Shown here: positions 1 through 64,000 of the stretch, one piece after another
How positions within the stretch are numbered: position 1 is the first letter of the stretch
Layout of the letters: the number at the start of each line of letters is the position of its first letter
Translations under genes and position numbers: made by a program
From: a virus
Taxonomy: Duplodnaviria > Caudoviricetes
Virus record (IMG/VR): IMGVR_UViG_3300013308_000019
Location: 31,274 to 95,273 of that record
Length of the DNA: 64,000 nt
Direction: 5' to 3' (one strand)
The notes under the pieces: generated by a model
Told to the model about the DNA's origin: nothing
Database searches by the model: none
The model's input: only the letters and a program-made list of their open reading frames with translations

Positions 1-271
1 GTAGCTACGCGGTGAGTGTGGGCACGGCTGTGGATGCCAAATCGATGGCGCGGAAGAAGCGTGACGAGATCGACCGGCTCAAGACCAACTTCGACCGCAC
101 CATGAGTCAGGAAGAGCGTGTCATGGACCGGCTGGTGGACCGGTACGGGAGCGAGATTTTCTATAACAACGACCTTGTCCGTCTGTCTTCCCAGAAGCAG
201 ATGCCGACATTTGACTACATCGCACTGACCAGTGTATGATGGACACAACAACGAACAAGAAAAGGAGTCAC

Positions 272-604
272 ATGACTAACCCAACTGGAATGAACAACCT
301 CACAGGACTTCTCGAAGGACTGGCGGATGCCGTCGAAATCGTGGTAGGATTCGCGGAGAGCAAGCTCTCGGAATTCGCTGAGGGCGCGGAGACCGACAAG
401 ACGGGCGTGGATGAACCGGGGGAACGGGTCGAGTATAAGCTCGTTGCAGAGCTTGGTCTGGCGGACGAACTGGTACTCCATGACGGTAGCTGGCAGGTGA
501 CCTCTGTGCAGGGTGACGGGTTCGACACTGACATCGTGTCGGTCACGCTGGCAAACGGCGAGAGCTACGACCTGTTGCGGACCTCTCTGGTGCGTGTAGC
601 ATGA
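272..604 (+). CDS. hypothetical protein
   Basis: ORF with AGGAG RBS before ATG 272; overlaps next start (ATGA). Confidence 0.7.
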   Translation: MTNPTGMNNLTGLLEGLADAVEIVVGFAESKLSEFAEGAETDKTGVDEPGERVEYKLVAELGLADELVLHDGSWQVTSVQGDGFDTDIVSVTLANGESYDLLRTSLVRVA

Positions 605-1089
605 GCGACCGGAAGTATGACGGCGGCGACCGGATCATTGTCTCACAGACCCCGGTAGACGACACAGACAAGGCGTACTCCGGAATGGCAGGCACCGTGA
701 ATGCCCTGACCCATCGGAACGACGATCTGGATGTCTACCGAGTGACACTGGACGACGACGAGTACCCGCACAGTTTCTACGGCGTGGACCTGCTTCCGTA
801 CAACGAACTGGATGCACTCCGGGCAGAGCTTGCACAGGCGGAGGCCAAGGTGCTAGACTTGAAGGAAGCGATCAAGCTGAGGGAACGGAACGCCACAGAG
901 CTTCCCGTTGCCACCGTGGTGTCCTACAAGGATGTTTTTGGCCCTGCGGCCATGACCAAGCAGGCAGAGGATAGCTGGCTGAATGTCTTCCCGACGCAGT
1001 TGGGCAACATGAACACGGAGCGCCTGAATGACTACAGGGTCACCCAGTTGCTCGTCAACACTGAGAGTGCTGTAGTCCGGAAGCCCTAG
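601..1089 (+). CDS. hypothetical protein, SH3/KOW-like N-domain + coiled coil
   Basis: YDGGDRI start motif, central coiled coil; coupled to upstream gene. Confidence 0.7.
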   Translation: MSDRKYDGGDRIIVSQTPVDDTDKAYSGMAGTVNALTHRNDDLDVYRVTLDDDEYPHSFYGVDLLPYNELDALRAELAQAEAKVLDLKEAIKLRERNATELPVATVVSYKDVFGPAAMTKQAEDSWLNVFPTQLGNMNTERLNDYRVTQLLVNTESAVVRKP

Positions 1090-1298
1090 ACAAAACCACC
1101 GGGAGGTGGTAGACTAGAGGTATAGACGAAGGGAGGAATCATGTAGATGAACTGGAACCGCTGAAAGTACTGCACGGCGCAGGAGCGGGGTAATACAACT
1201 TATGATAGATTTACCTTTGATAAACCGCTTGACGGATGAGGACCCTAGGCTAGTGGAATCCATGGCCTAAGGGTCCTCTCCCATTTGGAAGGATAGAG

Positions 1299-1586
1299 AT
1301 GAAGAGAAACACCATTTCGATGTTGCTGGCTATACTGCTGGTTATACCTCTCGCCCCGGTAGTGTACGCTCTACTGGGTGGAGGACTGGCAGGAAGCGTG
1401 GCGTGTATCCTACTGGGTGTAGTGACTGCCGCATCCACGACTGTAGCAGTCAACTCGGTGGTGTCGTTGTACAACTGGATCAAGTACCGTAACGTACACG
1501 TAGAGTCACCGAAGCCCCTGTCCGTACCCCAACACACGGCTTACGAGTTGGACTGGACAAAGATCACCAAAGGTGATAATATGTAG
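1299..1586 (+). CDS. small membrane protein (2 TM)
   Basis: two hydrophobic segments; GAAGGA RBS. Confidence 0.7.
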   Translation: MKRNTISMLLAILLVIPLAPVVYALLGGGLAGSVACILLGVVTAASTTVAVNSVVSLYNWIKYRNVHVESPKPLSVPQHTAYELDWTKITKGDNM

Positions 1587-1588
1587 CC

Positions 1589-1876
1589 ATGGAAACAGTA
1601 GATACGTACACCGAGGAACCCGAAGACTTTCTCCACCTACAGGAGCCGACAGAGTTCGTGGCGGATGACACAGCAAGCATGATGGTGTCCGATGGCATGG
1701 TCACTTTCATCAACCGTCAGACCGGAGACTCTGTATCCCTCTCAGAGTGGGACTTCTCGAATCTTGACTTGGCATACATCTGTGCTAGACTTGAGGAAAA
1801 GAATCCGAGACTCAAGGAGTCCCGCCTTGAGCGCGAGGCCTACGAGGCAGAACAGGAGCAGGACAATGATGAGTGA
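1589..1876 (+). CDS. acidic hypothetical protein
   Basis: ORF track; tight packing with neighbours. Confidence 0.65.
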   Translation: METVDTYTEEPEDFLHLQEPTEFVADDTASMMVSDGMVTFINRQTGDSVSLSEWDFSNLDLAYICARLEEKNPRLKESRLEREAYEAEQEQDNDE

Positions 1877-2066
1877 AATGCGTAAGCACGAACTGGAACA
1901 GATCGCAGAGAACGAGATTCGGTACCGGGGATTCAACTCAGGTGCCGAGTACCTCAAGAAGACCTACGCCATTTACGACCTGACTGACGGAGAAGCGTTG
2001 GCTGTCGGCTTCCTCATCCGGAATGCTGTCATCGAGTTCCCGCCATTCCCTCATCACCTGCTTTGA
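1866..2066 (+). CDS. hypothetical protein
   Basis: start revised to ATG 1866/1869 after AGGA. Confidence 0.6.
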   Translation: MMSEMRKHELEQIAENEIRYRGFNSGAEYLKKTYAIYDLTDGEALAVGFLIRNAVIEFPPFPHHLL

Positions 2067-2097
2067 CATTCACCCGAAAGGAAAGTAAGCTATAACT

Positions 2098-2325
2098 ATG
2101 ACCACCACAGAAGAAGAAACACTGGAGACTGGCACTCTGGGATTCAAGACCGGCGACTACGTGGAGTCCTTCTACAACGGCTCACGGTACACCGGAGTGC
2201 TGGGAGAGATCAACACCCAGTGGATGTTCGCACAGGTCCGTATGTCTCCGGAGGTTGACATGATCCTCCCGCTGAGTACCATGACCGTCATCCGGGAAGA
2301 GGACTTCGATGAACTGGACGGCTAG
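2098..2325 (+). CDS. SH3/KOW-like small protein
   Basis: FKTGDYV motif; promoter-like TTGACA..TAAGCT just upstream. Confidence 0.65.
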   Translation: MTTTEEETLETGTLGFKTGDYVESFYNGSRYTGVLGEINTQWMFAQVRMSPEVDMILPLSTMTVIREEDFDELDG

Positions 2326-2711
2326 CGAAAAGAAATATGCCGATGAGGTAGCATGGGACATGGACCTCATGGAGCGGGCACGTAAGCTCGTGGACATGGA
2401 CGACACGTCCTACAGCACCCAGACGGTACTGGAGACCGTGCACGAGAACTATCAGGGTGGCATCGTCCAGTTCTACTTGCAGAACAGTTTCTGATGCGGT
2501 ACATCGTGAAGGCGAGGCTGGTAGTCGTACAGCCGTTCAAAGAGATACCGGTGGTAGCCGCAGTGCACAGGTTCAGACTCCCGGCGATTCTGAACGCCCG
2601 AGCCATGAACAAGATGAGCAAGGATTACAACATCCAGTGGTACGCACTTGACACGAAGACCGGCAAGGCGTATGTTTAAGTAACAAGCCAAGCAACAGGG
2701 AAAGGGACATC

Positions 2712-3110
2712 ATGTTCTCAGCAGGAGAAGTAGTAAAGAACAAGATCAACAGCAAGCTCGCCACCGTCACCGAAGTACTGGAAGACGGCAAGATCAGGGT
2801 CCGCTTCGATGGGGACACTGGTACGGTCGAACTCCACGAGTCCCGGTTCCAAGCACACACGGGTCCGAACTTCGAGAAGCCGTTCGACTACGTGGACCCG
2901 CAGACCTTCAAGAAGGGTGACTACATCCGGGTCAGGCACGCCGAGCAGGTATTTCAGGGTGCGGCTTTGTCTGACATCGCGACGTTCGGGTACGCCACCT
3001 TCGAGATGCTGACCGAGGACGGACAGTATCTTGAGTTCAATGCCAACTACGTCGATATCGTCGTCCTGTTTCGGGCGGATATCGCACGAGGACAGATGCC
3101 CAAGTACTGA
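2712..3110 (+). CDS. two-domain SH3/KOW-like protein
   Basis: FSAGEVV and FKKGDYI repeats; AAGGGA RBS. Confidence 0.7.
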   Translation: MFSAGEVVKNKINSKLATVTEVLEDGKIRVRFDGDTGTVELHESRFQAHTGPNFEKPFDYVDPQTFKKGDYIRVRHAEQVFQGAALSDIATFGYATFEMLTEDGQYLEFNANYVDIVVLFRADIARGQMPKY

Positions 3111-3121
3111 GAGGAAAGTCA

Positions 3122-3373
3122 ATGGCACAGGCACACATCACGAAAGTAAGTTCTTGGAACGACGAAGATAAGCCCGTACCTTGGGCCACCAAAGTGGTGA
3201 CAGGCCATTACAGCAATACAGGGGAACCTATCTTCCACTGGGAGGTCGAGGTAAACAGCCTTGAAGACCTAGCCCGGATTTCCGCCGCCAATGATAATGT
3301 TAGGCTGATCCTTAACTTTGGCGCTGACGGTTCAGTCTTCAATATCAGCATCTACGACGATTACGTGGAGTAG
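3122..3373 (+). CDS. hypothetical protein
   Basis: GAGG RBS, ORF track. Confidence 0.65.
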   Translation: MAQAHITKVSSWNDEDKPVPWATKVVTGHYSNTGEPIFHWEVEVNSLEDLARISAANDNVRLILNFGADGSVFNISIYDDYVE

Positions 3374-3412
3374 TGTGCATGGTATCATGGTAGGAGCCTA
3401 CTAAGGAGAACC

Positions 3413-4081
3413 ATGGTACGACACCGCGCAAACGTACGAGACCGAGTTAGAACATGGTGGGACGAGAGGTCTGTCCACCCTCTAGTTCTTCCGATTGTGT
3501 GGGTGGTATTGTCAGTCCTGTTGTTGATAGGGCTGGCAATTACCATTCCGCCGATCATCCACGATATCATCACACCCAAGGAAACAGAGCAGACTACTCA
3601 GCAACCGACGCCCACGCCGAAGCAGAGTCCTCCGCCTGTATCGCAGTCACCTACTGCACAGCCACGTCCTAAGGCCACACAAGAGCCTGTGCCGACTCAG
3701 GCACCACAACCGGTAGCACCGGAGCCTCAGAACGTTCCACAGCCTGTAGCTCCACAGCCGGTGCCTGTACAGCCAGCACAGCCCGTCCAACCACAACCGG
3801 TACCGGTAGCTCCACAGCCGGTGCAACCTGTACCGCAGGTACCACAGCCACCGCAGGCACCGAGACCACCACAGCTACCGCCTGTGTTACAGGTACCACA
3901 GCCACTGCCGTTGCCGTTGCCAAGTCTCCCGGAGGTTCTAGAGCCTGTTGTACCGCCCATCCTAGGTCCGGTACTGAACAAGCCACTGGACACGATAGAC
4001 AAGACCGTGAGAGGTACGCTGGGCACAGTTGATAAGACTGTGGACGGGGCCACCGGAATCGTCGGAGGATTGCTCCCATAG
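3413..4081 (+). CDS. Pro/Gln-rich membrane-anchored protein
   Basis: single N-terminal TM, then PQPV-type repeats; AAGGAG RBS. Confidence 0.75.
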   Translation: MVRHRANVRDRVRTWWDERSVHPLVLPIVWVVLSVLLLIGLAITIPPIIHDIITPKETEQTTQQPTPTPKQSPPPVSQSPTAQPRPKATQEPVPTQAPQPVAPEPQNVPQPVAPQPVPVQPAQPVQPQPVPVAPQPVQPVPQVPQPPQAPRPPQLPPVLQVPQPLPLPLPSLPEVLEPVVPPILGPVLNKPLDTIDKTVRGTLGTVDKTVDGATGIVGGLLP

Positions 4082-4137
4082 TTACAAGAAACGCTTAGAG
4101 GCATCAACTTGCACAGTTGGTGCCTCTTTGCTATTCT
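4079..4137 (+). promoter_or_regulatory. box + hairpin + sigma-A promoter (leaderless HNH gene)
   Basis: box 4082-4094; TTGCAC 4109-4114 in loop of AGAGGCATCAAC/GTTGGTGCCTCT; 17 bp; TATTCT 4132-4137; ATG at 4144. Confidence 0.8.
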
Positions 4138-4143
4138 GAATGC

Positions 4144-4680
4144 ATGAGAACGAAATGCGTACTTTGTAACTGCCGGATCAAAGACCGTGCCAACGCGGAC
4201 CAGAAGACATGCTCTGCTGAATGCCGAGGTACGTACAAGTGGAAGACGCGTACGATGACCAAGCACCACGACCGGAGTACCTCCGGTCAGCGCCCCAGCT
4301 TCAAGCCTGAGGACTGGATCGACATCCTCAACAGGCATGGCAGGCGTTGTGCGTACTGCGGAACCAAGAAGGGGAAGATGACCATGGACCACGTCCTACC
4401 GCTCTCACGTGGCGGACGACACTGTGTCTCCAACGTTGTCCCCGCTTGCGGCCAGTGCAACAAGACGAAGGCCGACATGACTCTCATGGAGTGGAAGCGG
4501 AAGAAGCTCTACGACATGCGTCCGTGGACGATGACTGTCAACGGAATCAAGATGAAGCGGCCCAAGGAAGGCAAGCTGTCGAGGACTCCCATCTTCCAGC
4601 AGATGATGCAGGAGATGGCTGACAGGGCGCTTCTGGAGAAGTACCCGCCTACAGTTGACTACATCGACATTCTAGTGTAG
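4144..4680 (+). CDS. HNH endonuclease
   Basis: CAYCG..TMDHVLPLSRGG..NVVPACGQCNKTK; N-terminal CxxC..CSxxC. Confidence 0.9.
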   Translation: MRTKCVLCNCRIKDRANADQKTCSAECRGTYKWKTRTMTKHHDRSTSGQRPSFKPEDWIDILNRHGRRCAYCGTKKGKMTMDHVLPLSRGGRHCVSNVVPACGQCNKTKADMTLMEWKRKKLYDMRPWTMTVNGIKMKRPKEGKLSRTPIFQQMMQEMADRALLEKYPPTVDYIDILV

Positions 4681-4689
4681 GATGGGAGT

Positions 4690-4899
4690 ATGAATAAGAC
4701 AATCAAAACACTGGCAGTAGCAGGCGCACTCATTGGGACACTGGCCCTTACAGGCTGTGGCAGTAACAGGGAGGGAGTCAACGATAAGGGTTGGTCCAGC
4801 CAGAACATCGGCACCCCCAACGGAACCGTAACTTGCGTACTGTTTGACGGATACGACGGAGACACGATCTCCTGTGACTGGGAAGGACTACGTAAATAA
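4690..4899 (+). CDS. putative lipoprotein
   Basis: signal peptide with lipobox LTGC. Confidence 0.75.
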   Translation: MNKTIKTLAVAGALIGTLALTGCGSNREGVNDKGWSSQNIGTPNGTVTCVLFDGYDGDTISCDWEGLRK

Positions 4900-5154
4900 T
4901 GTTCGGGCGCAAGCAAGGTAGGGGGTATTACACACCCCCGCCACAGGAGGCACCACAGCAACGTATGCGGGCCTCATTCGGTGGAGAGAGGGGAGAGTAT
5001 GTTATAGCCCGTAGGATTGAGCGTCCGGACCCGCTTCCTGCGGCGCTGGAAGCAATCCTCAACGCCGTACGCACAGCACAGGAACTAGGAGCAACCCCAC
5101 AGGAGTTGGACTCCGTTATTCGTCAAGCAGTCGCAGAACAGGGAGGATATAACA

Positions 5155-5382
5155 ATGGCGGACTACTACCCCAAGAGCCGAACGGATCACATCGCCAAGG
5201 TGATGAAGCTGGACCCCATCAAGGAGGAAATGGCCTCTAAGATTTATGCGGAGCGGTACTCGGACTGCTTCTGTCGAGAGGACCACGACATCAATCCGCC
5301 ATGCGGGTCCGTGAAGTGGGCGCGAGAAAAGGTGGATGAAATCTTGGCAATCGCAAAGAAGAATGGTATGCTGAAGCCATGA
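5155..5382 (+). CDS. hypothetical protein
   Basis: GGAGG RBS; coupled to next gene. Confidence 0.65.
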   Translation: MADYYPKSRTDHIAKVMKLDPIKEEMASKIYAERYSDCFCREDHDINPPCGSVKWAREKVDEILAIAKKNGMLKP

Positions 5383-5702
5383 AGATCATGCGGGTCAACT
5401 ACGACAAGCCCCACCGCTGTCCTACATGGTCAGGTCCCGGATGGAGCGGAGGTAAGGGCGAGTGTGCAGGCGGTAGCTTCGCACGCGTATTCCACGAAGA
5501 GGAATACCACCAGAGGAAGAGACCCGAGTGGCGGTTCCATACCTGTGAGTCATGCGGTGTTGTGGTTCTTCCCGAGGTCTTGAAGAATCTGGACCCCACG
5601 TGGTGGACACACCGTATCAGAGTCAGGGTCAGAAACATCCAGTACCGGTGGGCTGACTGGAAGTACTGGCGGGAACTTGACAAACAGGAAAAGAACAACT
5701 AG
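5379..5702 (+). CDS. Cys/His/Trp-rich putative zinc-binding protein
   Basis: HRC..HTCESC, Trp-rich basic tail. Confidence 0.65.
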   Translation: MKIMRVNYDKPHRCPTWSGPGWSGGKGECAGGSFARVFHEEEYHQRKRPEWRFHTCESCGVVVLPEVLKNLDPTWWTHRIRVRVRNIQYRWADWKYWRELDKQEKNN

Positions 5703-5711
5703 GATAGGAAC

Positions 5712-6098
5712 ATGATGAAGAAACTTATTATTGCAGGCGTTATCGCCTTGGGTGCCGTGTCGCTGACCGGCTGTCAGAACCTCGTCAAGAACGATCCGGC
5801 TGTGTGTACGGTGGTGGACAAGGACCGATCAACCGAATCAACGAAGGACGGTTCCAAGTCTGTCTTCCGTGTCTACACCGAGGGTTGCGGCGACGATAAC
5901 GAAACGCTGGGCCTCGCGGACAACATCTTGCAGGGCAACTTGCGTTCGTCGGACATGTACGCTAAGATCAAGGTAGGCGAGACCTACCGGTTCGAAACCG
6001 TAGGTATCCGCAACGGGGCCTTCTCGTCCTTCCGTGAGATCGTACGGTTCACCAAGGTGCAGGCACCAGCGCCGGGAGTCACGGAGCCTGCCAAGTGA
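5712..6098 (+). CDS. putative lipoprotein
   Basis: lipobox LTGC after hydrophobic signal. Confidence 0.75.
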   Translation: MMKKLIIAGVIALGAVSLTGCQNLVKNDPAVCTVVDKDRSTESTKDGSKSVFRVYTEGCGDDNETLGLADNILQGNLRSSDMYAKIKVGETYRFETVGIRNGAFSSFREIVRFTKVQAPAPGVTEPAK

Positions 6099-6319
6099 CC
6101 AAGCTCCAGAAGATCATCGGCCTTGCGGCGGCGTTCATCCTCATGGTAGGGTTAAGCGCCTGTTCGGAAAACGGGACAGTGTACAACGCGGACAAGACGT
6201 ACGAGTTTACAATGACCATGAACGATGGTACGGTTGTACCATGCATCAAGCACAAGGACTTCTACGGGTTCGCCTGCAACTTCGACAAGGCAGTACGGCC
6301 CAACACACCCAAGCCGTGA
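6095..6319 (+). CDS. putative lipoprotein
   Basis: lipobox LSAC. Confidence 0.7.
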   Translation: MTKLQKIIGLAAAFILMVGLSACSENGTVYNADKTYEFTMTMNDGTVVPCIKHKDFYGFACNFDKAVRPNTPKP

Positions 6320-6507
6320 GCGAGGTCACCGAACCGGTCTTTGAGAAAGGGGACCGGGTCAAGATAGACACACCGAAGGAAACCTGCCACGGCAGGGTCG
6401 GCAAGGTGAGCCACTACACCGAGTCAGGAAAGCTGGTCTACGTGGAGACACCGACCGGACTGGTATGGGTGTATCCATGGGAGATATCCCACCACAAAGA
6501 ACGTTAG
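6316..6507 (+). CDS. SH3/KOW-like small protein
   Basis: GTG start overlapping upstream stop; FEKGDRV motif. Confidence 0.65.
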   Translation: MSEVTEPVFEKGDRVKIDTPKETCHGRVGKVSHYTESGKLVYVETPTGLVWVYPWEISHHKER

Positions 6508-6542
6508 TTACAAAAACCGCACAACAAGAAGGAGAATAGACA

Positions 6543-6680
6543 ATGGCACGATTCAATGGTAAGCAGTACAAGGGTGCACAGAAGGCACTCAAGGAAATCC
6601 GTCGCGAAGAGGCGGAGAAGCGCAACGCCGAGACCCTGCCCGAGAACCGGCGTCAGGCTCGTCTTACAAAAGACGCTTAG
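6543..6680 (+). CDS. small basic protein (45 aa)
   Basis: AAGGAG RBS; MARFNGKQYKG..LTKDA*; not in ORF track. Confidence 0.65.
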   Translation: MARFNGKQYKGAQKALKEIRREEAEKRNAETLPENRRQARLTKDA

Positions 6681-6853
6681 TGGAGACACTGGCGGGGATG
6701 GTGTTGGTCCTAGCTGGACTGTTCATGCTGTTCCTAACAGTAGGCATAGTGGTTAGCGGGACACCGATGCTACTGGTCATCGTCCCACTAGCACTGTCCG
6801 CAGTGTTTTTCAAAATGGCGTACGATCTTCTGACCGACCCGCAAGGTCTGTAA
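6680..6853 (+). CDS. small 2-TM membrane protein
   Basis: GTG start overlapping upstream TAG; hydrophobic; not in ORF track. Confidence 0.55.
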   Translation: METLAGMVLVLAGLFMLFLTVGIVVSGTPMLLVIVPLALSAVFFKMAYDLLTDPQGL

Positions 6854-6907
6854 TACAAAAAGCGCATAGGCTCCCTGTTTGACAGCAGGGGGCCTTTTGT
6901 GTAAGCT
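6853..6907 (+). promoter_or_regulatory. box + terminator-like hairpin + promoter
   Basis: TTGACA 6879-6884 in hairpin loop followed by TTTT; 17 bp; TAAGCT 6902-6907. Confidence 0.85.
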
Positions 6908-6949
6908 AGAGGTACAAGGTCAAACGAACCGAAAGGGAAAGCTAAGGGT

Positions 6950-7237
6950 ATGAAAGCAGACGGAACACCAGAGACAGAGTTCGAAGAGGCCATGCCGCTG
7001 TTCGCCAGCATCCTCACGGCGAATGCCCGAGACCTCCAGTGGACAAACGACCAACTGCTGGCGATCAAAGAGGAACAGCTTCGCCAGATGCAGAAGGACT
7101 ACGTGAAGCTGTACGCGGCTCTCCACAAGGTGGCAGAGCGTACCGACTCCGCTACTGCGTACGACGCACTGGACAGGTTCTGGCACGTGAACGAAGATGC
7201 CAAGAAAGAACTTGCCAAACCGCACGAGTCGTACTAG
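6950..7237 (+). CDS. hypothetical coiled-coil protein
   Basis: ORF downstream of promoter. Confidence 0.65.
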   Translation: MKADGTPETEFEEAMPLFASILTANARDLQWTNDQLLAIKEEQLRQMQKDYVKLYAALHKVAERTDSATAYDALDRFWHVNEDAKKELAKPHESY

Positions 7238-7269
7238 ACTGGTATCACACCAAGCGAAAGGAAAAGAAC

Positions 7270-7659
7270 ATGTGGAAAGATCATCTTAAGTTCAGCGTTG
7301 GACAGACCGTCCAGATTGTCCGGGACAACAAGGTCTGGAACGGAACGGTGGCAAAGATCGAGTCGTTGTCCAATGACCCGGAGTTCCCCTACGTCCTGTT
7401 GGTCAAGTCCTCGGGCCGTCCCAACGCCGTAGGTAATACGTATCAGTGGGACGAAGCATCGCTCGACCTCTTCGATGGGAAGCGCGAGAAGCTGGAGCGG
7501 GTCATCGAGGCCAACTTCCCGCGACGGTTGGATGTGTACTACTCCAACCTCTCCGGTGGTGCGGTGGTGCTGGGAGACAACGGGAAGCTCTACCGTGTTC
7601 TTGAATCCGGTGACATCGAGTCCGAGTCTGATCCCAAACCTTACGGGCGCAGGAAGTAG
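7270..7659 (+). CDS. two-domain hypothetical protein (SH3-like + FPxRLD domain)
   Basis: start revised to ATG 7270; C-domain similar to C-domain of 20435-20905. Confidence 0.7.
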   Translation: MWKDHLKFSVGQTVQIVRDNKVWNGTVAKIESLSNDPEFPYVLLVKSSGRPNAVGNTYQWDEASLDLFDGKREKLERVIEANFPRRLDVYYSNLSGGAVVLGDNGKLYRVLESGDIESESDPKPYGRRK

Positions 7660-7714
7660 TTACAAAAAACGCAAGGGCCATCCGGTTGACATCGGGTGGC
7701 TTTTTGTGTATGCT
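7660..7714 (+). promoter_or_regulatory. box + terminator-like hairpin + promoter
   Basis: GCCATCCGG-TTGACA-TCGGGTGGC-TTTTT; TATGCT 7709-7714; leaderless ATG 7721. Confidence 0.85.
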
Positions 7715-7720
7715 AGAGGT

Positions 7721-7969
7721 ATGAAGAAGATGCAGAAGGTACTACTGTCCGTTGCTTCCCTTGTCGTGGCTTCGTCACTTACCGCGTGTTTCGGGGGGAG
7801 TACCGCGACAACTCCCGAACCTCCCAAGTACCCTGACTACAGAGAGATACAGTTGGGTGATGATATGTGGGAGGTCCGGTTCACCGACTCCGAGGGTGTC
7901 AAGATGCGTTGCTTCGTCTACGTCGGTTATCAAAAAGGCGGACTTGACGGATGCGAAAAGGTGGGCTAA
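7721..7969 (+). CDS. putative lipoprotein
   Basis: lipobox LTAC; leaderless start. Confidence 0.75.
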   Translation: MKKMQKVLLSVASLVVASSLTACFGGSTATTPEPPKYPDYREIQLGDDMWEVRFTDSEGVKMRCFVYVGYQKGGLDGCEKVG

Positions 7970-7978
7970 GGTAGAGAC

Positions 7979-8356
7979 ATGAAAACATACGAAGTAGGCG
8001 ACAAGGTTTGGTTCCGGAACAAGGCGTGCGAGATTCTCGATCCCGCAACACTGAGCACCCCACGAGAGCTTCGGCCCTACGAGGTGTTCATCAGCTACGA
8101 GGATCAGCGGTTTACCGTGGACTCCCGGTATCTCTTCCCGTTCAAGCGTGCCGAGGATTACGTACTGGGTTCCATCCTCGCGTACCACGCAGATGATCCG
8201 GTGTACGGAAAGCTTCTGGTCAAGACGAGCAAAGGCTACTGGCACGTTGCTCGTGCCGACCGTGGCAACATGGGCGACTGGTCCGATGGTGAAGTGAACA
8301 TGGGACTCCGTCCCGGTGGATCGATCACCGTGGTACTTGACAACGACGAGAACTAG
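7979..8356 (+). CDS. two-domain SH3-like protein
   Basis: YEVGDKV motif; C-domain resembles 8371-8589. Confidence 0.7.
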   Translation: MKTYEVGDKVWFRNKACEILDPATLSTPRELRPYEVFISYEDQRFTVDSRYLFPFKRAEDYVLGSILAYHADDPVYGKLLVKTSKGYWHVARADRGNMGDWSDGEVNMGLRPGGSITVVLDNDEN

Positions 8357-8370
8357 GGTAAGGTGGAGAT

Positions 8371-8589
8371 ATGAAGAAGCCAAGCAGATACCGTGTCGGA
8401 TCAGTGTTCATCTACAAGCCCGATCACCCGCACTTCAAGGCGACCCTTGTCAAGGTAGGTCCTGATAAGTGGATGCGGGTTAACCACAACAGCCACGTTC
8501 GCCAGTACTTCACCAACAGCACAGTGGAGGCCCTGTTCTTCCCCAGCCTGTTGACTCTGGTACATGACTCTGGTAAGGTGGAGTCATGA
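8371..8589 (+). CDS. hypothetical protein
   Basis: GGAG RBS; YRVGSV motif. Confidence 0.65.
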   Translation: MKKPSRYRVGSVFIYKPDHPHFKATLVKVGPDKWMRVNHNSHVRQYFTNSTVEALFFPSLLTLVHDSGKVES

Positions 8590-8996
8590 ACACATTTAAT
8601 GAGGGCGATAAGGTAATCTACACCGACGAGAATGGGAACGATTGGGATGCGCAGTTCAAGCGTACCGAAGTGATCGATGACAAGGACGTGGTGGTCATTT
8701 CCATGAACGGAGGGTGGCCGATCTACGTACACGCCGAGCAGGTCCGGGCCACGAACCGGACCAAGAAGATCATTGCAAATGACATTGTCCGCAAGCTCAA
8801 GAAGATTGACAGCCTGCGGACGGAACTCGACCACTTGTACTCCGACCTTCACGAACTGTTGGAGGAAGATGGGCAACCACAGTGGGAGACCAAGCTGGTC
8901 GAGGTCATGCAGACCGTCCATCGGAACATCCTCCGGCTCGAAACCACGAACATGTTGACCGAGTGGGAAGGGTACCGGGACAACCGTCCGGAGTAG
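8586..8996 (+). CDS. SH3-like + helical domain protein
   Basis: FNEGDKV motif. Confidence 0.7.
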   Translation: MNTFNEGDKVIYTDENGNDWDAQFKRTEVIDDKDVVVISMNGGWPIYVHAEQVRATNRTKKIIANDIVRKLKKIDSLRTELDHLYSDLHELLEEDGQPQWETKLVEVMQTVHRNILRLETTNMLTEWEGYRDNRPE

Positions 8997-9101
8997 TTGA
9001 CAGGGCGGTGGTTTGTGTATATTGACCTAGTACCAAGTATTGCCGGTGGTATAATGGTTTTAGACCATGTCCCAGATAGTAGAGTACTTGGAAGTAGTAA
9101 T

Positions 9102-9698
9102 ATGGAATTTCCTTTTGATACACCACCACCGCCCCCATTCTTAGACGAAGAGCCTAAGGTCAGCAAGTCCCTCAGTGCCGGTAAGACTTCACCGGCAGAG
9201 CAAGGACAAAACATCCCGATGGGATGGAAACCGACAGCCGCCGAACCCGTTGCCGTTGTCCGCTGTACCGGTACCGCTAGCACCACAGGCGAACAGTGCA
9301 AGCGCTGGTCCCTCCGTGGAACCAACGTCTGCTCTAAGCACGGCGGACAGTTGCCGACCGTTAGAGAGCATGCCGAGGCCGTTGTGGAGTCTGCACGCAT
9401 GCGCCTCATGGGAATGGCTGACCAAGCCGTAGACGGACTGGAAGACCTCATTGCGGTAGGCACTGCACCGCAGATCAGGCTTGCCGCTATCAAGGAAGTT
9501 CTGGACCGCTCAGGCGTGAAGGGTGGACCGGACCTGTCCGTAGAGGTTACGCACTCCGTATCATACAAAGACGAAATCTTCAACCGCCTCAAGGAAATCA
9601 AAGAGCGCAAAGAAGCCATGGAGAAAGAGAAAGCCGCCATGCTTGGAGAAGATATTGTCGATGCCGAGGTACTTGACGAACCCGAGGAAACCGAGTAA
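9102..9698 (+). CDS. putative terminase small subunit (C..C..C..HGG zinc-finger type)
   Basis: RCTG..GEQC..VCSKHGG followed by helical RLAAIKEVLDRSG segment; start uncertain (9054 or 9102). Confidence 0.6.
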   Translation: MEFPFDTPPPPPFLDEEPKVSKSLSAGKTSPAEQGQNIPMGWKPTAAEPVAVVRCTGTASTTGEQCKRWSLRGTNVCSKHGGQLPTVREHAEAVVESARMRLMGMADQAVDGLEDLIAVGTAPQIRLAAIKEVLDRSGVKGGPDLSVEVTHSVSYKDEIFNRLKEIKERKEAMEKEKAAMLGEDIVDAEVLDEPEETE

Positions 9699-9707
9699 GC
9701 TGGCCGT

Positions 9708-9914
9708 ATGACAGATAACCCAGCCCCCGATCCACAGTACATCGTCACCGACCGACACATGGCTCCGTCTCTCTCCGAGGAACACGCCAATGAACTCATC
9801 GAGAAGTACGGACACGTCGAGTCCACCGTGAGCATCGACATGGACGACTTCGATCCCACCGCCGAACCCGACGTAAGCATCCGACCTACGTGGCTGGATG
9901 GCAAGGGTTTCTAG
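9708..9914 (+). CDS. hypothetical protein
   Basis: ORF ends at TAG abutting the box. Confidence 0.55.
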   Translation: MTDNPAPDPQYIVTDRHMAPSLSEEHANELIEKYGHVESTVSIDMDDFDPTAEPDVSIRPTWLDGKGF

Positions 9915-9973
9915 TTACAAAAAACGCAACGGCTCCACTTGACGGTGGGGCCGTTTGCATGTAAGCTGTAACC

Positions 9974-10594
9974 ATGAACACATTCAATGAAGGCGACCGA
10001 GTCTCCCATCCCGTCTACGGGAAGGGTATCGTAGACGACCCGTACTCCGGTACCGGCTACGCTACCGTCCTGTTCGAGAACGGTAACAAGGTGATGGCCG
10101 ACACATCCCTGCTGACACCGGTAACCCCTGCCTCACGGTTCAAAGCAGGAGACCAAGTCCATCACGCCCACCACGGCTCCGCTACCGTAATCGCCGTGAA
10201 TGAGGCCCTGAAGCTCGTGACCATCCAGCCGTTCGCATACCGTGCCGGTTGGACGACACAGGTCCATCCGATCAGCTTGACAATGGAGTCGAACGGTGGT
10301 AAGTTCAAGGTAGGCGACCGCGTCTCCCACAAGCTCCACCGTGACGGTACCGTGGAAGAGATTCAGGCCAACGGGTTGCACGTCGTGAACATCGGCGGTA
10401 ACCGTGTCTACATGGCACTGGAACACCAGATCGAGCATGCGGTACCGGAACCGACCTACCACATCTGCATCGAAGAGATTACCGGTGCCGCTCATGTTCC
10501 CGGTAGCCTCACCGCTAAGGAAGTTGCCAACTACATCAACGATGGGGTAGACTGGCGAGTAGCCAAAGAGATCACCATCACCAAGGAAGGCTAA
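9974..10594 (+). CDS. triple SH3/KOW-like repeat protein
   Basis: FNEGDRVSH, FKAGDQVHH, FKVGDRVSH; leaderless from TTGACG 9939/TAAGCT 9962. Confidence 0.8.
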   Translation: MNTFNEGDRVSHPVYGKGIVDDPYSGTGYATVLFENGNKVMADTSLLTPVTPASRFKAGDQVHHAHHGSATVIAVNEALKLVTIQPFAYRAGWTTQVHPISLTMESNGGKFKVGDRVSHKLHRDGTVEEIQANGLHVVNIGGNRVYMALEHQIEHAVPEPTYHICIEEITGAAHVPGSLTAKEVANYINDGVDWRVAKEITITKEG

Positions 10595-10596
10595 CC

Positions 10597-10773
10597 GTGG
10601 AATTCAAAGAAGGCGACACCGTACGGATCACCGTAGAGGGAGACTCCGAGTACGGTAAGGAGCTACCGGTCTTCGGTACATCCGGAGACCATGCCGTGTG
10701 GGTCAACGTAGGGTTCGGCATGATCTGGTGCTACCGCCCCTTCGAACTCGAACTCGTTACAAAAAACGCATAG
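10597..10773 (+). CDS. SH3/KOW-like small protein
   Basis: GTG start, FKEGDTV; reads through box (VTKNA*); not in ORF track. Confidence 0.65.
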   Translation: MEFKEGDTVRITVEGDSEYGKELPVFGTSGDHAVWVNVGFGMIWCYRPFELELVTKNA

Positions 10774-10785
10774 GAAGGTACGGAC

Positions 10786-11049
10786 ATGGAAATCTATGAA
10801 AACCCCCCGAAGCCCGGAGACGAGGTCACACTGCTGGCCTACGTCAACACCGCCATCAACGACTTCGAACTCTCCCCCGGTGATACGGGCACCATCAGCC
10901 GTATCGATGGAGACGACATCTTCGTAGACGTTGTCTATTCCAACGCACACCCCAACTCTCCGTACGGCGGAGAGCATGAGGACTGGTTCACCGTACCGTA
11001 CGACGAGGCCGACGAGTACTTCGCAGGCATCATCCGTATCGAGGAATAG
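10786..11049 (+). CDS. SH3-like small protein
   Basis: PKPGDEV..PGDTGTI. Confidence 0.7.
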   Translation: MEIYENPPKPGDEVTLLAYVNTAINDFELSPGDTGTISRIDGDDIFVDVVYSNAHPNSPYGGEHEDWFTVPYDEADEYFAGIIRIEE

Positions 11050-11077
11050 TTACAAAAACCGCTTAGAAAGGATCAAC

Positions 11078-11461
11078 ATGTTTAACCGAGGCGACCGTGT
11101 TACTCACATCAATCACGGATACGGCCAGATCATCAAGGTCGTGTCCGACACCGAGGTAGAGTGCTTCTTCAAGAACGGTATGGTGGACGGTGGCAGGGGT
11201 AAGCTATGGGCCACCGTACCGAAGTCCTTCCTCAAACCGATGCCGAAGCCCGAGACGGCCCTGTCAAAGATGGTGGAGAAGCTTGACAACAAGCGTCCGG
11301 GTACCAGCGGCTATGTCACGTACCGTGACGAGATCGTGGACATCCTGTCCGAGCTTTCCAAGCTTGTACCGGCCAACGTCTTTCTGGAGAAGTCACCGTT
11401 TGAGAACGAGGTGCAGGTTACCATTAAGGTTTCCTTCACTCTGGAACGGGACCTGCTGTGA
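11078..11461 (+). CDS. SH3-like + C-terminal domain protein
   Basis: AAAGGA RBS; FNRGDRVTH. Confidence 0.7.
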   Translation: MFNRGDRVTHINHGYGQIIKVVSDTEVECFFKNGMVDGGRGKLWATVPKSFLKPMPKPETALSKMVEKLDNKRPGTSGYVTYRDEIVDILSELSKLVPANVFLEKSPFENEVQVTIKVSFTLERDLL

Positions 11462-11649
11462 TCACCTACACCATCGGAGACACCGTGTTCCTGACCTTCA
11501 TGCGGGTACCGGGAACCGTCCTGAAGGTGGCCGACTACGGTCCCGAGGCCTACGGCTACATCGTGGAAATCGCTGACGGACACGGTACCGACCTCTTCCG
11601 TCTGGATGAAGTCGAGGACTACGACGCCGATCTGTGGGAAGGCGAGTAG
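11458..11649 (+). CDS. SH3-like small protein
   Basis: YTIGDTVFLT; paralog of C-terminus of 14105-14605. Confidence 0.7.
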   Translation: MITYTIGDTVFLTFMRVPGTVLKVADYGPEAYGYIVEIADGHGTDLFRLDEVEDYDADLWEGE

Positions 11650-11744
11650 TTACAAAAACCATTTAGCCCGACCGCTTGACAATACCGCTGGCATAGTGTA
11701 GATTCCTCTCATCAAAGTAAGCCAACCGATGAAAGGATTTCAAA

Positions 11745-12176
11745 ATGTCAACTCAATTCCAACCCGCCCCGCCGATGCCGACACACCAACCCCAGCAACC
11801 GAAGCCCAAACGCGGTTGGCTTGCACCGGTACTCGTTGCCGTAGCCCTGATCTTCGGATTCGGGGTGGGAGCAATCAAACCGACACCGGAACCGGTCACC
11901 ATCACCAGAGAGGTACCGGTCGATAAGATCGTCACCAAGGAGGTACCTGTCACACCTCAGGCATGCATCACAGCCCTTGAAGGTGCGGGAGAGATTATTG
12001 ACCTCTCCGGAAAAACGATTGGCGTCATCTCCGACAACGTGTCTGCGGCGGCTAAGCTGGACGTTTCCGCCCTCAGGGCCAACAACGAGAAGGTAGAGGC
12101 CAACACGGAGAAGCTGAAGGGGATCACTCCCGGATACGTCGCGGCCCGAGAGGAATGCCAAGCCAGTGCCGAGTAA
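11745..12176 (+). CDS. membrane-anchored protein
   Basis: single TM; own promoter TTGACA-17-TAGATT. Confidence 0.75.
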   Translation: MSTQFQPAPPMPTHQPQQPKPKRGWLAPVLVAVALIFGFGVGAIKPTPEPVTITREVPVDKIVTKEVPVTPQACITALEGAGEIIDLSGKTIGVISDNVSAAAKLDVSALRANNEKVEANTEKLKGITPGYVAAREECQASAE

Positions 12177-12238
12177 GTTACAAAAAACGCATAGCGGTTA
12201 CGGTTGACGCCGTGGCCGCTTTTGTGTATATTAGGGGT

Positions 12239-12631
12239 ATGGACATCAAGACAACAGCACCGTGGATCAATCCCGACGACGAGTTCACCGACGCACTAGG
12301 TCACCGCCACAAGGCGCTACGGATCGACCGAGTCGAACGAGCGGACGGATACTACGTCTACGTGGAGGGCCAAGGCTACCCCGAGTTCTACCTGCGGGAC
12401 CATGCGGTCACCATCCACGTACCCGACCGTAAGTTCAAACCGGGCGAGTTCGTCACCGCACGGAACGGTAAGGGTGACTGTTACCAGATCGACCGTGTCT
12501 TCACCGACCGGTGGGGCAAGACCTACTACGTGTTCAACAACGGTGCGGTGGATATCCGCAAGCGGAACCGCTCCGGTTGGCACGAGGCCGACCGTGCCGA
12601 CCGAGGTTACAAAAAACTCTCAGATCACTGA
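12239..12631 (+). CDS. two-domain beta-barrel-like protein
   Basis: leaderless ATG after TTGACG 12204/TATATT 12227; FKPGEFV. Confidence 0.7.
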   Translation: MDIKTTAPWINPDDEFTDALGHRHKALRIDRVERADGYYVYVEGQGYPEFYLRDHAVTIHVPDRKFKPGEFVTARNGKGDCYQIDRVFTDRWGKTYYVFNNGAVDIRKRNRSGWHEADRADRGYKKLSDH

Positions 12632-12691
12632 CTTGCACCGACCGCACCGATGCGGTAAGCTTATTTCATCAGCCAAACAACAGGAGGAATC

Positions 12692-12961
12692 ATGAAGCTT
12701 CGTTACACCGAACACCGGACCACCGTCACCCAAGACCACGTCGAGGCCAGCGAGGACTTCACCGGGCCGATGGGGTTCCGGGATGTCATGCAAAAGGAGA
12801 TCGCTATCTGCAAGGACTACGGGTCCTACGAGGCGGCTGAGAAGCTGGCCGAGTGGGGCAACTTCCTCACCGAACACGAAGAGGTACAGGTGGGCGAGAA
12901 GATGGTCCATCACTACGGCACCGGCCTTGATCCCGTAGGAACGTGGGAGATCATCGCGTAG
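12692..12961 (+). CDS. hypothetical protein (cassette)
   Basis: own promoter and AGGAGG RBS; ends at box. Confidence 0.75.
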   Translation: MKLRYTEHRTTVTQDHVEASEDFTGPMGFRDVMQKEIAICKDYGSYEAAEKLAEWGNFLTEHEEVQVGEKMVHHYGTGLDPVGTWEIIA

Positions 12962-13023
12962 CTACAAAAAACGCTTACCGCATCCGAGTTGCACACCGCG
13001 TCCGGATGCGGTAAGCTTTGAAT

Positions 13024-13140
13024 ATGGAAACCACAGAGAACTGCTCCGTATGCGGAGCCGAGACATACACCACCGGAGAGGTCAAGACCTTCCGAGTGTG
13101 CGAGGATAACCCGACGCACGTCTTCTACTCTCACAACTGA
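13024..13140 (+). CDS. 38-aa putative zinc-binding microprotein
   Basis: leaderless ATG after TTGCAC-17-TAAGCT; CSVC..C..H. Confidence 0.55.
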   Translation: METTENCSVCGAETYTTGEVKTFRVCEDNPTHVFYSHN

Positions 13141-13152
13141 AAGGTTCACATC

Positions 13153-13437
13153 ATGTCAAACACCACACCGCAGGAAATGGTCGAAGCGTACGAAGCAATC
13201 TCCGAGTCTGACAACCGGGTCAACGTGGGTCGCGCCGATGCGATCTACCACGTCGGCAAGCTCATGACTGACGAGTGGACACCGGAGTTCGTCTCCGATG
13301 TTCAGGCAGGAATCGTGGACACCGGCCAGTTCGACTACGATCCGCACTACCACTACGGCTACCTCACCGCGTGGAACGCCATGGCCGGTCTACTCAAGGG
13401 CGAACCGCTCAAGTCCATCGCCAAGGAGAACGGCTAG
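13153..13437 (+). CDS. hypothetical protein
   Basis: AAGG RBS. Confidence 0.7.
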   Translation: MSNTTPQEMVEAYEAISESDNRVNVGRADAIYHVGKLMTDEWTPEFVSDVQAGIVDTGQFDYDPHYHYGYLTAWNAMAGLLKGEPLKSIAKENG

Positions 13438-13439
13438 TC

Positions 13440-13622
13440 ATGGTCAAGGTCTTTCACTCTGAGGACGAGGCCCTACAGGGCTACAACGGCAAGCGTGTGA
13501 CCATCCTCCGCAGGTGGCAGGAGGTCTGCAACGGGTTCGTGTCGCACGTTGTAGAGGTCCGATTCGAGGACGGCACGGTGCTTACCTGCTGGCCGTCCGA
13601 GGTAGTTACAAAAACCGCTTAG
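13440..13622 (+). CDS. SH3-like small protein
   Basis: AGGAG RBS; reads through box (VTKTA*). Confidence 0.6.
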   Translation: MVKVFHSEDEALQGYNGKRVTILRRWQEVCNGFVSHVVEVRFEDGTVLTCWPSEVVTKTA

Positions 13623-13693
13623 CTGCGCAGCTTGCATCGGCTGCGCTGCTGCGGTAAGCTGGTAACACAAGCCAACCACGAAGGAGAAACAAA

Positions 13694-14011
13694 ATGGCAA
13701 ATCTCAAGTTCACCCCCCAGTCCCACGAAGACGCTGCTAAGGCTCTCGGATTCCGCGACAGCCTCGTGATCGGCCACAACACCGAACTCCGCCGTCTAGG
13801 GGACGGCTCCATCGTCGCCACGTACCACGGCAACAGCATCGTACGGTACACCACCGAAGGCGTGTTCGCTACGTACGCCGGATGGGCCACGTCCACCACC
13901 ACGAACCGCCTCAACCAGCTTGCACCGGCCCGGTTCAACATCAAGAACCGTCAGCCCCAGATCAACGGCAAGACGCTGGAAGACTGGTCCGAATGGGTGA
14001 AGGTCAGCTAG
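13694..14011 (+). CDS. conserved phage hypothetical protein (HGN..GW.T.TT.NRLN motif)
   Basis: own promoter, AAGGAG RBS, ends at box. Confidence 0.8.
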   Translation: MANLKFTPQSHEDAAKALGFRDSLVIGHNTELRRLGDGSIVATYHGNSIVRYTTEGVFATYAGWATSTTTNRLNQLAPARFNIKNRQPQINGKTLEDWSEWVKVS

Positions 14012-14104
14012 TTACAAAAAACGCTTTGCCCGTTGGACTTGCATGGATGCGGTCCAGCGGGTAGAGTTGTTTTATCAGCTACCGATGAACCGAAAGGGAA
14101 TCCA

Positions 14105-14605
14105 ATGAACTCCATCGCCACCCTCCACAACCACTTCGACATTCAGGTTGACTCGAACCACACGTGGGACGAACCGAACCGCACGGTCCAGATCGAGGTG
14201 TTCCCGCTGGGCATCACCGCCGAGGGTCTGAACGAGACCGATGGGATAACGACGCTGGCCTTTGTGGAAATCCCGAACGGTACCGACGTCTGCGAGGACA
14301 TGTGGTACGACTCCACCGACACCGAGGCTCTCGCCAAGCTCCCGCAGACATGGCAGGATGCCGTGCGGTCTGCCGTGGAGACTGCGAAGGAGACGCAGGG
14401 TCCGCTCGGGCCGATGCGGTACGCATACGGCCAGACCGTCTTCCTGACCGAACACCGCTTCCCCGGTGACGTGGAGGACTTCACCACCGATGGCCGGTAC
14501 GTTGTGGAGATGGCCAACAGCGGCATCCGCGACGTGTTTACCGAGGCCGAGATGGAGCCGTACGACGCCAACCGCTGGGAGGACGGCGAGGACTGGAACG
14601 CCTAG
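14105..14605 (+). CDS. two-domain hypothetical protein
   Basis: AAAGGG RBS; C-terminal SH3-like domain. Confidence 0.75.
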   Translation: MNSIATLHNHFDIQVDSNHTWDEPNRTVQIEVFPLGITAEGLNETDGITTLAFVEIPNGTDVCEDMWYDSTDTEALAKLPQTWQDAVRSAVETAKETQGPLGPMRYAYGQTVFLTEHRFPGDVEDFTTDGRYVVEMANSGIRDVFTEAEMEPYDANRWEDGEDWNA

Positions 14606-14692
14606 TTACAAAAAACGCTTACCGTGTCGAGTTGCCAACCGTGACTCGATGCGGTAAGCTTGTTTTATCAAGCCAACCGAAAGGGGAACACA

Positions 14693-15007
14693 ATGGAAAT
14701 CACCAAGGCCAAGTTCATGGAAGCCGTCTCCCACACCGAGGAAAACCACGACGACATCCGACTCCGGGAGGGCTACTCCGGTCGCGGGATGTACGGCGAG
14801 ACCTGCTACGGCGTCGTCGGTGACGAGACCGCTCTGGCCGAGTTCGAAACCGCTCTCGCCCTGCTTACCGTGATGGATGACCTCGATGATGAGGTGAACG
14901 GCTACACCGCCCTCAACGCCTTGACCGACGTGCAGGACATGCGCCGTGAGGACTCGATGGGGCTGGACCGCATCTACTACTACCCGAGCCTGACGGTCAC
15001 CGAGTAG
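14693..15007 (+). CDS. conserved phage hypothetical protein (YSGRGMYG motif)
   Basis: own promoter/RBS; YSGRGMYG..DSMG..YYP. Confidence 0.8.
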   Translation: MEITKAKFMEAVSHTEENHDDIRLREGYSGRGMYGETCYGVVGDETALAEFETALALLTVMDDLDDEVNGYTALNALTDVQDMRREDSMGLDRIYYYPSLTVTE

Positions 15008-15092
15008 TTACAAGAAACGCTACGGCATCACATTTGACACAACGGATGCGGTGCCGTAAGCTTGTTCTATCAGGCCAACCGAAAGGAACACA

Positions 15093-15254
15093 ATGTCAAC
15101 CGATACCGAGTCACCGTTCACCGTGGTAGGTGCCGCCGAGTATGATGCGGCTACGGATACCCTCACACCGTTGGAGGAACCGAACCGTTGGGAGTCTGCC
15201 GGTAAGCTCACCGCGCCCGAGGGCTACCGCCGAGAGTACCGTGATGCGCTGTGA
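15093..15254 (+). CDS. small hypothetical protein
   Basis: AAAGGA RBS; coupled to next gene; not in ORF track. Confidence 0.55.
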   Translation: MSTDTESPFTVVGAAEYDAATDTLTPLEEPNRWESAGKLTAPEGYRREYRDAL

Positions 15255-15574
15255 ACGAGAAAAAACGGGAGAAGTTCTGGAACGGTGCGACGGAGTACAC
15301 CGGAGGGATACCGAACTACCGGTTCCATGACGAGTGGTACTACCTTGTCACCGATACGGCTTACCGTGTCGTGGACGTATACTCTCTGGATCAGGCGCTG
15401 TACCTGTTCCACAAGATTGTAGAGGATGAAATGTGTGCGGTCTACCTCTACCGTGGCCGGGACCATATGGCGACGTACAACGGCGGACAGTCAGAACCGG
15501 AGTGCGAAATCTACTACTCCGTTACAAAAAGCGCATTGCCGGAATGGCTTGCGGCGCTCTCCAAGATACAGTAG
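15251..15574 (+). CDS. hypothetical protein
   Basis: ORF track; carries box and next promoter in 3' end. Confidence 0.65.
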   Translation: MNEKKREKFWNGATEYTGGIPNYRFHDEWYYLVTDTAYRVVDVYSLDQALYLFHKIVEDEMCAVYLYRGRDHMATYNGGQSEPECEIYYSVTKSALPEWLAALSKIQ

Positions 15575-15583
15575 GATGTAGGC

Positions 15584-15790
15584 ATGAGGACATTCAGCTT
15601 CACCACATACCGTCAGGACGATGCGGGTTACATCTACCGGATCACCGAGACAATCTCGGAGGCCGTATTCCGAGACGGTGGGTACGTGCCGCAACGTGTG
15701 CTATCCACCGTAGAGTCCGAGGTCCGGGATGTTGACACCGACTACCCTGATGCCTTAGACTATCTACAAGAGGTCAACCAACAGTACTAG
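15584..15790 (+). CDS. hypothetical protein
   Basis: leaderless ATG after TTGCGG-17-TAGGAT. Confidence 0.65.
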   Translation: MRTFSFTTYRQDDAGYIYRITETISEAVFRDGGYVPQRVLSTVESEVRDVDTDYPDALDYLQEVNQQY

Positions 15791-15801
15791 AAGGGAACAT
15801 C

Positions 15802-16119
15802 ATGGCACCGAAGAGGACTCAACTGGAGTGGACCGAACTGGCCGTCAAGGGTCTGGAGACCAAGGCAAAAGAGGCCGGGTTGCTGGGCGCAGACGAGCGG
15901 CTTGTCTACACCGCACCAGACAAGAAGAACGGCGTTACGGCTAGCATTGTGGCTTATGACAGCCACGGTGTTGTGGCCCGTCCGCTGTACTGGATCGCGG
16001 AACCGTTGCCGGGAGACACCAACCGGACGGTCGAACGTATCGTCAATGCGCAGGAGCGTATGCTCTACGCCACGCTTCTTCAGTCCAGTTTCGTCAAGGC
16101 AATCGACGCTCAGGACTAG
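15802..16119 (+). CDS. hypothetical protein
   Basis: AAGGG RBS; ends at box. Confidence 0.7.
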   Translation: MAPKRTQLEWTELAVKGLETKAKEAGLLGADERLVYTAPDKKNGVTASIVAYDSHGVVARPLYWIAEPLPGDTNRTVERIVNAQERMLYATLLQSSFVKAIDAQD

Positions 16120-16203
16120 TTACAAAAGACGCTTAGCATCCATCTTGCATCTGATGCGGATGGGTGCTAAGCTGTAGGTATCGGCCAAACGAAAGGGAAG
16201 ACA

Positions 16204-16407
16204 ATGGCAAAGTTCACGGAAGCACCGGCAGACACCCCGTTCAACCGGCGACTGGCGGAGGGTCATCTGAACCGGACAGGCCACAAAATGAATCTGGTGC
16301 AGGTCAGCGACGACGGCATCTTGTGGACCAACGTACGGTTGTGTTGCGGCGAAACCATACCGGAGACCGTGGACACGTGGCAGGAGAAACCTACTCCATC
16401 GTGGTAG
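16204..16407 (+). CDS. hypothetical protein (cassette)
   Basis: own promoter/RBS; ends at box. Confidence 0.75.
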   Translation: MAKFTEAPADTPFNRRLAEGHLNRTGHKMNLVQVSDDGILWTNVRLCCGETIPETVDTWQEKPTPSW

Positions 16408-16492
16408 TTACAAAACACGCTTAGCGTCCGGACTTGCGAGTTCGGACTCTATGCGGTAAGCTTGAGTTATCAGCCAATCGAAAGGGAAGACC

Positions 16493-16708
16493 ATGAAGCA
16501 ATTTCGGCTTTTGACAGTGACCAGCGTAGACCGCAAGAAATTGATCTCCGTTCCCATCGGACAGATCACACTCATCGGGTACGGGCAATACACCGGTACG
16601 GGTCGGTTGATCCTTACCAGCGGTGGGCACGTGGACACCGTCGAACCGTACGAGGATTTGGTCTCCCTGTACGAGGAACTGGCGGAGTACGAGGGACCGA
16701 ACCGGTAG
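16493..16708 (+). CDS. FlbD/SwrD-like small protein
   Basis: ISVPIGQITLI..LILTSGGHVDTVEPYEDL pattern; own promoter. Confidence 0.6.
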   Translation: MKQFRLLTVTSVDRKKLISVPIGQITLIGYGQYTGTGRLILTSGGHVDTVEPYEDLVSLYEELAEYEGPNR

Positions 16709-16769
16709 TTACAAAACACGCATAGCGGCCCTAGTTGACACTGGGGCCGCAGGTGTGTATACTAGAAGT

Positions 16770-16851
16770 AGATGGTAAGCCATTGATATCGGCCCTGTAG
16801 CGGGGTCGGGGGAAAGAGCCATCCTAAACGCGTTTCGGCCTTTTATTTTTT
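16770..16851 (+). ncRNA. candidate small RNA, family 2
   Basis: TTGACA-17-TATACT promoter, no convincing ORF, hairpins, ends GGCCTTTTATTTTTT; similar to 19084-19155. Confidence 0.55.
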
Positions 16852-16897
16852 GGGTCCTCTGGTTTCCCTGCCCCGCGTCTTTGCGGCTCCGCTTCAT
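16845..16897 (-). ncRNA. candidate small RNA, family 1 (ATGAAGC..GGGAAACCAGAGGACCC)
   Basis: leftward TTGCAT promoter; core identical to copies at 25426 and 28307. Confidence 0.55.
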
Positions 16898-17052
16898 AGC
16901 TTCATTCTTTCACAATTTCGATGCGGATGCAAGTCTACAAGAAACGCGTTACAAGAAACGCATTGCGGTTAGAGTTTGCATCCGGTGGCCGTATGCCGTA
17001 GAGTAGAGCTATCGGGAACGACCGGTTCCCCCGAAGCCTTGGAGGTCTCATC

Positions 17053-17676
17053 ATGGGCGCACCCCGTATCGGTAACGTGCTGGACGTTCCGACTAAGCGT
17101 GTATATGCCGCTAACCCTAACTCGGCCCGTATCGTGGACGTGTGGCGGCAGGCTACCGTTTCCGAATTGGTAGAGGGTATGGAGTGGTACCGTGACGCTC
17201 ACGCGCTCGCCGTGGAACTCTCCCCTACTGATCCGGCGCAGGCCGCTGGCGTTATCGCCGCGCTGTCTCCCCTTATGTCATGGGGTCAGAATGTGGTGCT
17301 GGCAGTCCGCGCATATGCGGACGGTAAAGCATCCGGTGCACTCTTTAGCAACGTTGCTAAAGCCAACCGTATCCTCGCCGGTGAGCGTCCGGAGGATGTA
17401 CTGGGCGGCGATAAAGTACGGGCGTTCTACGGTGCTATTGCTGATCCGGCATCGGATGCGGTTGTCGTTGACCGGCACGCGTTCGACATTGCCGTTGGCC
17501 GCGTGACTAACAACGAGTCGCGGCAGGCACTGGGCCGTAAGGGTGTGTACGATTCGTTCGCACGGGCCTACGTACGGGCCGCTAAGGCCATTTCAGCAGA
17601 GACTGGCATGGATGTATCGGCCAGTCAGGTACAGGCCGTTACGTGGACGGTATGGCGTAGGCTCAAGGGTCTGTAG
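17053..17676 (+). CDS. phage protein with HhH-GPD/glycosylase-like motifs
   Basis: WY..AALSP..W..N..KVRAF..VVDRH..QAVTW. Confidence 0.55.
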   Translation: MGAPRIGNVLDVPTKRVYAANPNSARIVDVWRQATVSELVEGMEWYRDAHALAVELSPTDPAQAAGVIAALSPLMSWGQNVVLAVRAYADGKASGALFSNVAKANRILAGERPEDVLGGDKVRAFYGAIADPASDAVVVDRHAFDIAVGRVTNNESRQALGRKGVYDSFARAYVRAAKAISAETGMDVSASQVQAVTWTVWRRLKGL

Positions 17677-17771
17677 TTACAAGAAACGCATAGGCGGCAG
17701 GACTAGACACCCTGCCGCTTATGCCATAGACTTTATTCATCGGAACAATCCGAACCACTTAGGAGGCCAAC

Positions 17772-18131
17772 ATGGCAAGCATCGCAGAAACTCTTCTTAC
17801 CCGCACGGCACGCGACGGCGGCGTTACTGTCTCACTCGTTAGCGGCGACGTGGCCGCGCACACGTCGGGGTTCTACGTCGGCGGACGCGTCAAGGAAACC
17901 ATCGTTTCCGACCCGTCAAGCATCGGGGACTACCTGACTGCCGTCTCCACCATCACCCGCCGTGCCGGTGGCGTAGGCTACGTGGGAGCGTGGAAGAACC
18001 ACGAGACCGGTCTGGTCCACGTGGATGCATCGGATCACGTGGAGGACTTCGGGACCGCCGTACGGATCGCGCAGGAACGCGGCGAACTGGCGATTTGGGA
18101 GATCGCGGGCGGAACTGAATTCCGCCTCTAG
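17772..18131 (+). CDS. hypothetical protein, paralog of 27162-27596
   Basis: GFYVGG..VGAW..D.S..ERGELAIW; AGGAGG RBS. Confidence 0.75.
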   Translation: MASIAETLLTRTARDGGVTVSLVSGDVAAHTSGFYVGGRVKETIVSDPSSIGDYLTAVSTITRRAGGVGYVGAWKNHETGLVHVDASDHVEDFGTAVRIAQERGELAIWEIAGGTEFRL

Positions 18132-18220
18132 TTACAAAAACCGCATAGCGTCTAGGACTTGCGTCTTAGGCGCTATGCGGGTAAGCTAGTCATATCAGCC
18201 AAACCAAACAGGAGGACAAA

Positions 18221-18514
18221 ATGCCGCTCATGTCAGTCAAGCTCAAGAATCGCATTCTCAAGGCCGACCCCACGTTGGAGGTCCACCTGCGGAACATCCG
18301 GGTCAATGCGGACCCTCGCGGATGCTCTGGATTCATCGTCAACCCTGCCAATGGCAAGGTCGTGTACGTAGACACTGAGGAAAGTGTCTACGGGCCGCTA
18401 CGGGGCAAGATTCTGTACCGGACGGCGGAACACACCAAGGACTTTACCGGTGGCGTCAACCGGTGGGCAACGGATGAAACGCTCGTTGCGGACGTGCTGC
18501 AACTGCTCAAGTAG
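18221..18514 (+). CDS. conserved phage hypothetical protein (GCSGF..LYRTA..DFTGG.N)
   Basis: own promoter/RBS; ends at box. Confidence 0.8.
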   Translation: MPLMSVKLKNRILKADPTLEVHLRNIRVNADPRGCSGFIVNPANGKVVYVDTEESVYGPLRGKILYRTAEHTKDFTGGVNRWATDETLVADVLQLLK

Positions 18515-18599
18515 TTACAAAAAACGCTTACGGGATGGGACTTGCACAATGCGGTCCCATCCCCTAGAATTGAAGTATCAGCCAAACAGGAGGAACAAA

Positions 18600-18728
18600 A
18601 TGGATCGCGAAACTCGGGCCGAAATCATCTGCAACCTTGCAGGCAAGGACCCCAACAACGAGGCCGACTGGGCGGAGGCTTTGAAAGAAGCTGACCAGCA
18701 GATCGCAGACGGGTTTGAATACCAGTAG
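18600..18728 (+). CDS. 42-aa hypothetical protein (cassette)
   Basis: AGGAGG RBS; ends at box. Confidence 0.7.
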   Translation: MDRETRAEIICNLAGKDPNNEADWAEALKEADQQIADGFEYQ

Positions 18729-18819
18729 TTACAAAAAACGCTTAGCGGATGGGGTTGCATCTAGCGGCCCCATCCGGTAGACTCTTACTATCAGCCAAAC
18801 AACGGGAGAGGAACCCAAA

Positions 18820-19029
18820 ATGGACTGGATCACTGTAACACCGGCTTACGGACGCGACTACCGCAACAAGACGGAGGCGCTCGCAGACTGGGATGCGGAC
18901 AAGGACTTTCGGGAGACGGCGTCCAGCAAGTACATCAACAAGTCGCAGGCCGAACGGATGGGACTCAAGGTCATCATCCGGTACGGGAAGGGCATGAAGA
19001 ATCTGGACACCACGGCGAAACGCCGGTAG
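18820..19029 (+). CDS. conserved phage small protein (PAYGRDY motif)
   Basis: TPAYGRDY..W..KDF; own promoter. Confidence 0.8.
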   Translation: MDWITVTPAYGRDYRNKTEALADWDADKDFRETASSKYINKSQAERMGLKVIIRYGKGMKNLDTTAKRR

Positions 19030-19036
19030 AACTTAC

Positions 19037-19072
19037 AAGAAACGCTTAGCCGAAAGGCTAGGCGTTTTTTGT
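19037..19072 (+). terminator. intrinsic terminator built from box plus inverted box
   Basis: AAACGCTTAGCC-GAAA-GGCTAGGCGTTTTTT. Confidence 0.8.
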
Positions 19073-19083
19073 TGTTGCGGCCT

Positions 19084-19155
19084 AAAAAATAAGGCCAGAC
19101 TCGGCCTTCCCCGCCACCCGTCTCAGGGCGGCTATCATGTTCGCCTTGCGGCTAT
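19084..19155 (-). ncRNA. candidate small RNA, family 2
   Basis: leftward TTGCAT(19190-19185)-17-TAAGCT; three hairpins; AAGGCC..GGCCTT-ATTTTTT terminator. Confidence 0.6.
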
Positions 19156-19272
19156 AAAATAAGCTTACCACCTTGCGGATGCAGATGCAAGTCTACAAGA
19201 AACGCATTGGGACTTGCGGATGCGCTCGCATGCGTGTACGTTTAGGGTAACGGATCAACGAAAGGGAAGATC

Positions 19273-19554
19273 ATGTCGGACTACACGAAGTTCCAGATGT
19301 ACAGCTACGGGACGCACAACCTTGTGGAGACGTGGCAGACCTACGGACACAACGCGGCCATTCTGGCGGACGTGGAGTATCGGGACGGTATGTGCACCGT
19401 GACTGTGTACGACCCCACAACATCCCGTTGCCGTACGTACGACAACCGGCCTACCGTGGCCGCTCTCGGTATCGTAGAGCGTCACCTAGAGCGCATGGGT
19501 TACAAAAACTGCGTAGAGGTTCGGGACTTGACGGCTGAGACCTCGGAGGACTAA
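19273..19554 (+). CDS. hypothetical protein
   Basis: AAAGGG RBS. Confidence 0.7.
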   Translation: MSDYTKFQMYSYGTHNLVETWQTYGHNAAILADVEYRDGMCTVTVYDPTTSRCRTYDNRPTVAALGIVERHLERMGYKNCVEVRDLTAETSED

Positions 19555-19587
19555 GCTTAGGTATCGGAACAACCTAGGAGGCGGACC

Positions 19588-19902
19588 ATGGCACGCAAAC
19601 CACGCGCTAGTGAAGTAGCTACAAGAAACGCATTCTTGGACTACTTGGAGTCACTGGAGACTCGGGCGACGGAGGACATTTGCGGAGTCTGGTATAACCG
19701 TCTGGGAGCCTCTAAGCATGCGGCAGGGGAATTGTGCCAGTGGGATATGTTCAGCCGCCCATGGCACCTTGTAGCGCGTTACGCGTCTGAAGAGCTTACG
19801 GAGTGGTTCGCTCGCAATGGCCGGATGACGTTTACCGAGTGGCGCGAATCGGAACGCGAATACCTGCGGGAACAGTTTGACATGTACGCACAGAGCGCGT
19901 AA
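19588..19902 (+). CDS. hypothetical protein
   Basis: AGGAGG RBS; internal box at 19619. Confidence 0.7.
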   Translation: MARKPRASEVATRNAFLDYLESLETRATEDICGVWYNRLGASKHAAGELCQWDMFSRPWHLVARYASEELTEWFARNGRMTFTEWRESEREYLREQFDMYAQSA

Positions 19903-19943
19903 GCTCTAGGTATCAGCCAAACCAACCAGTCAAGGAGACTAAA

Positions 19944-20342
19944 ATGGCAAAGACTTTCAAGCTCACCAACCAGCGGGCAAACGAACTGCTGGCAGACATC
20001 CGGCAGGTATCCGCGCAGGAAGGTGACTGGCGGGCAACGCTGGACAATCTCGAAGAGACGTTCGAAGCGTTCGCGGAGATGACGGCGGAACCGGAGCGTG
20101 TGATCTTCCGGAAGTTCACCCATGACGGCGCAATCATCGCCCTGCTCCCTGACCAGTACAACGAGCGGAACGGCAACATCGGGAGCTACATGGAGTTGGG
20201 ACAGCACGCGGAGACGGCTCCCGATTTCGGAGACACCAAACCGGCAGACGCACCGGAGTACCGGAACCTCTACAACGAGTTGGTACGGCAGGGTTACCAC
20301 AACCTGAAGGTGGTCAAGCGTTTCGGGAAGCTTGGCCGGTAG
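19944..20342 (+). CDS. conserved phage hypothetical protein (VIFRK..SY..GQH..EY..L..EL...GY)
   Basis: AAGGAG RBS; ends at box. Confidence 0.8.
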   Translation: MAKTFKLTNQRANELLADIRQVSAQEGDWRATLDNLEETFEAFAEMTAEPERVIFRKFTHDGAIIALLPDQYNERNGNIGSYMELGQHAETAPDFGDTKPADAPEYRNLYNELVRQGYHNLKVVKRFGKLGR

Positions 20343-20434
20343 TTACAAGAAACGCATACGGGACCGGAGTTGCTTAGGTGGCTCCGGTCCTGTAGTCTTT
20401 AGGTATCAGTTCATCAACGGCACAGGAGGCCACC

Positions 20435-20905
20435 GTGGTATACATGCTCACCATCAAAGACTTGGAAACCCGTCCGGAGGGTACGTACTACACAGGACCG
20501 CTGGAAGAGGCTAAGGCCTTTATCGCGGACTGGATCAACTCCACTGAGGCCCGATACCTCGACACCACCGGTAAAGTCCGGTACGCGGTCTACCTGACCT
20601 TGGAAGTCGGAGACGGCAAACCTGCCAGCATGGACAACTGCAACGACATTGGGGTCGGAGACACCAGCGAAGAGGCTTGGCGGTACGCTCTGGGCGCAGA
20701 GTTTGGACCTGCCGACGACGAGTTTAGCGCGTTCCCGCTGACACACGACAAGCGGGAGGCTGTAGAGGCTATGGTGGCGCACCACTTCCCGGAGCGTCTG
20801 GACGCGTTCTACTCGCCCACAACAGGCCTTGCGGCAGTCGAGGACACGGATGGGAACATGTGGCGCGTGTGGCCGGATGGGGACATTGAGGTCTACCGCC
20901 GATAG
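20435..20905 (+). CDS. two-domain hypothetical protein
   Basis: AGGAGG RBS; FPERLD C-domain shared with 7270-7659. Confidence 0.75.
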   Translation: MVYMLTIKDLETRPEGTYYTGPLEEAKAFIADWINSTEARYLDTTGKVRYAVYLTLEVGDGKPASMDNCNDIGVGDTSEEAWRYALGAEFGPADDEFSAFPLTHDKREAVEAMVAHHFPERLDAFYSPTTGLAAVEDTDGNMWRVWPDGDIEVYRR

Positions 20906-20999
20906 GTTACAAGAAACGCGTAGCGGGTAGGATTTGCGTCTTACCCGCTATGCGTGTATTCTTTAGGTACAAGGTAAGAACAACGGCTAGGAGGCCACC

Positions 21000-21245
21000 A
21001 TGAACAAGGCAAAAGCGGAGAAGGTACTGGCAGAGGTTGAAGAGCAGTTCAAGCTCTACATCGAAGCAGGGTACCCGAAGCCGAACCTGCGGGATGCGGA
21101 CCATGAGCAACTGCCCAAGGGTTCGTGGTCCATCGACTGGGAAGATGGTCCGGACGAATGGTGCTACGCAATGCCAGCGTCGAAGATTCCCGGCGTTTTC
21201 GTGGAGCCGATCATGTCGTTTGTTCTCGGAGTCTACGACGACTGA
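21000..21245 (+). CDS. hypothetical protein (cassette)
   Basis: own promoter/RBS; ends at box. Confidence 0.75.
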   Translation: MNKAKAEKVLAEVEEQFKLYIEAGYPKPNLRDADHEQLPKGSWSIDWEDGPDEWCYAMPASKIPGVFVEPIMSFVLGVYDD

Positions 21246-21349
21246 GTTACAAGAAACGCTTAGCGGGTACGGGTTGGACAACAGCCCGTACCTGCTGTAG
21301 TCTTTACTTATCGGTTCAACCGGAACCGCCGAAAGCCTAGGAGGCTATC

Positions 21350-21562
21350 ATGCTTGAAGCTCGCACCCTCTCCCGTTCCCCGCTCAACTTCCTCCCCAAC
21401 GACTCGGTAAGCATCGAGGGCATGTTGGTACGTGTGGACCGCGTAGAGGCCCTTACGGCGAATCTGGTACGCGTTGAGGGGAACGTCATGAGCTTCCCCG
21501 TCTCAATGGTACTGGGCGCTACTCAGATCATGAAGGTAACCCGCATGGTCCACATGCTGTAG
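21350..21562 (+). CDS. hypothetical protein (cassette)
   Basis: own promoter/RBS; ends at box. Confidence 0.7.
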   Translation: MLEARTLSRSPLNFLPNDSVSIEGMLVRVDRVEALTANLVRVEGNVMSFPVSMVLGATQIMKVTRMVHML

Positions 21563-21658
21563 GTTACAAGAAACGCGTAGGCCGGTGGACTTGTGTCCAT
21601 CGGCCATAGCGGGTAGGATCATGGTATAAGGTAGAACCAACCTACAAAAGGAGGAATC

Positions 21659-21829
21659 GTGGACAAGTTCAAGCTCGGTTACATCGTTGGCAAGCGTTAC
21701 CGCGTGTGGACGGGAGACGTGGACTTGGTCCTCGGCTACCGTGATGATGGATGGGTCATCGTCCAAGACGAGAAGACTGGCGTAATTCGTACGCACATCA
21801 CCACGTGTTCAAGCACTCCGCTCGACTAG
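21659..21829 (+). CDS. small hypothetical protein (cassette)
   Basis: AGGAGG + GTG; ends at box; not in ORF track. Confidence 0.65.
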   Translation: MDKFKLGYIVGKRYRVWTGDVDLVLGYRDDGWVIVQDEKTGVIRTHITTCSSTPLD

Positions 21830-21920
21830 CTACAAGAAACGCTTAGCCGGTAGGACTTGCGCCTACCGGCTGAGGCGTGTAGTCTTGAGGTATCAAGTCA
21901 ACCACTCCAAAGGAGACACA

Positions 21921-22091
21921 GTGAACTTCGAAGTCGGAACCAAAGTCGAAATCCTCGAACGCGGCGCATGGGTAGGCCCGTTCACCGTTACGGCAGACGC
22001 GGGACGCACGCCGGATCACGTAGTGCTTTACGGTCCCTCTGGCCGGTTCGAAGTCTACAACGACGCACCGTTCAACATCCGTAAAGCTTAG
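21921..22091 (+). CDS. SH3-like small protein (cassette)
   Basis: AAGGAG + GTG; FEVGTKV. Confidence 0.7.
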   Translation: MNFEVGTKVEILERGAWVGPFTVTADAGRTPDHVVLYGPSGRFEVYNDAPFNIRKA

Positions 22092-22192
22092 TTACAAAAA
22101 CCGCTTAGGGAGTCGGACTTGCATCCGGCTCCCATAGCGGGTAAGCTTTAGGTAATGGAGCAACCGGCTCCCCAAAGTCCTAGGAGGACACA

Positions 22193-22471
22193 ATGACTGG
22201 TGAAGAGTACTTGGAAGAATCGGGCGACTTTGAGGACGCCGTGCAGGATTTGCCGCTGGCCGGTGGCATAGTCGGACGCCAGATTGTGGCGTACTTCGAA
22301 AACCTCGACGGACGCGTGGCAGTACATGCCGAGTCCATCGACCACGTTGGAGAGGGCCAGCACGACTACCGGATCACCTTTGAGGGTGGACAGGTTCAGG
22401 CCTACCGCGTGACGTTCTCCAGCACCAACATCTTCATTTCCACCATCGTGGACGCAACGCCGCTCAACTAG
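22193..22471 (+). CDS. hypothetical protein (cassette)
   Basis: own promoter/RBS; ends at box. Confidence 0.75.
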   Translation: MTGEEYLEESGDFEDAVQDLPLAGGIVGRQIVAYFENLDGRVAVHAESIDHVGEGQHDYRITFEGGQVQAYRVTFSSTNIFISTIVDATPLN

Positions 22472-22567
22472 TTACAAAAACCGCTTAGCGGTTAGGGTTG
22501 ACACTCTAGCCGCTAAGCCGGTAGACTCACTACATCGGAACAATCCGGAAACCAAAAGGAGAAAGTC

Positions 22568-22855
22568 ATGAAGTCGGTAATCACCAAGCTGGAAGTCTCG
22601 GAACGTCTGCTGGGCGTGGAGAAGTACGAACTGGAGATCAAGGGCAAGAAGGCTCACGGGACCATCGTGGAACTCCACACGGACATTGACAGCGGCCAGC
22701 GCCACGTGTTCGTCCTGACGCCGGTAGACGGCGGTCTGTCGCCCTCCACGGCGGATGCAGTAGCTCGACGCCTCATCGACGGCGCTCGCAAGTTCTCGGG
22801 CAACCACGTCGGCCCGAACAGCGTGGTACGCGTCGGACGCTACGCGGCCAGCTAG
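22568..22855 (+). CDS. hypothetical protein (cassette)
   Basis: own promoter (TTGACA in perfect hairpin loop)/RBS. Confidence 0.75.
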   Translation: MKSVITKLEVSERLLGVEKYELEIKGKKAHGTIVELHTDIDSGQRHVFVLTPVDGGLSPSTADAVARRLIDGARKFSGNHVGPNSVVRVGRYAAS

Positions 22856-22952
22856 TTACAAAACACGCATAGAGCCTCGGACTTGTGTCTGAGGCTCTTA
22901 GCGTGTAAGCTTTAAGTATCGGAACAATCCGACAGAGACAAAGGGGTAGGAC

Positions 22953-23210
22953 ATGAACAACACTCTCATCCACAACATCGTGGATATGACGCGATTCGCG
23001 GTTAGCTCTGTGAATTTCTCGCAGGTCTACGCGTTCGACAACGGTACCAAGATGGCCGTGTCGCGTAACGCCATGACAGGCGGGCACAAGGCCGGTTACA
23101 TGGCCGTCCTGCCTTACGACAAGGCCGGTAATCAGGTAGATGATCGGGCGGAGGCGTGGCTCTCAGCGGAGGACGTGGCTATCAAGATGGAAGTCCTCGC
23201 CAGCGAGTAG
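22953..23210 (+). CDS. hypothetical protein (cassette)
   Basis: own promoter/RBS; ends at box. Confidence 0.75.
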   Translation: MNNTLIHNIVDMTRFAVSSVNFSQVYAFDNGTKMAVSRNAMTGGHKAGYMAVLPYDKAGNQVDDRAEAWLSAEDVAIKMEVLASE

Positions 23211-23295
23211 TTACAAGAAACGCGTAGGGCCTAAGTTGACTTCGGTTAGCTTAGGCCTTATGCTTGTAGTACACACCAACCGAAAGAAGGACACC

Positions 23296-23502
23296 ATGGC
23301 GCGCAACTCCACTCCCGCCACTCGTGCCGAGGCTCGCGACAAGGCCGAGGTAATCGGCGCGGCTGAGCGCGTGATCTACGCGGAAATCAACGACTTTGTG
23401 TTGCGGGTAGGCAAGCACAAGGCTACGCCGTTCCTCGCGGTACTGGGCGGGTTCGCCTACATCATCTTTGGTCACGAGCTTGTGAACTCCATAAACCTGT
23501 GA
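23296..23502 (+). CDS. small protein with C-terminal TM
   Basis: AAGGA RBS; hydrophobic C-terminus. Confidence 0.65.
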   Translation: MARNSTPATRAEARDKAEVIGAAERVIYAEINDFVLRVGKHKATPFLAVLGGFAYIIFGHELVNSINL

Positions 23503-23650
23503 TACAATGAACTCACAGACATAAAATGAAGCCTCTGGGGATGACCACCAAATCTCCCCGGAGGCTTCGCCAATTGTGGGAGAGGTTGGCTTACAAAAAA
23601 CGCGTAGCGGATAGGTTTGCATTCCGGCGCAAAGGTGGTAAGCTTAGAAC

Positions 23651-23747
23651 ATGGAAAGGGAGGTTAGGAGCCTCCACCCGCCAGACTAAGAATCTGGGGG
23701 TCCGGGAAGTTCCCACCCACTGGGAACCGTCAGCCCCACGCACGGGG
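23651..23747 (+). ncRNA. candidate four-hairpin small RNA ending in a type I-E repeat-like hairpin
   Basis: occupies a whole box-to-box unit with its own promoter; only a 12-codon ORF; stems GGAGG/CCTCC, CCAGA/TCTGG, GTTCCCA/TGGGAAC, CCCC/GGGG. Confidence 0.55.
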
Positions 23748-23846
23748 TTACAAAACCCGCTTAGCGGATGGAGTAGACAGGCCGGTTGAAAGCTGGTAGT
23801 CTTATTCCATAAGCAGTTCACAACTCCACAGAGAAAAGAGCAGACC

Positions 23847-24053
23847 ATGAAGGTTTTCTTCGAAGCACTGGTCGATGGACAGTACGTCAACCAGAAGCGT
23901 CTGGCGGATATCCCGGATGAGAAAGCTTACGCTCGGGCGGCTAAGGCCTACCCGAATGATCCGGACTACGTGGAGCAGATGCTCGACGGACGCGGCTACA
24001 TCTACATCAACGGCCACAACTGCCGGTTCACCTACCAACAGGACAGCCTCTAG
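23847..24053 (+). CDS. hypothetical protein (cassette)
   Basis: own promoter; ends at box. Confidence 0.7.
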   Translation: MKVFFEALVDGQYVNQKRLADIPDEKAYARAAKAYPNDPDYVEQMLDGRGYIYINGHNCRFTYQQDSL

Positions 24054-24156
24054 TTACAAGACACGCATAGGGCCTCTACGGAGGCCCTATTTGCGTTTGG
24101 GCGGAAAGGTGGTATCGTTGAGGTATCGGCAAGGGTTGCCGGTAGGAAAGGGAGTC

Positions 24157-24477
24157 ATGGAACTCAACGTCAAGTACAGCACCGCGAATCTGGAAGCAAC
24201 CAAGGGTAGCGCGGACGCCTCACCCGGTGACCGCAACGCGGCACCCTACCTGCTGAAGCTGGACACCGTGGAGCGGCGTCTGCGGGCTGTAGGCGAGGCC
24301 CACACGCTCATGAACCTGCTGGGCTTCCGGTACTCTGAGGCTGTCTACAACGCCGTATCGGACCTGAGTAAGAACATTGCCGCTGGGCAGGAGGATAAGG
24401 CCCTCTACGGCGAGGCTATCGCTAAGCGGTACCGCGACGAAGAGAACGCACGCCGGAAGCTGGAACGCGGGTACTGA
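24157..24477 (+). CDS. hypothetical protein
   Basis: GGGAG RBS; last rightward cassette. Confidence 0.7.
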   Translation: MELNVKYSTANLEATKGSADASPGDRNAAPYLLKLDTVERRLRAVGEAHTLMNLLGFRYSEAVYNAVSDLSKNIAAGQEDKALYGEAIAKRYRDEENARRKLERGY

Positions 24478-24489
24478 TACAAAAAACTC

Positions 24490-24528
24490 TTAGGCTCTCA
24501 TCCTCCGGGATGGGAGCCTATTGTTTTG
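24490..24528 (+). terminator. intrinsic terminator closing the rightward array
   Basis: TAGGCTCTCATC..GATGGGAGCCTA-TTGTTTT. Confidence 0.75.
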
Positions 24529-24747
24529 TGTCTGGGCGGGGCTGTGTGGGCCTCTACGGGGCTGTGAGGGATTGGGTGGCACTCTCACCCATGGCGGCGA
24601 TTCTAGGGCCTTAGGCGGGCACGTAGGGCCTGCGGTAGGCCTGCGTAGCTGTGAGGCTCTGGGCGGCTGTCTGCGGGCCTAACTGGGCGCAGACGCACAA
24701 AGACCCCCAACCTTTCGGTTGAGGGCCTCTGTGGGGCTGTGGAGGGC

Positions 24748-25014
24748 CTAGGCTTCGATGTCCTCGGGGCTGATGTCCATCACGTAGGCTTTGATGTTGA
24801 CCTCGTCATCTGACTGGCCTGAGCGGTCCCAAGGGTTGATGCAGGGAACGTCTGCGGCTTCGATTTCCACCTGAAGGGAGCCGTCCGGGTTGGTGGCCGC
24901 GATATCGGTTACGGTCATCTCTTCGCCAGCTTCGAGGACTGCCGTCCATCCGCTGGAAAGGTTGATTTCAATGCGCCGGTTGAGCTTGATGGTCTGGCCG
25001 ATTTCGATGAACAT
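24748..25014 (-). CDS. hypothetical protein (last leftward cassette)
   Basis: AAAGGG RBS; start revised to 25014. Confidence 0.7.
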   Translation of the reverse strand: MFIEIGQTIKLNRRIEINLSSGWTAVLEAGEEMTVTDIAATNPDGSLQVEIEAADVPCINPWDRSGQSDDEVNIKAYVMDISPEDIEA

Positions 25015-25115
25015 GGTTCCCTTTCGTGGCCGGTGTTTCCGGCTCATGTAATGAGCTTACCGGACAAACAGAAAACGCGCAACCCCGAAGGGTTACGCGT
25101 TTTTTGTAAGTGGGG

Positions 25116-25316
25116 CTAGTCCTCATCCCAGACTTCGCCCGCGTAGTCGTCCTGTTCGGACGAGTTGCAGACTGGGCACTGATCCGTGCAGGAGGCCCAA
25201 GAGTAGATGTAGTACCACGAGCCGTCGAACTTGGAGCGGGTGGGGGAGACGATGCGCTGGTGGCCAGCGGCGTCGGTGTAGACCTTGTCGCCGGGGTATT
25301 CTGCGAAGGTTGACAT
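25116..25316 (-). CDS. small Cys-containing protein
   Basis: AAGGAG RBS; C..CPVC. Confidence 0.7.
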   Translation of the reverse strand: MSTFAEYPGDKVYTDAAGHQRIVSPTRSKFDGSWYYIYSWASCTDQCPVCNSSEQDDYAGEVWDED

Positions 25317-25407
25317 TGTTTTCTCCTTGTTTGGTTTGACCTTGTACCTACAGCTTAGCATGGTTTCGCGGGGCTTGTCTACTCGGGAGGCTGTGCGTTT
25401 TTTGTAA

Positions 25408-25459
25408 GGGTCCTAATTATTTTAGGGGTCCTCTGGTTTCCCAGCCATGTCCGCTTCAT
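25408..25459 (-). ncRNA. candidate small RNA, family 1
   Basis: TTGACA(25494-25489)-17-TAGACT, then ATGAAGC..GGGAAACCAGAGGACCC. Confidence 0.6.
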
Positions 25460-25555
25460 GGTTTGAGTCTACGGGGTTTGAGGGTGAGTGTCAAGCCTGC
25501 GGCAGACACAAGAGAGAGGGGAGCCTCTCGGCTCCCCTCTAAGCGTTTCTTGTAG

Positions 25556-25729
25556 TTACCAGCGGTCCATCATGAAGGTGTGTCCGCCGAATCCTTGGAT
25601 GACTCCGCAGATGACCATGACGATGGTTGCCACCACCAGCCCGCCCATGAAGGCCCATCCGATGATGCAAAAGAGAATCCAAGATGCGATATCGAGGAAA
25701 CCTTTGATTCCGGTGTATGAAGACTTCAT
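25556..25729 (-). CDS. small membrane protein
   Basis: AGGAG RBS; hydrophobic; ends at box; not in ORF track. Confidence 0.65.
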   Translation of the reverse strand: MKSSYTGIKGFLDIASWILFCIIGWAFMGGLVVATIVMVICGVIQGFGGHTFMMDRW

Positions 25730-25830
25730 GGCCTGCTCCTAAGTTTGTATCGGCTTGTTCCGATGTATAGAGCTTAGCATAGGCTCCGAGTAGTTGTCTA
25801 CCCGAAGCCTATGCGTTTTTTGTAGCTGTG

Positions 25831-26073
25831 CTAGCGGTCAAGCGGCACGCGCTCCAGCGAGCCAGTGCCGAAGTAGTCCACGTTGAGCAGGTACTCAGAG
25901 CCGTTCCAGCGAGCGCGTGCGCCGCTCCTGTAGCCATTGTCGAGCATGTGATCTGCGATAGCCTCGCTAGAGGCGTTCTCGATGGCGTAGGCCTTGCCAC
26001 GGACCACGTAGCGGCTTCCAGCGGCTCCCCGTACCGTGCGCTGAGTCTGGTTCTTCTTGATGGTCTTTCCCAT
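25831..26073 (-). CDS. hypothetical protein
   Basis: AAGGAG RBS; start revised. Confidence 0.7.
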   Translation of the reverse strand: MGKTIKKNQTQRTVRGAAGSRYVVRGKAYAIENASSEAIADHMLDNGYRSGARARWNGSEYLLNVDYFGTGSLERVPLDR

Positions 26074-26162
26074 TGTCTTACTCCTTGTGTGCGTTTTTTG
26101 TATTGGAATTGCCATTAGTGGCATGCCCTACTAGGTAGCGTACCACCTAGTAGAGCAAACTG

Positions 26163-26429
26163 CTAATCGCGGGCTTCGTCGTCCGAGACTTGGAACATCC
26201 ACGAATCGGTGTAGATGTTCCGGCGAACTGTGATCTTGCCCTGAGCTACCAGCGATTCGAACGCCTCGCGGTAGTTCTTGAGGTTCGCGGGAGTCTCGCG
26301 GATGTTGTGCCACGCGAGCGTGCTTTCGACGGTACGCTCCACCATGATGTCCCGGTGAGTGGTGTGGGAGTCGTAGAATCCGTCGTTCCACTCGTTGATG
26401 TAGGTGAGGATGTTGTCTTCGCGGCTCAT
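26163..26429 (-). CDS. hypothetical protein (cassette)
   Basis: own promoter, leader and RBS. Confidence 0.75.
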   Translation of the reverse strand: MSREDNILTYINEWNDGFYDSHTTHRDIMVERTVESTLAWHNIRETPANLKNYREAFESLVAQGKITVRRNIYTDSWMFQVSDDEARD

Positions 26430-26525
26430 GTCTTGCTCCTTGGCTTGTCTCGGCTTGTTCCGATATGGATAGCTTACGCTAGTCGGGAGAGTTATGCAAC
26501 CCTCCCGACTAAGCGTTTTTTGTAG

Positions 26526-26717
26526 CTAGTCTTCGAGGTCTTCGATCTCTTCCACCTCTGCGGCTTGGAAACCATGCTCGTCTTCGAGTTCTTCGAGAGT
26601 GGTGTACCAGAACCCGCCGACCCCATCCGGAGTGATGAAGTACATGTCATCCTTGCGGACGTAGTACGCGGTATCGACGGTGAGTTCGGAACGGGGAGTG
26701 AGGGTTGCCTGTGCCAT
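26526..26717 (-). CDS. acidic small protein (cassette)
   Basis: own promoter/RBS; ends at box. Confidence 0.75.
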   Translation of the reverse strand: MAQATLTPRSELTVDTAYYVRKDDMYFITPDGVGGFWYTTLEELEDEHGFQAAEVEEIEDLED

Positions 26718-26812
26718 TTTCTTTTCCTTTGTTTGGAGCGGCTTTGCTTATGTGTCTAGCTTAGCCTAGGTGGGAGAGTATTGCAACCCTCCCACCTAAG
26801 CGTGTTTTGTAA

Positions 26813-27067
26813 CTACGCTTTACCGTAGTGCCCACCGTCTGGCAGGTCACCACAGCAGGGGAAGAAGTGGATAGGCCACGCCTCATCCTCGCCACCCTCT
26901 GCGATGAAATCGGCGTTGTAGTCGAGCCACAGATCACGCTTGCTGTCGAAGTCGTCATCGAACCAGTCGTGACCCTTCTTGGCTTTGGGAACGTCTGCAC
27001 AGTCTGCGCGGTGAACGCTCACGTCGTAGTCGTTGTTCCCATTGCCGTTGATGGTTACCAGTTTCAT
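26813..27067 (-). CDS. small His/Cys protein (cassette)
   Basis: VHRADCAD..FFPCC; own promoter. Confidence 0.75.
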   Translation of the reverse strand: MKLVTINGNGNNDYDVSVHRADCADVPKAKKGHDWFDDDFDSKRDLWLDYNADFIAEGGEDEAWPIHFFPCCGDLPDGGHYGKA

Positions 27068-27161
27068 GATGACTCCTTAGGTCTATCGGCTTGTTCCGAT
27101 ATGAATAGCTTACACGCAAAAGGCCCGAGAACCAAATCTCGGGCCTATGCGTTTTTTGTAG

Positions 27162-27596
27162 CTAGTTGACGTAGATGCTCACCTTGTTGGCAACATCCCA
27201 GACGGCCAGTTCCTCGCGCTCCTTAGCTACGAGCATTGCCGTCTCGTAGTCCTCGTACCACTCGGAGGCTTCAGCGTAGACAACACCGGACTCTACCCAC
27301 GTGCCCATCAGCCCGAGGCCTTCAGTGGTCGCGTAAGCCATTCCCAGTGCGTACTGGTAGTCTCGGGTATCCGAGGCCTTCAGGTCGAACATGTGGGGCT
27401 TGTGGAGGCCTGCCACGTAGTAGCCGGTGGTGTGCGAGGCCATGGCCATGGTGGGGCTGGAAAGGTCGAGAGTGCATCCACCGTTGGCGGACGTCTCACG
27501 TGAGAGGGTGACGCCGCGAATCTGACCATAGGTCCGGAGCTTCGGCGTGACGCCGGAGTTTTCGTTGCGCATGGTCTCTACTGTCTGAGCGGACAT
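27162..27596 (-). CDS. hypothetical protein, paralog of 17772-18131
   Basis: AGGAGG RBS; GYYVAG..MGTW..EREELAVWD. Confidence 0.75.
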   Translation of the reverse strand: MSAQTVETMRNENSGVTPKLRTYGQIRGVTLSRETSANGGCTLDLSSPTMAMASHTTGYYVAGLHKPHMFDLKASDTRDYQYALGMAYATTEGLGLMGTWVESGVVYAEASEWYEDYETAMLVAKEREELAVWDVANKVSIYVN

Positions 27597-27729
27597 TGGT
27601 TCCTCCTGAGTGGATCGGATGGTTTGATATGAAGAGCATACCACTACTTTTGCGGATGATGCAAACTGCGCGGATGACGTGCGTTTTTTGTAAGTTGCGC
27701 GTGAGCGCGGATGCGTGTAAGCTGAGAGT

Positions 27730-27785
27730 ATGAAGCAACCGATTGAAGCTGGGTCACCGGAGGACCCACAAAATAAGTGGGTCGG
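27730..27785 (+). ncRNA. candidate small RNA, family 1 (divergent copy)
   Basis: TTGCGC-17-TAAGCT, then ATGAAGC..GCTGGGTCACCGGAGGACCC. Confidence 0.5.
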
Positions 27786-27874
27786 AAAGTAGGCATCACT
27801 CCATTCTCTCATAGTTTTTGGGTGGTTGTCAAGTGGGCTGAGGGCAAAAGAAAAGGCCCTTTCGGGCCTTCCCT

Positions 27875-28186
27875 TTAGAGTACTTCGTACTTGCCATTCG
27901 GCTGGCGGTACTTGATGTACGTGCAACCGGCGTCGTACTGCGCCCATTCCAGCGGCTGGAATGCATCCTCGCTGTCCGCGTCACCGTAGAAGTAGCCGGT
28001 GAAGTAGCAGTTGTCGTCGTCGTCGTAGAGCTTGAAGTGGGTACCCTTACCGGCCTTGCCGTCGCGGATGCTGGCACGCTCTGCGTTGCTGGTGCCGTAC
28101 ACGCGGGGAGTTTCCAGCTTTTCCAGCTTTTCACCGAAGTTGGGGTTGCTGTCTTCGATTGCCGAGTGAGTGATCGTGAAACCCAT
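27875..28186 (-). CDS. conserved phage hypothetical protein (FKLYDDD..G..PL..AGCT.I.Y)
   Basis: AGGAG RBS; terminator hairpin downstream. Confidence 0.8.
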   Translation of the reverse strand: MGFTITHSAIEDSNPNFGEKLEKLETPRVYGTSNAERASIRDGKAGKGTHFKLYDDDDNCYFTGYFYGDADSEDAFQPLEWAQYDAGCTYIKYRQPNGKYEVL

Positions 28187-28289
28187 TGTGACTCCTAAGT
28201 CCGTTTCTCAAGCTCCCTGCTTGATGACTCAAGCCTATCATCTATTCGGCAGATTGCAAACCCCAATTTCGCAATGCGTTTTTTGTAAC

Positions 28290-28340
28290 CGGCCTGAAAG
28301 TAAAAGGGGTCCTCTGGTTTCCCTGCCTCCGGAGCTTCAT
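28290..28340 (-). ncRNA. candidate small RNA, family 1
   Basis: TTGCTT-17-TACCAT, then ATGAAGC..GGGAAACCAGAGGACCC. Confidence 0.6.
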
Positions 28341-28420
28341 AGTTCCATGGTACCGGCTTTGCCGGTGGGAAGCAAGTCCCTGAGGACAAAAGAATAGGAC
28401 CCCTTTCGGGGTCCTATTCT

Positions 28421-28609
28421 CTAGTCTTCGTCGTCTCGCGGATCGTAGATTTCCCGCTGACGTTCGCGGATTTCGTAGAGTTCCTCGTCCCACTTGCCAA
28501 CCAGTACGCGGTACCGTGCGGCCTGATCGGAGGTCATCCGCTCGCCGTTATCTACCATGTCGTCAAACAGGGACAGTTCGCGGGCCTCTTCGGTGGTGAG
28601 CTTTGCCAT
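28421..28609 (-). CDS. small hypothetical protein
   Basis: own promoter/leader/RBS; terminator 28391-28420. Confidence 0.75.
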   Translation of the reverse strand: MAKLTTEEARELSLFDDMVDNGERMTSDQAARYRVLVGKWDEELYEIRERQREIYDPRDDED

Positions 28610-28701
28610 GATGTTCTCCTAAGTCTCTCGGCTTGTTCCGATGTACTAAGACTACAGGCATAGGGGACAGGATGCAAGTCCTATCCCCTACGCGTTTTTT
28701 G

Positions 28702-29025
28702 TTACCGCTTACGGGTGAACACGTGCCACGTGTGGGGCAGGTTCACGGATCGGATGACCACGGAACGCGGGCTGACCTGTGGCCGCTTGTGGTAGGTCCC
28801 TGTGTACCGATACGGGTTGCTGTAGGTGTAGCGGATGTCTACCGCGTCGAAGGACTCCCACGCGTCACCGATGCCCTTGTAAGAGCCTGTGCACTGTGTG
28901 CGGCCTGTGGTGTCACAGTCCCACGTCTGCGGCTTGTGAGTGGCCGCTGTGGCCGGTGAGAGCATACCGAGGGCGAGGGCGAGGGTTGCGGCGAGGGCGA
29001 GCAGGATGCGGGTAAGGTTTTTCAT
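28702..29025 (-). CDS. secreted hypothetical protein
   Basis: signal peptide ending A-T-A. Confidence 0.7.
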   Translation of the reverse strand: MKNLTRILLALAATLALALGMLSPATAATHKPQTWDCDTTGRTQCTGSYKGIGDAWESFDAVDIRYTYSNPYRYTGTYHKRPQVSPRSVVIRSVNLPHTWHVFTRKR

Positions 29026-29095
29026 GTGTCTCCTTTGGGTTGCGGGTATCCAACATATAAGACTCTAGGGCATGCGGTGCACGATTGCAAGCTGA

Positions 29096-29545
29096 CTATG
29101 CGGCGCACTCGGGGTAGCTCCACAGTTCCACAGATTCGAACTGATGCGCGTAGGCCTCAGCCTCACACTCGTTAGCTCCCATGGTGTGTGCAAGCTCGTG
29201 GAACAGGATGTGATTCCCCCACGCTGTATAGGCAAGCTCAGGGGAGATAAGGACTGCATAGCGCCCATCATCCATAGGGACTGTGCAACCACCTTGGCCT
29301 ACCTCTGAGAGTGTAGCGCCACAGTTGTCTTCATTCTGGAAGACGAACACCACGTTCTCAGGGTAGTCTACGCCACCATCTGCAAGGGCCTCACGTGCCC
29401 ACAGTGAGGGCAGTTTGAATGGGGCGAGGGACAGGTAGTCTGAGTAGTTGGCAGACTCCCTAACAGGGGCTGTAGCAGGGGCTGACGTGGGCACTGGAGC
29501 GAGGATCGCTGACAGGCTGAGGATGATGGTGAGGATGATGTTCAC
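29096..29545 (-). CDS. secreted zincin-like metallopeptidase
   Basis: signal peptide; ILFHELAH..E.EA. Confidence 0.7.
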   Translation of the reverse strand: MNIILTIILSLSAILAPVPTSAPATAPVRESANYSDYLSLAPFKLPSLWAREALADGGVDYPENVVFVFQNEDNCGATLSEVGQGGCTVPMDDGRYAVLISPELAYTAWGNHILFHELAHTMGANECEAEAYAHQFESVELWSYPECAA

Positions 29546-29994
29546 TGTGTCTCCCTTGTGAATGACTGACTACGTCTATCCTCTCATGTGTTTGTCTCAT
29601 GTGTCAACTTGAAATGCTCATGAGTTTATACTGTGTTCAAACGCGCACGCCCGCACGCGCACGTGATTGTCCTCTAGTATTTTATTTTTGTCAAGCCATT
29701 TGGCGATGCGTTTTTTGTAGGCTCGCGTGGTCAATGCGTTTTTTGTAACGCGCTTGGGTGTGGGTTGTGTGGGATACGCGAAGCGTTTTTTGTAGTGTGG
29801 TTTGTGTGGGTTGTTGGGATGCGTTTTTTGTAAGGTGTAGGTTGTGTAGGTTGTATTGCTTTGTTTGATGCGGCATGATACAATCCTTGCGGATGCGGCT
29901 GTTTTTTGGAAACTTTTGGGGGTGGGGTCGCTGTACATACGGCTACCTGCTACTAAAAATAGGAAAAAATTACACTAATATACACAGTTAAGTG

Positions 29995-30303
29995 TTAACT
30001 AGCGTCCAGTACCGCCCGCACTACATCATCCGTGCCCTGTACCACCCAGTACGTCTGTCCGTCTGTCGTGGTCACCTTTGTCCGGAAGTAGTCCTTGAAT
30101 TGAGGCTCCCCATTAGGGAACTGAGCCGCCATAGCACCCTGTAGGCGTTCTACCTGATCAGGATTGGCCCTCCCGATATCCCGCTTCGCCTTGAGATGTG
30201 CGAGCGAATCTCGCTGGTACGATTCATGATCCATCCCATAGCCCACCGTGACAACATGCCTCACCACGATATTTTTTCCATCTGGTGTCGATAACAACTT
30301 CAT
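29995..30303 (-). CDS. FlbD-like domain protein
   Basis: start revised; T.V.T.DG..Y.V..T..V tail. Confidence 0.6.
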   Translation of the reverse strand: MKLLSTPDGKNIVVRHVVTVGYGMDHESYQRDSLAHLKAKRDIGRANPDQVERLQGAMAAQFPNGEPQFKDYFRTKVTTTDGQTYWVVQGTDDVVRAVLDAS

Positions 30304-30536
30304 TTGCTCTCCTTCGGTTTCTGCGCCGCAGCACGGCACATGCGGTCCAGCTTAGCCTGCCCCTCCGCACGTCCAAGCATCCCGTCTGTAATGTTCTTTC
30401 TGTACGTGGGCCAATGTTTGGACCAGCACTCTTTGTACACCGCTTGATTGACGTATACCTCTGGTTTGGTGCTGCCACACGCAGCGCTCCCTAGAAGCAC
30501 GCCTACAGCCAGCAATACTGTTGCCGTCTTCCTCAT
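30300..30536 (-). CDS. putative lipoprotein
   Basis: signal peptide ..SAAC. Confidence 0.6.
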   Translation of the reverse strand: MRKTATVLLAVGVLLGSAACGSTKPEVYVNQAVYKECWSKHWPTYRKNITDGMLGRAEGQAKLDRMCRAAAQKPKESK

Positions 30537-31076
30537 TTGCCTTCTTTCGGTCTCTTAATCTTCACAGGCTTCACAATACAAGCCCCGTAGTGTCCCTTCC
30601 AGAGTCCGCACTCCCCCAATGTGCACGGACCCTGCCGATCCATCAACTCCTGCTCACGCATAGCCAAGATGCGCTCCAGAACCTGTACCCGATACCCTAC
30701 AGCCTCCCGGAGCCTCTTGTCAATCTTCCTGTCCGCCGCAGCGAAGCTCGGAAGCCCGAATGCCTTACCGTCTGCCATTGTGATGCTCCAGTTGCGCTCG
30801 ATACGGATTCTTGTTGTCCTTGGTCGGAGGATGTACATAGCTCAGACGCTTAGGAGAAACCCCTCTTGTCGCGCCCTTGGCCCACCCCTTGTCCCAAGCC
30901 TTTGCCTGATACTCCGTGATAAGCTCGATCAGTTCGCCAACCGCATCCTCGTCCCGGCTCAAAATCTCTTGAATCCTGTTTTCCAAATCAACCCCTTCCA
31001 TCCAAATCCCAAAAATAAAATAGAAAAATTTCTACATAACCATACACACTTACGTGTTAACTTCTAGTCGCGAAGC

Positions 31077-31241
31077 CTACGGTAGCTTCCCTGCCCGCTT
31101 GGTGCCCCCGATGTTTTTAGACCGGCGCACCTGCCGGTTGGGTTTGTACTCCTTCTGGGCCTCGTTGGCTTCGAGAGCCTTCTGAAAGTCGGACTTGGGT
31201 TTCTCGGTCTTGGTCCTTCTCTTGAATGGGTTCCAGTTCAT
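31077..31241 (-). CDS. small basic protein
   Basis: ATG overlaps Thg1 stop; not in ORF track. Confidence 0.55.
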   Translation of the reverse strand: MNWNPFKRRTKTEKPKSDFQKALEANEAQKEYKPNRQVRRSKNIGGTKRAGKLP

Positions 31242-31975
31242 ACGTTCACCCAGTTAACGAGGTCAACCTCAGAGAACCTCGGAGCAGGTTCCACAACCCA
31301 CTTCTTGCGCGTGAACTCTACCGTCTCTTCCACGCCGTTCTTCCGCGTAAAGGAGGTTTTTCCGTAGGCCAGTTTACGCCGAATTAAGGAACCCTCCCTC
31401 ACCCACGGAGCGACATGATGGTAGTTCACCCCGATCTCATCCAGCTTCCTGATCCGACCGTACGTACTCACCCCGTCCAGAGACTTGTGCGAGAAGTGGT
31501 GCGAGGCCAGCATGCTCACGCTGTTCTTGATCGCATCCCCCTGCCGCCAGTCGAGGTACCCCTCAACCAGACCCAGATCGGACAGGTGGTGGACTCGGGC
31601 ATCGAACAGAGCCACATCCCCCTTAGGCCGCAGAGAGTTGAACTTCGCAGTCGCCATGGCCGCAGTGATCGAGACGATCTTCTGAGTCTGACCGCCGAAC
31701 CACCAGTCCGTGTTCTCGCCAGCCAAGTCCGAAAACACCACGGAGATTTCATCCGACTGGGTGTACCCCAGCACAGCCCCGTCGATGTTCTCACACAGGT
31801 ACTGTGCAGTCTCCTGCATATGGAACGTGAAGTCCGCGTCGAACGGTTTCTTCAGCTTCTTGGTGTACTTGGAGAAGCCCTTTCCGTCCACGCGCACAAC
31901 AGCGTAGCTCTTCTTGGGGAGGTACAATCGGTACTCCTTCTCCAAATCCTTCATTACGGTATTCTCGCCGTTCAT
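31238..31975 (-). CDS. thg1: tRNA(His) guanylyltransferase Thg1-like protein
   Basis: VRVDGKGFSKYT, YTQSDEIS, FGG..QK..S, FDAR, WRQ.DA.KNS motifs. Confidence 0.92.
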   Translation of the reverse strand: MNGENTVMKDLEKEYRLYLPKKSYAVVRVDGKGFSKYTKKLKKPFDADFTFHMQETAQYLCENIDGAVLGYTQSDEISVVFSDLAGENTDWWFGGQTQKIVSITAAMATAKFNSLRPKGDVALFDARVHHLSDLGLVEGYLDWRQGDAIKNSVSMLASHHFSHKSLDGVSTYGRIRKLDEIGVNYHHVAPWVREGSLIRRKLAYGKTSFTRKNGVEETVEFTRKKWVVEPAPRFSEVDLVNWVNV

Positions 31976-32289
31976 ATCCTATGCCCTTTCATTGCCCAGA
32001 AGATGTCTAACTCCACCTCCTTACGTGTCTTACCCACTATACGGAACTCGCGCCCGCTTGTCAACTTCACGATCACTGCCGGGTGGTCCTCCATCTTAGG
32101 GGCGACTAACTTGCCCAACTCCCCTTCCAAGTCATCCAAATCCCGGATGCTCCGTGTATCCATCGCAATGTTCATCGAGTCATAATAGTATTTCCGCCAC
32201 AGCCTGTCATACTCGTGTGACACGCCATCCTCCACCGACTCAATGGCCGATACATACACGGTCACACCGTTCAACTCTACCGTACTCAA
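31972..32289 (-). CDS. FlbD-like domain protein
   Basis: VYVSAIESVE..IVKLTSGREFRI. Confidence 0.6.
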   Translation of the reverse strand: MSTVELNGVTVYVSAIESVEDGVSHEYDRLWRKYYYDSMNIAMDTRSIRDLDDLEGELGKLVAPKMEDHPAVIVKLTSGREFRIVGKTRKEVELDIFWAMKGHRI

Positions 32290-32684
32290 TTCTCCCCGTC
32301 CATCAATAGTCCCGCCAAATAGTCAAGGTCATCCAGTTCATAAAGATCGGGCCATACCGAATAATTCCGGCCCAGCACCGTCTCCACCTGTATCTGCTTG
32401 TAGTAGTTGTCGGGCCTCGTGATACTTGCCATCACGTCCCTGAACGATTGATCCTTGTTGTACCCGACGCCAACCGTCGATACGTACTCCGGATTCACCC
32501 ACGTATCCGACGACAGTTGGAACAGGTCGTACACAAGGGGGTAAACGTCTTTCAGCCCCACAGTAGTGCCCGACACCAGCCGCGCAATCTGGTAGTCATT
32601 CTTCCGCTCCACCATCACGATGTGGTCGAAGTTCACCGAACACCCGTCATCATCCAGTCTTACGCGCCTCATCGGTTTCCCCAC
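32286..32684 (-). CDS. tandem FlbD/LytTR-like domain protein
   Basis: VNFDHIVMVE and WVNPEYVSTV repeats. Confidence 0.6.
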   Translation of the reverse strand: MGKPMRRVRLDDDGCSVNFDHIVMVERKNDYQIARLVSGTTVGLKDVYPLVYDLFQLSSDTWVNPEYVSTVGVGYNKDQSFRDVMASITRPDNYYKQIQVETVLGRNYSVWPDLYELDDLDYLAGLLMDGEN

Positions 32685-34379
32685 CAGTACCCTCTAGGAA
32701 ACTGCCGCTCCACATCTTCCGGCGTCATATCCGAAGACAGGGTGATCCCGCCCGGTCCAGTGGAGATCGTAGTACTTCCGATTACAGGCTCATCCCCAAA
32801 TCCGTCGTACTTGTGTTCCTCGTAGTCCTTCGTCCCGCGATACCAGATGCCGAAACCCTGCTTCCCTTTCTGGTCCAGTACCCAACCCTCTCGACCTCGG
32901 AGGTGTACCGTCATGCCCATGGACCGAAAGGCATCCTCCGGAGAAATCCGGTCTGCCAGAAACACTAGTCGATGCCAAAGCCAACTCCGTACCTTCTTCG
33001 TGTTCACTGTTCCCCTTCCTCATACATAATACGGACCTTAGAGCCGTTCGCATTGGTTGTGATTGTTATCTGCCTAATGTCAAACCCTTGTACATTTTCG
33101 ATAACGGTCTCGTCCGATTCAATCGTCGGTACGTCAATTATAAATTCTTTCATCATGCCCTTTCCAGCCATATCTCTACCTCGGTGCGTGTGTCCCCTGC
33201 GGTCCACGACACCTCTACCCGATTTGCTTTTCCGTCCCATTGCTTCGTCAACTCCAGACCGGTACCACGTTCCCACCAGTCCTCGGCAAGTTCCAGAAAC
33301 TTCGCCCTCGCACCGTCGTACGTGTCCCGGAACAACTCGTTCTCCTACTCGGAGATCACATTGCCCTTCTTCACGCCCACACGCCGCATGATGCCCTTGA
33401 TGTACCCTCCGTTGTCGGTCACTCCGAGATACCGTGCTTAGCTTCAATCCGCGCACGCAAACCCGCGTACTCCGCCGCAACCGCATTCACCTGTAGCGCC
33501 ACGTCAAAGTAATGCGCCCGCTCTGGGGAGTCGTCCGGGAACTGGTTACCAACCTCAACAAGGTGGTCCCACACCTCGTGCAACGCTCTTGAGCGAAGCC
33601 GCATAGTCGCCGCCTCGTCTGCTTTTCTGTCTACTGCATCCATCTTTTTCCTCTCGTCTTTATCACATCTGTGATACCCTTTGGCAATCAGTGTGTCCGT
33701 AATCAGTCCCATTTTGGAGGGATGCTTGGACATAAGGCACTCCTGCACCAGAGCCATCATATCTATCCGATCATCCCACATCATAGTCGCCCTTCACGCC
33801 GGAAATCACGTATCCGACCAACGACTGCACTTCCTTGCCCACCGGAACCATACCACGGCGCTTCAAAAAGCTGTAGACAAACGGATAGCACCGTGACACG
33901 CTCTCATCCGAGAACATCACGGCGTCAGATACCTCCAGCGCCTTCCGTACGGTCTCCTGAGCGACTTTCTGGTCGTCCTCGGACCAGTTGTCGTACCATG
34001 GATACAAGGCCCTTACAGCGGCTTCTAGGCGCTTCTCGTCAATCAAATCTTATCTCCTTCAAGCCAGCAGTCACAGTTACGGCGCACGCTTACGGGCCGA
34101 CCCCGGTAAAGTTCCCGGATCGGAAAATAGACTGCACACCGCAGGTCGTGGACGGTCCTCTCCCCTTCGTAAGTGCGGATGATCGAGCGCTGTGTCTCGA
34201 AGTCCTCCGGAAACGGCTCGGAAAGCCAGCAGTCACACTGCGGGAAGATGTACACGTCGTACGTCTCGCCGGTTCGCTCGTTTGTGGGTGGTCTGTAACG
34301 CTTCCGTGTGTTGCAGGAGTTCTGGTGGAACCCTTTGGCGTTGAATTCGAGCAGCAGAAGTTCAGCACGTCCCTCGGAA

Positions 34380-34625
34380 TCAGCCATTCTCTCTCGCTTT
34401 CTTCTTTAAATCAAAATGGTACCAGCGCACCTTGCGCCAGAAGACGGACCACATAGCTCTATCCGTAGCGTGATCAACAGCCACGTCCGCATACCAGAGC
34501 CGCGCACACGTTTTACACTGTATCACAGCCCCGTGAAGCACCTTAGGAGGCTCGAACGCCACGTACATGCCCGTCTCACACTTGTGCGGTGGCTGGGGCT
34601 TCTCAGGGGCATACAGCGTGATCAT
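34380..34625 (-). CDS. HxC-CxxC-VRWYH family protein
   Basis: HKC..CKTC..W..WRKVRWYH. Confidence 0.75.
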   Translation of the reverse strand: MITLYAPEKPQPPHKCETGMYVAFEPPKVLHGAVIQCKTCARLWYADVAVDHATDRAMWSVFWRKVRWYHFDLKKKARENG

Positions 34626-34626
34626 G

Positions 34627-34872
34627 TCAGGCAATTTTACTCCTAAGAATCCAGTGGTACCAGCGCAGCTTCCGCCATTTGTTCTTTGTACAGTTCCCGT
34701 AGTCCACCTCTGCCCACCAGCGCTGTGCACACTGGTCACATTCCATGATGGTTCGAGGCTCTACCGTGCGGTACTGGTTCAACACGTCCAGTTTCGGCAG
34801 GTTGCACCGATGCTCGGCTGCGGGATTGTACAGCAGCACCATTTCGTCCGGGTCAAACTCGCTCGAAGTCAT
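34627..34872 (-). CDS. HxC-CxxC-VRWYH family protein
   Basis: HRC..CDQC..W..WRKLRWYH; AGGAGG RBS. Confidence 0.75.
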   Translation of the reverse strand: MTSSEFDPDEMVLLYNPAAEHRCNLPKLDVLNQYRTVEPRTIMECDQCAQRWWAEVDYGNCTKNKWRKLRWYHWILRSKIA

Positions 34873-35144
34873 TGTTTCCTCCTTTTCTTTATCCACCCTC
34901 CATACTACCTGATTTTAACGACAAAAGCAAGCCCACCCTAGAGGGGCCAGCGCCTGAGAAATTCCTCGTCCGAGACAATCTCCCACTCCGGTTCGACTGC
35001 CCTGCAAGCTTCACAGTAGTCATTGGGTTGAGGCCCGACCACCACAGTCTCTCCGGATACGTAAACGTCGAATTCCTCCCTCTCGGTGCAGACCGACCGG
35101 GAGCCGTCTGCTGTCCGTACATGTGCCATCTTTCCTCCTTCCTC

Positions 35145-35495
35145 CTACAGGTGTTTGGCTAGGGCGCGTAACCGGAGTGCGGCATTCTTCATGGTGGCCC
35201 GCAGCCGCAACGTGTTCTTCTCCGTGTCGGCACCGGCCTCAAGCTCAAACGCAAGCTGGTCAAGCTCAGCGGCCACGCCAGTGCCGGGAGCCTGCGGGCT
35301 GTTGATCAAAGCGGCAAGAACCGCCTCATGCTGTGCGTCCGCAACAAGTTCCAGCATGTCGATCCCAACGAGTACGATCTTGCCCTTCTCTCGGTCGAAG
35401 ACAACATCGACCTTGGATGGGTTGAACTGGTTGGACCATACAGTACCGAACTTCTGCCGGTTGTAGAGGACTCTGTCACCCTTCTTGAAGTTCAT
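35145..35495 (-). CDS. SH3-like + helical domain protein
   Basis: FKKGDRV; start revised. Confidence 0.65.
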   Translation of the reverse strand: MNFKKGDRVLYNRQKFGTVWSNQFNPSKVDVVFDREKGKIVLVGIDMLELVADAQHEAVLAALINSPQAPGTGVAAELDQLAFELEAGADTEKNTLRLRATMKNAALRLRALAKHL

Positions 35496-36052
35496 GAGCC
35501 TAGGCCCTCCGAACACTTGGTACAGGTTACCTCGGTGACCTCATGCTTCACGGCAGTCGGGTCTGGGACCTTCTTACCGCACATGGTGGCCCACTTGTCC
35601 GTCTTGTAGTCCATGACGAACGCGGCATGTACCCGACCGTGAAGGTGGACCGGGAAGATTGTTGTAGGCATTTCTTTCTCCTTTCGCTTTGATTGGTACC
35701 CTCAGCGTAGGGGCACGGCCACCAAATGTCAAGCGTCCCGCACCGCGTCGATTGCGACACCGTACAGCCTCCGCATCTCACGAGCATCAGCGGCTTCCTG
35801 TTTGGCGAGATCACGGCTGGCCTCGATGGTGGACAGACTCGGCAGGTTGTGTTCCTGATTGAAGATCATGTCCGCATCGTACCGGTTCACGGTGGCGTCC
35901 CAGCGTTTGACCTCGACGTTGGCCTGCTTCTCGTCCGCTTCGAGCGCGATCAGCAGCTTCTCTTTGGGTGTTCTCTTCGGCACGGTGACTCCTTCCGGGT
36001 CGGTACGGTATATGGGCTTCCAGCATACCGCACCGACCCGGCGTTTGTCAAT

Positions 36053-36403
36053 TCACCGCATCGACATGATCCTTACCGGGTATGTCCCGGCAGTCCTTAC
36101 AAACACTGCCTGCTTGTGCCCGTACCGTACCTGCTGTAGCTCCACAGAGTACACGGCAATCTGGTACCCGAGGGCCGCAAGCAGGTCTTCATACCCGGCA
36201 AACCAGTCCTCCAGAGCGCAGATAGTAGGGAACCCGCACACCTCATCCGGGTAGATTCCCTCCAGCATGGGATCGTCAAAGGGGTCCGAATGTTCCGCGT
36301 CCCCATGGACGGCAAACATGTGCGCCAGTTCTTCGTTGTCTTCGTTGTCTGCATACGGCCCCTTACCGTCTGCGGACTCTACCCTAAACATAGAGACCTT
36401 CAT
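36053..36403 (-). CDS. conserved phage hypothetical protein (RVE..G.GPY motif)
   Basis: FRVESADGKGPY..CGF...WF. Confidence 0.65.
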   Translation of the reverse strand: MKVSMFRVESADGKGPYADNEDNEELAHMFAVHGDAEHSDPFDDPMLEGIYPDEVCGFPTICALEDWFAGYEDLLAALGYQIAVYSVELQQVRYGHKQAVFVRTAGTYPVRIMSMR

Positions 36404-36558
36404 TTACCCACCGTTCCATAATTACAGCCTTGTCATTCATGCCGGGACAAAAATATGGGCGTACCACTGGGGCACGCCTCGAACCCATACCGTGTGTCCC
36501 GCACGGCATACGTATATGTTGTTGTCCGACCGGCAAGCTGCATTACCGGATCAGGCGG

Positions 36559-36774
36559 TTACTTCTTCCTCAGGAGGGCCTTGCCATAGCTGCTGCGTGT
36601 CGGCTCGGAGAGCTTCACCGCATCACCTATAAAACAGTAGGCCGCACCTTCGTTCGTGCTAACCCGGAACGTGTCACAGTTCGGTTGCCTGTCCTCGACA
36701 ACACCCTCCAGTCCCTTATAGGGGCCAGATGTGATCCGTACCGCATCTCCAACGTCAATAGTGGCTTGGTTCAT
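36559..36774 (-). CDS. KOW-motif protein
   Basis: VGDAVRITSGPYKGLEGVV is a canonical KOW pattern. Confidence 0.75.
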   Translation of the reverse strand: MNQATIDVGDAVRITSGPYKGLEGVVEDRQPNCDTFRVSTNEGAAYCFIGDAVKLSEPTRSSYGKALLRKK

Positions 36775-37050
36775 ACCTAGAGTCTACCCGGCACTACTTG
36801 GTTTATCAAGTCGCGTAAGTTATGTTACTACTTGACAACTACTCGACTTGACATTTGGCATTACTTGTGTTTCTGGGCAAAAACCCCGGAATCTAGCGGT
36901 TTTTGGAGTGCCTCCTGAGGCAATTTCAAAATTGGGGGGGTTGCGCGGTATTGTTAAACGGCGTAGTGTTTGAGTCATGGAAAGCAGCCGAACATAGGAG
37001 GCCTACCAGACACAAGTCAAATCAAACACAAACCGAAAGGAAACACTATC

Positions 37051-38472
37051 ATGACTACCAAGACCCTTACACGAGGACAGAAGGCAGCAGCAACCCGTCG
37101 AAGCAACATCGAAAAGGCCAAGGCCACGGCAGCAGCAGCAACGGAAGCCACGGCAGCAGCCCTCACGGAGAAGCTTCCGCAAGGCTCAGCCGCTCCCAAG
37201 GTCGATCCGATGTTCTCGGACGAAATCGACCCCAACGAGGCCATCGACACGGAAGGGCTTCCCGCACCCGAGGAAGACGCGGACGAACTGGACGAGGAAG
37301 TCTCCGCGACTGTGGACAAGGAATTCCGGATGCACATCCAGACGGAATTCGTTCCGGGCAAGGCGGCACTCGCCACACTGACACCGCAGGCCCTGAAGGC
37401 TCTGGCGTTCGTCTCCACCTACAACAGCGTCGATGACCAGTCGTCCAGCCCGCGCCAGCACGGCTACCAGCGCGATCCGCTCGACGCTCGGTTCCCTGCC
37501 ATCGGGCGGTACTTCGCCCAGCAGGAAGGTGACGGGGTCCACACCCACGCCCACCTGATCACGCCGATCATCGCGTCGGTACGCGTCTACTCCGATCAGG
37601 AGCGGGAAGAGTTCGTCAAGCTCTTCAACGAGGGCGACATCCACGCGATCCACGAGCGCTTCGGTCGCTCGGTGGTCTCCATCGTGGACGGACAGCACCG
37701 AACCGGAGGCCTGTTCTGGGCGTGGGAGAAGGAACACGACTTCAATCCCGATGTCCCGGTGATGCTCTACTTCGGACTCCGCTACGCCGATGAGGCCACG
37801 CTGTTCGATGACATCAACACCAATCAAAGGAAACTGCCCAAGGCTCTCATCGAGGCCACCAAGGTACACATGGAGGCGGGCGAGAAGTCCCACGCCCAGA
37901 CCATCCGCGAGGTCGCCTTCGCGCTGGCTTCGGACGGTGACTCTCCGTGGTACGACCAGATCAACATGACCGGTGCACGTGATCCGGAGAAGCCGATCTC
38001 CTACGAGGGTCTGCGCCGCGCCACCGGCAACATGCTTCAGGAGCGACTGATCGCCCGTCTGGAACGGCAGGGCATGTCGCTGGACAAGGTCGCCAAGAAG
38101 TACTGGGAACTTGTCGCTCGGGCCTGTGCCCCGGCGTGGCAGGAACGTCCTCGCATCGTCCGCACCGACGAGGGCACCGAAGAGGAACAGGTCAAGTACC
38201 GCCTGAAGGATTTGGCTGGCGTGGCGTCCGTGTCACGTGTCGGCTTCGACATCCTGAACACGGCACTGGACCAGTCCAAGACCGACGAGGACTTCTGGAG
38301 CGCTGTGGCCTCCATGGTCTCCAAGCTCGGCGTCATCGACTGGGAGAAGCGGCCCGGTAACCCATGGACCGCTGCCGGGGCTGGTTTCGCAGGAATGACC
38401 GGACTGTACAAGATGCTCTACGAACTGGTGTACTTGGACAAGTCGCCCGGTGTCTCTGCCGAAGACGAGTGA
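37051..38472 (+). CDS. DGQHR-domain protein (DndB/ParB-Srx-like superfamily)
   Basis: GYQR, IVDGQHR, LF.DIN..Q.KLP; AAAGGA RBS; acidic low-complexity N-terminus; terminator-like hairpin after stop. Confidence 0.88.
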   Translation: MTTKTLTRGQKAAATRRSNIEKAKATAAAATEATAAALTEKLPQGSAAPKVDPMFSDEIDPNEAIDTEGLPAPEEDADELDEEVSATVDKEFRMHIQTEFVPGKAALATLTPQALKALAFVSTYNSVDDQSSSPRQHGYQRDPLDARFPAIGRYFAQQEGDGVHTHAHLITPIIASVRVYSDQEREEFVKLFNEGDIHAIHERFGRSVVSIVDGQHRTGGLFWAWEKEHDFNPDVPVMLYFGLRYADEATLFDDINTNQRKLPKALIEATKVHMEAGEKSHAQTIREVAFALASDGDSPWYDQINMTGARDPEKPISYEGLRRATGNMLQERLIARLERQGMSLDKVAKKYWELVARACAPAWQERPRIVRTDEGTEEEQVKYRLKDLAGVASVSRVGFDILNTALDQSKTDEDFWSAVASMVSKLGVIDWEKRPGNPWTAAGAGFAGMTGLYKMLYELVYLDKSPGVSAEDE

Positions 38473-38704
38473 CCCGGTAGGGAAAGCCCCGGTCCCCCCC
38501 AAAAGGGCCGGGGTTTTCCTTGGGCAAAGAAGAGGCCCACCCGGCTCCAATTGGGGGACTAGTAACCGGATGGACCCCTTCAAACGGAGGGTTCCGATGC
38601 CCTCCTACCGCAACAAAGCCGTTCGCTCCTGTGTTGGTGATAAGATTCTAGCAAGAGGTGAGTCACCTCACAAGAGGTACGCAAAAGTGATAGGAGGCTG
38701 ACAA

Positions 38705-38929
38705 ATGGCAAGGCGTCAGGTAGTGCACAGCACATGCGACAGGTGCCACAAGGAAGTAACCACCCCGTTCGTCCAGAACAGACGGGGAGAAGAGTTTGAG
38801 GTTCCGGACGGCTGGATACACATCGCGGCCAACGGCAAGAGTACTACCCTCTTCGAGATGGACCTCTGCGACGACTGCAAGGGCATCGTAATCGAGGCGG
38901 CAGGGATGGCAGACAGGACACGCTCCTAG
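38705..38929 (+). CDS. zinc-ribbon protein
   Basis: CDRC..PDGW..MDLCDDC; paralog of 39031-39249. Confidence 0.75.
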   Translation: MARRQVVHSTCDRCHKEVTTPFVQNRRGEEFEVPDGWIHIAANGKSTTLFEMDLCDDCKGIVIEAAGMADRTRS

Positions 38930-39030
38930 AGGGAGGAAGGCCCCCACAAGATAACCGGGCAAGGGTTGAGTGGGGGTCTTCCTGTGTGTAAGCTTACGCT
39001 ATCACTGCCGGGCATGGGAGGGGTTGAGTT

Positions 39031-39249
39031 ATGTACCAGCGTGTGGTACGATATGAGTGTGACAGCTGTCACAAGATCGTGGAAGAGCCTACGGACACCG
39101 GCTTCAAATGGCGGGGCAGGGTTCCCAAGGACTGGCTGCATGTGGATGGCTTCACGAACAGCCACAGCGTATTTAAGCTGGACCTCTGCGAGGACTGTAA
39201 GAAGGAAGTACTGGAGTTCACTCAAACCGACAACGTAGAAGGAGGATAA
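39031..39249 (+). CDS. zinc-ribbon protein
   Basis: CDSC..PKDW..LDLCEDC. Confidence 0.75.
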   Translation: MYQRVVRYECDSCHKIVEEPTDTGFKWRGRVPKDWLHVDGFTNSHSVFKLDLCEDCKKEVLEFTQTDNVEGG

Positions 39250-39495
39250 CATGTTTGTTGTAGCACGTGTCAAGGCTGACCGGATACATGAAGTGCAGGC
39301 TTACCTGTACAGCGGCCAGAAGATTATCTCTGAGCCGGTGCTGAACGGATACGGTTCAGCCATGGTCATCGTGGAGTCCGCGCATGGGATGGCGGGCAGG
39401 ATGCTGGCTGACCGGCTGGCATCGGGTCTCATGGGAGCCAGCCAGTTCCAGACCCGCGAAGAGGCTGACGCCTACGTACGGTCGGAAATGTGAGC

Positions 39496-39768
39496 CTAGT
39501 CGATGCCTAGTATCCTACGCCTCTTCTTGACATGGTACCAGCGTACCTTGTACCACTTCGCTGTGTGGAGGCCACTGCCTCCGCTAGGCCAGATGTATCG
39601 GTACCAGTGTTGTCCACACCTGTCGCAGCACACAATACTTCCGCTGGGTGCCGCCAGACCGCTGATCTCGCGGGTGTAGTAGAGGTCTTTTTTAGGACGG
39701 CATTCGTGCCCCCTGAGACCGGCCTTGCTGTCCGGTGCCGGGGTGTAGACCGTCTCGTATCCGTTCAT
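39496..39768 (-). CDS. HxC-CxxC-VRWYH family protein
   Basis: HEC..CDRC..WYKVRWYH. Confidence 0.75.
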   Translation of the reverse strand: MNGYETVYTPAPDSKAGLRGHECRPKKDLYYTREISGLAAPSGSIVCCDRCGQHWYRYIWPSGGSGLHTAKWYKVRWYHVKKRRRILGID

Positions 39769-40022
39769 CGTGTGTACTTCCTCAGCTTGAAGTGGTACCA
39801 GCGGACCTTCGACCATTGAAGATGGTACTCCTTGGGGTCTAGGTAGGTGCCCTTGCCGGTTGCAAACACCATGCACCACCAGAAGATGCCGCAGTCATTG
39901 CACTCGATGATCGAGCGGTTCTTGTATTCAGGCTTATGGCCACCTACATAGTTCGTGGGACGGCAGTAGTGCGGCGGAATCGGGTCCTCCGGGACATGAA
40001 CTGTCCTGTAGCGTTCGTTCAT
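39765..40022 (-). CDS. HxC-CxxC-VRWYH family protein
   Basis: HYC..CNDC..WSKVRWYH. Confidence 0.75.
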   Translation of the reverse strand: MNERYRTVHVPEDPIPPHYCRPTNYVGGHKPEYKNRSIIECNDCGIFWWCMVFATGKGTYLDPKEYHLQWSKVRWYHFKLRKYTR

Positions 40023-40264
40023 CGGTGCAGGTTCCTTTTGTACTTGAAGTGGTACCACCTGAGAGGAATCCACTTGTTTTCGTAAGCCCTGTGCAAGTAC
40101 GTTATGGCAACCCACCTCTTTGCGCACTCTTCGCACTCCACGATGGTCTTCCACCAGATTTTTCTACGTTCGTCGTCACGGTTGACCGTGAGGTCCGGAA
40201 GATCACACTTGTGTACCTGCTTCACATGTTCCTTCGGATCATATAGGACTACATACTTAGGCAT
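40019..40264 (-). CDS. HxC-CxxC-VRWYH family protein
   Basis: HKC..CEEC..WIPLRWYH. Confidence 0.75.
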   Translation of the reverse strand: MPKYVVLYDPKEHVKQVHKCDLPDLTVNRDDERRKIWWKTIVECEECAKRWVAITYLHRAYENKWIPLRWYHFKYKRNLHR

Positions 40265-40526
40265 TACGTCCTTTCCTTGTCGCTACGAAGTAGTGAAGCC
40301 GCATGTGGTACCACTTAACAGGCTTCCACTCGTTCTTCCGGTCATAGTCCTCGTGATTCCAGACAATGGCATACCACTTCTTGGCACACTGTTCGCACTC
40401 GATAACAGCCCGGTACTCGAACTCTCCGCCACTGTTTCCGGATATTGTCGGCAAATCGCACTTGTGGCGTGCCTTTTCCTCCGCCTTGGGGTTGTAGAGT
40501 ACCACGTAGTTCTTGTTATTTTCCAA
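40257..40526 (-). CDS. HxC-CxxC-VRWYH family protein
   Basis: TTG start; HKC..CEQC..WKPVKWYH. Confidence 0.7.
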   Translation of the reverse strand: MENNKNYVVLYNPKAEEKARHKCDLPTISGNSGGEFEYRAVIECEQCAKKWYAIVWNHEDYDRKNEWKPVKWYHMRLHYFVATRKGRNA

Positions 40527-40746
40527 CGATTGCCCTCCGAATCCTGTAGTGGTACCAGCGCACCGGCTTCCAGATAAGACCCTCATAAATTGACGAGTTC
40601 GTCACGAACCAGTGCCTGCCACATTCTTTGCAGCACACTACCCGCCCCTCCGGGGTGGAACCAGCGCCTCTCCATCCTTTGTCGAAGCAACGGTGCTTTT
40701 CAAAGACCTCCTTGCGCTGTACTACGATCTCGAAGTTCTCTGACAT
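40516..40746 (-). CDS. HxC-CxxC-VRWYH family protein
   Basis: HRC..CKEC..WKPVRWYH. Confidence 0.75.
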   Translation of the reverse strand: MSENFEIVVQRKEVFEKHRCFDKGWRGAGSTPEGRVVCCKECGRHWFVTNSSIYEGLIWKPVRWYHYRIRRAIVGK

Positions 40747-41293
40747 ACTACGCATGCCCATTGGTGTCCCCTGCCTCAACTACGGATAGACCGTAGGAAA
40801 TTGCGTTGTTCATGACCTCCATGATATGCGAGAAGTCAACGTCTGTCAACTCGCAGAAAAACTCTACAGTGTCAATCCCGCCAGCAGACATGGGCGCACG
40901 CAGAGACATCGCGAAAAGCTGCATCTCCATCGCCAATCCTGCGGCTCCGTGCCCGCCGTCTTCGATGCCAAGCGATTCACGCCACTTTTCGGCCTCTTCA
41001 CGCACGATGGAGCGGGCAATCTCGATAGCCTTCAGGTGCCGGTCCCATTCTTCCTGTTCATTTTCCATGTATTTCCCTTCCTTATTCATACTACAAGTCT
41101 ACCCTGACCTGACCAAAAGTCAAATCAGGGCAGACGCTAGTCGTCCTCGTACTCGGACCAGTCAATATCCATCTCGGAGTCGTCTACTGAACACCAATGG
41201 TCATACCACGCCTGACAGTCAGGACAAAGGTCATCGGTGGCTCCGGAAAGAAGGTCATCAAAGCATCGGTTTTCGTCACACTGCTGCGGGATT

Positions 41294-41791
41294 TCATTCG
41301 TCATACGCATCCCATTCTTTGCGTAGTGTCCGGTACATTACTGCACGGTAAGAGGAATTATGGCGACGGGATTTCTCAATAGCCTCGCTCATATTCTCTA
41401 CTCCCAGCCATTGTGCCCCACTCTTATGGTAGTAATACCACTGGGTGGTGACATCTTCCACGTCCCAGTCGCTTTCGCCCCAGTCTGCGCCGTCCAGCTT
41501 TCCGGATTCGTCCTTCTCCGGGGCGACAGGCGTAAACTTCTTCGCCCGCTCGATCTCGAATTCACGCAAAGTCATCTCGGTCTCGACCTTGTATACCGCC
41601 CCGCTTTGTAGGACAATCGTCAGGCCTCGCCCGTACGGCTGTGGCTCAGGGCCAATATAGATCATGGGCCGTTGATCGAACCTTCTGACAGCGGAAATCT
41701 CGTCCACGTTCAAAAGTACATTGTCCTCCGGATTCATACTCTCCACGAGGATCATTCGGTCTGCCGGTAGATTAGTGTCCTGCGTATTCAT
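41294..41791 (-). CDS. FlbD-like N-domain protein
   Basis: LLNVDEISAV..TIVLQSGAVYKVE. Confidence 0.6.
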   Translation of the reverse strand: MNTQDTNLPADRMILVESMNPEDNVLLNVDEISAVRRFDQRPMIYIGPEPQPYGRGLTIVLQSGAVYKVETEMTLREFEIERAKKFTPVAPEKDESGKLDGADWGESDWDVEDVTTQWYYYHKSGAQWLGVENMSEAIEKSRRHNSSYRAVMYRTLRKEWDAYDE

Positions 41792-42110
41792 CTGGCTCCT
41801 TGTTCCACGACGTGCGTTCGGACCCTAGAACCTCCAGAATCGCCGCACGCCGGAAGTCATACGTACCCCAGAATCCCGGATGCATCAGTTCTTCGATCTT
41901 AGCCAGCTTCTCTTCTGCCGTCTTAGTGTTGCCGCTCATTCAGCTTTTCCAGTTCCCTTTCCAGTTTCACTTTGCGCTTTTGGTCTTTGTCCCACTTGCG
42001 CATGCTCCATTTACGTCGCAGCCACACTTCTCCGTCTTCGACCCACTTCATCAGAAGGATTACTGCCAGCCAGATAAACGGGCCAAAGATTACGCCTAGC
42101 CAGAATTCCA

Positions 42111-42539
42111 TTATTTTGTCCTTGCTCTTTCCCTTGCTCCCAGTATCCAGCGTGCCGCTGTGTATCGGGATTCCTTTTGCAGCTTAGCTGCCAGTTCGCT
42201 CGGTGGCTTGGGGTCTTCATACTTGCGGCTATGTTTATCCCAGCCAAACTTTATCTGAAGACGCTTATATAGAGGTGCCCAAGCCCATCCGGCCCATGCA
42301 ATGTTGTCATGGGTCGAGTACCACTTACGGGCACACTCCGGGCAAACAAAAGTCGAACCGAACGGTGTATACGACCTCGGTGTGGGGCAGTCGCAGTGAC
42401 CCCATTCCTCGTCGCGTTTCGTCTCTCGTCTAAAGTACCACAGATCGTAGAAATAAGTAAACCCCTGTAGGACACTGCCGCCTACAAAAATCCAGAGTAA
42501 GAGGCCTACGATTACTTCGCCCACTCCTTCTCCTTCCAC
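42111..42539 (-). CDS. membrane-anchored zinc-finger protein related to the VRWYH family
   Basis: N-terminal TM; HCDC..CPEC..W..WAPL. Confidence 0.6.
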   Translation of the reverse strand: MEGEGVGEVIVGLLLWIFVGGSVLQGFTYFYDLWYFRRETKRDEEWGHCDCPTPRSYTPFGSTFVCPECARKWYSTHDNIAWAGWAWAPLYKRLQIKFGWDKHSRKYEDPKPPSELAAKLQKESRYTAARWILGARERARTK

Positions 42540-42815
42540 ATATCGTCAAGCAGTTCGCAGTCTGCGGTACTCGCCCGCCCGTAGAAGTCAAAAAACTCCC
42601 CCGAGTAGATCAGTTCTTCACTCTTCCAGTCCGTGGACAATGATGTATTTCCATTCTTCTAGGCTAATGTCTGAATCTTTGAAAAGCTCTTCTTCTTCGA
42701 TGGGGGTCAGCCGGTAGTCATCCCACTCCGTCGAACACACGACGCACAGGTCGTACAGACCATCCGAATATCCGGGGTCAGCGGGTCCGCCACATCTATA
42801 GCACTCTAGGTCCAC

Positions 42816-43238
42816 TTAAAAACTCGCTGGAAAGATCGCCGTAACCTTCAACTGCACACCGAAACGCAGGCCATCCGGGGTCTCGCCGTACACCTCAATG
42901 GTATTATCGTCCGTAATCTCCGACTCGTTGAAGTCAAAGTCCGAGAATCCGCCGAGGAAGTCCAGTTCTTTGAGGATTTTTCGTGCGTCAGGATACTTCC
43001 GTTCGCGAAGCTGCTCAGGGGTCTTCAGGAGGCGGACATTGTCCTTCCGGGCTGCGACCCAGCTATCCTGTGTCGTGTACCCCGTATAGACTTCGGAGTA
43101 GTAGTCCGGGTCGTCGTTGAAGGGCGCGTAGTCATCCACGATGAATTTCTGTCCACTGTACCCCCGGTCGTCTAGCTCGGTGTCAGACTCGATGATCTCA
43201 ACCAGTGACCCCATGGGGATGATGTTTTCTTCAGTCAT
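42816..43238 (-). CDS. SH3-like + C-terminal domain protein
   Basis: AGGA RBS; start revised. Confidence 0.65.
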   Translation of the reverse strand: MTEENIIPMGSLVEIIESDTELDDRGYSGQKFIVDDYAPFNDDPDYYSEVYTGYTTQDSWVAARKDNVRLLKTPEQLRERKYPDARKILKELDFLGGFSDFDFNESEITDDNTIEVYGETPDGLRFGVQLKVTAIFPASF

Positions 43239-43910
43239 TTCTTTGTCCTTCCTGTTAGGATAAACCAAAAGGTCACCCATTTATCCTTTTTTCGTCTCAA
43301 TTTTTGCCAACCAGCGCCTCGATGGGGATATCAATGCCGCTTTTTGTGGCCTCGATCATCAGATCGCGAAGCTCTTCGTTCTGCTTTTGGAGCTTCGCGG
43401 CTCGGGCAGTCGCATATTCAAGCTCCGCAATGGCAGTAGCAAGGATCGAGTCGTCGGACTGCTTCAGCTTCTCCATCGCTTCGATCTGATCCACTAATGC
43501 TCGGATGAGGTCGCCATCACTGCTGAATTCAGCCCTGACACGCGCCTCATGTAGATTTACTGCCATTTTGTAGCCTTTCTTTACTTATGTTTCGTCTTTA
43601 TCCCGCGTCGGGAGTGCACACTTAGGAAGATACTATCACTTTTCCTTCGATTCGTCAACCTCCTGAGCCGAAAGTAGCTCAGAAACCCACTTGATCTGGC
43701 TTTCAATCCCTGCAACCTGCCCCCTCAGGTGTTCAATGCCGTGGTTCAGGCCGTGGATGTACCCTGACTGGTAGGGGTCCTCGGTCTGGACATCCTTGAG
43801 GATGGCCTCATGATGCTCTTCAAGCTGGAGAATCCAGAGTCTGAGGTGGTTGTGGACACTGGAACTCGTTGAATGCAGCATTCGTAGGTAGTCCTGTGCT
43901 TTGTCATTGG

Positions 43911-44435
43911 TCATTTCTTGTGTTCCATTCCTCTTCGGTATGCTAGCTCGAAAATGTGGTAATAGCTGTCCGTGGGCCTGTCCACACCCTGTGGGTCGTA
44001 GCAGACTTCTGCTTGCCTACGGATGTCTCGGGTCAACGCGTCCTCTTTCTTCCGGAGCATGCGGTCAACCTTCTCGATGTTCGCGGCAAGCTCGCCAGCC
44101 TTCCAAGGAAGCTCAACGTCGCCTCTCTTTATAGTATACAGCAGCGACCACGCACCGTCAACCAACTCGTAGATTTCCATCTCGTCTCCGGTGTGTTCCC
44201 ACTTCTTCTCCCGCTTGTCGAAACCGGTGGCGTACTCATTCCAGCCGTAGCCTCCGTGGCCCTCGTGGTAGAGTTGTTGTCCGGTGTATCCGTTGAAGTA
44301 GTTGTTCACCGCGCTCTTGGCGTGGTTCACCTGCTTGTGGATTTTGTCCATCGGGTGTCGAGATGGTATCCTGCTTAGAAACTGCTTGGTCGCAGCAATC
44401 GGCAGGGGCTTGGGGTAGAGATCATTCTCCTTCAT
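43911..44435 (-). CDS. hypothetical protein
   Basis: GGAAGG RBS; last leftward gene before divergent promoters. Confidence 0.7.
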   Translation of the reverse strand: MKENDLYPKPLPIAATKQFLSRIPSRHPMDKIHKQVNHAKSAVNNYFNGYTGQQLYHEGHGGYGWNEYATGFDKREKKWEHTGDEMEIYELVDGAWSLLYTIKRGDVELPWKAGELAANIEKVDRMLRKKEDALTRDIRRQAEVCYDPQGVDRPTDSYYHIFELAYRRGMEHKK

Positions 44436-46988
44436 TGTTTCCTTCCATAGGCTTGTTCATCCGTCCATCTTACCTGCCGCACACCCAACTTGTCAATGAG
44501 AGCATGTACGCCACTTGCAATCGTCGCTAGAGTCTGGTAAGATTAGTGAATGTGGAAATCGAAAACAAGACGCAAATGGGACGAGACAATCGTACCCGAC
44601 AATTTCTCCGTGGTGCGGGTCGAAGAGTATAGGGACGATGGACGGCCCTATGGTTCGCACATAGAGCCACCTCTGTCATCCCTTGAGGGTGCGAACGATC
44701 TGGACAGGCTGCGCTGGAATGCGGCAGTAGTGAGTCATGACTCTGGCGTCAAGGTCAAAGTAGGCCCTGCAAAAGAGTGGGTCAACGGAAAACCGGTCAC
44801 CGGGGTTTATGACATCTATACCAAGAATAGTACACTAGGCGCAGGAAATTTTAATTCCGCGTGGAGTGTACTCATAGGTATCTCGTTAGGTGCCGACGCT
44901 GCTAGAGAAGACCGTAAAGAACAGGAAACAAATGGCCATCAGCCCTAAGCAATTCGTAGCAACAACTGAGTTCCACCAGCATAACCTCAATGCCATGCTG
45001 GAGACGTATATTGACCTGCCGGAAGCCCCCGGTATTCTCGCAGTAATGCTATACCTCCAGCGTTCCATTGAGCTAGCCAAGACAGTAGACTCCGTAGAAG
45101 AAAAGGATAAAAAGTGAAGAACATCATTACAAACGTACAGGCAGGACTCGACTCCCTCTCCGATGTGGACAAGGAGGCCGTAAAGTTCAGCGGACGTATC
45201 CTCGCCCAGTCGGTTCTCTTCTCCCTTGTCAAGGTTACCGTGGTTCACGCCTATGGCCGTAAAATCGCCCCTAACGTCTTCAAAAGCTGGGGACGGACAT
45301 TCGCCGTGGTCTCCCTCATTGAGGCCGCTACAGCCCGCTACAAGCTCTCTGAAGAGGACAAGAAGACCGTCGCAGACATCAAGGAACGACAGGTAGAGCA
45401 GAAGCTTGCCGAAATCCGGAAGTTCGGCGCATGAGTGCCCTCCCGCAGCTACCTCGGGTAGACAAGGACGAGAACTACGAGGAATACCGCGAGTATCTGG
45501 AGACTGACGGAGAACTTGACGTTGAGAAGGTCAAAGAACTTGCCGCTGAATACGAGTGGCTGCGTAAGAACTACGCTGCCATCCTCCAAGCAGACCTCCA
45601 GAACTCGTTTTCCAAGGTAGGCACACACGCCTCTTGGGTGGTGGCAGCTATCCTAGAGCAAGCACAAGCCGATCTGATGGACAATGTTGAAGAACTCATC
45701 GAGATTCTGGAGGGTGGCGGATACATGGACTGTACCCCTGCCGAAACTGTCAGTGAGTACTTCGGCTACGAAGAATGGAAGGAAGACAATGGGTAACCGC
45801 TCATTTAGCCGCCGACTTGGGGCCGAGAAGTACAAGGGTATCAAGCTCCGCCCCGCACAGTGGGAAGTGGAGACTGCTACTAAGATTATGGACCCTGACG
45901 GGTGGCGCAGTCCTCATACCAAGGACTATGCAACTCCCATAGACTACGACGAGTGGTCATGGCGGATGGCGATGTCCACCGTCCAGATGGGTTTGTCTTC
46001 GGACACCGATCTGCTTCCCGCTGAGGAACGCCTACAAAATGCTCTTAAGGCTATCGAAAAGCGGATCGAGTTCGAACAGATGATCTTGTCATCGATTGTA
46101 CCAGATGGTGGAATAGTTGCCGAGAAGCAGCGCTCCTTCATCCAAGGCCTTGACATCGCATGGAGCCTTGTCAGCACCGCATCCCTCGGGAGACAGGCCC
46201 CCGGCACACAAAATTAACCCCTTAAATCCAGGCAATTTACATATTTGCGTGGTAGAATAGAAACACCCTATCAAAAGGATACACAAAATGGCTACACCTA
46301 CAGAAATTGCTAACCTTATCGCTCAGGCATGGGAACTTGACCCGGAGGAAAACTTCTTCGAGTTCCTGTACGACGTGCTTCAGACCAATGAGACCCTGTT
46401 CTCATTGGGTGAAGTGTCCAATGACCAGATTCAGGAAGCACTGAACGCCTACATCGCGGCTGGGGGGAATACGGATGCAGGGGATACAGGCAGCGACCCT
46501 ACAGGAGATTCGGGAAATCCGGAAGGGGATTCTACTAGCACACCATGACCACATGGTCGAGTCCTTTAGACTGAAGCACGAGAACGAACCCTACGAGTTT
46601 ATCAACGACTGGCTCTCCATACAGGAGCAGACGGAGAAACTTATCACAGGCGGGGAAGCACTCTCGGGCTTGACAAAGAGGGCGTACAGGCGTACAAAGG
46701 ATACATTAAAGGGCCAAGACTAGCCCACCTACTACCAAGAAATGACGAAGTTGCCTAAGAAGCAAAAACAGTACATCGACATCCGACTACACCTTGACAA
46801 GGAAGTGAAGGACTACGGAGATGGTGACGTGTATGAACACTTCACCATCGAAGGAGTAGAGCGCATCAAGTTCAAGGGTATCGAAGAGGACCAGCTTGAC
46901 AGCCTCGCAGAGACCGTGGCGCAGAGTGACCACTACCAGATTTATCTGTTCGGTGCCGTAACCTCCGCCCTTGATACGGAGGGTGTCC

Positions 46989-47441
46989 ATGAGCTTTGAG
47001 ATCGTAAAGGGTGACCTTTTTCACCCTGTCTTCGAGTTTGACGGCATCTGTCAGGGAGTCAACACCCTTGGTGTCATGGGTGCCGGAATTGCTGTACCGT
47101 TCCGTGAGACATGGCCGTCGATGTATAATGAGTACAGGCGAAACTGCAAGAGGTTTGGTGCAGCCCTAGCCGGGTCACTCCATACGTGGCACGACCGGGA
47201 ATCTGACCTGACCATCTACAACCTGTTCTCGCAGGTCGAACCGGGCCGGAATGGTGACTACATTCTGCTCCGCAGGGCAGCTGTACAGCTTGTCCTCGAA
47301 GCCGAATCGCGGAACCACGCACGTGTTGGACTGCCGTGGATTGGGTGCGGTATTGCTGGCCTCGCCAAGCACAACGTGGAGGAAATCCTGCATGAAGTGT
47401 TTGACGACTCCCCGGTACATTTCGTACTAGTGGAACAGTAG
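46989..47441 (+). CDS. macrodomain (ADP-ribose binding/hydrolase) protein
   Basis: IVKGDLF, QGVN..GVMGAGIA, YNLF.Q, LPWIGCGIAGL. Confidence 0.88.
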   Translation: MSFEIVKGDLFHPVFEFDGICQGVNTLGVMGAGIAVPFRETWPSMYNEYRRNCKRFGAALAGSLHTWHDRESDLTIYNLFSQVEPGRNGDYILLRRAAVQLVLEAESRNHARVGLPWIGCGIAGLAKHNVEEILHEVFDDSPVHFVLVEQ

Positions 47442-47573
47442 TCTACTCTTTTCAAGATTCTGCCGAGTAATCACATTACTTATTAACTTCATGTTAACCT
47501 CAGAAGCCGGTACCCAAGCAGGTACCGGCCTCTGTGCTGCCCATTTACTTTTTAGCACCCTATATTCTCATAA

Positions 47574-48086
47574 ATGCTATACTGGTTTGACCGTCTAACA
47601 GAGGAAACCAACATGAGAAGCAACCTAAAGCGTGTTTTTGGGGATACTCGTAAGGTGATATCTACGCGTTGGGCTACTCGGGACCTGTACGTTCCCACTT
47701 GGGCAATAAACGCGGTTATCTATATAACTCTCATTCGGTCCTTCTCGTATGGTGTTGAACTATCCGTATTGGGCAATGCCGCTCCAGCTACTGCTTTGGC
47801 GTCTTACACAGCCGTCCTTGGCATCCATATCTGGGGTATACTAATTCTTATAGGCGTATTCGTACTGTTTATTGGTCTCTTGCTTCGGAACTCCATAACT
47901 ATCACGATAGGTGTTCTCTTGTGCTTCGCTGTTTGGGCCTCATTTGGCCTCACACTGGGCTACGGAGCATTGATAGTGGGTACTGGCCTTAGGTTCGCTA
48001 TAGCTGCATTGGCAACTGCCGCAACATGGGGAGTATTCTTTGGTCTCCAGCTAAAGACGCTCCGCAGAAATGGGGTGGAATCATAA
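47574..48086 (+). CDS. multi-TM membrane protein
   Basis: about four hydrophobic segments. Confidence 0.7.
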   Translation: MLYWFDRLTEETNMRSNLKRVFGDTRKVISTRWATRDLYVPTWAINAVIYITLIRSFSYGVELSVLGNAAPATALASYTAVLGIHIWGILILIGVFVLFIGLLLRNSITITIGVLLCFAVWASFGLTLGYGALIVGTGLRFAIAALATAATWGVFFGLQLKTLRRNGVES

Positions 48087-48793
48087 TGAAGTTCTACAGG
48101 TTCCTTTCATGGGTAATTATCGGCTTCACAGTCGTTGTTGCCCTGCTGGGTACAGCATCTGTGGCCACTGCGTCGGTAACCCCGACAACGTCCATTACAC
48201 AGGTAGTCGTACCTACCCCGGTTCCTACACCTAATACGGCAAAGGACCCGTCTACTGTCGCACAGCCTAGCTCACCGGGAGTACTGGAGCAATTCGGTCC
48301 TCCGGGCGTCATCATCACTACTGTTTTGACAGGCGTCCTCATGATCATTAAATCAATCAATGAGGGTAAGAAGATTGACGTAACTACCTACAAGGAACGT
48401 GCCGCCGACGCAGAAGCACGGTCCAATGAGGAAATAGGCAAGGTCCACAAGAAACTGGGAGAGCTTGAAAGAAAGCTCGATGAAGTTATTGCAGACCGAG
48501 ATGAATATAGAGACACACTGGAAGAGCGTAAGGCACACTTCACCCAACAAATTCTGGACATGGAACGTCGCCACCAGAGGGAACTCGAAGATATGCACTC
48601 TGCTCTAATGGTAGAAGTTCACACCCGCCACAAGCTCGAAAGAATCTTGGCGGAGAATGGGATATCGGTGCCACAAACACCGCCCCCATACACTCGGTCC
48701 ATGAAGGAAGAAGTAACGGTCCAAGACCGTGTAGAAGCAACAGCTTCAACAGCTTCAATGAGGGTTATACGAGAATCCGAAGAGTCAAACTAA
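48086..48793 (+). CDS. membrane protein with coiled-coil C-terminus
   Basis: two TM, then long coiled coil. Confidence 0.7.
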   Translation: MKFYRFLSWVIIGFTVVVALLGTASVATASVTPTTSITQVVVPTPVPTPNTAKDPSTVAQPSSPGVLEQFGPPGVIITTVLTGVLMIIKSINEGKKIDVTTYKERAADAEARSNEEIGKVHKKLGELERKLDEVIADRDEYRDTLEERKAHFTQQILDMERRHQRELEDMHSALMVEVHTRHKLERILAENGISVPQTPPPYTRSMKEEVTVQDRVEATASTASMRVIRESEESN

Positions 48794-48812
48794 ACATCCC
48801 TAAGGAGTAACC

Positions 48813-49247
48813 ATGGATGCAGCACTACTTATTTTTCTAGGCCTTTTGGCCCCGTTTGTCACAGCGGCACTGAACCGTGTACGCTGGACAGCTAAAACCA
48901 AGCACCTCGTTGCGTTTGGTGTGTCCATTGTACTTGCCGTGTTCTGGCTGGTCGTCACAGGTGGCTTTGCCGCCTTCGACGTTACAGCTATTATCGCGGC
49001 AATGCCTGCAATTTACACTATCTCGCAGGCCGTGTACGCATTCTTTGTCAAGAATATTGCTTCCAAACTTGAAGCAGCCACCGACAAGAATGCTGTTGTC
49101 GTCTCACCGGCTGAAGAACCTGATAAGGTGATCGTGACATCCAACGACACCATCGAGGTTTCCAACGAGACCGGCGCACCCGCCAACGTAGAGACCACGG
49201 CTCCGGTCAAAATCGACACTGTCGAGAAGATCGAACCACGTGGCTAG
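48813..49247 (+). CDS. putative holin
   Basis: three N-terminal TM segments, charged tail; AAGGAG RBS. Confidence 0.55.
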   Translation: MDAALLIFLGLLAPFVTAALNRVRWTAKTKHLVAFGVSIVLAVFWLVVTGGFAAFDVTAIIAAMPAIYTISQAVYAFFVKNIASKLEAATDKNAVVVSPAEEPDKVIVTSNDTIEVSNETGAPANVETTAPVKIDTVEKIEPRG

Positions 49248-49833
49248 TTCCAAGTAGCGCATAGGGGGTATCCGGAAGGGTGCCCCCTTTGTGTTTGACT
49301 TGACCTACAGGATCGGGTATACTTATAGGATGATGCGGATAAAAACCGAAGAGGGCGAATACAGGATTGACCGGTACCCTCCCGACACAACAAAAATCAT
49401 CGTTGTCTCGCGTAGTCGTGAGGCCATACTGTCCATGGTCGATAGTATCGAACTTGCTGGCACGGCTGAAGACGAAGACTTTGACGACCTCTACATCTAC
49501 TCACTCATGGATGACCAGATGCGTCTGTGGTATGAACTGGTCATCGACCGTAGTACCCTGAAGCTCTGGTTCAATTTTGAGGTTGAACACTACCAACACC
49601 TAGACGGGATTTTCGATGTTTAAAAAAGCTCTTGACTACCTTAGTGGACTGTCATGGTTCTTGATTCTGGCCTTTGCACTTACAGCGGTGTCCGTAGGCT
49701 ACATGCTCTTCGGCTTGCTGGGATTTGCCTTCTACTGGCTTCTGCTGGCCCTATTCATGCTGGGTGTCTCGTTCCGCGAGCCACCTAAGGTTATTACCCG
49801 AACCGTACAGGGCGTGAAGGTTTCCACTAAGAA

Positions 49834-50199
49834 GTGAGAATACTGATTACTGGCTCCCGGACTTGGACAGATGTGTCCTGTATCATCGAAGCAATTACCG
49901 ATGTAGTCCGGGAGTCCGGTGTCTCCAAGGAAGACACCGTGATCGTCCACGGAGCCTGTCCTCGCGGGGCAGACGCAATCGCAGAGGCACTGGCCCTCCA
50001 GTGGGGCGTTGCCGTGGAGCGGCACCCCGCTAACTGGAAGGAGCATGGCCGCAGGGCGGGCTTCGTCCGCAACGCAGAGATGGCCGAGCTTGGCGCTGAC
50101 GTGTGCCTCGCTTTCAACCACAACAACTCAAACGGCACAAAGATGATGGCCGACCTCACACAGAAGGCCGGAATCGAGACCAGAATCTTCAGACGCTGA
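49834..50199 (+). CDS. SLOG family protein (YspA/DUF2493-like)
   Basis: ILITGSR.W, IVHGAC.RGAD, P.NW..HG..AG..RN..M, GT..M. Confidence 0.85.
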   Translation: MRILITGSRTWTDVSCIIEAITDVVRESGVSKEDTVIVHGACPRGADAIAEALALQWGVAVERHPANWKEHGRRAGFVRNAEMAELGADVCLAFNHNNSNGTKMMADLTQKAGIETRIFRR

Positions 50200-50235
50200 G
50201 TTGACAAACAAAATCGGACCATGTAGACTCTTTAC

Positions 50236-51144
50236 ATGATCACATACAAGGCAAAGACAAGCAACGGAGAGATCATCAAGTCCGCTCTCTCCCCATTCAC
50301 CTTCCCAGCAGGGGAAGCGCACACAAAGCGCGAAGAGCGCCGTCAACTGGAGCCTACCGAAATCGCGATCCTCCAGTTCACTCCGGAGTCGATCCACAAC
50401 GACCTGTTCCAGCTTGCCATGTGGAACGACACGGTCAGGCAGGAAGACCCCAAGATCAAGCGGGTGGCGATCATCCCTTACTTCCCCGGTGCACGTGCAG
50501 ACCGTGGTGCCCCTTTCGGCGCTGATGTCTACGTGGAGTTCATTTACAGCCTCTCGCTGGATCAGGTCATCACCTACGACCCCCACTCCGAGGTCTACGT
50601 CGAGCTTCTGGGGCATGATCCGGTTCTGGACGTGACTCCGGTCTACCCGCATGAGCTTCTGGGCACCATGACAGCGCAGATTACCATGCCCAACGTCTAC
50701 GATGGTATCATTGCCCCCGACAAGGGCGCAAAGGTGCGTTCAGGCGCTGTGGCCCGTGAATTGGGCCTACCCCTCTACACGGCCACCAAGACTCGCGACT
50801 TCGAGACAGGTAAGCTCAACGGCTTCGGCATGGAGCAGACTCTCCCCAACGACGGCCATTACCTCATCGTGGATGACATCTGCGACGGTGGTGGCACCTT
50901 TGTCGGACTGGCTAACCACCTTCAGGAAACTACTGAGAACATCCGACTTGACTTGTACGTTTCCCATGGTGTATTCTCTAAGAATGCTTTGGAAAACCTC
51001 GAAAGTGCGTTCTCCAAAGTCTTCACCACAGATTCCTATGACCCGCAGCGGAATCTGACAACCCGAGTCTCCGAATTCCAAGATGACTCTACATGCTTCC
51101 ACCGGATTGACATCATCCGGCCCCTACTTCAGAAAGTGAACTAA
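50236..51144 (+). CDS. prs: ribose-phosphate pyrophosphokinase-like protein (candidate ADPR-PP synthetase)
   Basis: FPAGE, PYFPGARADR, DPHS, APDKGA, IVDDICDGGGTF, SHG.FS. Confidence 0.9.
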   Translation: MITYKAKTSNGEIIKSALSPFTFPAGEAHTKREERRQLEPTEIAILQFTPESIHNDLFQLAMWNDTVRQEDPKIKRVAIIPYFPGARADRGAPFGADVYVEFIYSLSLDQVITYDPHSEVYVELLGHDPVLDVTPVYPHELLGTMTAQITMPNVYDGIIAPDKGAKVRSGAVARELGLPLYTATKTRDFETGKLNGFGMEQTLPNDGHYLIVDDICDGGGTFVGLANHLQETTENIRLDLYVSHGVFSKNALENLESAFSKVFTTDSYDPQRNLTTRVSEFQDDSTCFHRIDIIRPLLQKVN

Positions 51145-51146
51145 TC

Positions 51147-52658
51147 ATGTTTCTTCTTAACCCGCTTCTGGCAACTGACTCCTACAAGCTCTCCCACTTC
51201 ATGATGTACCCGGAGGGCCTCAAGCACGTCGAGTCCAACTACACCAACCGCAAGTCCCGCGTCGAGGGTATCAACCACGTCGTCCAGTTCGGCCTTCAGG
51301 CATGGCTCACGGACTTCACCGAATCCTTCAATCGCTTCTTCTGGGCACCCAAGGCCGAGGTCATCAACGAGTACAAGAACAACACCTCCACCTTCGTCAA
51401 CCCCGGTTTCACCCTCGATCACGTCGAAGCTCTGCACGATTTGGGCTACGTTCCGCTCCAGTTCTCTGCGGCCCCGGAAGGCTCCCTCGTTCCCATCGGC
51501 GTCCCCTCCATCCTGATCAAGTCCACCCACGAGGACTTCGCATGGCTGGTGAACTACGTCGAGTCCGACCTCTCCGCAGGCATCTGGCACCCGTCCACGG
51601 TTGCCACCCTTGCGTGGAAGCTCCGCCGTACTTTCCAAGAGGCTGCACGTGCTACCGGTGGCAGCGAAGAGGGAATCGATTTTCAGGTCCACGACTTCTC
51701 CTACCGTGGTCAGGTCAACCGCGAGGCCGCAATGGCTTCCGGTGCCGCTCACCTTCTCTCCTTCAAGGGTTCTGATGCCGTTCCGGCTGTGCCGTGGGTG
51801 AATTACTACTACCCCGGTGAGGACAATGGCCTCATTGCGGCTTCTGTGCCCGCTACGGAACACTCTGTCATGTGCGTCGGCGGTCAGGAAGACGAGATCG
51901 AGACCTTCCGTCGCCTGCTCAAGCAGTTCCCGACCGGCATTCTGTCCGTCGTCTCCGACACGTGGGACTTCTTCAAGGTTCTCACCGAGTACCTGCCGCT
52001 CCTGAAGGACGAGATCATGGCCCGCGACGGTAAGCTCGTCATCCGTCCGGACTCCGGTGATCCCGCCGACATCATCTGCGGTACCTCCCGCCTCAGCGCT
52101 GACACCGATCTTGCCGGTGTTGAGACACTGACTCCGGAGCAGAAGGGTGCTATCGAACTGCTGGCCGAGACCTTCGGCTACACCGTAAACGAGGCAGGCT
52201 TCAAGGAACTCGACCCGCACATCGGCCTGATCTACGGTGACGGCATGTTCGAGGCACGCATCGAGGACATCAACCTTCGGCTGGCCCGCAAGGGCTACGC
52301 CTCCACCAACTGGGTGGCGGGCATCGGTTCCTACAGCTACCAGATGGTCACCCGAGACACCTTCGGCTCCGCTGTCAAGGCTACGTTCGCAGTCGTCAAC
52401 GATGAAGAGCGTAACATCCAGAAGAACCCGAAGACCGATGACGGCACCAAGAAGTCCGCAACGGGCCGACTGGCTGTCAGCTACATGGCGAACGGCAACC
52501 TCTACCTGATTCAGGGAGCCACGGATGAGCAGATCGCGAACTCCGTCCTCCAGCCTGTGTGGGAAGACGGTAAGTTTGTCAAGACGTACACCTTCGCGCA
52601 GGCTCGCGAGAACCTGAAGCGCACCACCGGAATCCTCGAAAGGAACGGCAGTATCTGA
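51147..52658 (+). CDS. nadV: nicotinamide phosphoribosyltransferase-like protein (candidate nicotinamide ADPR transferase)
   Basis: TDSYK.SH, HDFSYRG, PATEHS, SVVSDTWD, VIRPDSGDP, IYGDG, RDT, KKSA.G. Confidence 0.93.
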   Translation: MFLLNPLLATDSYKLSHFMMYPEGLKHVESNYTNRKSRVEGINHVVQFGLQAWLTDFTESFNRFFWAPKAEVINEYKNNTSTFVNPGFTLDHVEALHDLGYVPLQFSAAPEGSLVPIGVPSILIKSTHEDFAWLVNYVESDLSAGIWHPSTVATLAWKLRRTFQEAARATGGSEEGIDFQVHDFSYRGQVNREAAMASGAAHLLSFKGSDAVPAVPWVNYYYPGEDNGLIAASVPATEHSVMCVGGQEDEIETFRRLLKQFPTGILSVVSDTWDFFKVLTEYLPLLKDEIMARDGKLVIRPDSGDPADIICGTSRLSADTDLAGVETLTPEQKGAIELLAETFGYTVNEAGFKELDPHIGLIYGDGMFEARIEDINLRLARKGYASTNWVAGIGSYSYQMVTRDTFGSAVKATFAVVNDEERNIQKNPKTDDGTKKSATGRLAVSYMANGNLYLIQGATDEQIANSVLQPVWEDGKFVKTYTFAQARENLKRTTGILERNGSI

Positions 52659-53080
52659 TGGAATGGCTCAAGGTCAAGCTTTACGGCAAAGTCCGGGCGT
52701 ATAACAACGTCTACTACAAATCCAAAGCACCGACCCCCAAGAAGGGCTGGCTCCGTAAGTCAGACCTTATGCTGGGAGACCTGTGGTTCAGCACGTCGGA
52801 CGTTCCGCCCACAGCACATGTGTGGTCAGATGGACGCTGGAAGAGACTGGGGATCGACTAATGGCAGAACTATGGCTTGACAGCTTTCCACCACGCAGGA
52901 AAGAATCGTGGTGGCGCAGGGTCTTTGTACTCAGACCCGGAGATGTATGGGAGCAACGAGTCAATGAGTGGGGAGTGTGGGACGACGAGCCACTACGTCG
53001 CTGGATATGGGACGGTAAAAAGTGGGATGAACTCTATACCGACTAGTTAACGCTGCTCAACTAGGTGGTATAATAGGAAA

Positions 53081-53593
53081 ATGAATAATCCTACCACACC
53101 ACCTAGCACAGGACTGCCCTCGCTGTCTGCTGCCACCGTAGAGACCCTAAAAAGCCTACGAGCAACAGACGCGAGGGCTTTCCTGCAATATGTCCGATCT
53201 CTTCGAGCCAATAATTGGCCCCACAGAGCCATTGCAGAGGCCCTAGGAGTCTCCAGAACTGCCTCCCTGAACTGGGAGAGGGCCGCGTCAGTTTCAGACC
53301 CTCTCGTGCCCACTGAGCGCTTCCCTGAGGTCCCGCCCAAGCGTGCCCACACCCCGAGACACAAGTACACCTTCACAGACAAGCAGATTAAAGAGCTTAG
53401 GCATCTCGCCCACGAGGCTTCCAAGGTGCGGAGGTTTACCGATTCGGGTGCTGACTCACGTAAAGCCGCCACTAAGCTTGAGAATCTGCTGCAACACTAT
53501 GCTAAGGCTGGCGCGTCACTGGGCCAGCTAGCCGCACATTGTGAGGTATCTCGCTCATCTATCGCCCAAAGACTCAGGAAGTACCAGAATTGA
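53081..53593 (+). CDS. double helix-turn-helix DNA-binding protein
   Basis: RAIAEALGVSRTA and LGQLAAHCEVSRSSI. Confidence 0.8.
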   Translation: MNNPTTPPSTGLPSLSAATVETLKSLRATDARAFLQYVRSLRANNWPHRAIAEALGVSRTASLNWERAASVSDPLVPTERFPEVPPKRAHTPRHKYTFTDKQIKELRHLAHEASKVRRFTDSGADSRKAATKLENLLQHYAKAGASLGQLAAHCEVSRSSIAQRLRKYQN

Positions 53594-53952
53594 ACACAGC
53601 ACTAGACTTTGCCCCATCCACTAAGTACATCAAACTTGATTTATTTCCTGCCAGCGTGTATACTGGTAGTATTGGTGCGACGGACAATGAGCGAATCTTC
53701 TCTGAAGTCCGAGCTATCGTGACTAATGACTACATCTACTTCGTTGCGGTGGGTCCTGAAGGCCCATATTTTGCACTCAAAGAAGAATTGGTCCAATATG
53801 ACCTAAATTCCACCGGCACCTCGCTGGCGACCGGAATTGACGGGACATACATCATCGAAAGAGACGGCAACTGCGGGTGCGGAACCCGTCTACGGGGTAT
53901 GCGTCTGCTCCCCGGTGTGCCAATCACGGCAAGAATCGTAACACTAGAGTAA
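53590..53952 (+). CDS. hypothetical protein (CGCG motif)
   Basis: coupled to HTH gene. Confidence 0.65.
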   Translation: MNTALDFAPSTKYIKLDLFPASVYTGSIGATDNERIFSEVRAIVTNDYIYFVAVGPEGPYFALKEELVQYDLNSTGTSLATGIDGTYIIERDGNCGCGTRLRGMRLLPGVPITARIVTLE

Positions 53953-54165
53953 AGGTAAAGATCATGCACTCAAGAATCCCTGATTACCAGAGTTTGGTAC
54001 AAGGCTCTGTACATCTACCCGGTCACGACACACAGTTTGGATGTGTCTGGTGCGTCAGGGACGACAAAATAGACGGCCCCGCGAAAAACGGAGTCATCTA
54101 TATGTACGCGGGAACAACTACTTGTGCCGCCCATTTGAAATCTATACTAGAACAGCAGGCAATAA

Positions 54166-54450
54166 ATGTCACTACTCAACCTACTAGTTGATACCGCAGC
54201 CGTCTATCGGCTGACTAAACTTGTAATTGAAGATGAAATCCTAGCGGACATCCGGGAAAAGGTGTGGGAGAAGTACCCACCGGAGACTACCAAGATTGGG
54301 TACCTTACAACTTGTCCGTGGTGTGTATCAATTTGGATGGCTGGGCTGGTATTCGCATTACGCAAGCTAAACCCAGAACTTGCCACCTACATCTCGTCCG
54401 CACTGGCTGCATCAGCCGCTACCGGAATCGCCTACACCCGAGGCCTCTAG
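54166..54450 (+). CDS. DUF1360-like membrane protein
   Basis: YRLTKL..D.I..IR, LTTCPWCVSIW. Confidence 0.75.
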   Translation: MSLLNLLVDTAAVYRLTKLVIEDEILADIREKVWEKYPPETTKIGYLTTCPWCVSIWMAGLVFALRKLNPELATYISSALAASAATGIAYTRGL

Positions 54451-54499
54451 CTAGCATGGTAGAATTAGACTCATACCATTTTATATTTCCGGAGATGTC

Positions 54500-56158
54500 A
54501 TGCCCAATATTTTCCAAAGAGCTACTGTCGAGGAACCAAATGACAGAAGACAAGCTCTCCCCGCAAATACTCCGAGACCAATCACAGCATCTGCTGTTCG
54601 AATCAATCTCAAAGAAAAGAAAGAAGTCGAAGCTGTCGCCCTTAGGCGGCTAGTAGACAAGTGGCAGGAAGAGGCGTGGGATTACTACGACTACATTCCT
54701 GAGGTAGCATCCTCAGCAAACCTTGTTGCCAATGTTCTTTCCAGAATTAACCTTTACGTTGGCTTTGTCTCCGACACGTCACAGGCCCCTTCCGACATTT
54801 CTAAGGTCGAAGGACTGGACCCTGACCTCGTTGAAGCTTCCAAGGACATCCTGTACCTGCTTGAGTCAGGTAACGGAGGCACGTCCGGTGTACTTCGTGA
54901 CGCTGCGCTCAACTTCTTTATCGCTGGTGAGTGCTACCTTGTGCGCGAGCCTGCCCGTTTCTCCAACGGCATGCAGGAGAAGTACCAGATTCGGTCCATC
55001 AATGAGATCGTTACAGTCGAATACAACCGTAAGCTCACTGTGGCAATCAAGCCACGTCGAGATTCCAAGCCTGAGGACTTCATCAAGATTCCGGCCAACG
55101 GCGGATACTGCGCACGTATGTGGAAGTCTCACCCTCGGTATGGGGACGAAGCAGACTCATCGCTGCGTCCGTTGCTTGAAACCTGTGATTCCCTGCTTCT
55201 ACTTGAGCGTACCATAAACGCTCAGGCAAAGGCAATGCTTCCTGCCGGTATTTTGTTCATTCCGGATGGCCTATCTAATGGCTACCAGTCTGATGGGGAC
55301 CTAGAGCCAGAGTTTGACGAGAACGGCGACGAGATCGCCCCACTCTCCGATGACGAGTCTGAGTCCTTTGAAGAGGCCCTACAGCGTGCGCTCATGTCTC
55401 CTTTGACAGATGAAGCCAACGGTGGTAGTGTTGTACCGTTGATCCTTCGCGGCGCTCCTGAGCTAGGCGAAAAGATCAAGCACATCAACTTGTCCCGTCC
55501 GTTCGACCCGTCCCACAACAACATGGCTCAGGCTAAGCTTGACCGTATCCTCGGTGGTCTGGATATTCCGAAGGATGTTGCCGCTGGTTTCGCCAGTGTC
55601 AAGTACTCCAACGCTATCCTCATCGAAGAGCAGTTGTTCAAGGCGCACATCGAACCGCTGATCCTGTCCATCTCGGACATGCTGACCACAGCATTCCTGC
55701 GTCAGGCTCTGCGTGCACAGGACCGCTTTGACGAGAAGGACATCAACAAGGTTGTCGTATGGTATGATCCGTCTGCCATCACAGCCAAGCCTTCTCGCGC
55801 AGAGGCCGCTACCACCGGTTACGAAATCGGTGCAGTGTCTCTGGACGCATGGCGACGTGCAAACGGGTTCTCTTCTACAGATGCACCTACCGAGCTTGAG
55901 CGTCTACAGCGCTTCGGCATGGAGAAGGGTATGCTTAACGAGGCTACAACCGAAATGGTTATCAACTCTCTCATTCCAGAAGAAATGCAGCAGAAGCTCC
56001 GACAGAGCCAGCTTGCAAACTCCGATCCGGGTGCTGTGGAAGCACTCGGAAGCGCACTTGGAGATGAAGAAATGCAACCGGTGGAACCTTCACCAACACC
56101 AGCAGCGGATTCCCCTACTCCGGTAGAGGCTCCGCCTAACACACTATTGGAGCCATAG
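54500..56158 (+). CDS. portal protein
   Basis: 552 aa; WQEEAW.YY..IPE, GECYL, AGILFIP, LDIP motifs typical of actinophage portals; position at head of structural module. Confidence 0.78.
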   Translation: MPNIFQRATVEEPNDRRQALPANTPRPITASAVRINLKEKKEVEAVALRRLVDKWQEEAWDYYDYIPEVASSANLVANVLSRINLYVGFVSDTSQAPSDISKVEGLDPDLVEASKDILYLLESGNGGTSGVLRDAALNFFIAGECYLVREPARFSNGMQEKYQIRSINEIVTVEYNRKLTVAIKPRRDSKPEDFIKIPANGGYCARMWKSHPRYGDEADSSLRPLLETCDSLLLLERTINAQAKAMLPAGILFIPDGLSNGYQSDGDLEPEFDENGDEIAPLSDDESESFEEALQRALMSPLTDEANGGSVVPLILRGAPELGEKIKHINLSRPFDPSHNNMAQAKLDRILGGLDIPKDVAAGFASVKYSNAILIEEQLFKAHIEPLILSISDMLTTAFLRQALRAQDRFDEKDINKVVVWYDPSAITAKPSRAEAATTGYEIGAVSLDAWRRANGFSSTDAPTELERLQRFGMEKGMLNEATTEMVINSLIPEEMQQKLRQSQLANSDPGAVEALGSALGDEEMQPVEPSPTPAADSPTPVEAPPNTLLEP

Positions 56159-56199
56159 GATTGATGGGAAATATTAAAACAGAAACAAAGGAGTCCTAG

Positions 56200-59100
56200 A
56201 TGGCTTGGGGTAAGAATCAAAACTGGAAGTGGCAGCTTCGCGACAGCAAGGGCCGCTGGATTGAGATGGGCCGTGGAGTAAAATGGTACTCCCCGTCATT
56301 GGGCCGCGAGGTCTCCGGAACGGTGGTCGGGCAGAAGGGTAAGAACGCAATTGTCAATCTTACCTCCGAGCCTGCCAACGCGAAAACCGGTAAGCCACAG
56401 CAGGTATCCGTTAAGGGTAGTGACATTGAGGTCATTGCTAACAAGGCTACCCTGAACCCGACAGCCGATAAGGCCATTAGTGCCACCGATGCGATGCTGA
56501 AGCAGGGCCAGCGCACCGCTGGTCCTAAGGCCACGGTGCCTGTTGTGAACAAGGTGGAAGCTCCTGCTGCCAAGAAGTACAACGACGCAGGCCTTACTCC
56601 TGACGAGCAGAAGGCTGTTGACTTCCAAGAGAAGAAGGCTAAGCAGGCCGCAGACAAGGGAGACCTTGACGCAGCAGAGCGCTATGAAGCTGCCGCTGCC
56701 AAGACCCGTAAGATCGGTGAAGAGCGAATCAAGAACGGCGAAGGCGACACTCCTGCTGAGGATACACCTGACGCTGAGGCACCACAGGCACCTGCCAAGT
56801 CCTCCACTAAGGCACCTACACGTAACGCTGATATCGAGCGCGATCTGGGTCTTCTGGAGCAGGAAGCCGAAGACATCAACAACCTTACGGATGAAGATGA
56901 GAAGGCGTCTGCCCTTGAAGCAGCACAGTACGACCTAGTCAACGACGCTGGTGACGATGTCACCATGCGCCTAGCCGAGGGGTCTGATGAAGGCAGCTAC
57001 GATGTGGCTGTTGAGGACGCAAGCGGCAAGGAACTGGGTCGCGTACCTATGTCGGAGAGCGCTGGCGAGCGTGTCGATACGGCTAAGGCTGTTCGTGAGC
57101 TTGCCAATGGGCGTACCCCTGCCAAGGCCAGCATCAACAACGAACCCGCAGATGAGCCTGCAAAGGCTCCGGAAGCGGAGGCACCGAAAGCTCCCGAGGC
57201 CAACGTGTCGCTGGACGCCCTTGAGAAGCAGGCCAAGGCGGACGGGGACACTGTCCTCTACCACGGCGGTCTGCCTGAGGGTACGACCCTCGATGGCATC
57301 GACCTCAACCGCAACGGAACCCAGCAGAACAAGCGTGGGAACTCCTTCGGAGGCTTCTACCTCACTGACGAGTCCTCCAAGGGCTGGTCTGAGAAGTACG
57401 CCAAGGAGCGTAACGGCGTCATGCATGGCTTCGCCATCGACAAGAACGCCCGAATCGATGACCGTGGAAGCGCACAGATCGACCGCCTCTCCGCAGAGGA
57501 CCGTGCCAAAGCTGCCGAGACCTCCGATATCATCAAGGGTAAAGACCTTCTCGGGCGTACCCAGTATGTCATCCTCAACAAGGATGTCGTCAATGGTGTT
57601 GGTGAAACCAACATCAAGGAGGACAAGGCTCCCGAGGTAACCCCTGAAGCCCCTAAGGCGGCACCAGAGGCTCCCGAGGCGGCTCCTGAGGCCTCAGCAC
57701 TGCCTGAGTTTGAAGCGGGCACCTACGATCTGCCGTGGAATTCGTTCAAGACGGCTGATAAGATCAAGAAGGGTGACCGTGTCCTTACGCAGGAACACCC
57801 AAACAAGCCGGGTTCAGGCGAACAGGTCCCTGTTCACCCTACGGACACTCTTGTTGCTAAGGGTACAACTGCCAAGCTTTCCGGTAAGACCGCTGAGGTC
57901 GTCGGCGTCCAGCCCATCATGGGCCAGAACAAGACATCCATGGGCAAGGTCGTCGGTAACAAGGTGGACCTGAAGCACGCTGACGGTACTGTGTCCAGCC
58001 ATGAGCTTTACGCCAACCGTGGAGGCAACAACTCCAAGGGCGGCGTCATCATGGATGACCAGAACTTCCGCGACTCCATTGCCAAGCAGGAGAACGGGGA
58101 TAGCACCCCGCAGGCAGAAGCCACACCAGCCCCTCAGAACGCCCCGGAACAGGCCCCAGCACCTGAGGCCCCTAAGCCTGCCGCTGTAGCCCCAGAGGAT
58201 GCTCTGAAGGCCGCAGGAGTGGAACGTACCGAACCTGTCACCCTTCCGGGTGAGAAGTTCCCGCCCACCCGTCAGCAGCAGGACATTATCGATGCCGTGC
58301 TGGCCGGTAAGAACACCGCCGTACAGGCTAAGGCCGGTACCGGTAAGACCACCACACTCGAAGCTCTGGCTAAGCGTGTAGGTCTTCAGGACCCGAACAA
58401 GAAGATTGCCTACATCGCGTTCAACAAGACTGTCCAGCTTGAGGCCGAAGGCCGCATGCCGGGTAACGTTGAGGCGCGTACTGGTCACTCCATTGCGTTC
58501 AACTGGGCGTCCAAGGCAATGCAGGACCGCTCCAACGATCCTAGCCCTGTCCGTAGAGCAGATGAAATTGCAGCCTACCTTGGGATCAAGGAGACTGTCC
58601 GTACCAATGGTGAAAGCCCTCTTTCGCCTAAGGAACAGGCAATGGCTGCTACCCGTACCGTGGACACCTACTCTAACAGTGCGGATGACACGATTCAGGC
58701 GTCACACCTGCCGCAGAACGTACAGGACCTTGGTCCAGAAGCTCAGAAGGCAGTACTTGACGCAGCCAACAAAATCTGGGAGGATGTACAGAAGCCGCAA
58801 GGCGGAATGAAGTTCACCCTTGACCACATGCGCAAGCTGTGGGCACTGTCCCGCCCTGACTTCTCCAAGCCGGGTTCTGGCCTGAAGCGTCCTTCACAAC
58901 TTATCTTCATGGATGAGTCTCAGGATACCCCTCCTGTTCTTGCCCGCGTTATGGATGAGCAGACTGTCCAGAAGGTTGTTGTTGGTGACTCGGACCAGAA
59001 CATCTACTCATCCTTCACCGGCTCCATCGACTACATGTCGCAGACTCAGAAGGATGTCGAGCTTCCACTAACCAAGTCATGGCGATTTGGACCTGAAGTT

Positions 59101-62100
59101 GCGGATGTCGGCAACCGATTCCTTCAGCTTGTAGGTTCTGAGGGCCGCGTCGAAGGTGGTGGCAAGTCTGCCATCGTTCAGGACATGCAGGATGCAGATG
59201 CCATCCTCGTCCGCTCCAACGGCGGCATGATCGAAGAGGCCTTCAACGAAATGGAGAAGGGCCGTACAGTTGGTGTGCCTAAGGGTACGAAGGCTGACCT
59301 GAAGTCCATGGTCAATTCTGCTGCTTTCCTCATGGGTAAGGGCGATGCTCCGACACGTATGCACGACGACCTCGCTGCGTACCGTAACTGGGACGAGGTC
59401 ATCGCTGAAGCCGAGAAGGGTGACGCGACTGCGAAGAAAATTTCCGGTCTTGTTGCTCGAAACGGTATCGGCGGTCTGCGCTCTATCATCAACGATCTTG
59501 TTGAGACCGGTGGAGAGGCCATGGTCGGTGTTACCTACAATGACATGCCCCATGGTAGGGTTGCTGAAGGTAAGACATTTGAGAATTGGAAGCACCTCCA
59601 GCAGGCAGGCTTCAAGCTTCTCCCTATTCCGGGCGCTCCGCCTATGAAGTCGGGCAAGAACAAGGGCCAGCCGCGTAAGGGTTGGACTGCCGTTGGTACT
59701 CCTGAGCAGCGTGACGAGATGGTTAAGCTCGCTAACAGTGTTGCCGATGGTTCTGCTGTTGACGTTACCATTGCGACAGCCCACAAGTCCAAGGGACTTG
59801 AGTGGGACAAGGTCAAGATTGGTAGCGACTTCCGTGGCCCGTCTGTTAATGAGGCTACCGGCGAAACAGAGATGCCGAATCCGGAAGAACTCCGACTTGC
59901 ATATGTGGCTACCACACGTGCGAAGAAGGAACTCGACCCCGGTTCTCTTGGCTACGTCTTCGAGTACACTGACGAAAACGGTGGTATCCCAGAGAAGAAA
60001 GCTGCTGACACCGAAGAGGTAAACAACGATCCTGAAGAGGATCGCGGTACACCTACTTCTACTGTAGCAGACGAAGAGAACTCTGACACTACCACCGATG
60101 AAGATCAGCCTACCGAAGAGCCTGCCGATGTTCCGGAAGAGGCACCTGCACCACAGGAAGCTGACCCTACCGATGGTAGCCAGCCTTCCGACTGGGAAGA
60201 TGCGGCTCCGCAGGACAGCCCGCAGGATGCTCCAGCACCGGAACAGGTACCGACCCCTGAGCAAGCACCACAGGACCAGCCTGCTGATCCTACGGCTCCG
60301 GAACCTGCACCGGCTCCAGAAGAGGCCCCTACGGCCCCTGAGGCACCTCAGGACGCTCCAGCACCTGAGGCACCTACCTCAGAGCCACAGGACGTCCCTG
60401 AAGGCTCTAAGGAGACTACAGACGGTACTCCGGTAGCTAACGAGGAAACTGTCCCAGAGGCAGATCGTGAGCCTGACCCAGAACCGCAGGATACTGTGCC
60501 TGACCCGGAAGCTGTGCCAGCACCGCAGGAGCTACCAAAGAAAGAAGCTCCTAAGCCAGAAGCAGCACCGGCACCTGAGGAAGAGGTGGCTCCTGCCCCT
60601 GAAGAAGCCCCTAAGGGTGGAACAGCGGCTCGACAGCCAGACTCTAAGCCTCTACACCCTGTAAAGGCGAAGGCAGCGAACTACCCTGACGGTACAATCA
60701 TTCGAGACACCCAAACAGGTGAAGCGATTGAGAAGACTAACGGTAATTGGCACGTAGCGGGTAAGCCAGATACAGCGGCTGATCCTAACGACATTGCCAG
60801 CCCGTACGTGTACGATATGCCTAAGCAGGCTGACGATTCCTTCGCTCCATTTGAAGGTATTGACTCTGTCGGACCCGGTGATATACTTGTTACCCGTAAG
60901 GGCACACAGGTTGCGGTCGTTGGTAAGCGTGACGGCAAGCTCGTAGTGGCTCCACACAACCAGACTCCGGAATGGCGCAAGTCCCGTCCGTCGCTGGCTA
61001 CTATCCCTGCTGAAACAGTCAAGGGTGTCAACAAGTTTGACGCTGCTCCTGCTTCTTCCGGAGGCCAGTCTACTGGCGGTGGCGCTCCTGCCGAACGTAA
61101 GCGTACACCGTTCTCATCCAACCGTGGTAACAGCAATGTCACCATCACAGATGTGGGCGGAAACGTCATCAAGGTTGGCGACACTGTCCGTACCGATATG
61201 GGTACGGGTAAGATTGTCCGTGTTCGTCCTTCTGACGGTCCTAGCGGTTCTGCATTCGTGGAGTTCCCAGACGGTACCATCAAGAGCTTCCGTTCGAACA
61301 AGATGCGAAACACTGCACACGCTGAGCCGCAGGCCACTGGTGGAGATGATCCATCCAAGATGGAGATCGGTACCATGGGCGAGGCTGGAGACGGTCGAGC
61401 ATTCATGGTCGGTAAGGGTAACAAGCCTATCTTCAAGGGAGACGTAGTCGAACTTGCAGATGGTACCACAGGTAAGATTTCTGGTTTTGCGAAGGGCGTT
61501 CAGTCTGTCAACATCCGTGTTGAGGGGCGTGCGAGCGACCTGCGTAAGAAGGCATCTGTTGTGGACGTTCCGGGCTATACTGCTCCGGACTCCGCTCCAC
61601 AGGATACCACGCCTGAGGCACCGGCACCAGAGGCTACTCCGGAACCCTCTGCACCGGAGGCACCTGCTACTCCTGAAGAACCGGCCACACCTGAGGAACC
61701 GACGCCTGCCGTGATCAACGACCCTGAGGAATCCCCTGAGGATCGCAAACAGCGTATCGCCTCGGACATCTCTAGGGCCAAGGACCCAGCGTTCCTGACC
61801 AATTGGTGGGACACCGTCATGAAGGATGACCTGAACGAGCCTGACATCTACGAAATCTCCCCGGAAATGCAGTGGAAGATGGAAGAGATGTTCGCAGGAA
61901 ACTTCTCTCGTGACGAGAGCGCCCTTCAGGCGGCTCGTGGTTGGGCAATCGCCGCTTGGGCAGCTTCTAAGGATGACAGCCGTACCCCTGAACAGCAGGC
62001 TAAGATGAAGGACCTTCAGGCCCGAATCACTCAGTTTGTTCAGACACAGCAGAAGGCTATGGAAGATGCCGCAGCCGAGCAGGCCCGTCAGGGCAGGTCG

Positions 62101-63282
62101 GTAGTCCGTAAACCTGACCGCCAGACTCCGGATGAGAATATGTCACTGAAGAGTGACCGCGCTCTCAAGCCTCAGCCTGCACTCAAGGGTGCAGAACTGG
62201 AAGCCTACTCCGGTATCGAAGCAGGTAACTGGTCTGGTGATCTGTTCGGTGCCAAGTCTATCTTGAATGTCAATTCAGAGGCTGGCAAGGCGCTGGGCAA
62301 CACCCACGTCGTAAAGAACAGCAATGGTAACACCTTCAGGGAGGGTACTAAGGTTTACGACAAGACTGGTAAGTACATTGGTGTTGTGGTAGGTCTCCGT
62401 CGAGGCAATGGTGGTCAGTACGGTGTCAATGTCCGAAAGGGTGATGCTGATCCTCGCCGTATGATGACGGGTGGAAACGAGCAGGTTTACAACGTCGAGA
62501 GGCTCATTAGTGAACCTGCTCCGAGGGAATGGGGAAATCAACCTGATCTGACGTTCGGTGACTATGACACATACAGCGACATTAGCAACAAGATGGCTAA
62601 GGCTTATCCGGGAGTCCACTTCAATTTCCGTGACGATATCCCGATCCGTCGAGCCAAAGAGTACGCAGAAACTGTCTCTAAGATGTTGAACAAGTACCCT
62701 CAGCTTAGCGCAACACTGACCAGTGTTGAGTCTTCGCCTATCGCTCCGGGTATCCAAGCCTTCGCTTACGCGGCAACCACTAACCATCCGGGTCTTCGTG
62801 ACACTAAGGTTGTTTTCAACGCCGAGGTAGGTAGCCGTATCAAGGGCCTCATGCAGAGAGGGAACGCGGACAAGTACTTCAACAACGTCCCGGAAGGCAG
62901 GGAGATGGAATACGTGATGACTCACGAATTCGGTCACGCCCTTGACTACATGACGGGCAACATCTCTGATAACGAAGTGTACGAGTTGATGAAGGAAATC
63001 GTTCCTCCTGAGGTACTGGGGGACAGGACGAAGCTTGGCAAGTACCTCTTCACCAACGGTATGGTCTCAGAGTACAGCACGGAGGGTAACACAGTCAACA
63101 CTGTTGAACTGGTTGCAGAGTCCTTCGCGGACGTTGAGCTAAACGGTGCGGACGCTAAGCCAATCTCCAAGCTTGTCCACGCGGAACTTATGAAGCGTAT
63201 CGATGAGATGAGCGGCGGGTCCGGGGTAATTCCGGGCTACAGCCCGACTCAAGCCCCAGAAGCGGTACCAGCCGCAGTATAG
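56200..63282 (+). CDS. 2360-aa polyvalent virion-associated protein: ART-like + UvrD/SF1 helicase + SH3-like repeats + HExxH metallopeptidase
   Basis: N-term QLRDSKGRW; YHGG..GFYLT..YA (~57250-57580); AGTGKTT, DESQD, VGD.DQNIY, L.KSWRF, TAHKSKGLEW, YVA.TRAK (~58260-59935); HEFGH 62923-62937, ELVAESF. Confidence 0.85.
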   Translation: MAWGKNQNWKWQLRDSKGRWIEMGRGVKWYSPSLGREVSGTVVGQKGKNAIVNLTSEPANAKTGKPQQVSVKGSDIEVIANKATLNPTADKAISATDAMLKQGQRTAGPKATVPVVNKVEAPAAKKYNDAGLTPDEQKAVDFQEKKAKQAADKGDLDAAERYEAAAAKTRKIGEERIKNGEGDTPAEDTPDAEAPQAPAKSSTKAPTRNADIERDLGLLEQEAEDINNLTDEDEKASALEAAQYDLVNDAGDDVTMRLAEGSDEGSYDVAVEDASGKELGRVPMSESAGERVDTAKAVRELANGRTPAKASINNEPADEPAKAPEAEAPKAPEANVSLDALEKQAKADGDTVLYHGGLPEGTTLDGIDLNRNGTQQNKRGNSFGGFYLTDESSKGWSEKYAKERNGVMHGFAIDKNARIDDRGSAQIDRLSAEDRAKAAETSDIIKGKDLLGRTQYVILNKDVVNGVGETNIKEDKAPEVTPEAPKAAPEAPEAAPEASALPEFEAGTYDLPWNSFKTADKIKKGDRVLTQEHPNKPGSGEQVPVHPTDTLVAKGTTAKLSGKTAEVVGVQPIMGQNKTSMGKVVGNKVDLKHADGTVSSHELYANRGGNNSKGGVIMDDQNFRDSIAKQENGDSTPQAEATPAPQNAPEQAPAPEAPKPAAVAPEDALKAAGVERTEPVTLPGEKFPPTRQQQDIIDAVLAGKNTAVQAKAGTGKTTTLEALAKRVGLQDPNKKIAYIAFNKTVQLEAEGRMPGNVEARTGHSIAFNWASKAMQDRSNDPSPVRRADEIAAYLGIKETVRTNGESPLSPKEQAMAATRTVDTYSNSADDTIQASHLPQNVQDLGPEAQKAVLDAANKIWEDVQKPQGGMKFTLDHMRKLWALSRPDFSKPGSGLKRPSQLIFMDESQDTPPVLARVMDEQTVQKVVVGDSDQNIYSSFTGSIDYMSQTQKDVELPLTKSWRFGPEVADVGNRFLQLVGSEGRVEGGGKSAIVQDMQDADAILVRSNGGMIEEAFNEMEKGRTVGVPKGTKADLKSMVNSAAFLMGKGDAPTRMHDDLAAYRNWDEVIAEAEKGDATAKKISGLVARNGIGGLRSIINDLVETGGEAMVGVTYNDMPHGRVAEGKTFENWKHLQQAGFKLLPIPGAPPMKSGKNKGQPRKGWTAVGTPEQRDEMVKLANSVADGSAVDVTIATAHKSKGLEWDKVKIGSDFRGPSVNEATGETEMPNPEELRLAYVATTRAKKELDPGSLGYVFEYTDENGGIPEKKAADTEEVNNDPEEDRGTPTSTVADEENSDTTTDEDQPTEEPADVPEEAPAPQEADPTDGSQPSDWEDAAPQDSPQDAPAPEQVPTPEQAPQDQPADPTAPEPAPAPEEAPTAPEAPQDAPAPEAPTSEPQDVPEGSKETTDGTPVANEETVPEADREPDPEPQDTVPDPEAVPAPQELPKKEAPKPEAAPAPEEEVAPAPEEAPKGGTAARQPDSKPLHPVKAKAANYPDGTIIRDTQTGEAIEKTNGNWHVAGKPDTAADPNDIASPYVYDMPKQADDSFAPFEGIDSVGPGDILVTRKGTQVAVVGKRDGKLVVAPHNQTPEWRKSRPSLATIPAETVKGVNKFDAAPASSGGQSTGGGAPAERKRTPFSSNRGNSNVTITDVGGNVIKVGDTVRTDMGTGKIVRVRPSDGPSGSAFVEFPDGTIKSFRSNKMRNTAHAEPQATGGDDPSKMEIGTMGEAGDGRAFMVGKGNKPIFKGDVVELADGTTGKISGFAKGVQSVNIRVEGRASDLRKKASVVDVPGYTAPDSAPQDTTPEAPAPEATPEPSAPEAPATPEEPATPEEPTPAVINDPEESPEDRKQRIASDISRAKDPAFLTNWWDTVMKDDLNEPDIYEISPEMQWKMEEMFAGNFSRDESALQAARGWAIAAWAASKDDSRTPEQQAKMKDLQARITQFVQTQQKAMEDAAAEQARQGRSVVRKPDRQTPDENMSLKSDRALKPQPALKGAELEAYSGIEAGNWSGDLFGAKSILNVNSEAGKALGNTHVVKNSNGNTFREGTKVYDKTGKYIGVVVGLRRGNGGQYGVNVRKGDADPRRMMTGGNEQVYNVERLISEPAPREWGNQPDLTFGDYDTYSDISNKMAKAYPGVHFNFRDDIPIRRAKEYAETVSKMLNKYPQLSATLTSVESSPIAPGIQAFAYAATTNHPGLRDTKVVFNAEVGSRIKGLMQRGNADKYFNNVPEGREMEYVMTHEFGHALDYMTGNISDNEVYELMKEIVPPEVLGDRTKLGKYLFTNGMVSEYSTEGNTVNTVELVAESFADVELNGADAKPISKLVHAELMKRIDEMSGGSGVIPGYSPTQAPEAVPAAV

Positions 63283-63355
63283 CTTGACAAAATAGTAGTG
63301 GGGCGGTAGAGTGAATCTATCGTCCCACTACTACCAACACTTTAGAAAGGCAAAA

Positions 63356-63895
63356 ATGCTACTACCTGATACAACATGGGGCACTCTCCGTACCATTTTC
63401 TTGGCCGACGCGCAGAATGGTACCATTACATCTGACAACCTGATGCTACAGAAGCCGGAAATGTACGACGAGTCCTTCAACCATGAGGATGATGAATACG
63501 TATGGCCGGATCGAGCCGAGAAATTCCTTGCGGGGGGCGAAATCCCAGACGATGTCGATGCCGGGGAGCTTGACGAGTCCCCTGAGGCTATCACAGCCGC
63601 TGGAGAGCCACAGGAGGACCCTGAGGCCGAGGCTGAATGGGAGCCACCTTCCCCGCTGTACTTCACTGTAGCAGAAGACGGAACTGTCCTCGAACTGGTG
63701 AAGATGGAGGACGATGGACTCTTCATCCGTATCGAGTCGAAGTGGGTTGACATCTCCGATGAGGAAGAGTTCCCTACAGTCTACGAGCAGGACATGCACT
63801 TCGCAAATGACGAGTCGGTGGGGGCATGGGACGCCGAGCTTGAAGATAATGACAACCTGAAACTCGAAGACATCCAAGACTATCTAATCAAATAG
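63356..63895 (+). CDS. acidic hypothetical protein
   Basis: AAAGG RBS; TTGACA promoter after giant gene. Confidence 0.7.
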   Translation: MLLPDTTWGTLRTIFLADAQNGTITSDNLMLQKPEMYDESFNHEDDEYVWPDRAEKFLAGGEIPDDVDAGELDESPEAITAAGEPQEDPEAEAEWEPPSPLYFTVAEDGTVLELVKMEDDGLFIRIESKWVDISDEEEFPTVYEQDMHFANDESVGAWDAELEDNDNLKLEDIQDYLIK

Positions 63896-64000
63896 CGGTT
63901 AACACGGAAGACCAGCCACCATGGTACAATAGTACAAACACACTAACTTTGTACTTATCCTGTGGCTGGTCTTCTCTGTGTCGCCACCAATACGGAAAAA

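Follow-up and report, generated by a model that had tools for sequence, protein, structure and literature searches.

A previously undescribed family of short early transcription units with a nucleotide-conserved 5' module in a large soil actinophage

Four short units and their promoters

The analysed window is a stretch of 64,000 nucleotides from the contig of a large soil actinophage, in which four short, early units were found. A pattern search for the ATGAAGC element recovered all four copies of the original prediction, at 16897(-), 25459(-), 28340(-) and 27730(+) (c1, c2, c3 and c4, respectively), with 0 copies expected from shuffled sequences. No further copies were detected in the entire 95,273-bp contig. 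The units had been proposed to be promoter-driven, which was supported. Each carries a TTG -35 box, a 17-bp spacer and a TAnnnT-type -10 box (AAGAAT in c1), and ATGAAGC follows at 6 nt. The identical geometry was determined for 41 of 41 family members in related phages. The features of the four loci are the following.

16904..16932, minus: c1 promoter, TTGCAT-17-AAGAAT-6-ATG (-35 box 16932-16927, -10 box 16909-16904), read from the sequence, with the geometry of the 41 members
16840..16897, minus: c1 element, long type E, with orthologues in the related contigs G001, G002 and L133
16897-16891, minus: heptamer AUGAAGC of the c1 element
16886-16883 and 16876-16873, minus: hairpin 1 of the c1 element, CCGC pairing with GCGG
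16868-16852, minus: core of the c1 element, GGGAAACCAGAGGACCC, followed by an A-run
16712..16839, minus: probable c1 RNA body, conserved with the same three contigs (C-rich block, CCUUCCCCCGACCCCGCUNCAGGGCCGAU)
16735..16763, plus: convergent cassette promoter facing c1, TTGACA-17-TATACT, predicted start about 127 nt from the c1 start
25466..25494, minus: c2 promoter, TTGACA-17-TAGACT-6-ATG, directly behind a strong terminator (25540-25515)
25408..25459, minus: c2 element, type B, variable segment GGACAUGGCU, core at 25442-25426, then hairpin 2 (CCUAA/UUAGG)
28347..28375, minus: c3 promoter, TTGCTT-17-TACCAT-6-ATG, behind a terminator at about 28395-28425
28289..28340, minus: c3 element, type A, variable segment UCCGGAGGCA, core at 28323-28307
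27695..27723, plus: c4 promoter, TTGCGC-17-TAAGCT-6-ATG, back-to-back with a minus-strand cassette motif (27680-27693)
27730..27783, plus: c4 element, type C, variable segment AACCGAUUGAAGCU, core at 27751-27767
27763-27783, plus: hairpin 2 of c4, GGACCCAC / GUGGGUCC-type stem with an A-rich 7-nt loop
27803..27832, minus: convergent promoter facing c4, TTGACA-18-(TG)GAGAAT, predicted start about 66 nt from the c4 start
27844..27872, both strands: bidirectional intrinsic terminator, stem GGCCC/GGGCC with T-runs on each strand, common to the c4 RNA and the 103-aa gene
27875..28186, minus: 103-aa gene, phrog_12268

The surrounding region holds about 52 terminator-promoter cassettes. An AT-skew switch and 52 co-oriented cassette motifs bore out the proposal that c1 and c4 run antisense to the local array. 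Both are probably stand-alone cis-antisense RNAs opposite convergent promoters, with predicted starts and ends. The c1 RNA body is antisense to the transcript of the promoter at 16735-16763(+); its 3' end was inferred, and none was predicted by the terminator scan. The c4 RNA is antisense to the leader of its convergent promoter because the predicted start of the latter lies so close to that of c4. The lengths of 50-80 nt proposed originally were not upheld: the estimates resulted to be about 140 nt for c4 and 185 nt for c1, and no terminator was found between c2 or c3 and the next promoter cassette and gene. These two copies are additional 5' leaders, of predicted transcription, ahead of ordinary promoter cassettes and genes. 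The c2 element abuts a cassette motif (25407-25394) followed by a 66-aa gene (25315-25116), and downstream of the c3 element lie a cassette motif (28288-28275) and the 103-aa gene (28186-27875). The 103-aa gene has a sense element (A or E) upstream of it in 8 related contigs, several of which also carry an antisense element (C or D) downstream of it.

Conservation and structure of the module

In relatives, 41 copies were detected across 13 related phage or metagenome contigs, and the cultured Arthrobacter phages Talia1610 and Racecar contain one copy apiece; the overall tally of the module in related phages is about 45. The ATGAAGC heptamer at the predicted start of transcription and the GCWGGGNNAC core are both invariant and occur together, only 1-2 sites with promoter and ATGAAGC being devoid of the core. 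The module had no match among described RNA families. The family of short early phage transcription units that includes c1-c4 had not been described before and is new but narrow. The early, host-takeover part of the genome is where the elements are found; in Talia1610 and Racecar this part is a terminal repeat of roughly 20 kb.

The variable segment occurs as discrete types, A to F. Type A is 97-100% identical from +1 to +34 in 7 other phages, with flanks at 46-69% (about 50%), and type C is 100% identical from +1 to +24 in 8/8 copies (7 phages). The conserved 3' block of type C is explained by the convergent promoter at 27803..27832(-). In types A, B and D, polymorphism is confined to the central position +12. 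Type swapping was observed at orthologous loci with conserved flanks: Talia1610 carries A and Racecar B, and at the c2 locus G000 carries B and G001 D.

The 'variable GC-closed loop' described earlier is a true hairpin in c1 but not in c2, c3 or c4, and the reported A/T-rich tract is actually a conserved AAAA(U/C) run, present in 37/41 members. The hairpin-1 stems of the c1 orthologues differ yet stay complementary, and four different complementary stems were determined for the long type. Loop indels in this type result in ATG-to-core distances of 29, 30 and 31 nt; the one-nucleotide indels change the reading frame, and the hairpin is retained through compensatory changes. In hairpin 2, CCC is paired downstream in 24/41 copies compared with 10 expected. 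Core position 14 forms a C-G pair in 14 copies and a G-C pair in 11, which is a compensatory change. For this hairpin a Wilcoxon test against shuffles gave p = 3e-4. Hairpin 2 is missing from about a third of the copies, and no covariation was found within the core itself.

Possible functions of the module

Among the 75 early promoters of the phage, 18 have an ATG at the same position, and in 13 of the 18 this ATG begins an ORF of 68-206 aa. Leaderless translation in mycobacteria requires a 5' AUG, which is also sufficient, and a downstream nucleotide preference was not found (PMC4633059). Because at least 13 genuine leaderless genes share the promoter-to-ATG geometry of the elements and a 5' AUG suffices in actinobacteria, the element RNAs are predicted to be translated. 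Leaderless mRNAs are translated in the host clade, and ribosomes therefore probably use the 5' AUG, although it is not the peptide that is conserved. Translation of the 5' AUG was under-weighted in the original prediction. The purine tract pairs with the anti-SD sequence at -5 kcal/mol or better in 35/41 copies, which is the range of the real SD sites of the phage. The tract is lost in the other six copies, and part of it falls inside hairpin 2.

Our tentative preference is that the 5' module is conserved at the RNA level as a docking handle or stabiliser at the transcript 5' end. A housekeeping-type promoter would direct host RNA polymerase to initiate at the A of AUGAAGC. In order from this end, the transcript would consist of the invariant heptamer AUGAAGC, a swappable segment (a loop of 6-14 nt or a real hairpin) flanked by invariant GC...GC that possibly pairs, a single-stranded WGGGNNAC box with a usually Shine-Dalgarno-like purine tract, and a hairpin based on GGACCC whose loop is A/U-rich. 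Since the host is an actinobacterium, 70S ribosomes should load on the 5'-terminal AUG. The first-choice partner of such a handle would be the ribosome, through the AUG and the SD-like tract. Docking would then protect the RNA or mark it, much as SD-like 5' stabilisers do, and it would not matter which peptide is made. A dedicated RNA-binding factor reading the type-specific segment would be a close second as the partner. Ribosome docking leaves the invariant AAGC, the invariant GCWGGGNNAC and the discrete segment types without explanation.

Under a separate reading, which we consider unlikely, the elements are a handle and specificity loop for a dedicated phage or host RNA-binding protein, either as a decoy or antidote against a host RNA-guided or RNA-binding defence or as a phage regulator, and types A to F are discrete specificities traded between phages. 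The constant ends, the few sharply conserved segment types with +12 as the only variable site in A, B and D, the type exchange at orthologous loci and the location in the host-takeover region are consistent with it. However, no partner gene candidate was found, the units are single, unlike the ToxI tandem repeats, and a search of 185,579 species genomes gave nothing similar except Lon-gene matches and matches at chance level. Across 401 genomes of the order to which Arthrobacter and Microbacterium belong, the matches did not exceed those of a reversed-pattern control. The likeness to a crRNA handle noted earlier was not supported, as the copies are dispersed single units with own promoters and the segments are a few fixed cross-phage types, not spacers. 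The suggested CsrA-like character was not supported either: each element has a single purine tract, partly within a stem, and no CsrA was found in five phage genomes, with the built-in actinobacterial control genome, Corynebacterium glutamicum, likewise giving no match.

It is distinctly unlikely that the elements are trans- or cis-acting base-pairing small RNAs, with c1 and c4 as classical countertranscripts on convergent leaders and with the 5' heptamer, the variable segment and the WGGGNNAC box as seeds for host or phage mRNAs. A convergent promoter lies 66-127 nt downstream in 16/41 copies; some of these cases are element-element pairs 103-109 nt apart, which would form perfect duplexes. 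Several stand-alone copies have a terminator of their own, and invariance without covariation is seed-like. However, a convergent partner is lacking for types A and D and for most F copies. In three phage genomes no complementary site of at least 12 nt recurred syntenically, the opposite strands of the elements excepted, and complementarity to 16S/23S rRNA of one Micrococcales genome was not above shuffled controls.

A slimmer chance still is given to conservation at the DNA level, with +1 to +35 serving as an operator or roadblock for a phage or host DNA-binding regulator of a subset of early promoters. The position and orientation relative to the promoter are fixed in all copies, the core is invariant without covariation, and a regulon-like minority of the about 75 early promoters carries it. 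The promoter-to-core spacings of 16, 17, 18, 20, 21, 26, 29, 30 and 31 bp, however, place the core on all helix faces, and the compensatory changes that keep the segment hairpins and the covariation of hairpin 2 are unexpected for duplex-DNA recognition. A single protein touching the core and RNA polymerase on DNA was also considered; it is opposed by the non-helical promoter-to-core increments.

Peptide coding by the elements is unlikely, and leaderless genes for functional micropeptides, e.g. MKLRRQGNQRTP..., are highly improbable. The ATG is at the canonical leaderless position, as in the real genes of the same phage, and a 5' AUG is enough for actinobacterial translation (PMC4633059). One frame, giving G-[NH]-x-R-T-P-K, is common to 24/41 copies, and the few within-type substitutions (+12 and core position 3) are synonymous in it. 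Against this, the ATG-to-core distance varies from 16 to 31 nt and the core is read in three frames, which hold 24, 11 and 6 copies. The ORFs from the ATG range from 8 to more than 43 codons with unrelated tails, many of which run through the next promoter cassette. One copy, G002_22933, has a stop codon within the core, and 1-nt loop indels shift the frame in orthologues. The 34 nt are invariant with hardly any synonymous change, whereas the neighbouring genes diverge to 52-83%. The different frame of the c4 core and the unrelated C-termini were confirmed, and RNA over peptide, as originally favoured, is upheld by the nucleotide-level conservation, the core stop, the frame-shifting indels and the compensatory hairpins.

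The lowest probability is assigned to a put- or nut-like role in antitermination or anti-pausing, in which the promoter-proximal RNA would modify the transcribing polymerase and let it read through the many cassette terminators: the module stands at the transcript start in a region with more than 50 hairpin cassettes, c2 and c3, behind strong terminators, must cross a cassette before the gene, and the GGG-GAAA-CC mini-hairpin looks like a GNRA-type boxB loop, but this loop is variable (UCAC, ACAC and UAAC also occur), a two-stem put-like fold and boxA are absent, a terminator within 60-140 nt downstream of several copies apparently bounds a short RNA, and every gene has its own promoter.

Comparison with known systems

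The polypurine stabiliser of Bacillus phage SP82 early RNA and the cryIIIA STAB-SD are SD-like 5' mRNA stabilisers known from Gram-positive bacteria and their phages. As in these, an early phage RNA has, close to its 5' end, a purine-rich SD-like tract with no start codon at initiation distance; by analogy, ribosomes would bind there and could protect the RNA against 5'-dependent decay. In contrast to them, the tract is just one component of a longer invariant module, together with AUGAAGC, GCWGGGNNAC, the swappable segment and the hairpin, and is gone from six copies; an effect on stability is suggested here by analogy.

Countertranscripts and cis-antisense RNAs of plasmids and phages are represented by ColE1 RNA I, R1 CopA and P22 sar. 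Similarly, c1, c4 and the element-element pairs are short, their promoters each face another promoter about 66-127 nt away, and they are fully complementary to the 5' part of the opposing transcript. However, a convergent partner is absent in more than half of the family, and the shared module has the same sequence in every copy instead of being target-specific.

Phage RNA decoys are known as the pseudo-ToxI of phage phiTE and the solitary repeats of RNA anti-CRISPRs. The elements are likewise short, promoter-driven, non-coding and early, with constant ends and a specificity part variable between phages. They differ in having no tandem repeats, no likeness to host repeats in the 185,579 species and 401 order genomes, and no CRISPR- or toxin-linked context around them.

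As in the mycobacterial leaderless short ORFs (Shell et al. 2015, PMC4633059), an ATG is located at the predicted +1 of a housekeeping-type actinobacterial promoter, and the element RNA is therefore expected to be translated. Unlike those ORFs, the conserved part occurs in three frames with stops and frameshifts, selection acting on the nucleotides instead of the peptide.

PeSLs are composite promoter-terminator cassettes of T4-type phages (PMC2839356, PMC4122927). The about 52 cassettes around the elements are PeSL-like, comprising a conserved post-stop motif, a hairpin whose loop contains the -35 box and then a -10 box, and the elements fill the 'gene slots' between them and are shuffled as cassette cargo. 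In contrast to PeSLs, it is the transcribed cargo and not the cassette that was found here, in an actinophage, and the cassette motif varies among relatives whereas the element stays constant.

Element copies and the early region that carries them

Exact pattern searches of the window returned all four originally predicted copies, and no match was obtained in any shuffled sequence. No further element copies were present in the full 95,273-bp contig, whose bases 31,274-95,273 make up the window. The predicted promoter geometry was confirmed: every ATG lies exactly 6 nt past a TAnnnT-type hexamer, separated by 17 bp from a TTG hexamer. The c2 promoter, TTGACA-17-TAGACT, was also called independently by a consensus promoter scanner. 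At c1, a second ATGAAGC is found 8 nt upstream of the start; it is a local duplication of the heptamer and overlaps the -10-to-start spacer.

Features of the window (nt; strand; description)
16897; minus; element copy c1, ATGAAGC ... AGAGGACCC
16899-16905; minus; second ATGAAGC at c1 (ATGAAGCTATGAAGC)
16735-16763; plus; near-consensus cassette promoter facing c1
25459; minus; element copy c2, ATGAAGC ... AGAGGACCC
25407-25394; minus; cassette motif downstream of c2
25315-25116; minus; 66-aa gene downstream of c2
27730; plus; element copy c4, ATGAAGC ... GGAGGACCC
27832-27803; minus; promoter TTGACA-18-GAGAAT facing c4
27844-27872; bidirectional terminator
28340; minus; element copy c3, ATGAAGC ... 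AGAGGACCC
28288-28275; minus; cassette motif downstream of c3
28186-27875; minus; 103-aa gene downstream of c3
4082-29833; 52 sites of the 14-nt cassette motif, for example 7660, 9915, 14606, 17677 (plus) and 25394, 27680, 28275, 29820 (minus)
29707-29833; minus; four tandem cassette motifs
4144, 5379, 5712, 7721, 7979, 8371, 8586, 9708, 9974, 12239, 15584 (plus) and 25047 (minus); predicted leaderless gene starts (at least 13 in total), ATG 6 nt after the -10
28702-29025 and 29096-29545; minus; two early genes with signal-peptide-like products
50236-52658; plus; NAD+ salvage module
56200-63282; plus; 2,360-aa protein

The contig is a fragment of a large phage, about 55% complete. Its portal protein is 54-58% identical to the portals of Racecar, Mimi, Talia1610 and Atuin, which are 194-kb phages of Arthrobacter globiformis, and the next-best matches belong to Microbacterium, Gordonia and Mycobacterium phages. 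As the portal matches fall among actinobacterial phages, the host is an actinobacterium, probably of the Micrococcaceae family. Immediately behind the portal gene, a 2,360-aa protein is encoded whose central part is a helicase domain (phrog_1967) and whose C-terminus matches a head-maturation protease family; aligned over 35-39% of its length, it shares 45-50% identity with the giant 'DNA helicase' encoded by the Arthrobacter phages Mimi, Racecar, Talia1610 and Atuin. The NAD+ salvage module consists of adjacent ribose-phosphate pyrophosphokinase and nicotinamide phosphoribosyltransferase (NAMPT) genes.

The 4-30 kb part of the window is an early-type array of small genes made of repeated cassettes, the promoter-terminator units between these genes. 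The cassette motif, TTACAAAAAACGCA, occurs in 52 copies with at most 2 mismatches vs 0.3 expected, and sits after almost every small early gene. Its orientation is strictly that of the genes (plus strand at 4,082-24,067, minus strand at 25,096-29,833). The usual order is a TAG stop, the motif, a hairpin with a TTGACA-like -35 in its loop, often a T-run, and a TAAGCT-like -10; on the opposite strand the motif is a U-run after the hairpin. Other cassette motifs were found in the relatives: TTACAAAAATTGA(A)TAG in Talia1610, Racecar, G003 (a related genome) and L133, and TTACAAAAGTT in L131 (both related contigs). The four tandem motifs of the window are 28-47 bp apart in a gene-free stretch upstream of one promoter heading the minus-strand array, which suggests that the motif may also be a protein-binding site.

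An ATG is placed at the seventh base after the -10 in 18 of the 75 promoter-like sites of the early region. As ORFs of 68-206 aa open at 13 of these 18, the phage is predicted to use leaderless mRNAs extensively, their share being unusually high for a phage early region. Such use is in line with work on mycobacteria, where an ATG or GTG at the 5' terminus is both required and enough for translation and no other sequence preference exists (PMC4633059). The products of the two early genes at 28702-29025 and 29096-29545 have N-terminal signal-peptide-like segments, and one of them carries an HExxH motif and weakly matches a metallopeptidase family, below threshold; among the early genes of a phage, a secreted protease would not be expected.

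Family, anatomy and genomic contexts

Relatives were found by scanning IMG/VR and JGI metagenomes with the core of the element, GCWGGGNNAC with the adjoining purine tract. The near-complete genomes G001 (171,752 bp) and G003 (168,556 bp, with direct terminal repeats) carry the element, as do G004 (158,613 bp), several fragments and five soil or rhizosphere contigs, one of which has at least 8 copies in 13.8 kb. Loose-pattern IMG/VR matches were mostly chance and were discarded. The full relatives (~830 kb) were searched by profile and by a rule-based scan. These sequences contain 141 ATGAAGC heptamers, 41 of which both stand 6 nt after a -10-like hexamer and have the core downstream. A promoter with ATGAAGC and no core was met at only one or two sites in the ~830 kb, and a promoter-bearing core without ATGAAGC at none.

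BLAST against the cultured-phage collection detected the element in Talia1610 (15,996 and 190,468), and a pattern search detected it in Racecar (16,574 and 190,283; together loci L227-L231); the close relative Atuin lacks it, as do the Microbacterium phages. Each carrier genome has one locus, present as two identical 3,024-bp copies because it lies inside a terminal repeat of ~20 kb. In both phages the early small-gene arrays would thus lie within direct terminal repeats of about 19.9-20.5 kb. The element was not found in bacterial genomes: 185,579 species genomes gave only chance matches or a Lon protease motif, DEAEIRGHRRTY, which accidentally fits the search pattern in many bacteria and archaea (loci L144-L185), and both kinds of match were discarded. 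In 401 genomes of the order containing Microbacterium and Arthrobacter, the core pattern with 1 mismatch did not exceed the reversed-pattern control, and the idea of a host mimic was dropped. The family is confined to a small clade of Arthrobacter-type phages, with some 16 genomes or contigs identified; it is a real and sharply delimited RNA-level element that had not been described before.

The anatomy was determined from the 41 copies. AUGAAGC (+1 to +7), the GC three bases before the core, GGG, and AC at core positions 5-6 are invariant. The purine tract at core positions 8-13 is strongly conserved, usually as AGAGGA or GGAGGA and also as GGGAGA, AGGAGA or GAGGGGA, and so is CCC at positions 14-16. 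Positions 19-22 are AAAA in 37 copies and UUUU in the other four. The variable segment may be closed by a putative pairing between G6-C7 of the heptamer and the invariant GC that precedes the core; neither side of this pairing ever varies.

Types of the variable segment (type; segment; copies; window copy)
A; UCCGGAGGCA; 9 and Talia1610; c3
B; GGAC(A/G)UGGCU; 5 and Racecar; c2
C; AACCGAUUGAAGCU; 8; c4
D; CCAC(C/A)AGCA; 4
D'; CCACGGGAGCA; 2
E; long insert forming a hairpin; 10; c1
F; odd copies, including one D-like (CGGGCAAGCA); 3

Conservation of the element is far above that of the neighbouring coding sequence. Among seven phages with type A, positions +1 to +34 are 97-100% identical, vs 46-69% for the promoters (-60 to -1), 49-67% for the next 60 nt and 52-83% for the downstream gene region. 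Seven phages with type C do not differ at any position from +1 to +24 (100% identity). The types are swapped between orthologous loci with conserved flanks, type A of Talia1610 corresponding to type B of Racecar; similarly, an orthologous locus has type D in G001 and type B (c2) in the window phage.

Copies c2 and c3 each follow a strong terminator, have a promoter without the usual hairpin, and are separated by no terminator from a standard cassette and gene. Running unterminated into these, they would form extra 5' leaders transcribed from an upstream promoter. Copies c1 and c4 point against the local array, as had been predicted. The promoter facing c4 lies about 66 nt downstream, and the 3' block of type C is conserved because it is the complement of this convergent promoter. 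The c4 transcript then meets the bidirectional terminator, which gives a predicted RNA of ~140 nt. The promoter facing c1 is ~127 nt away. We infer that the c1 RNA could end at the hairpin of the facing cassette, where the motif is a U-run on the c1 strand and the terminator scan made no call. A convergent promoter with a predicted overlapping complementary transcript, which defines cis-antisense RNAs, is found at c1 and c4 and not at c2 and c3.

In the family, convergent promoters lie 66-127 nt away in 16 of the 41 copies. Pairs of elements facing each other at a distance of 103-109 nt occur in L133, L138, L140 and G004, and hairpin 2, the downstream GGACCC-based stem, is common to both members of a pair. 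Intrinsic terminators occur within 60-140 nt downstream of several copies of types A, C, D and F. In eight contigs a sense element of type A or E stands before the 103-aa gene (phrog_12268, no known function), and an antisense element of type C or D often lies behind it; a DUF6011 gene and a 91-aa gene are bracketed similarly. No informative family was obtained for the 103-aa, 66-aa, 144-aa, DUF6011 and DUF7178 proteins.

RNA or peptide, and possible partners

The ATG-to-core distance takes nine values (16, 17, 18, 20, 21, 26, 29, 30 and 31 nt), and the core nucleotides are therefore read in all three frames, by 24, 11 and 6 copies. The predicted peptides have between 8 and more than 43 residues and end in unrelated tails, many of which run through the next cassette; in one copy a stop codon falls within the core. 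Changes of 1 nt in the loop length of type E shift the frame while the stem is kept. The preference of the original prediction for an RNA over a peptide is strengthened by these frames, stop, indels and lengths. The ATG is at the predicted +1 in 41 of 41 copies, the same geometry as in the at least 13 predicted leaderless genes of the phage; the conserved frame and amino-acid sequence of a leaderless small protein are not found. Rare within-type substitutions at +12 (types A, B and D) and at core position 3 are synonymous in the majority frame, of which the +12 synonymy is weak evidence, because all three +12 changes hit the same nucleotide. In our reading, selection acts on the nucleic acid and not on the peptide. 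Translation from the 5' AUG is likely, yet it is not the conserved feature, and functional micropeptides are very improbable. As the family shows, an RNA that begins with AUG in a host capable of leaderless translation is not necessarily the product of a peptide gene.

Hairpin 1, the insert of type E, is built from four different complementary stems: CCGC/GCGG, GCCG/CGGC, GUCCC/GGGAC and UAUCCC/GGGAUA. In hairpin 2, GGACCC is paired to a G-rich arm over an A/U-rich loop, and its CCC is fully paired in 24 of the 41 copies, vs 10 expected from shuffles. Core position 14 forms a C-G pair in 14 copies and a G-C pair in 11, several pair types are also seen at positions 13, 17 and 18, and in type-C orthologues GACCC/GGGUC is replaced by UGCCC/GGGCA. 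The constrained fold energies were better than those of shuffled controls (Wilcoxon p = 3e-4). MAFFT with RNAalifold on 23 copies yielded only the invariant GGG/CCC mini-stem, so the core itself is without covariation support. For the long type, MAFFT did not keep the sequences in the register needed for formal pair counts, and pairs were counted by per-sequence folding instead.

The module occupies the extreme 5' end of otherwise different RNAs: mRNA leaders, antisense RNAs and terminated short RNAs. Its presence in such dissimilar RNAs points to a function general to 5' ends, or to a handle by which a partner binds. Tentatively, we prefer an RNA-level 5' docking module with the ribosome as the partner, which would bind through the canonical leaderless AUG and the SD-like purine tract. 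The duplex of the tract with the anti-SD reaches -5 kcal/mol or better in 35 of the 41 copies, within the range of the phage's real SD sites, and the tract drifts in sequence while staying SD-like. The triplet 8 nt past it is AUA, ACU, ACA, GUU or GCU, with no conserved start codon. However, the ribosome as the whole story leaves AAGC, the GCWGGGNNAC box and the typed segments unexplained; moreover, the SD-like tract is lost in six copies and lies partly within hairpin 2.

All these features would be accounted for by a dedicated RNA-binding partner that reads the typed loop, the element being its handle or decoy; no candidate protein was found, and this reading is unlikely. It is rather unlikely, too, that the elements are interchangeable 'typed' handles, in which a constant scaffold would present the type A-F specificity loop to a protein and the types would be traded among Arthrobacter-type phages via recombination at the constant ends, for example to serve as early-expressed RNA decoys or antidotes that counter host RNA-binding defences, or as identity tags when phages compete with one another. 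Base-pairing sRNAs are quite unlikely, since no seed-type target was found in phages or rRNA: complementary sites in three phage genomes were only the elements' own opposite strands, and shuffled elements gave duplex energies at least as good with the 16S and 23S rRNA of a Micrococcales genome. A duplex-DNA operator is improbable, with the non-helical spread of promoter-to-core spacings and the hairpin covariation speaking against it. The least probable is antitermination: lambda nut and HK022 put have boxA with boxB or the two-stem put fold with covariation, which the element lacks, and its GAAA loop is replaced by UCAC, ACAC or UAAC in other copies.

Four further candidates were set aside, an R-loop origin primer among them. 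The phage has NAMPT, but the -3 to +4 context seems unlike the published NAD-capping consensus; no conserved slippery heptamer lies in frame for a programmed frameshift; and the ends are set by promoters and not by the repeats of an inverted-repeat mobile element.

To our knowledge, almost nothing is known about non-coding RNAs and early 'host-takeover' regulation in actinobacteriophages. The present family is unusually well defined by its invariant 5' end at the predicted start, discrete swappable types and two hairpins with compensatory changes. It is bench-testable because the cultured, freely available SEA-PHAGES isolates Talia1610 and Racecar carry it and their relative Atuin does not. 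A non-peptide 5'-AUG RNA matters for the annotation of hundreds of 'leaderless sORFs' in actinobacteria and their phages. A ribosome-docking stabiliser or typed protein handle, if true, would be a new regulatory device and a potential RNA-stabilisation tool in actinobacteria; interchangeable typed handles, if true, would make the family a new class of modular regulatory RNA in phages.

Comparison with known systems

No Rfam 15 family reached the gathering threshold in the whole window, and when 16.5-28.6 kb, or c4 and c3 by themselves, were scanned permissively, all matches were of terminator type or due to chance and fell far short of it. A likeness to the preQ1-I aptamer and to the hammerhead 'GAAAC' was dropped, there being no PreQ1 match despite the superficial resemblance. 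The proposed similarity of the 5' end to a crRNA handle did not hold: no arrays are present, the copies are dispersed under their own promoters, and the 'spacers' are 6-7 fixed types with 100% conservation across phages. The element thus differs from the repeat-spacer or unique-spacer organisation of CRISPR-derived RNAs, including solitary-repeat anti-CRISPRs.

The suggested CsrA-like character of the purine tract was abandoned as well. CsrA (PF02599) is absent from five phage genomes, and the only control genomes with a match were those of E. coli, B. subtilis and T. maritima; Corynebacterium glutamicum had none. RNAs titrating CsrA/RsmA need several GGA motifs in hairpin loops, whereas the element has one purine tract, with its GGA mostly inside the hairpin-2 stem. 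Pseudo-ToxI, the antitoxin RNA mimics of type III toxin-antitoxin systems, consist of tandem repeats like those of a host antitoxin array beside a toxin gene, whereas the units of the element are single, and no host counterpart was found in the 401 genomes of the order or in the species-genome collection.

SD-like 5' stabilisers have been described in Gram-positive bacteria and in phages that infect them, and the 5'-dependent RNases J and E are present in actinobacteria. The element shares with the STAB-SD type an SD-like tract near the 5' end without a start codon at initiation distance. Cassettes like those around the element, in which terminator and promoter are combined, are named PeSLs in T4-type phages (PMC2839356, PMC4122927). 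The 52 cassettes have the same conserved early promoter fused to a stem-loop and flanking small genes; the element differs in being transcribed cargo and not a cassette. As defined, none of the following four classes includes the family, and they may be regarded as its nearest functional analogies: SD-like 5' stabilisers, leaderless sORFs, countertranscripts and PeSL cargo.
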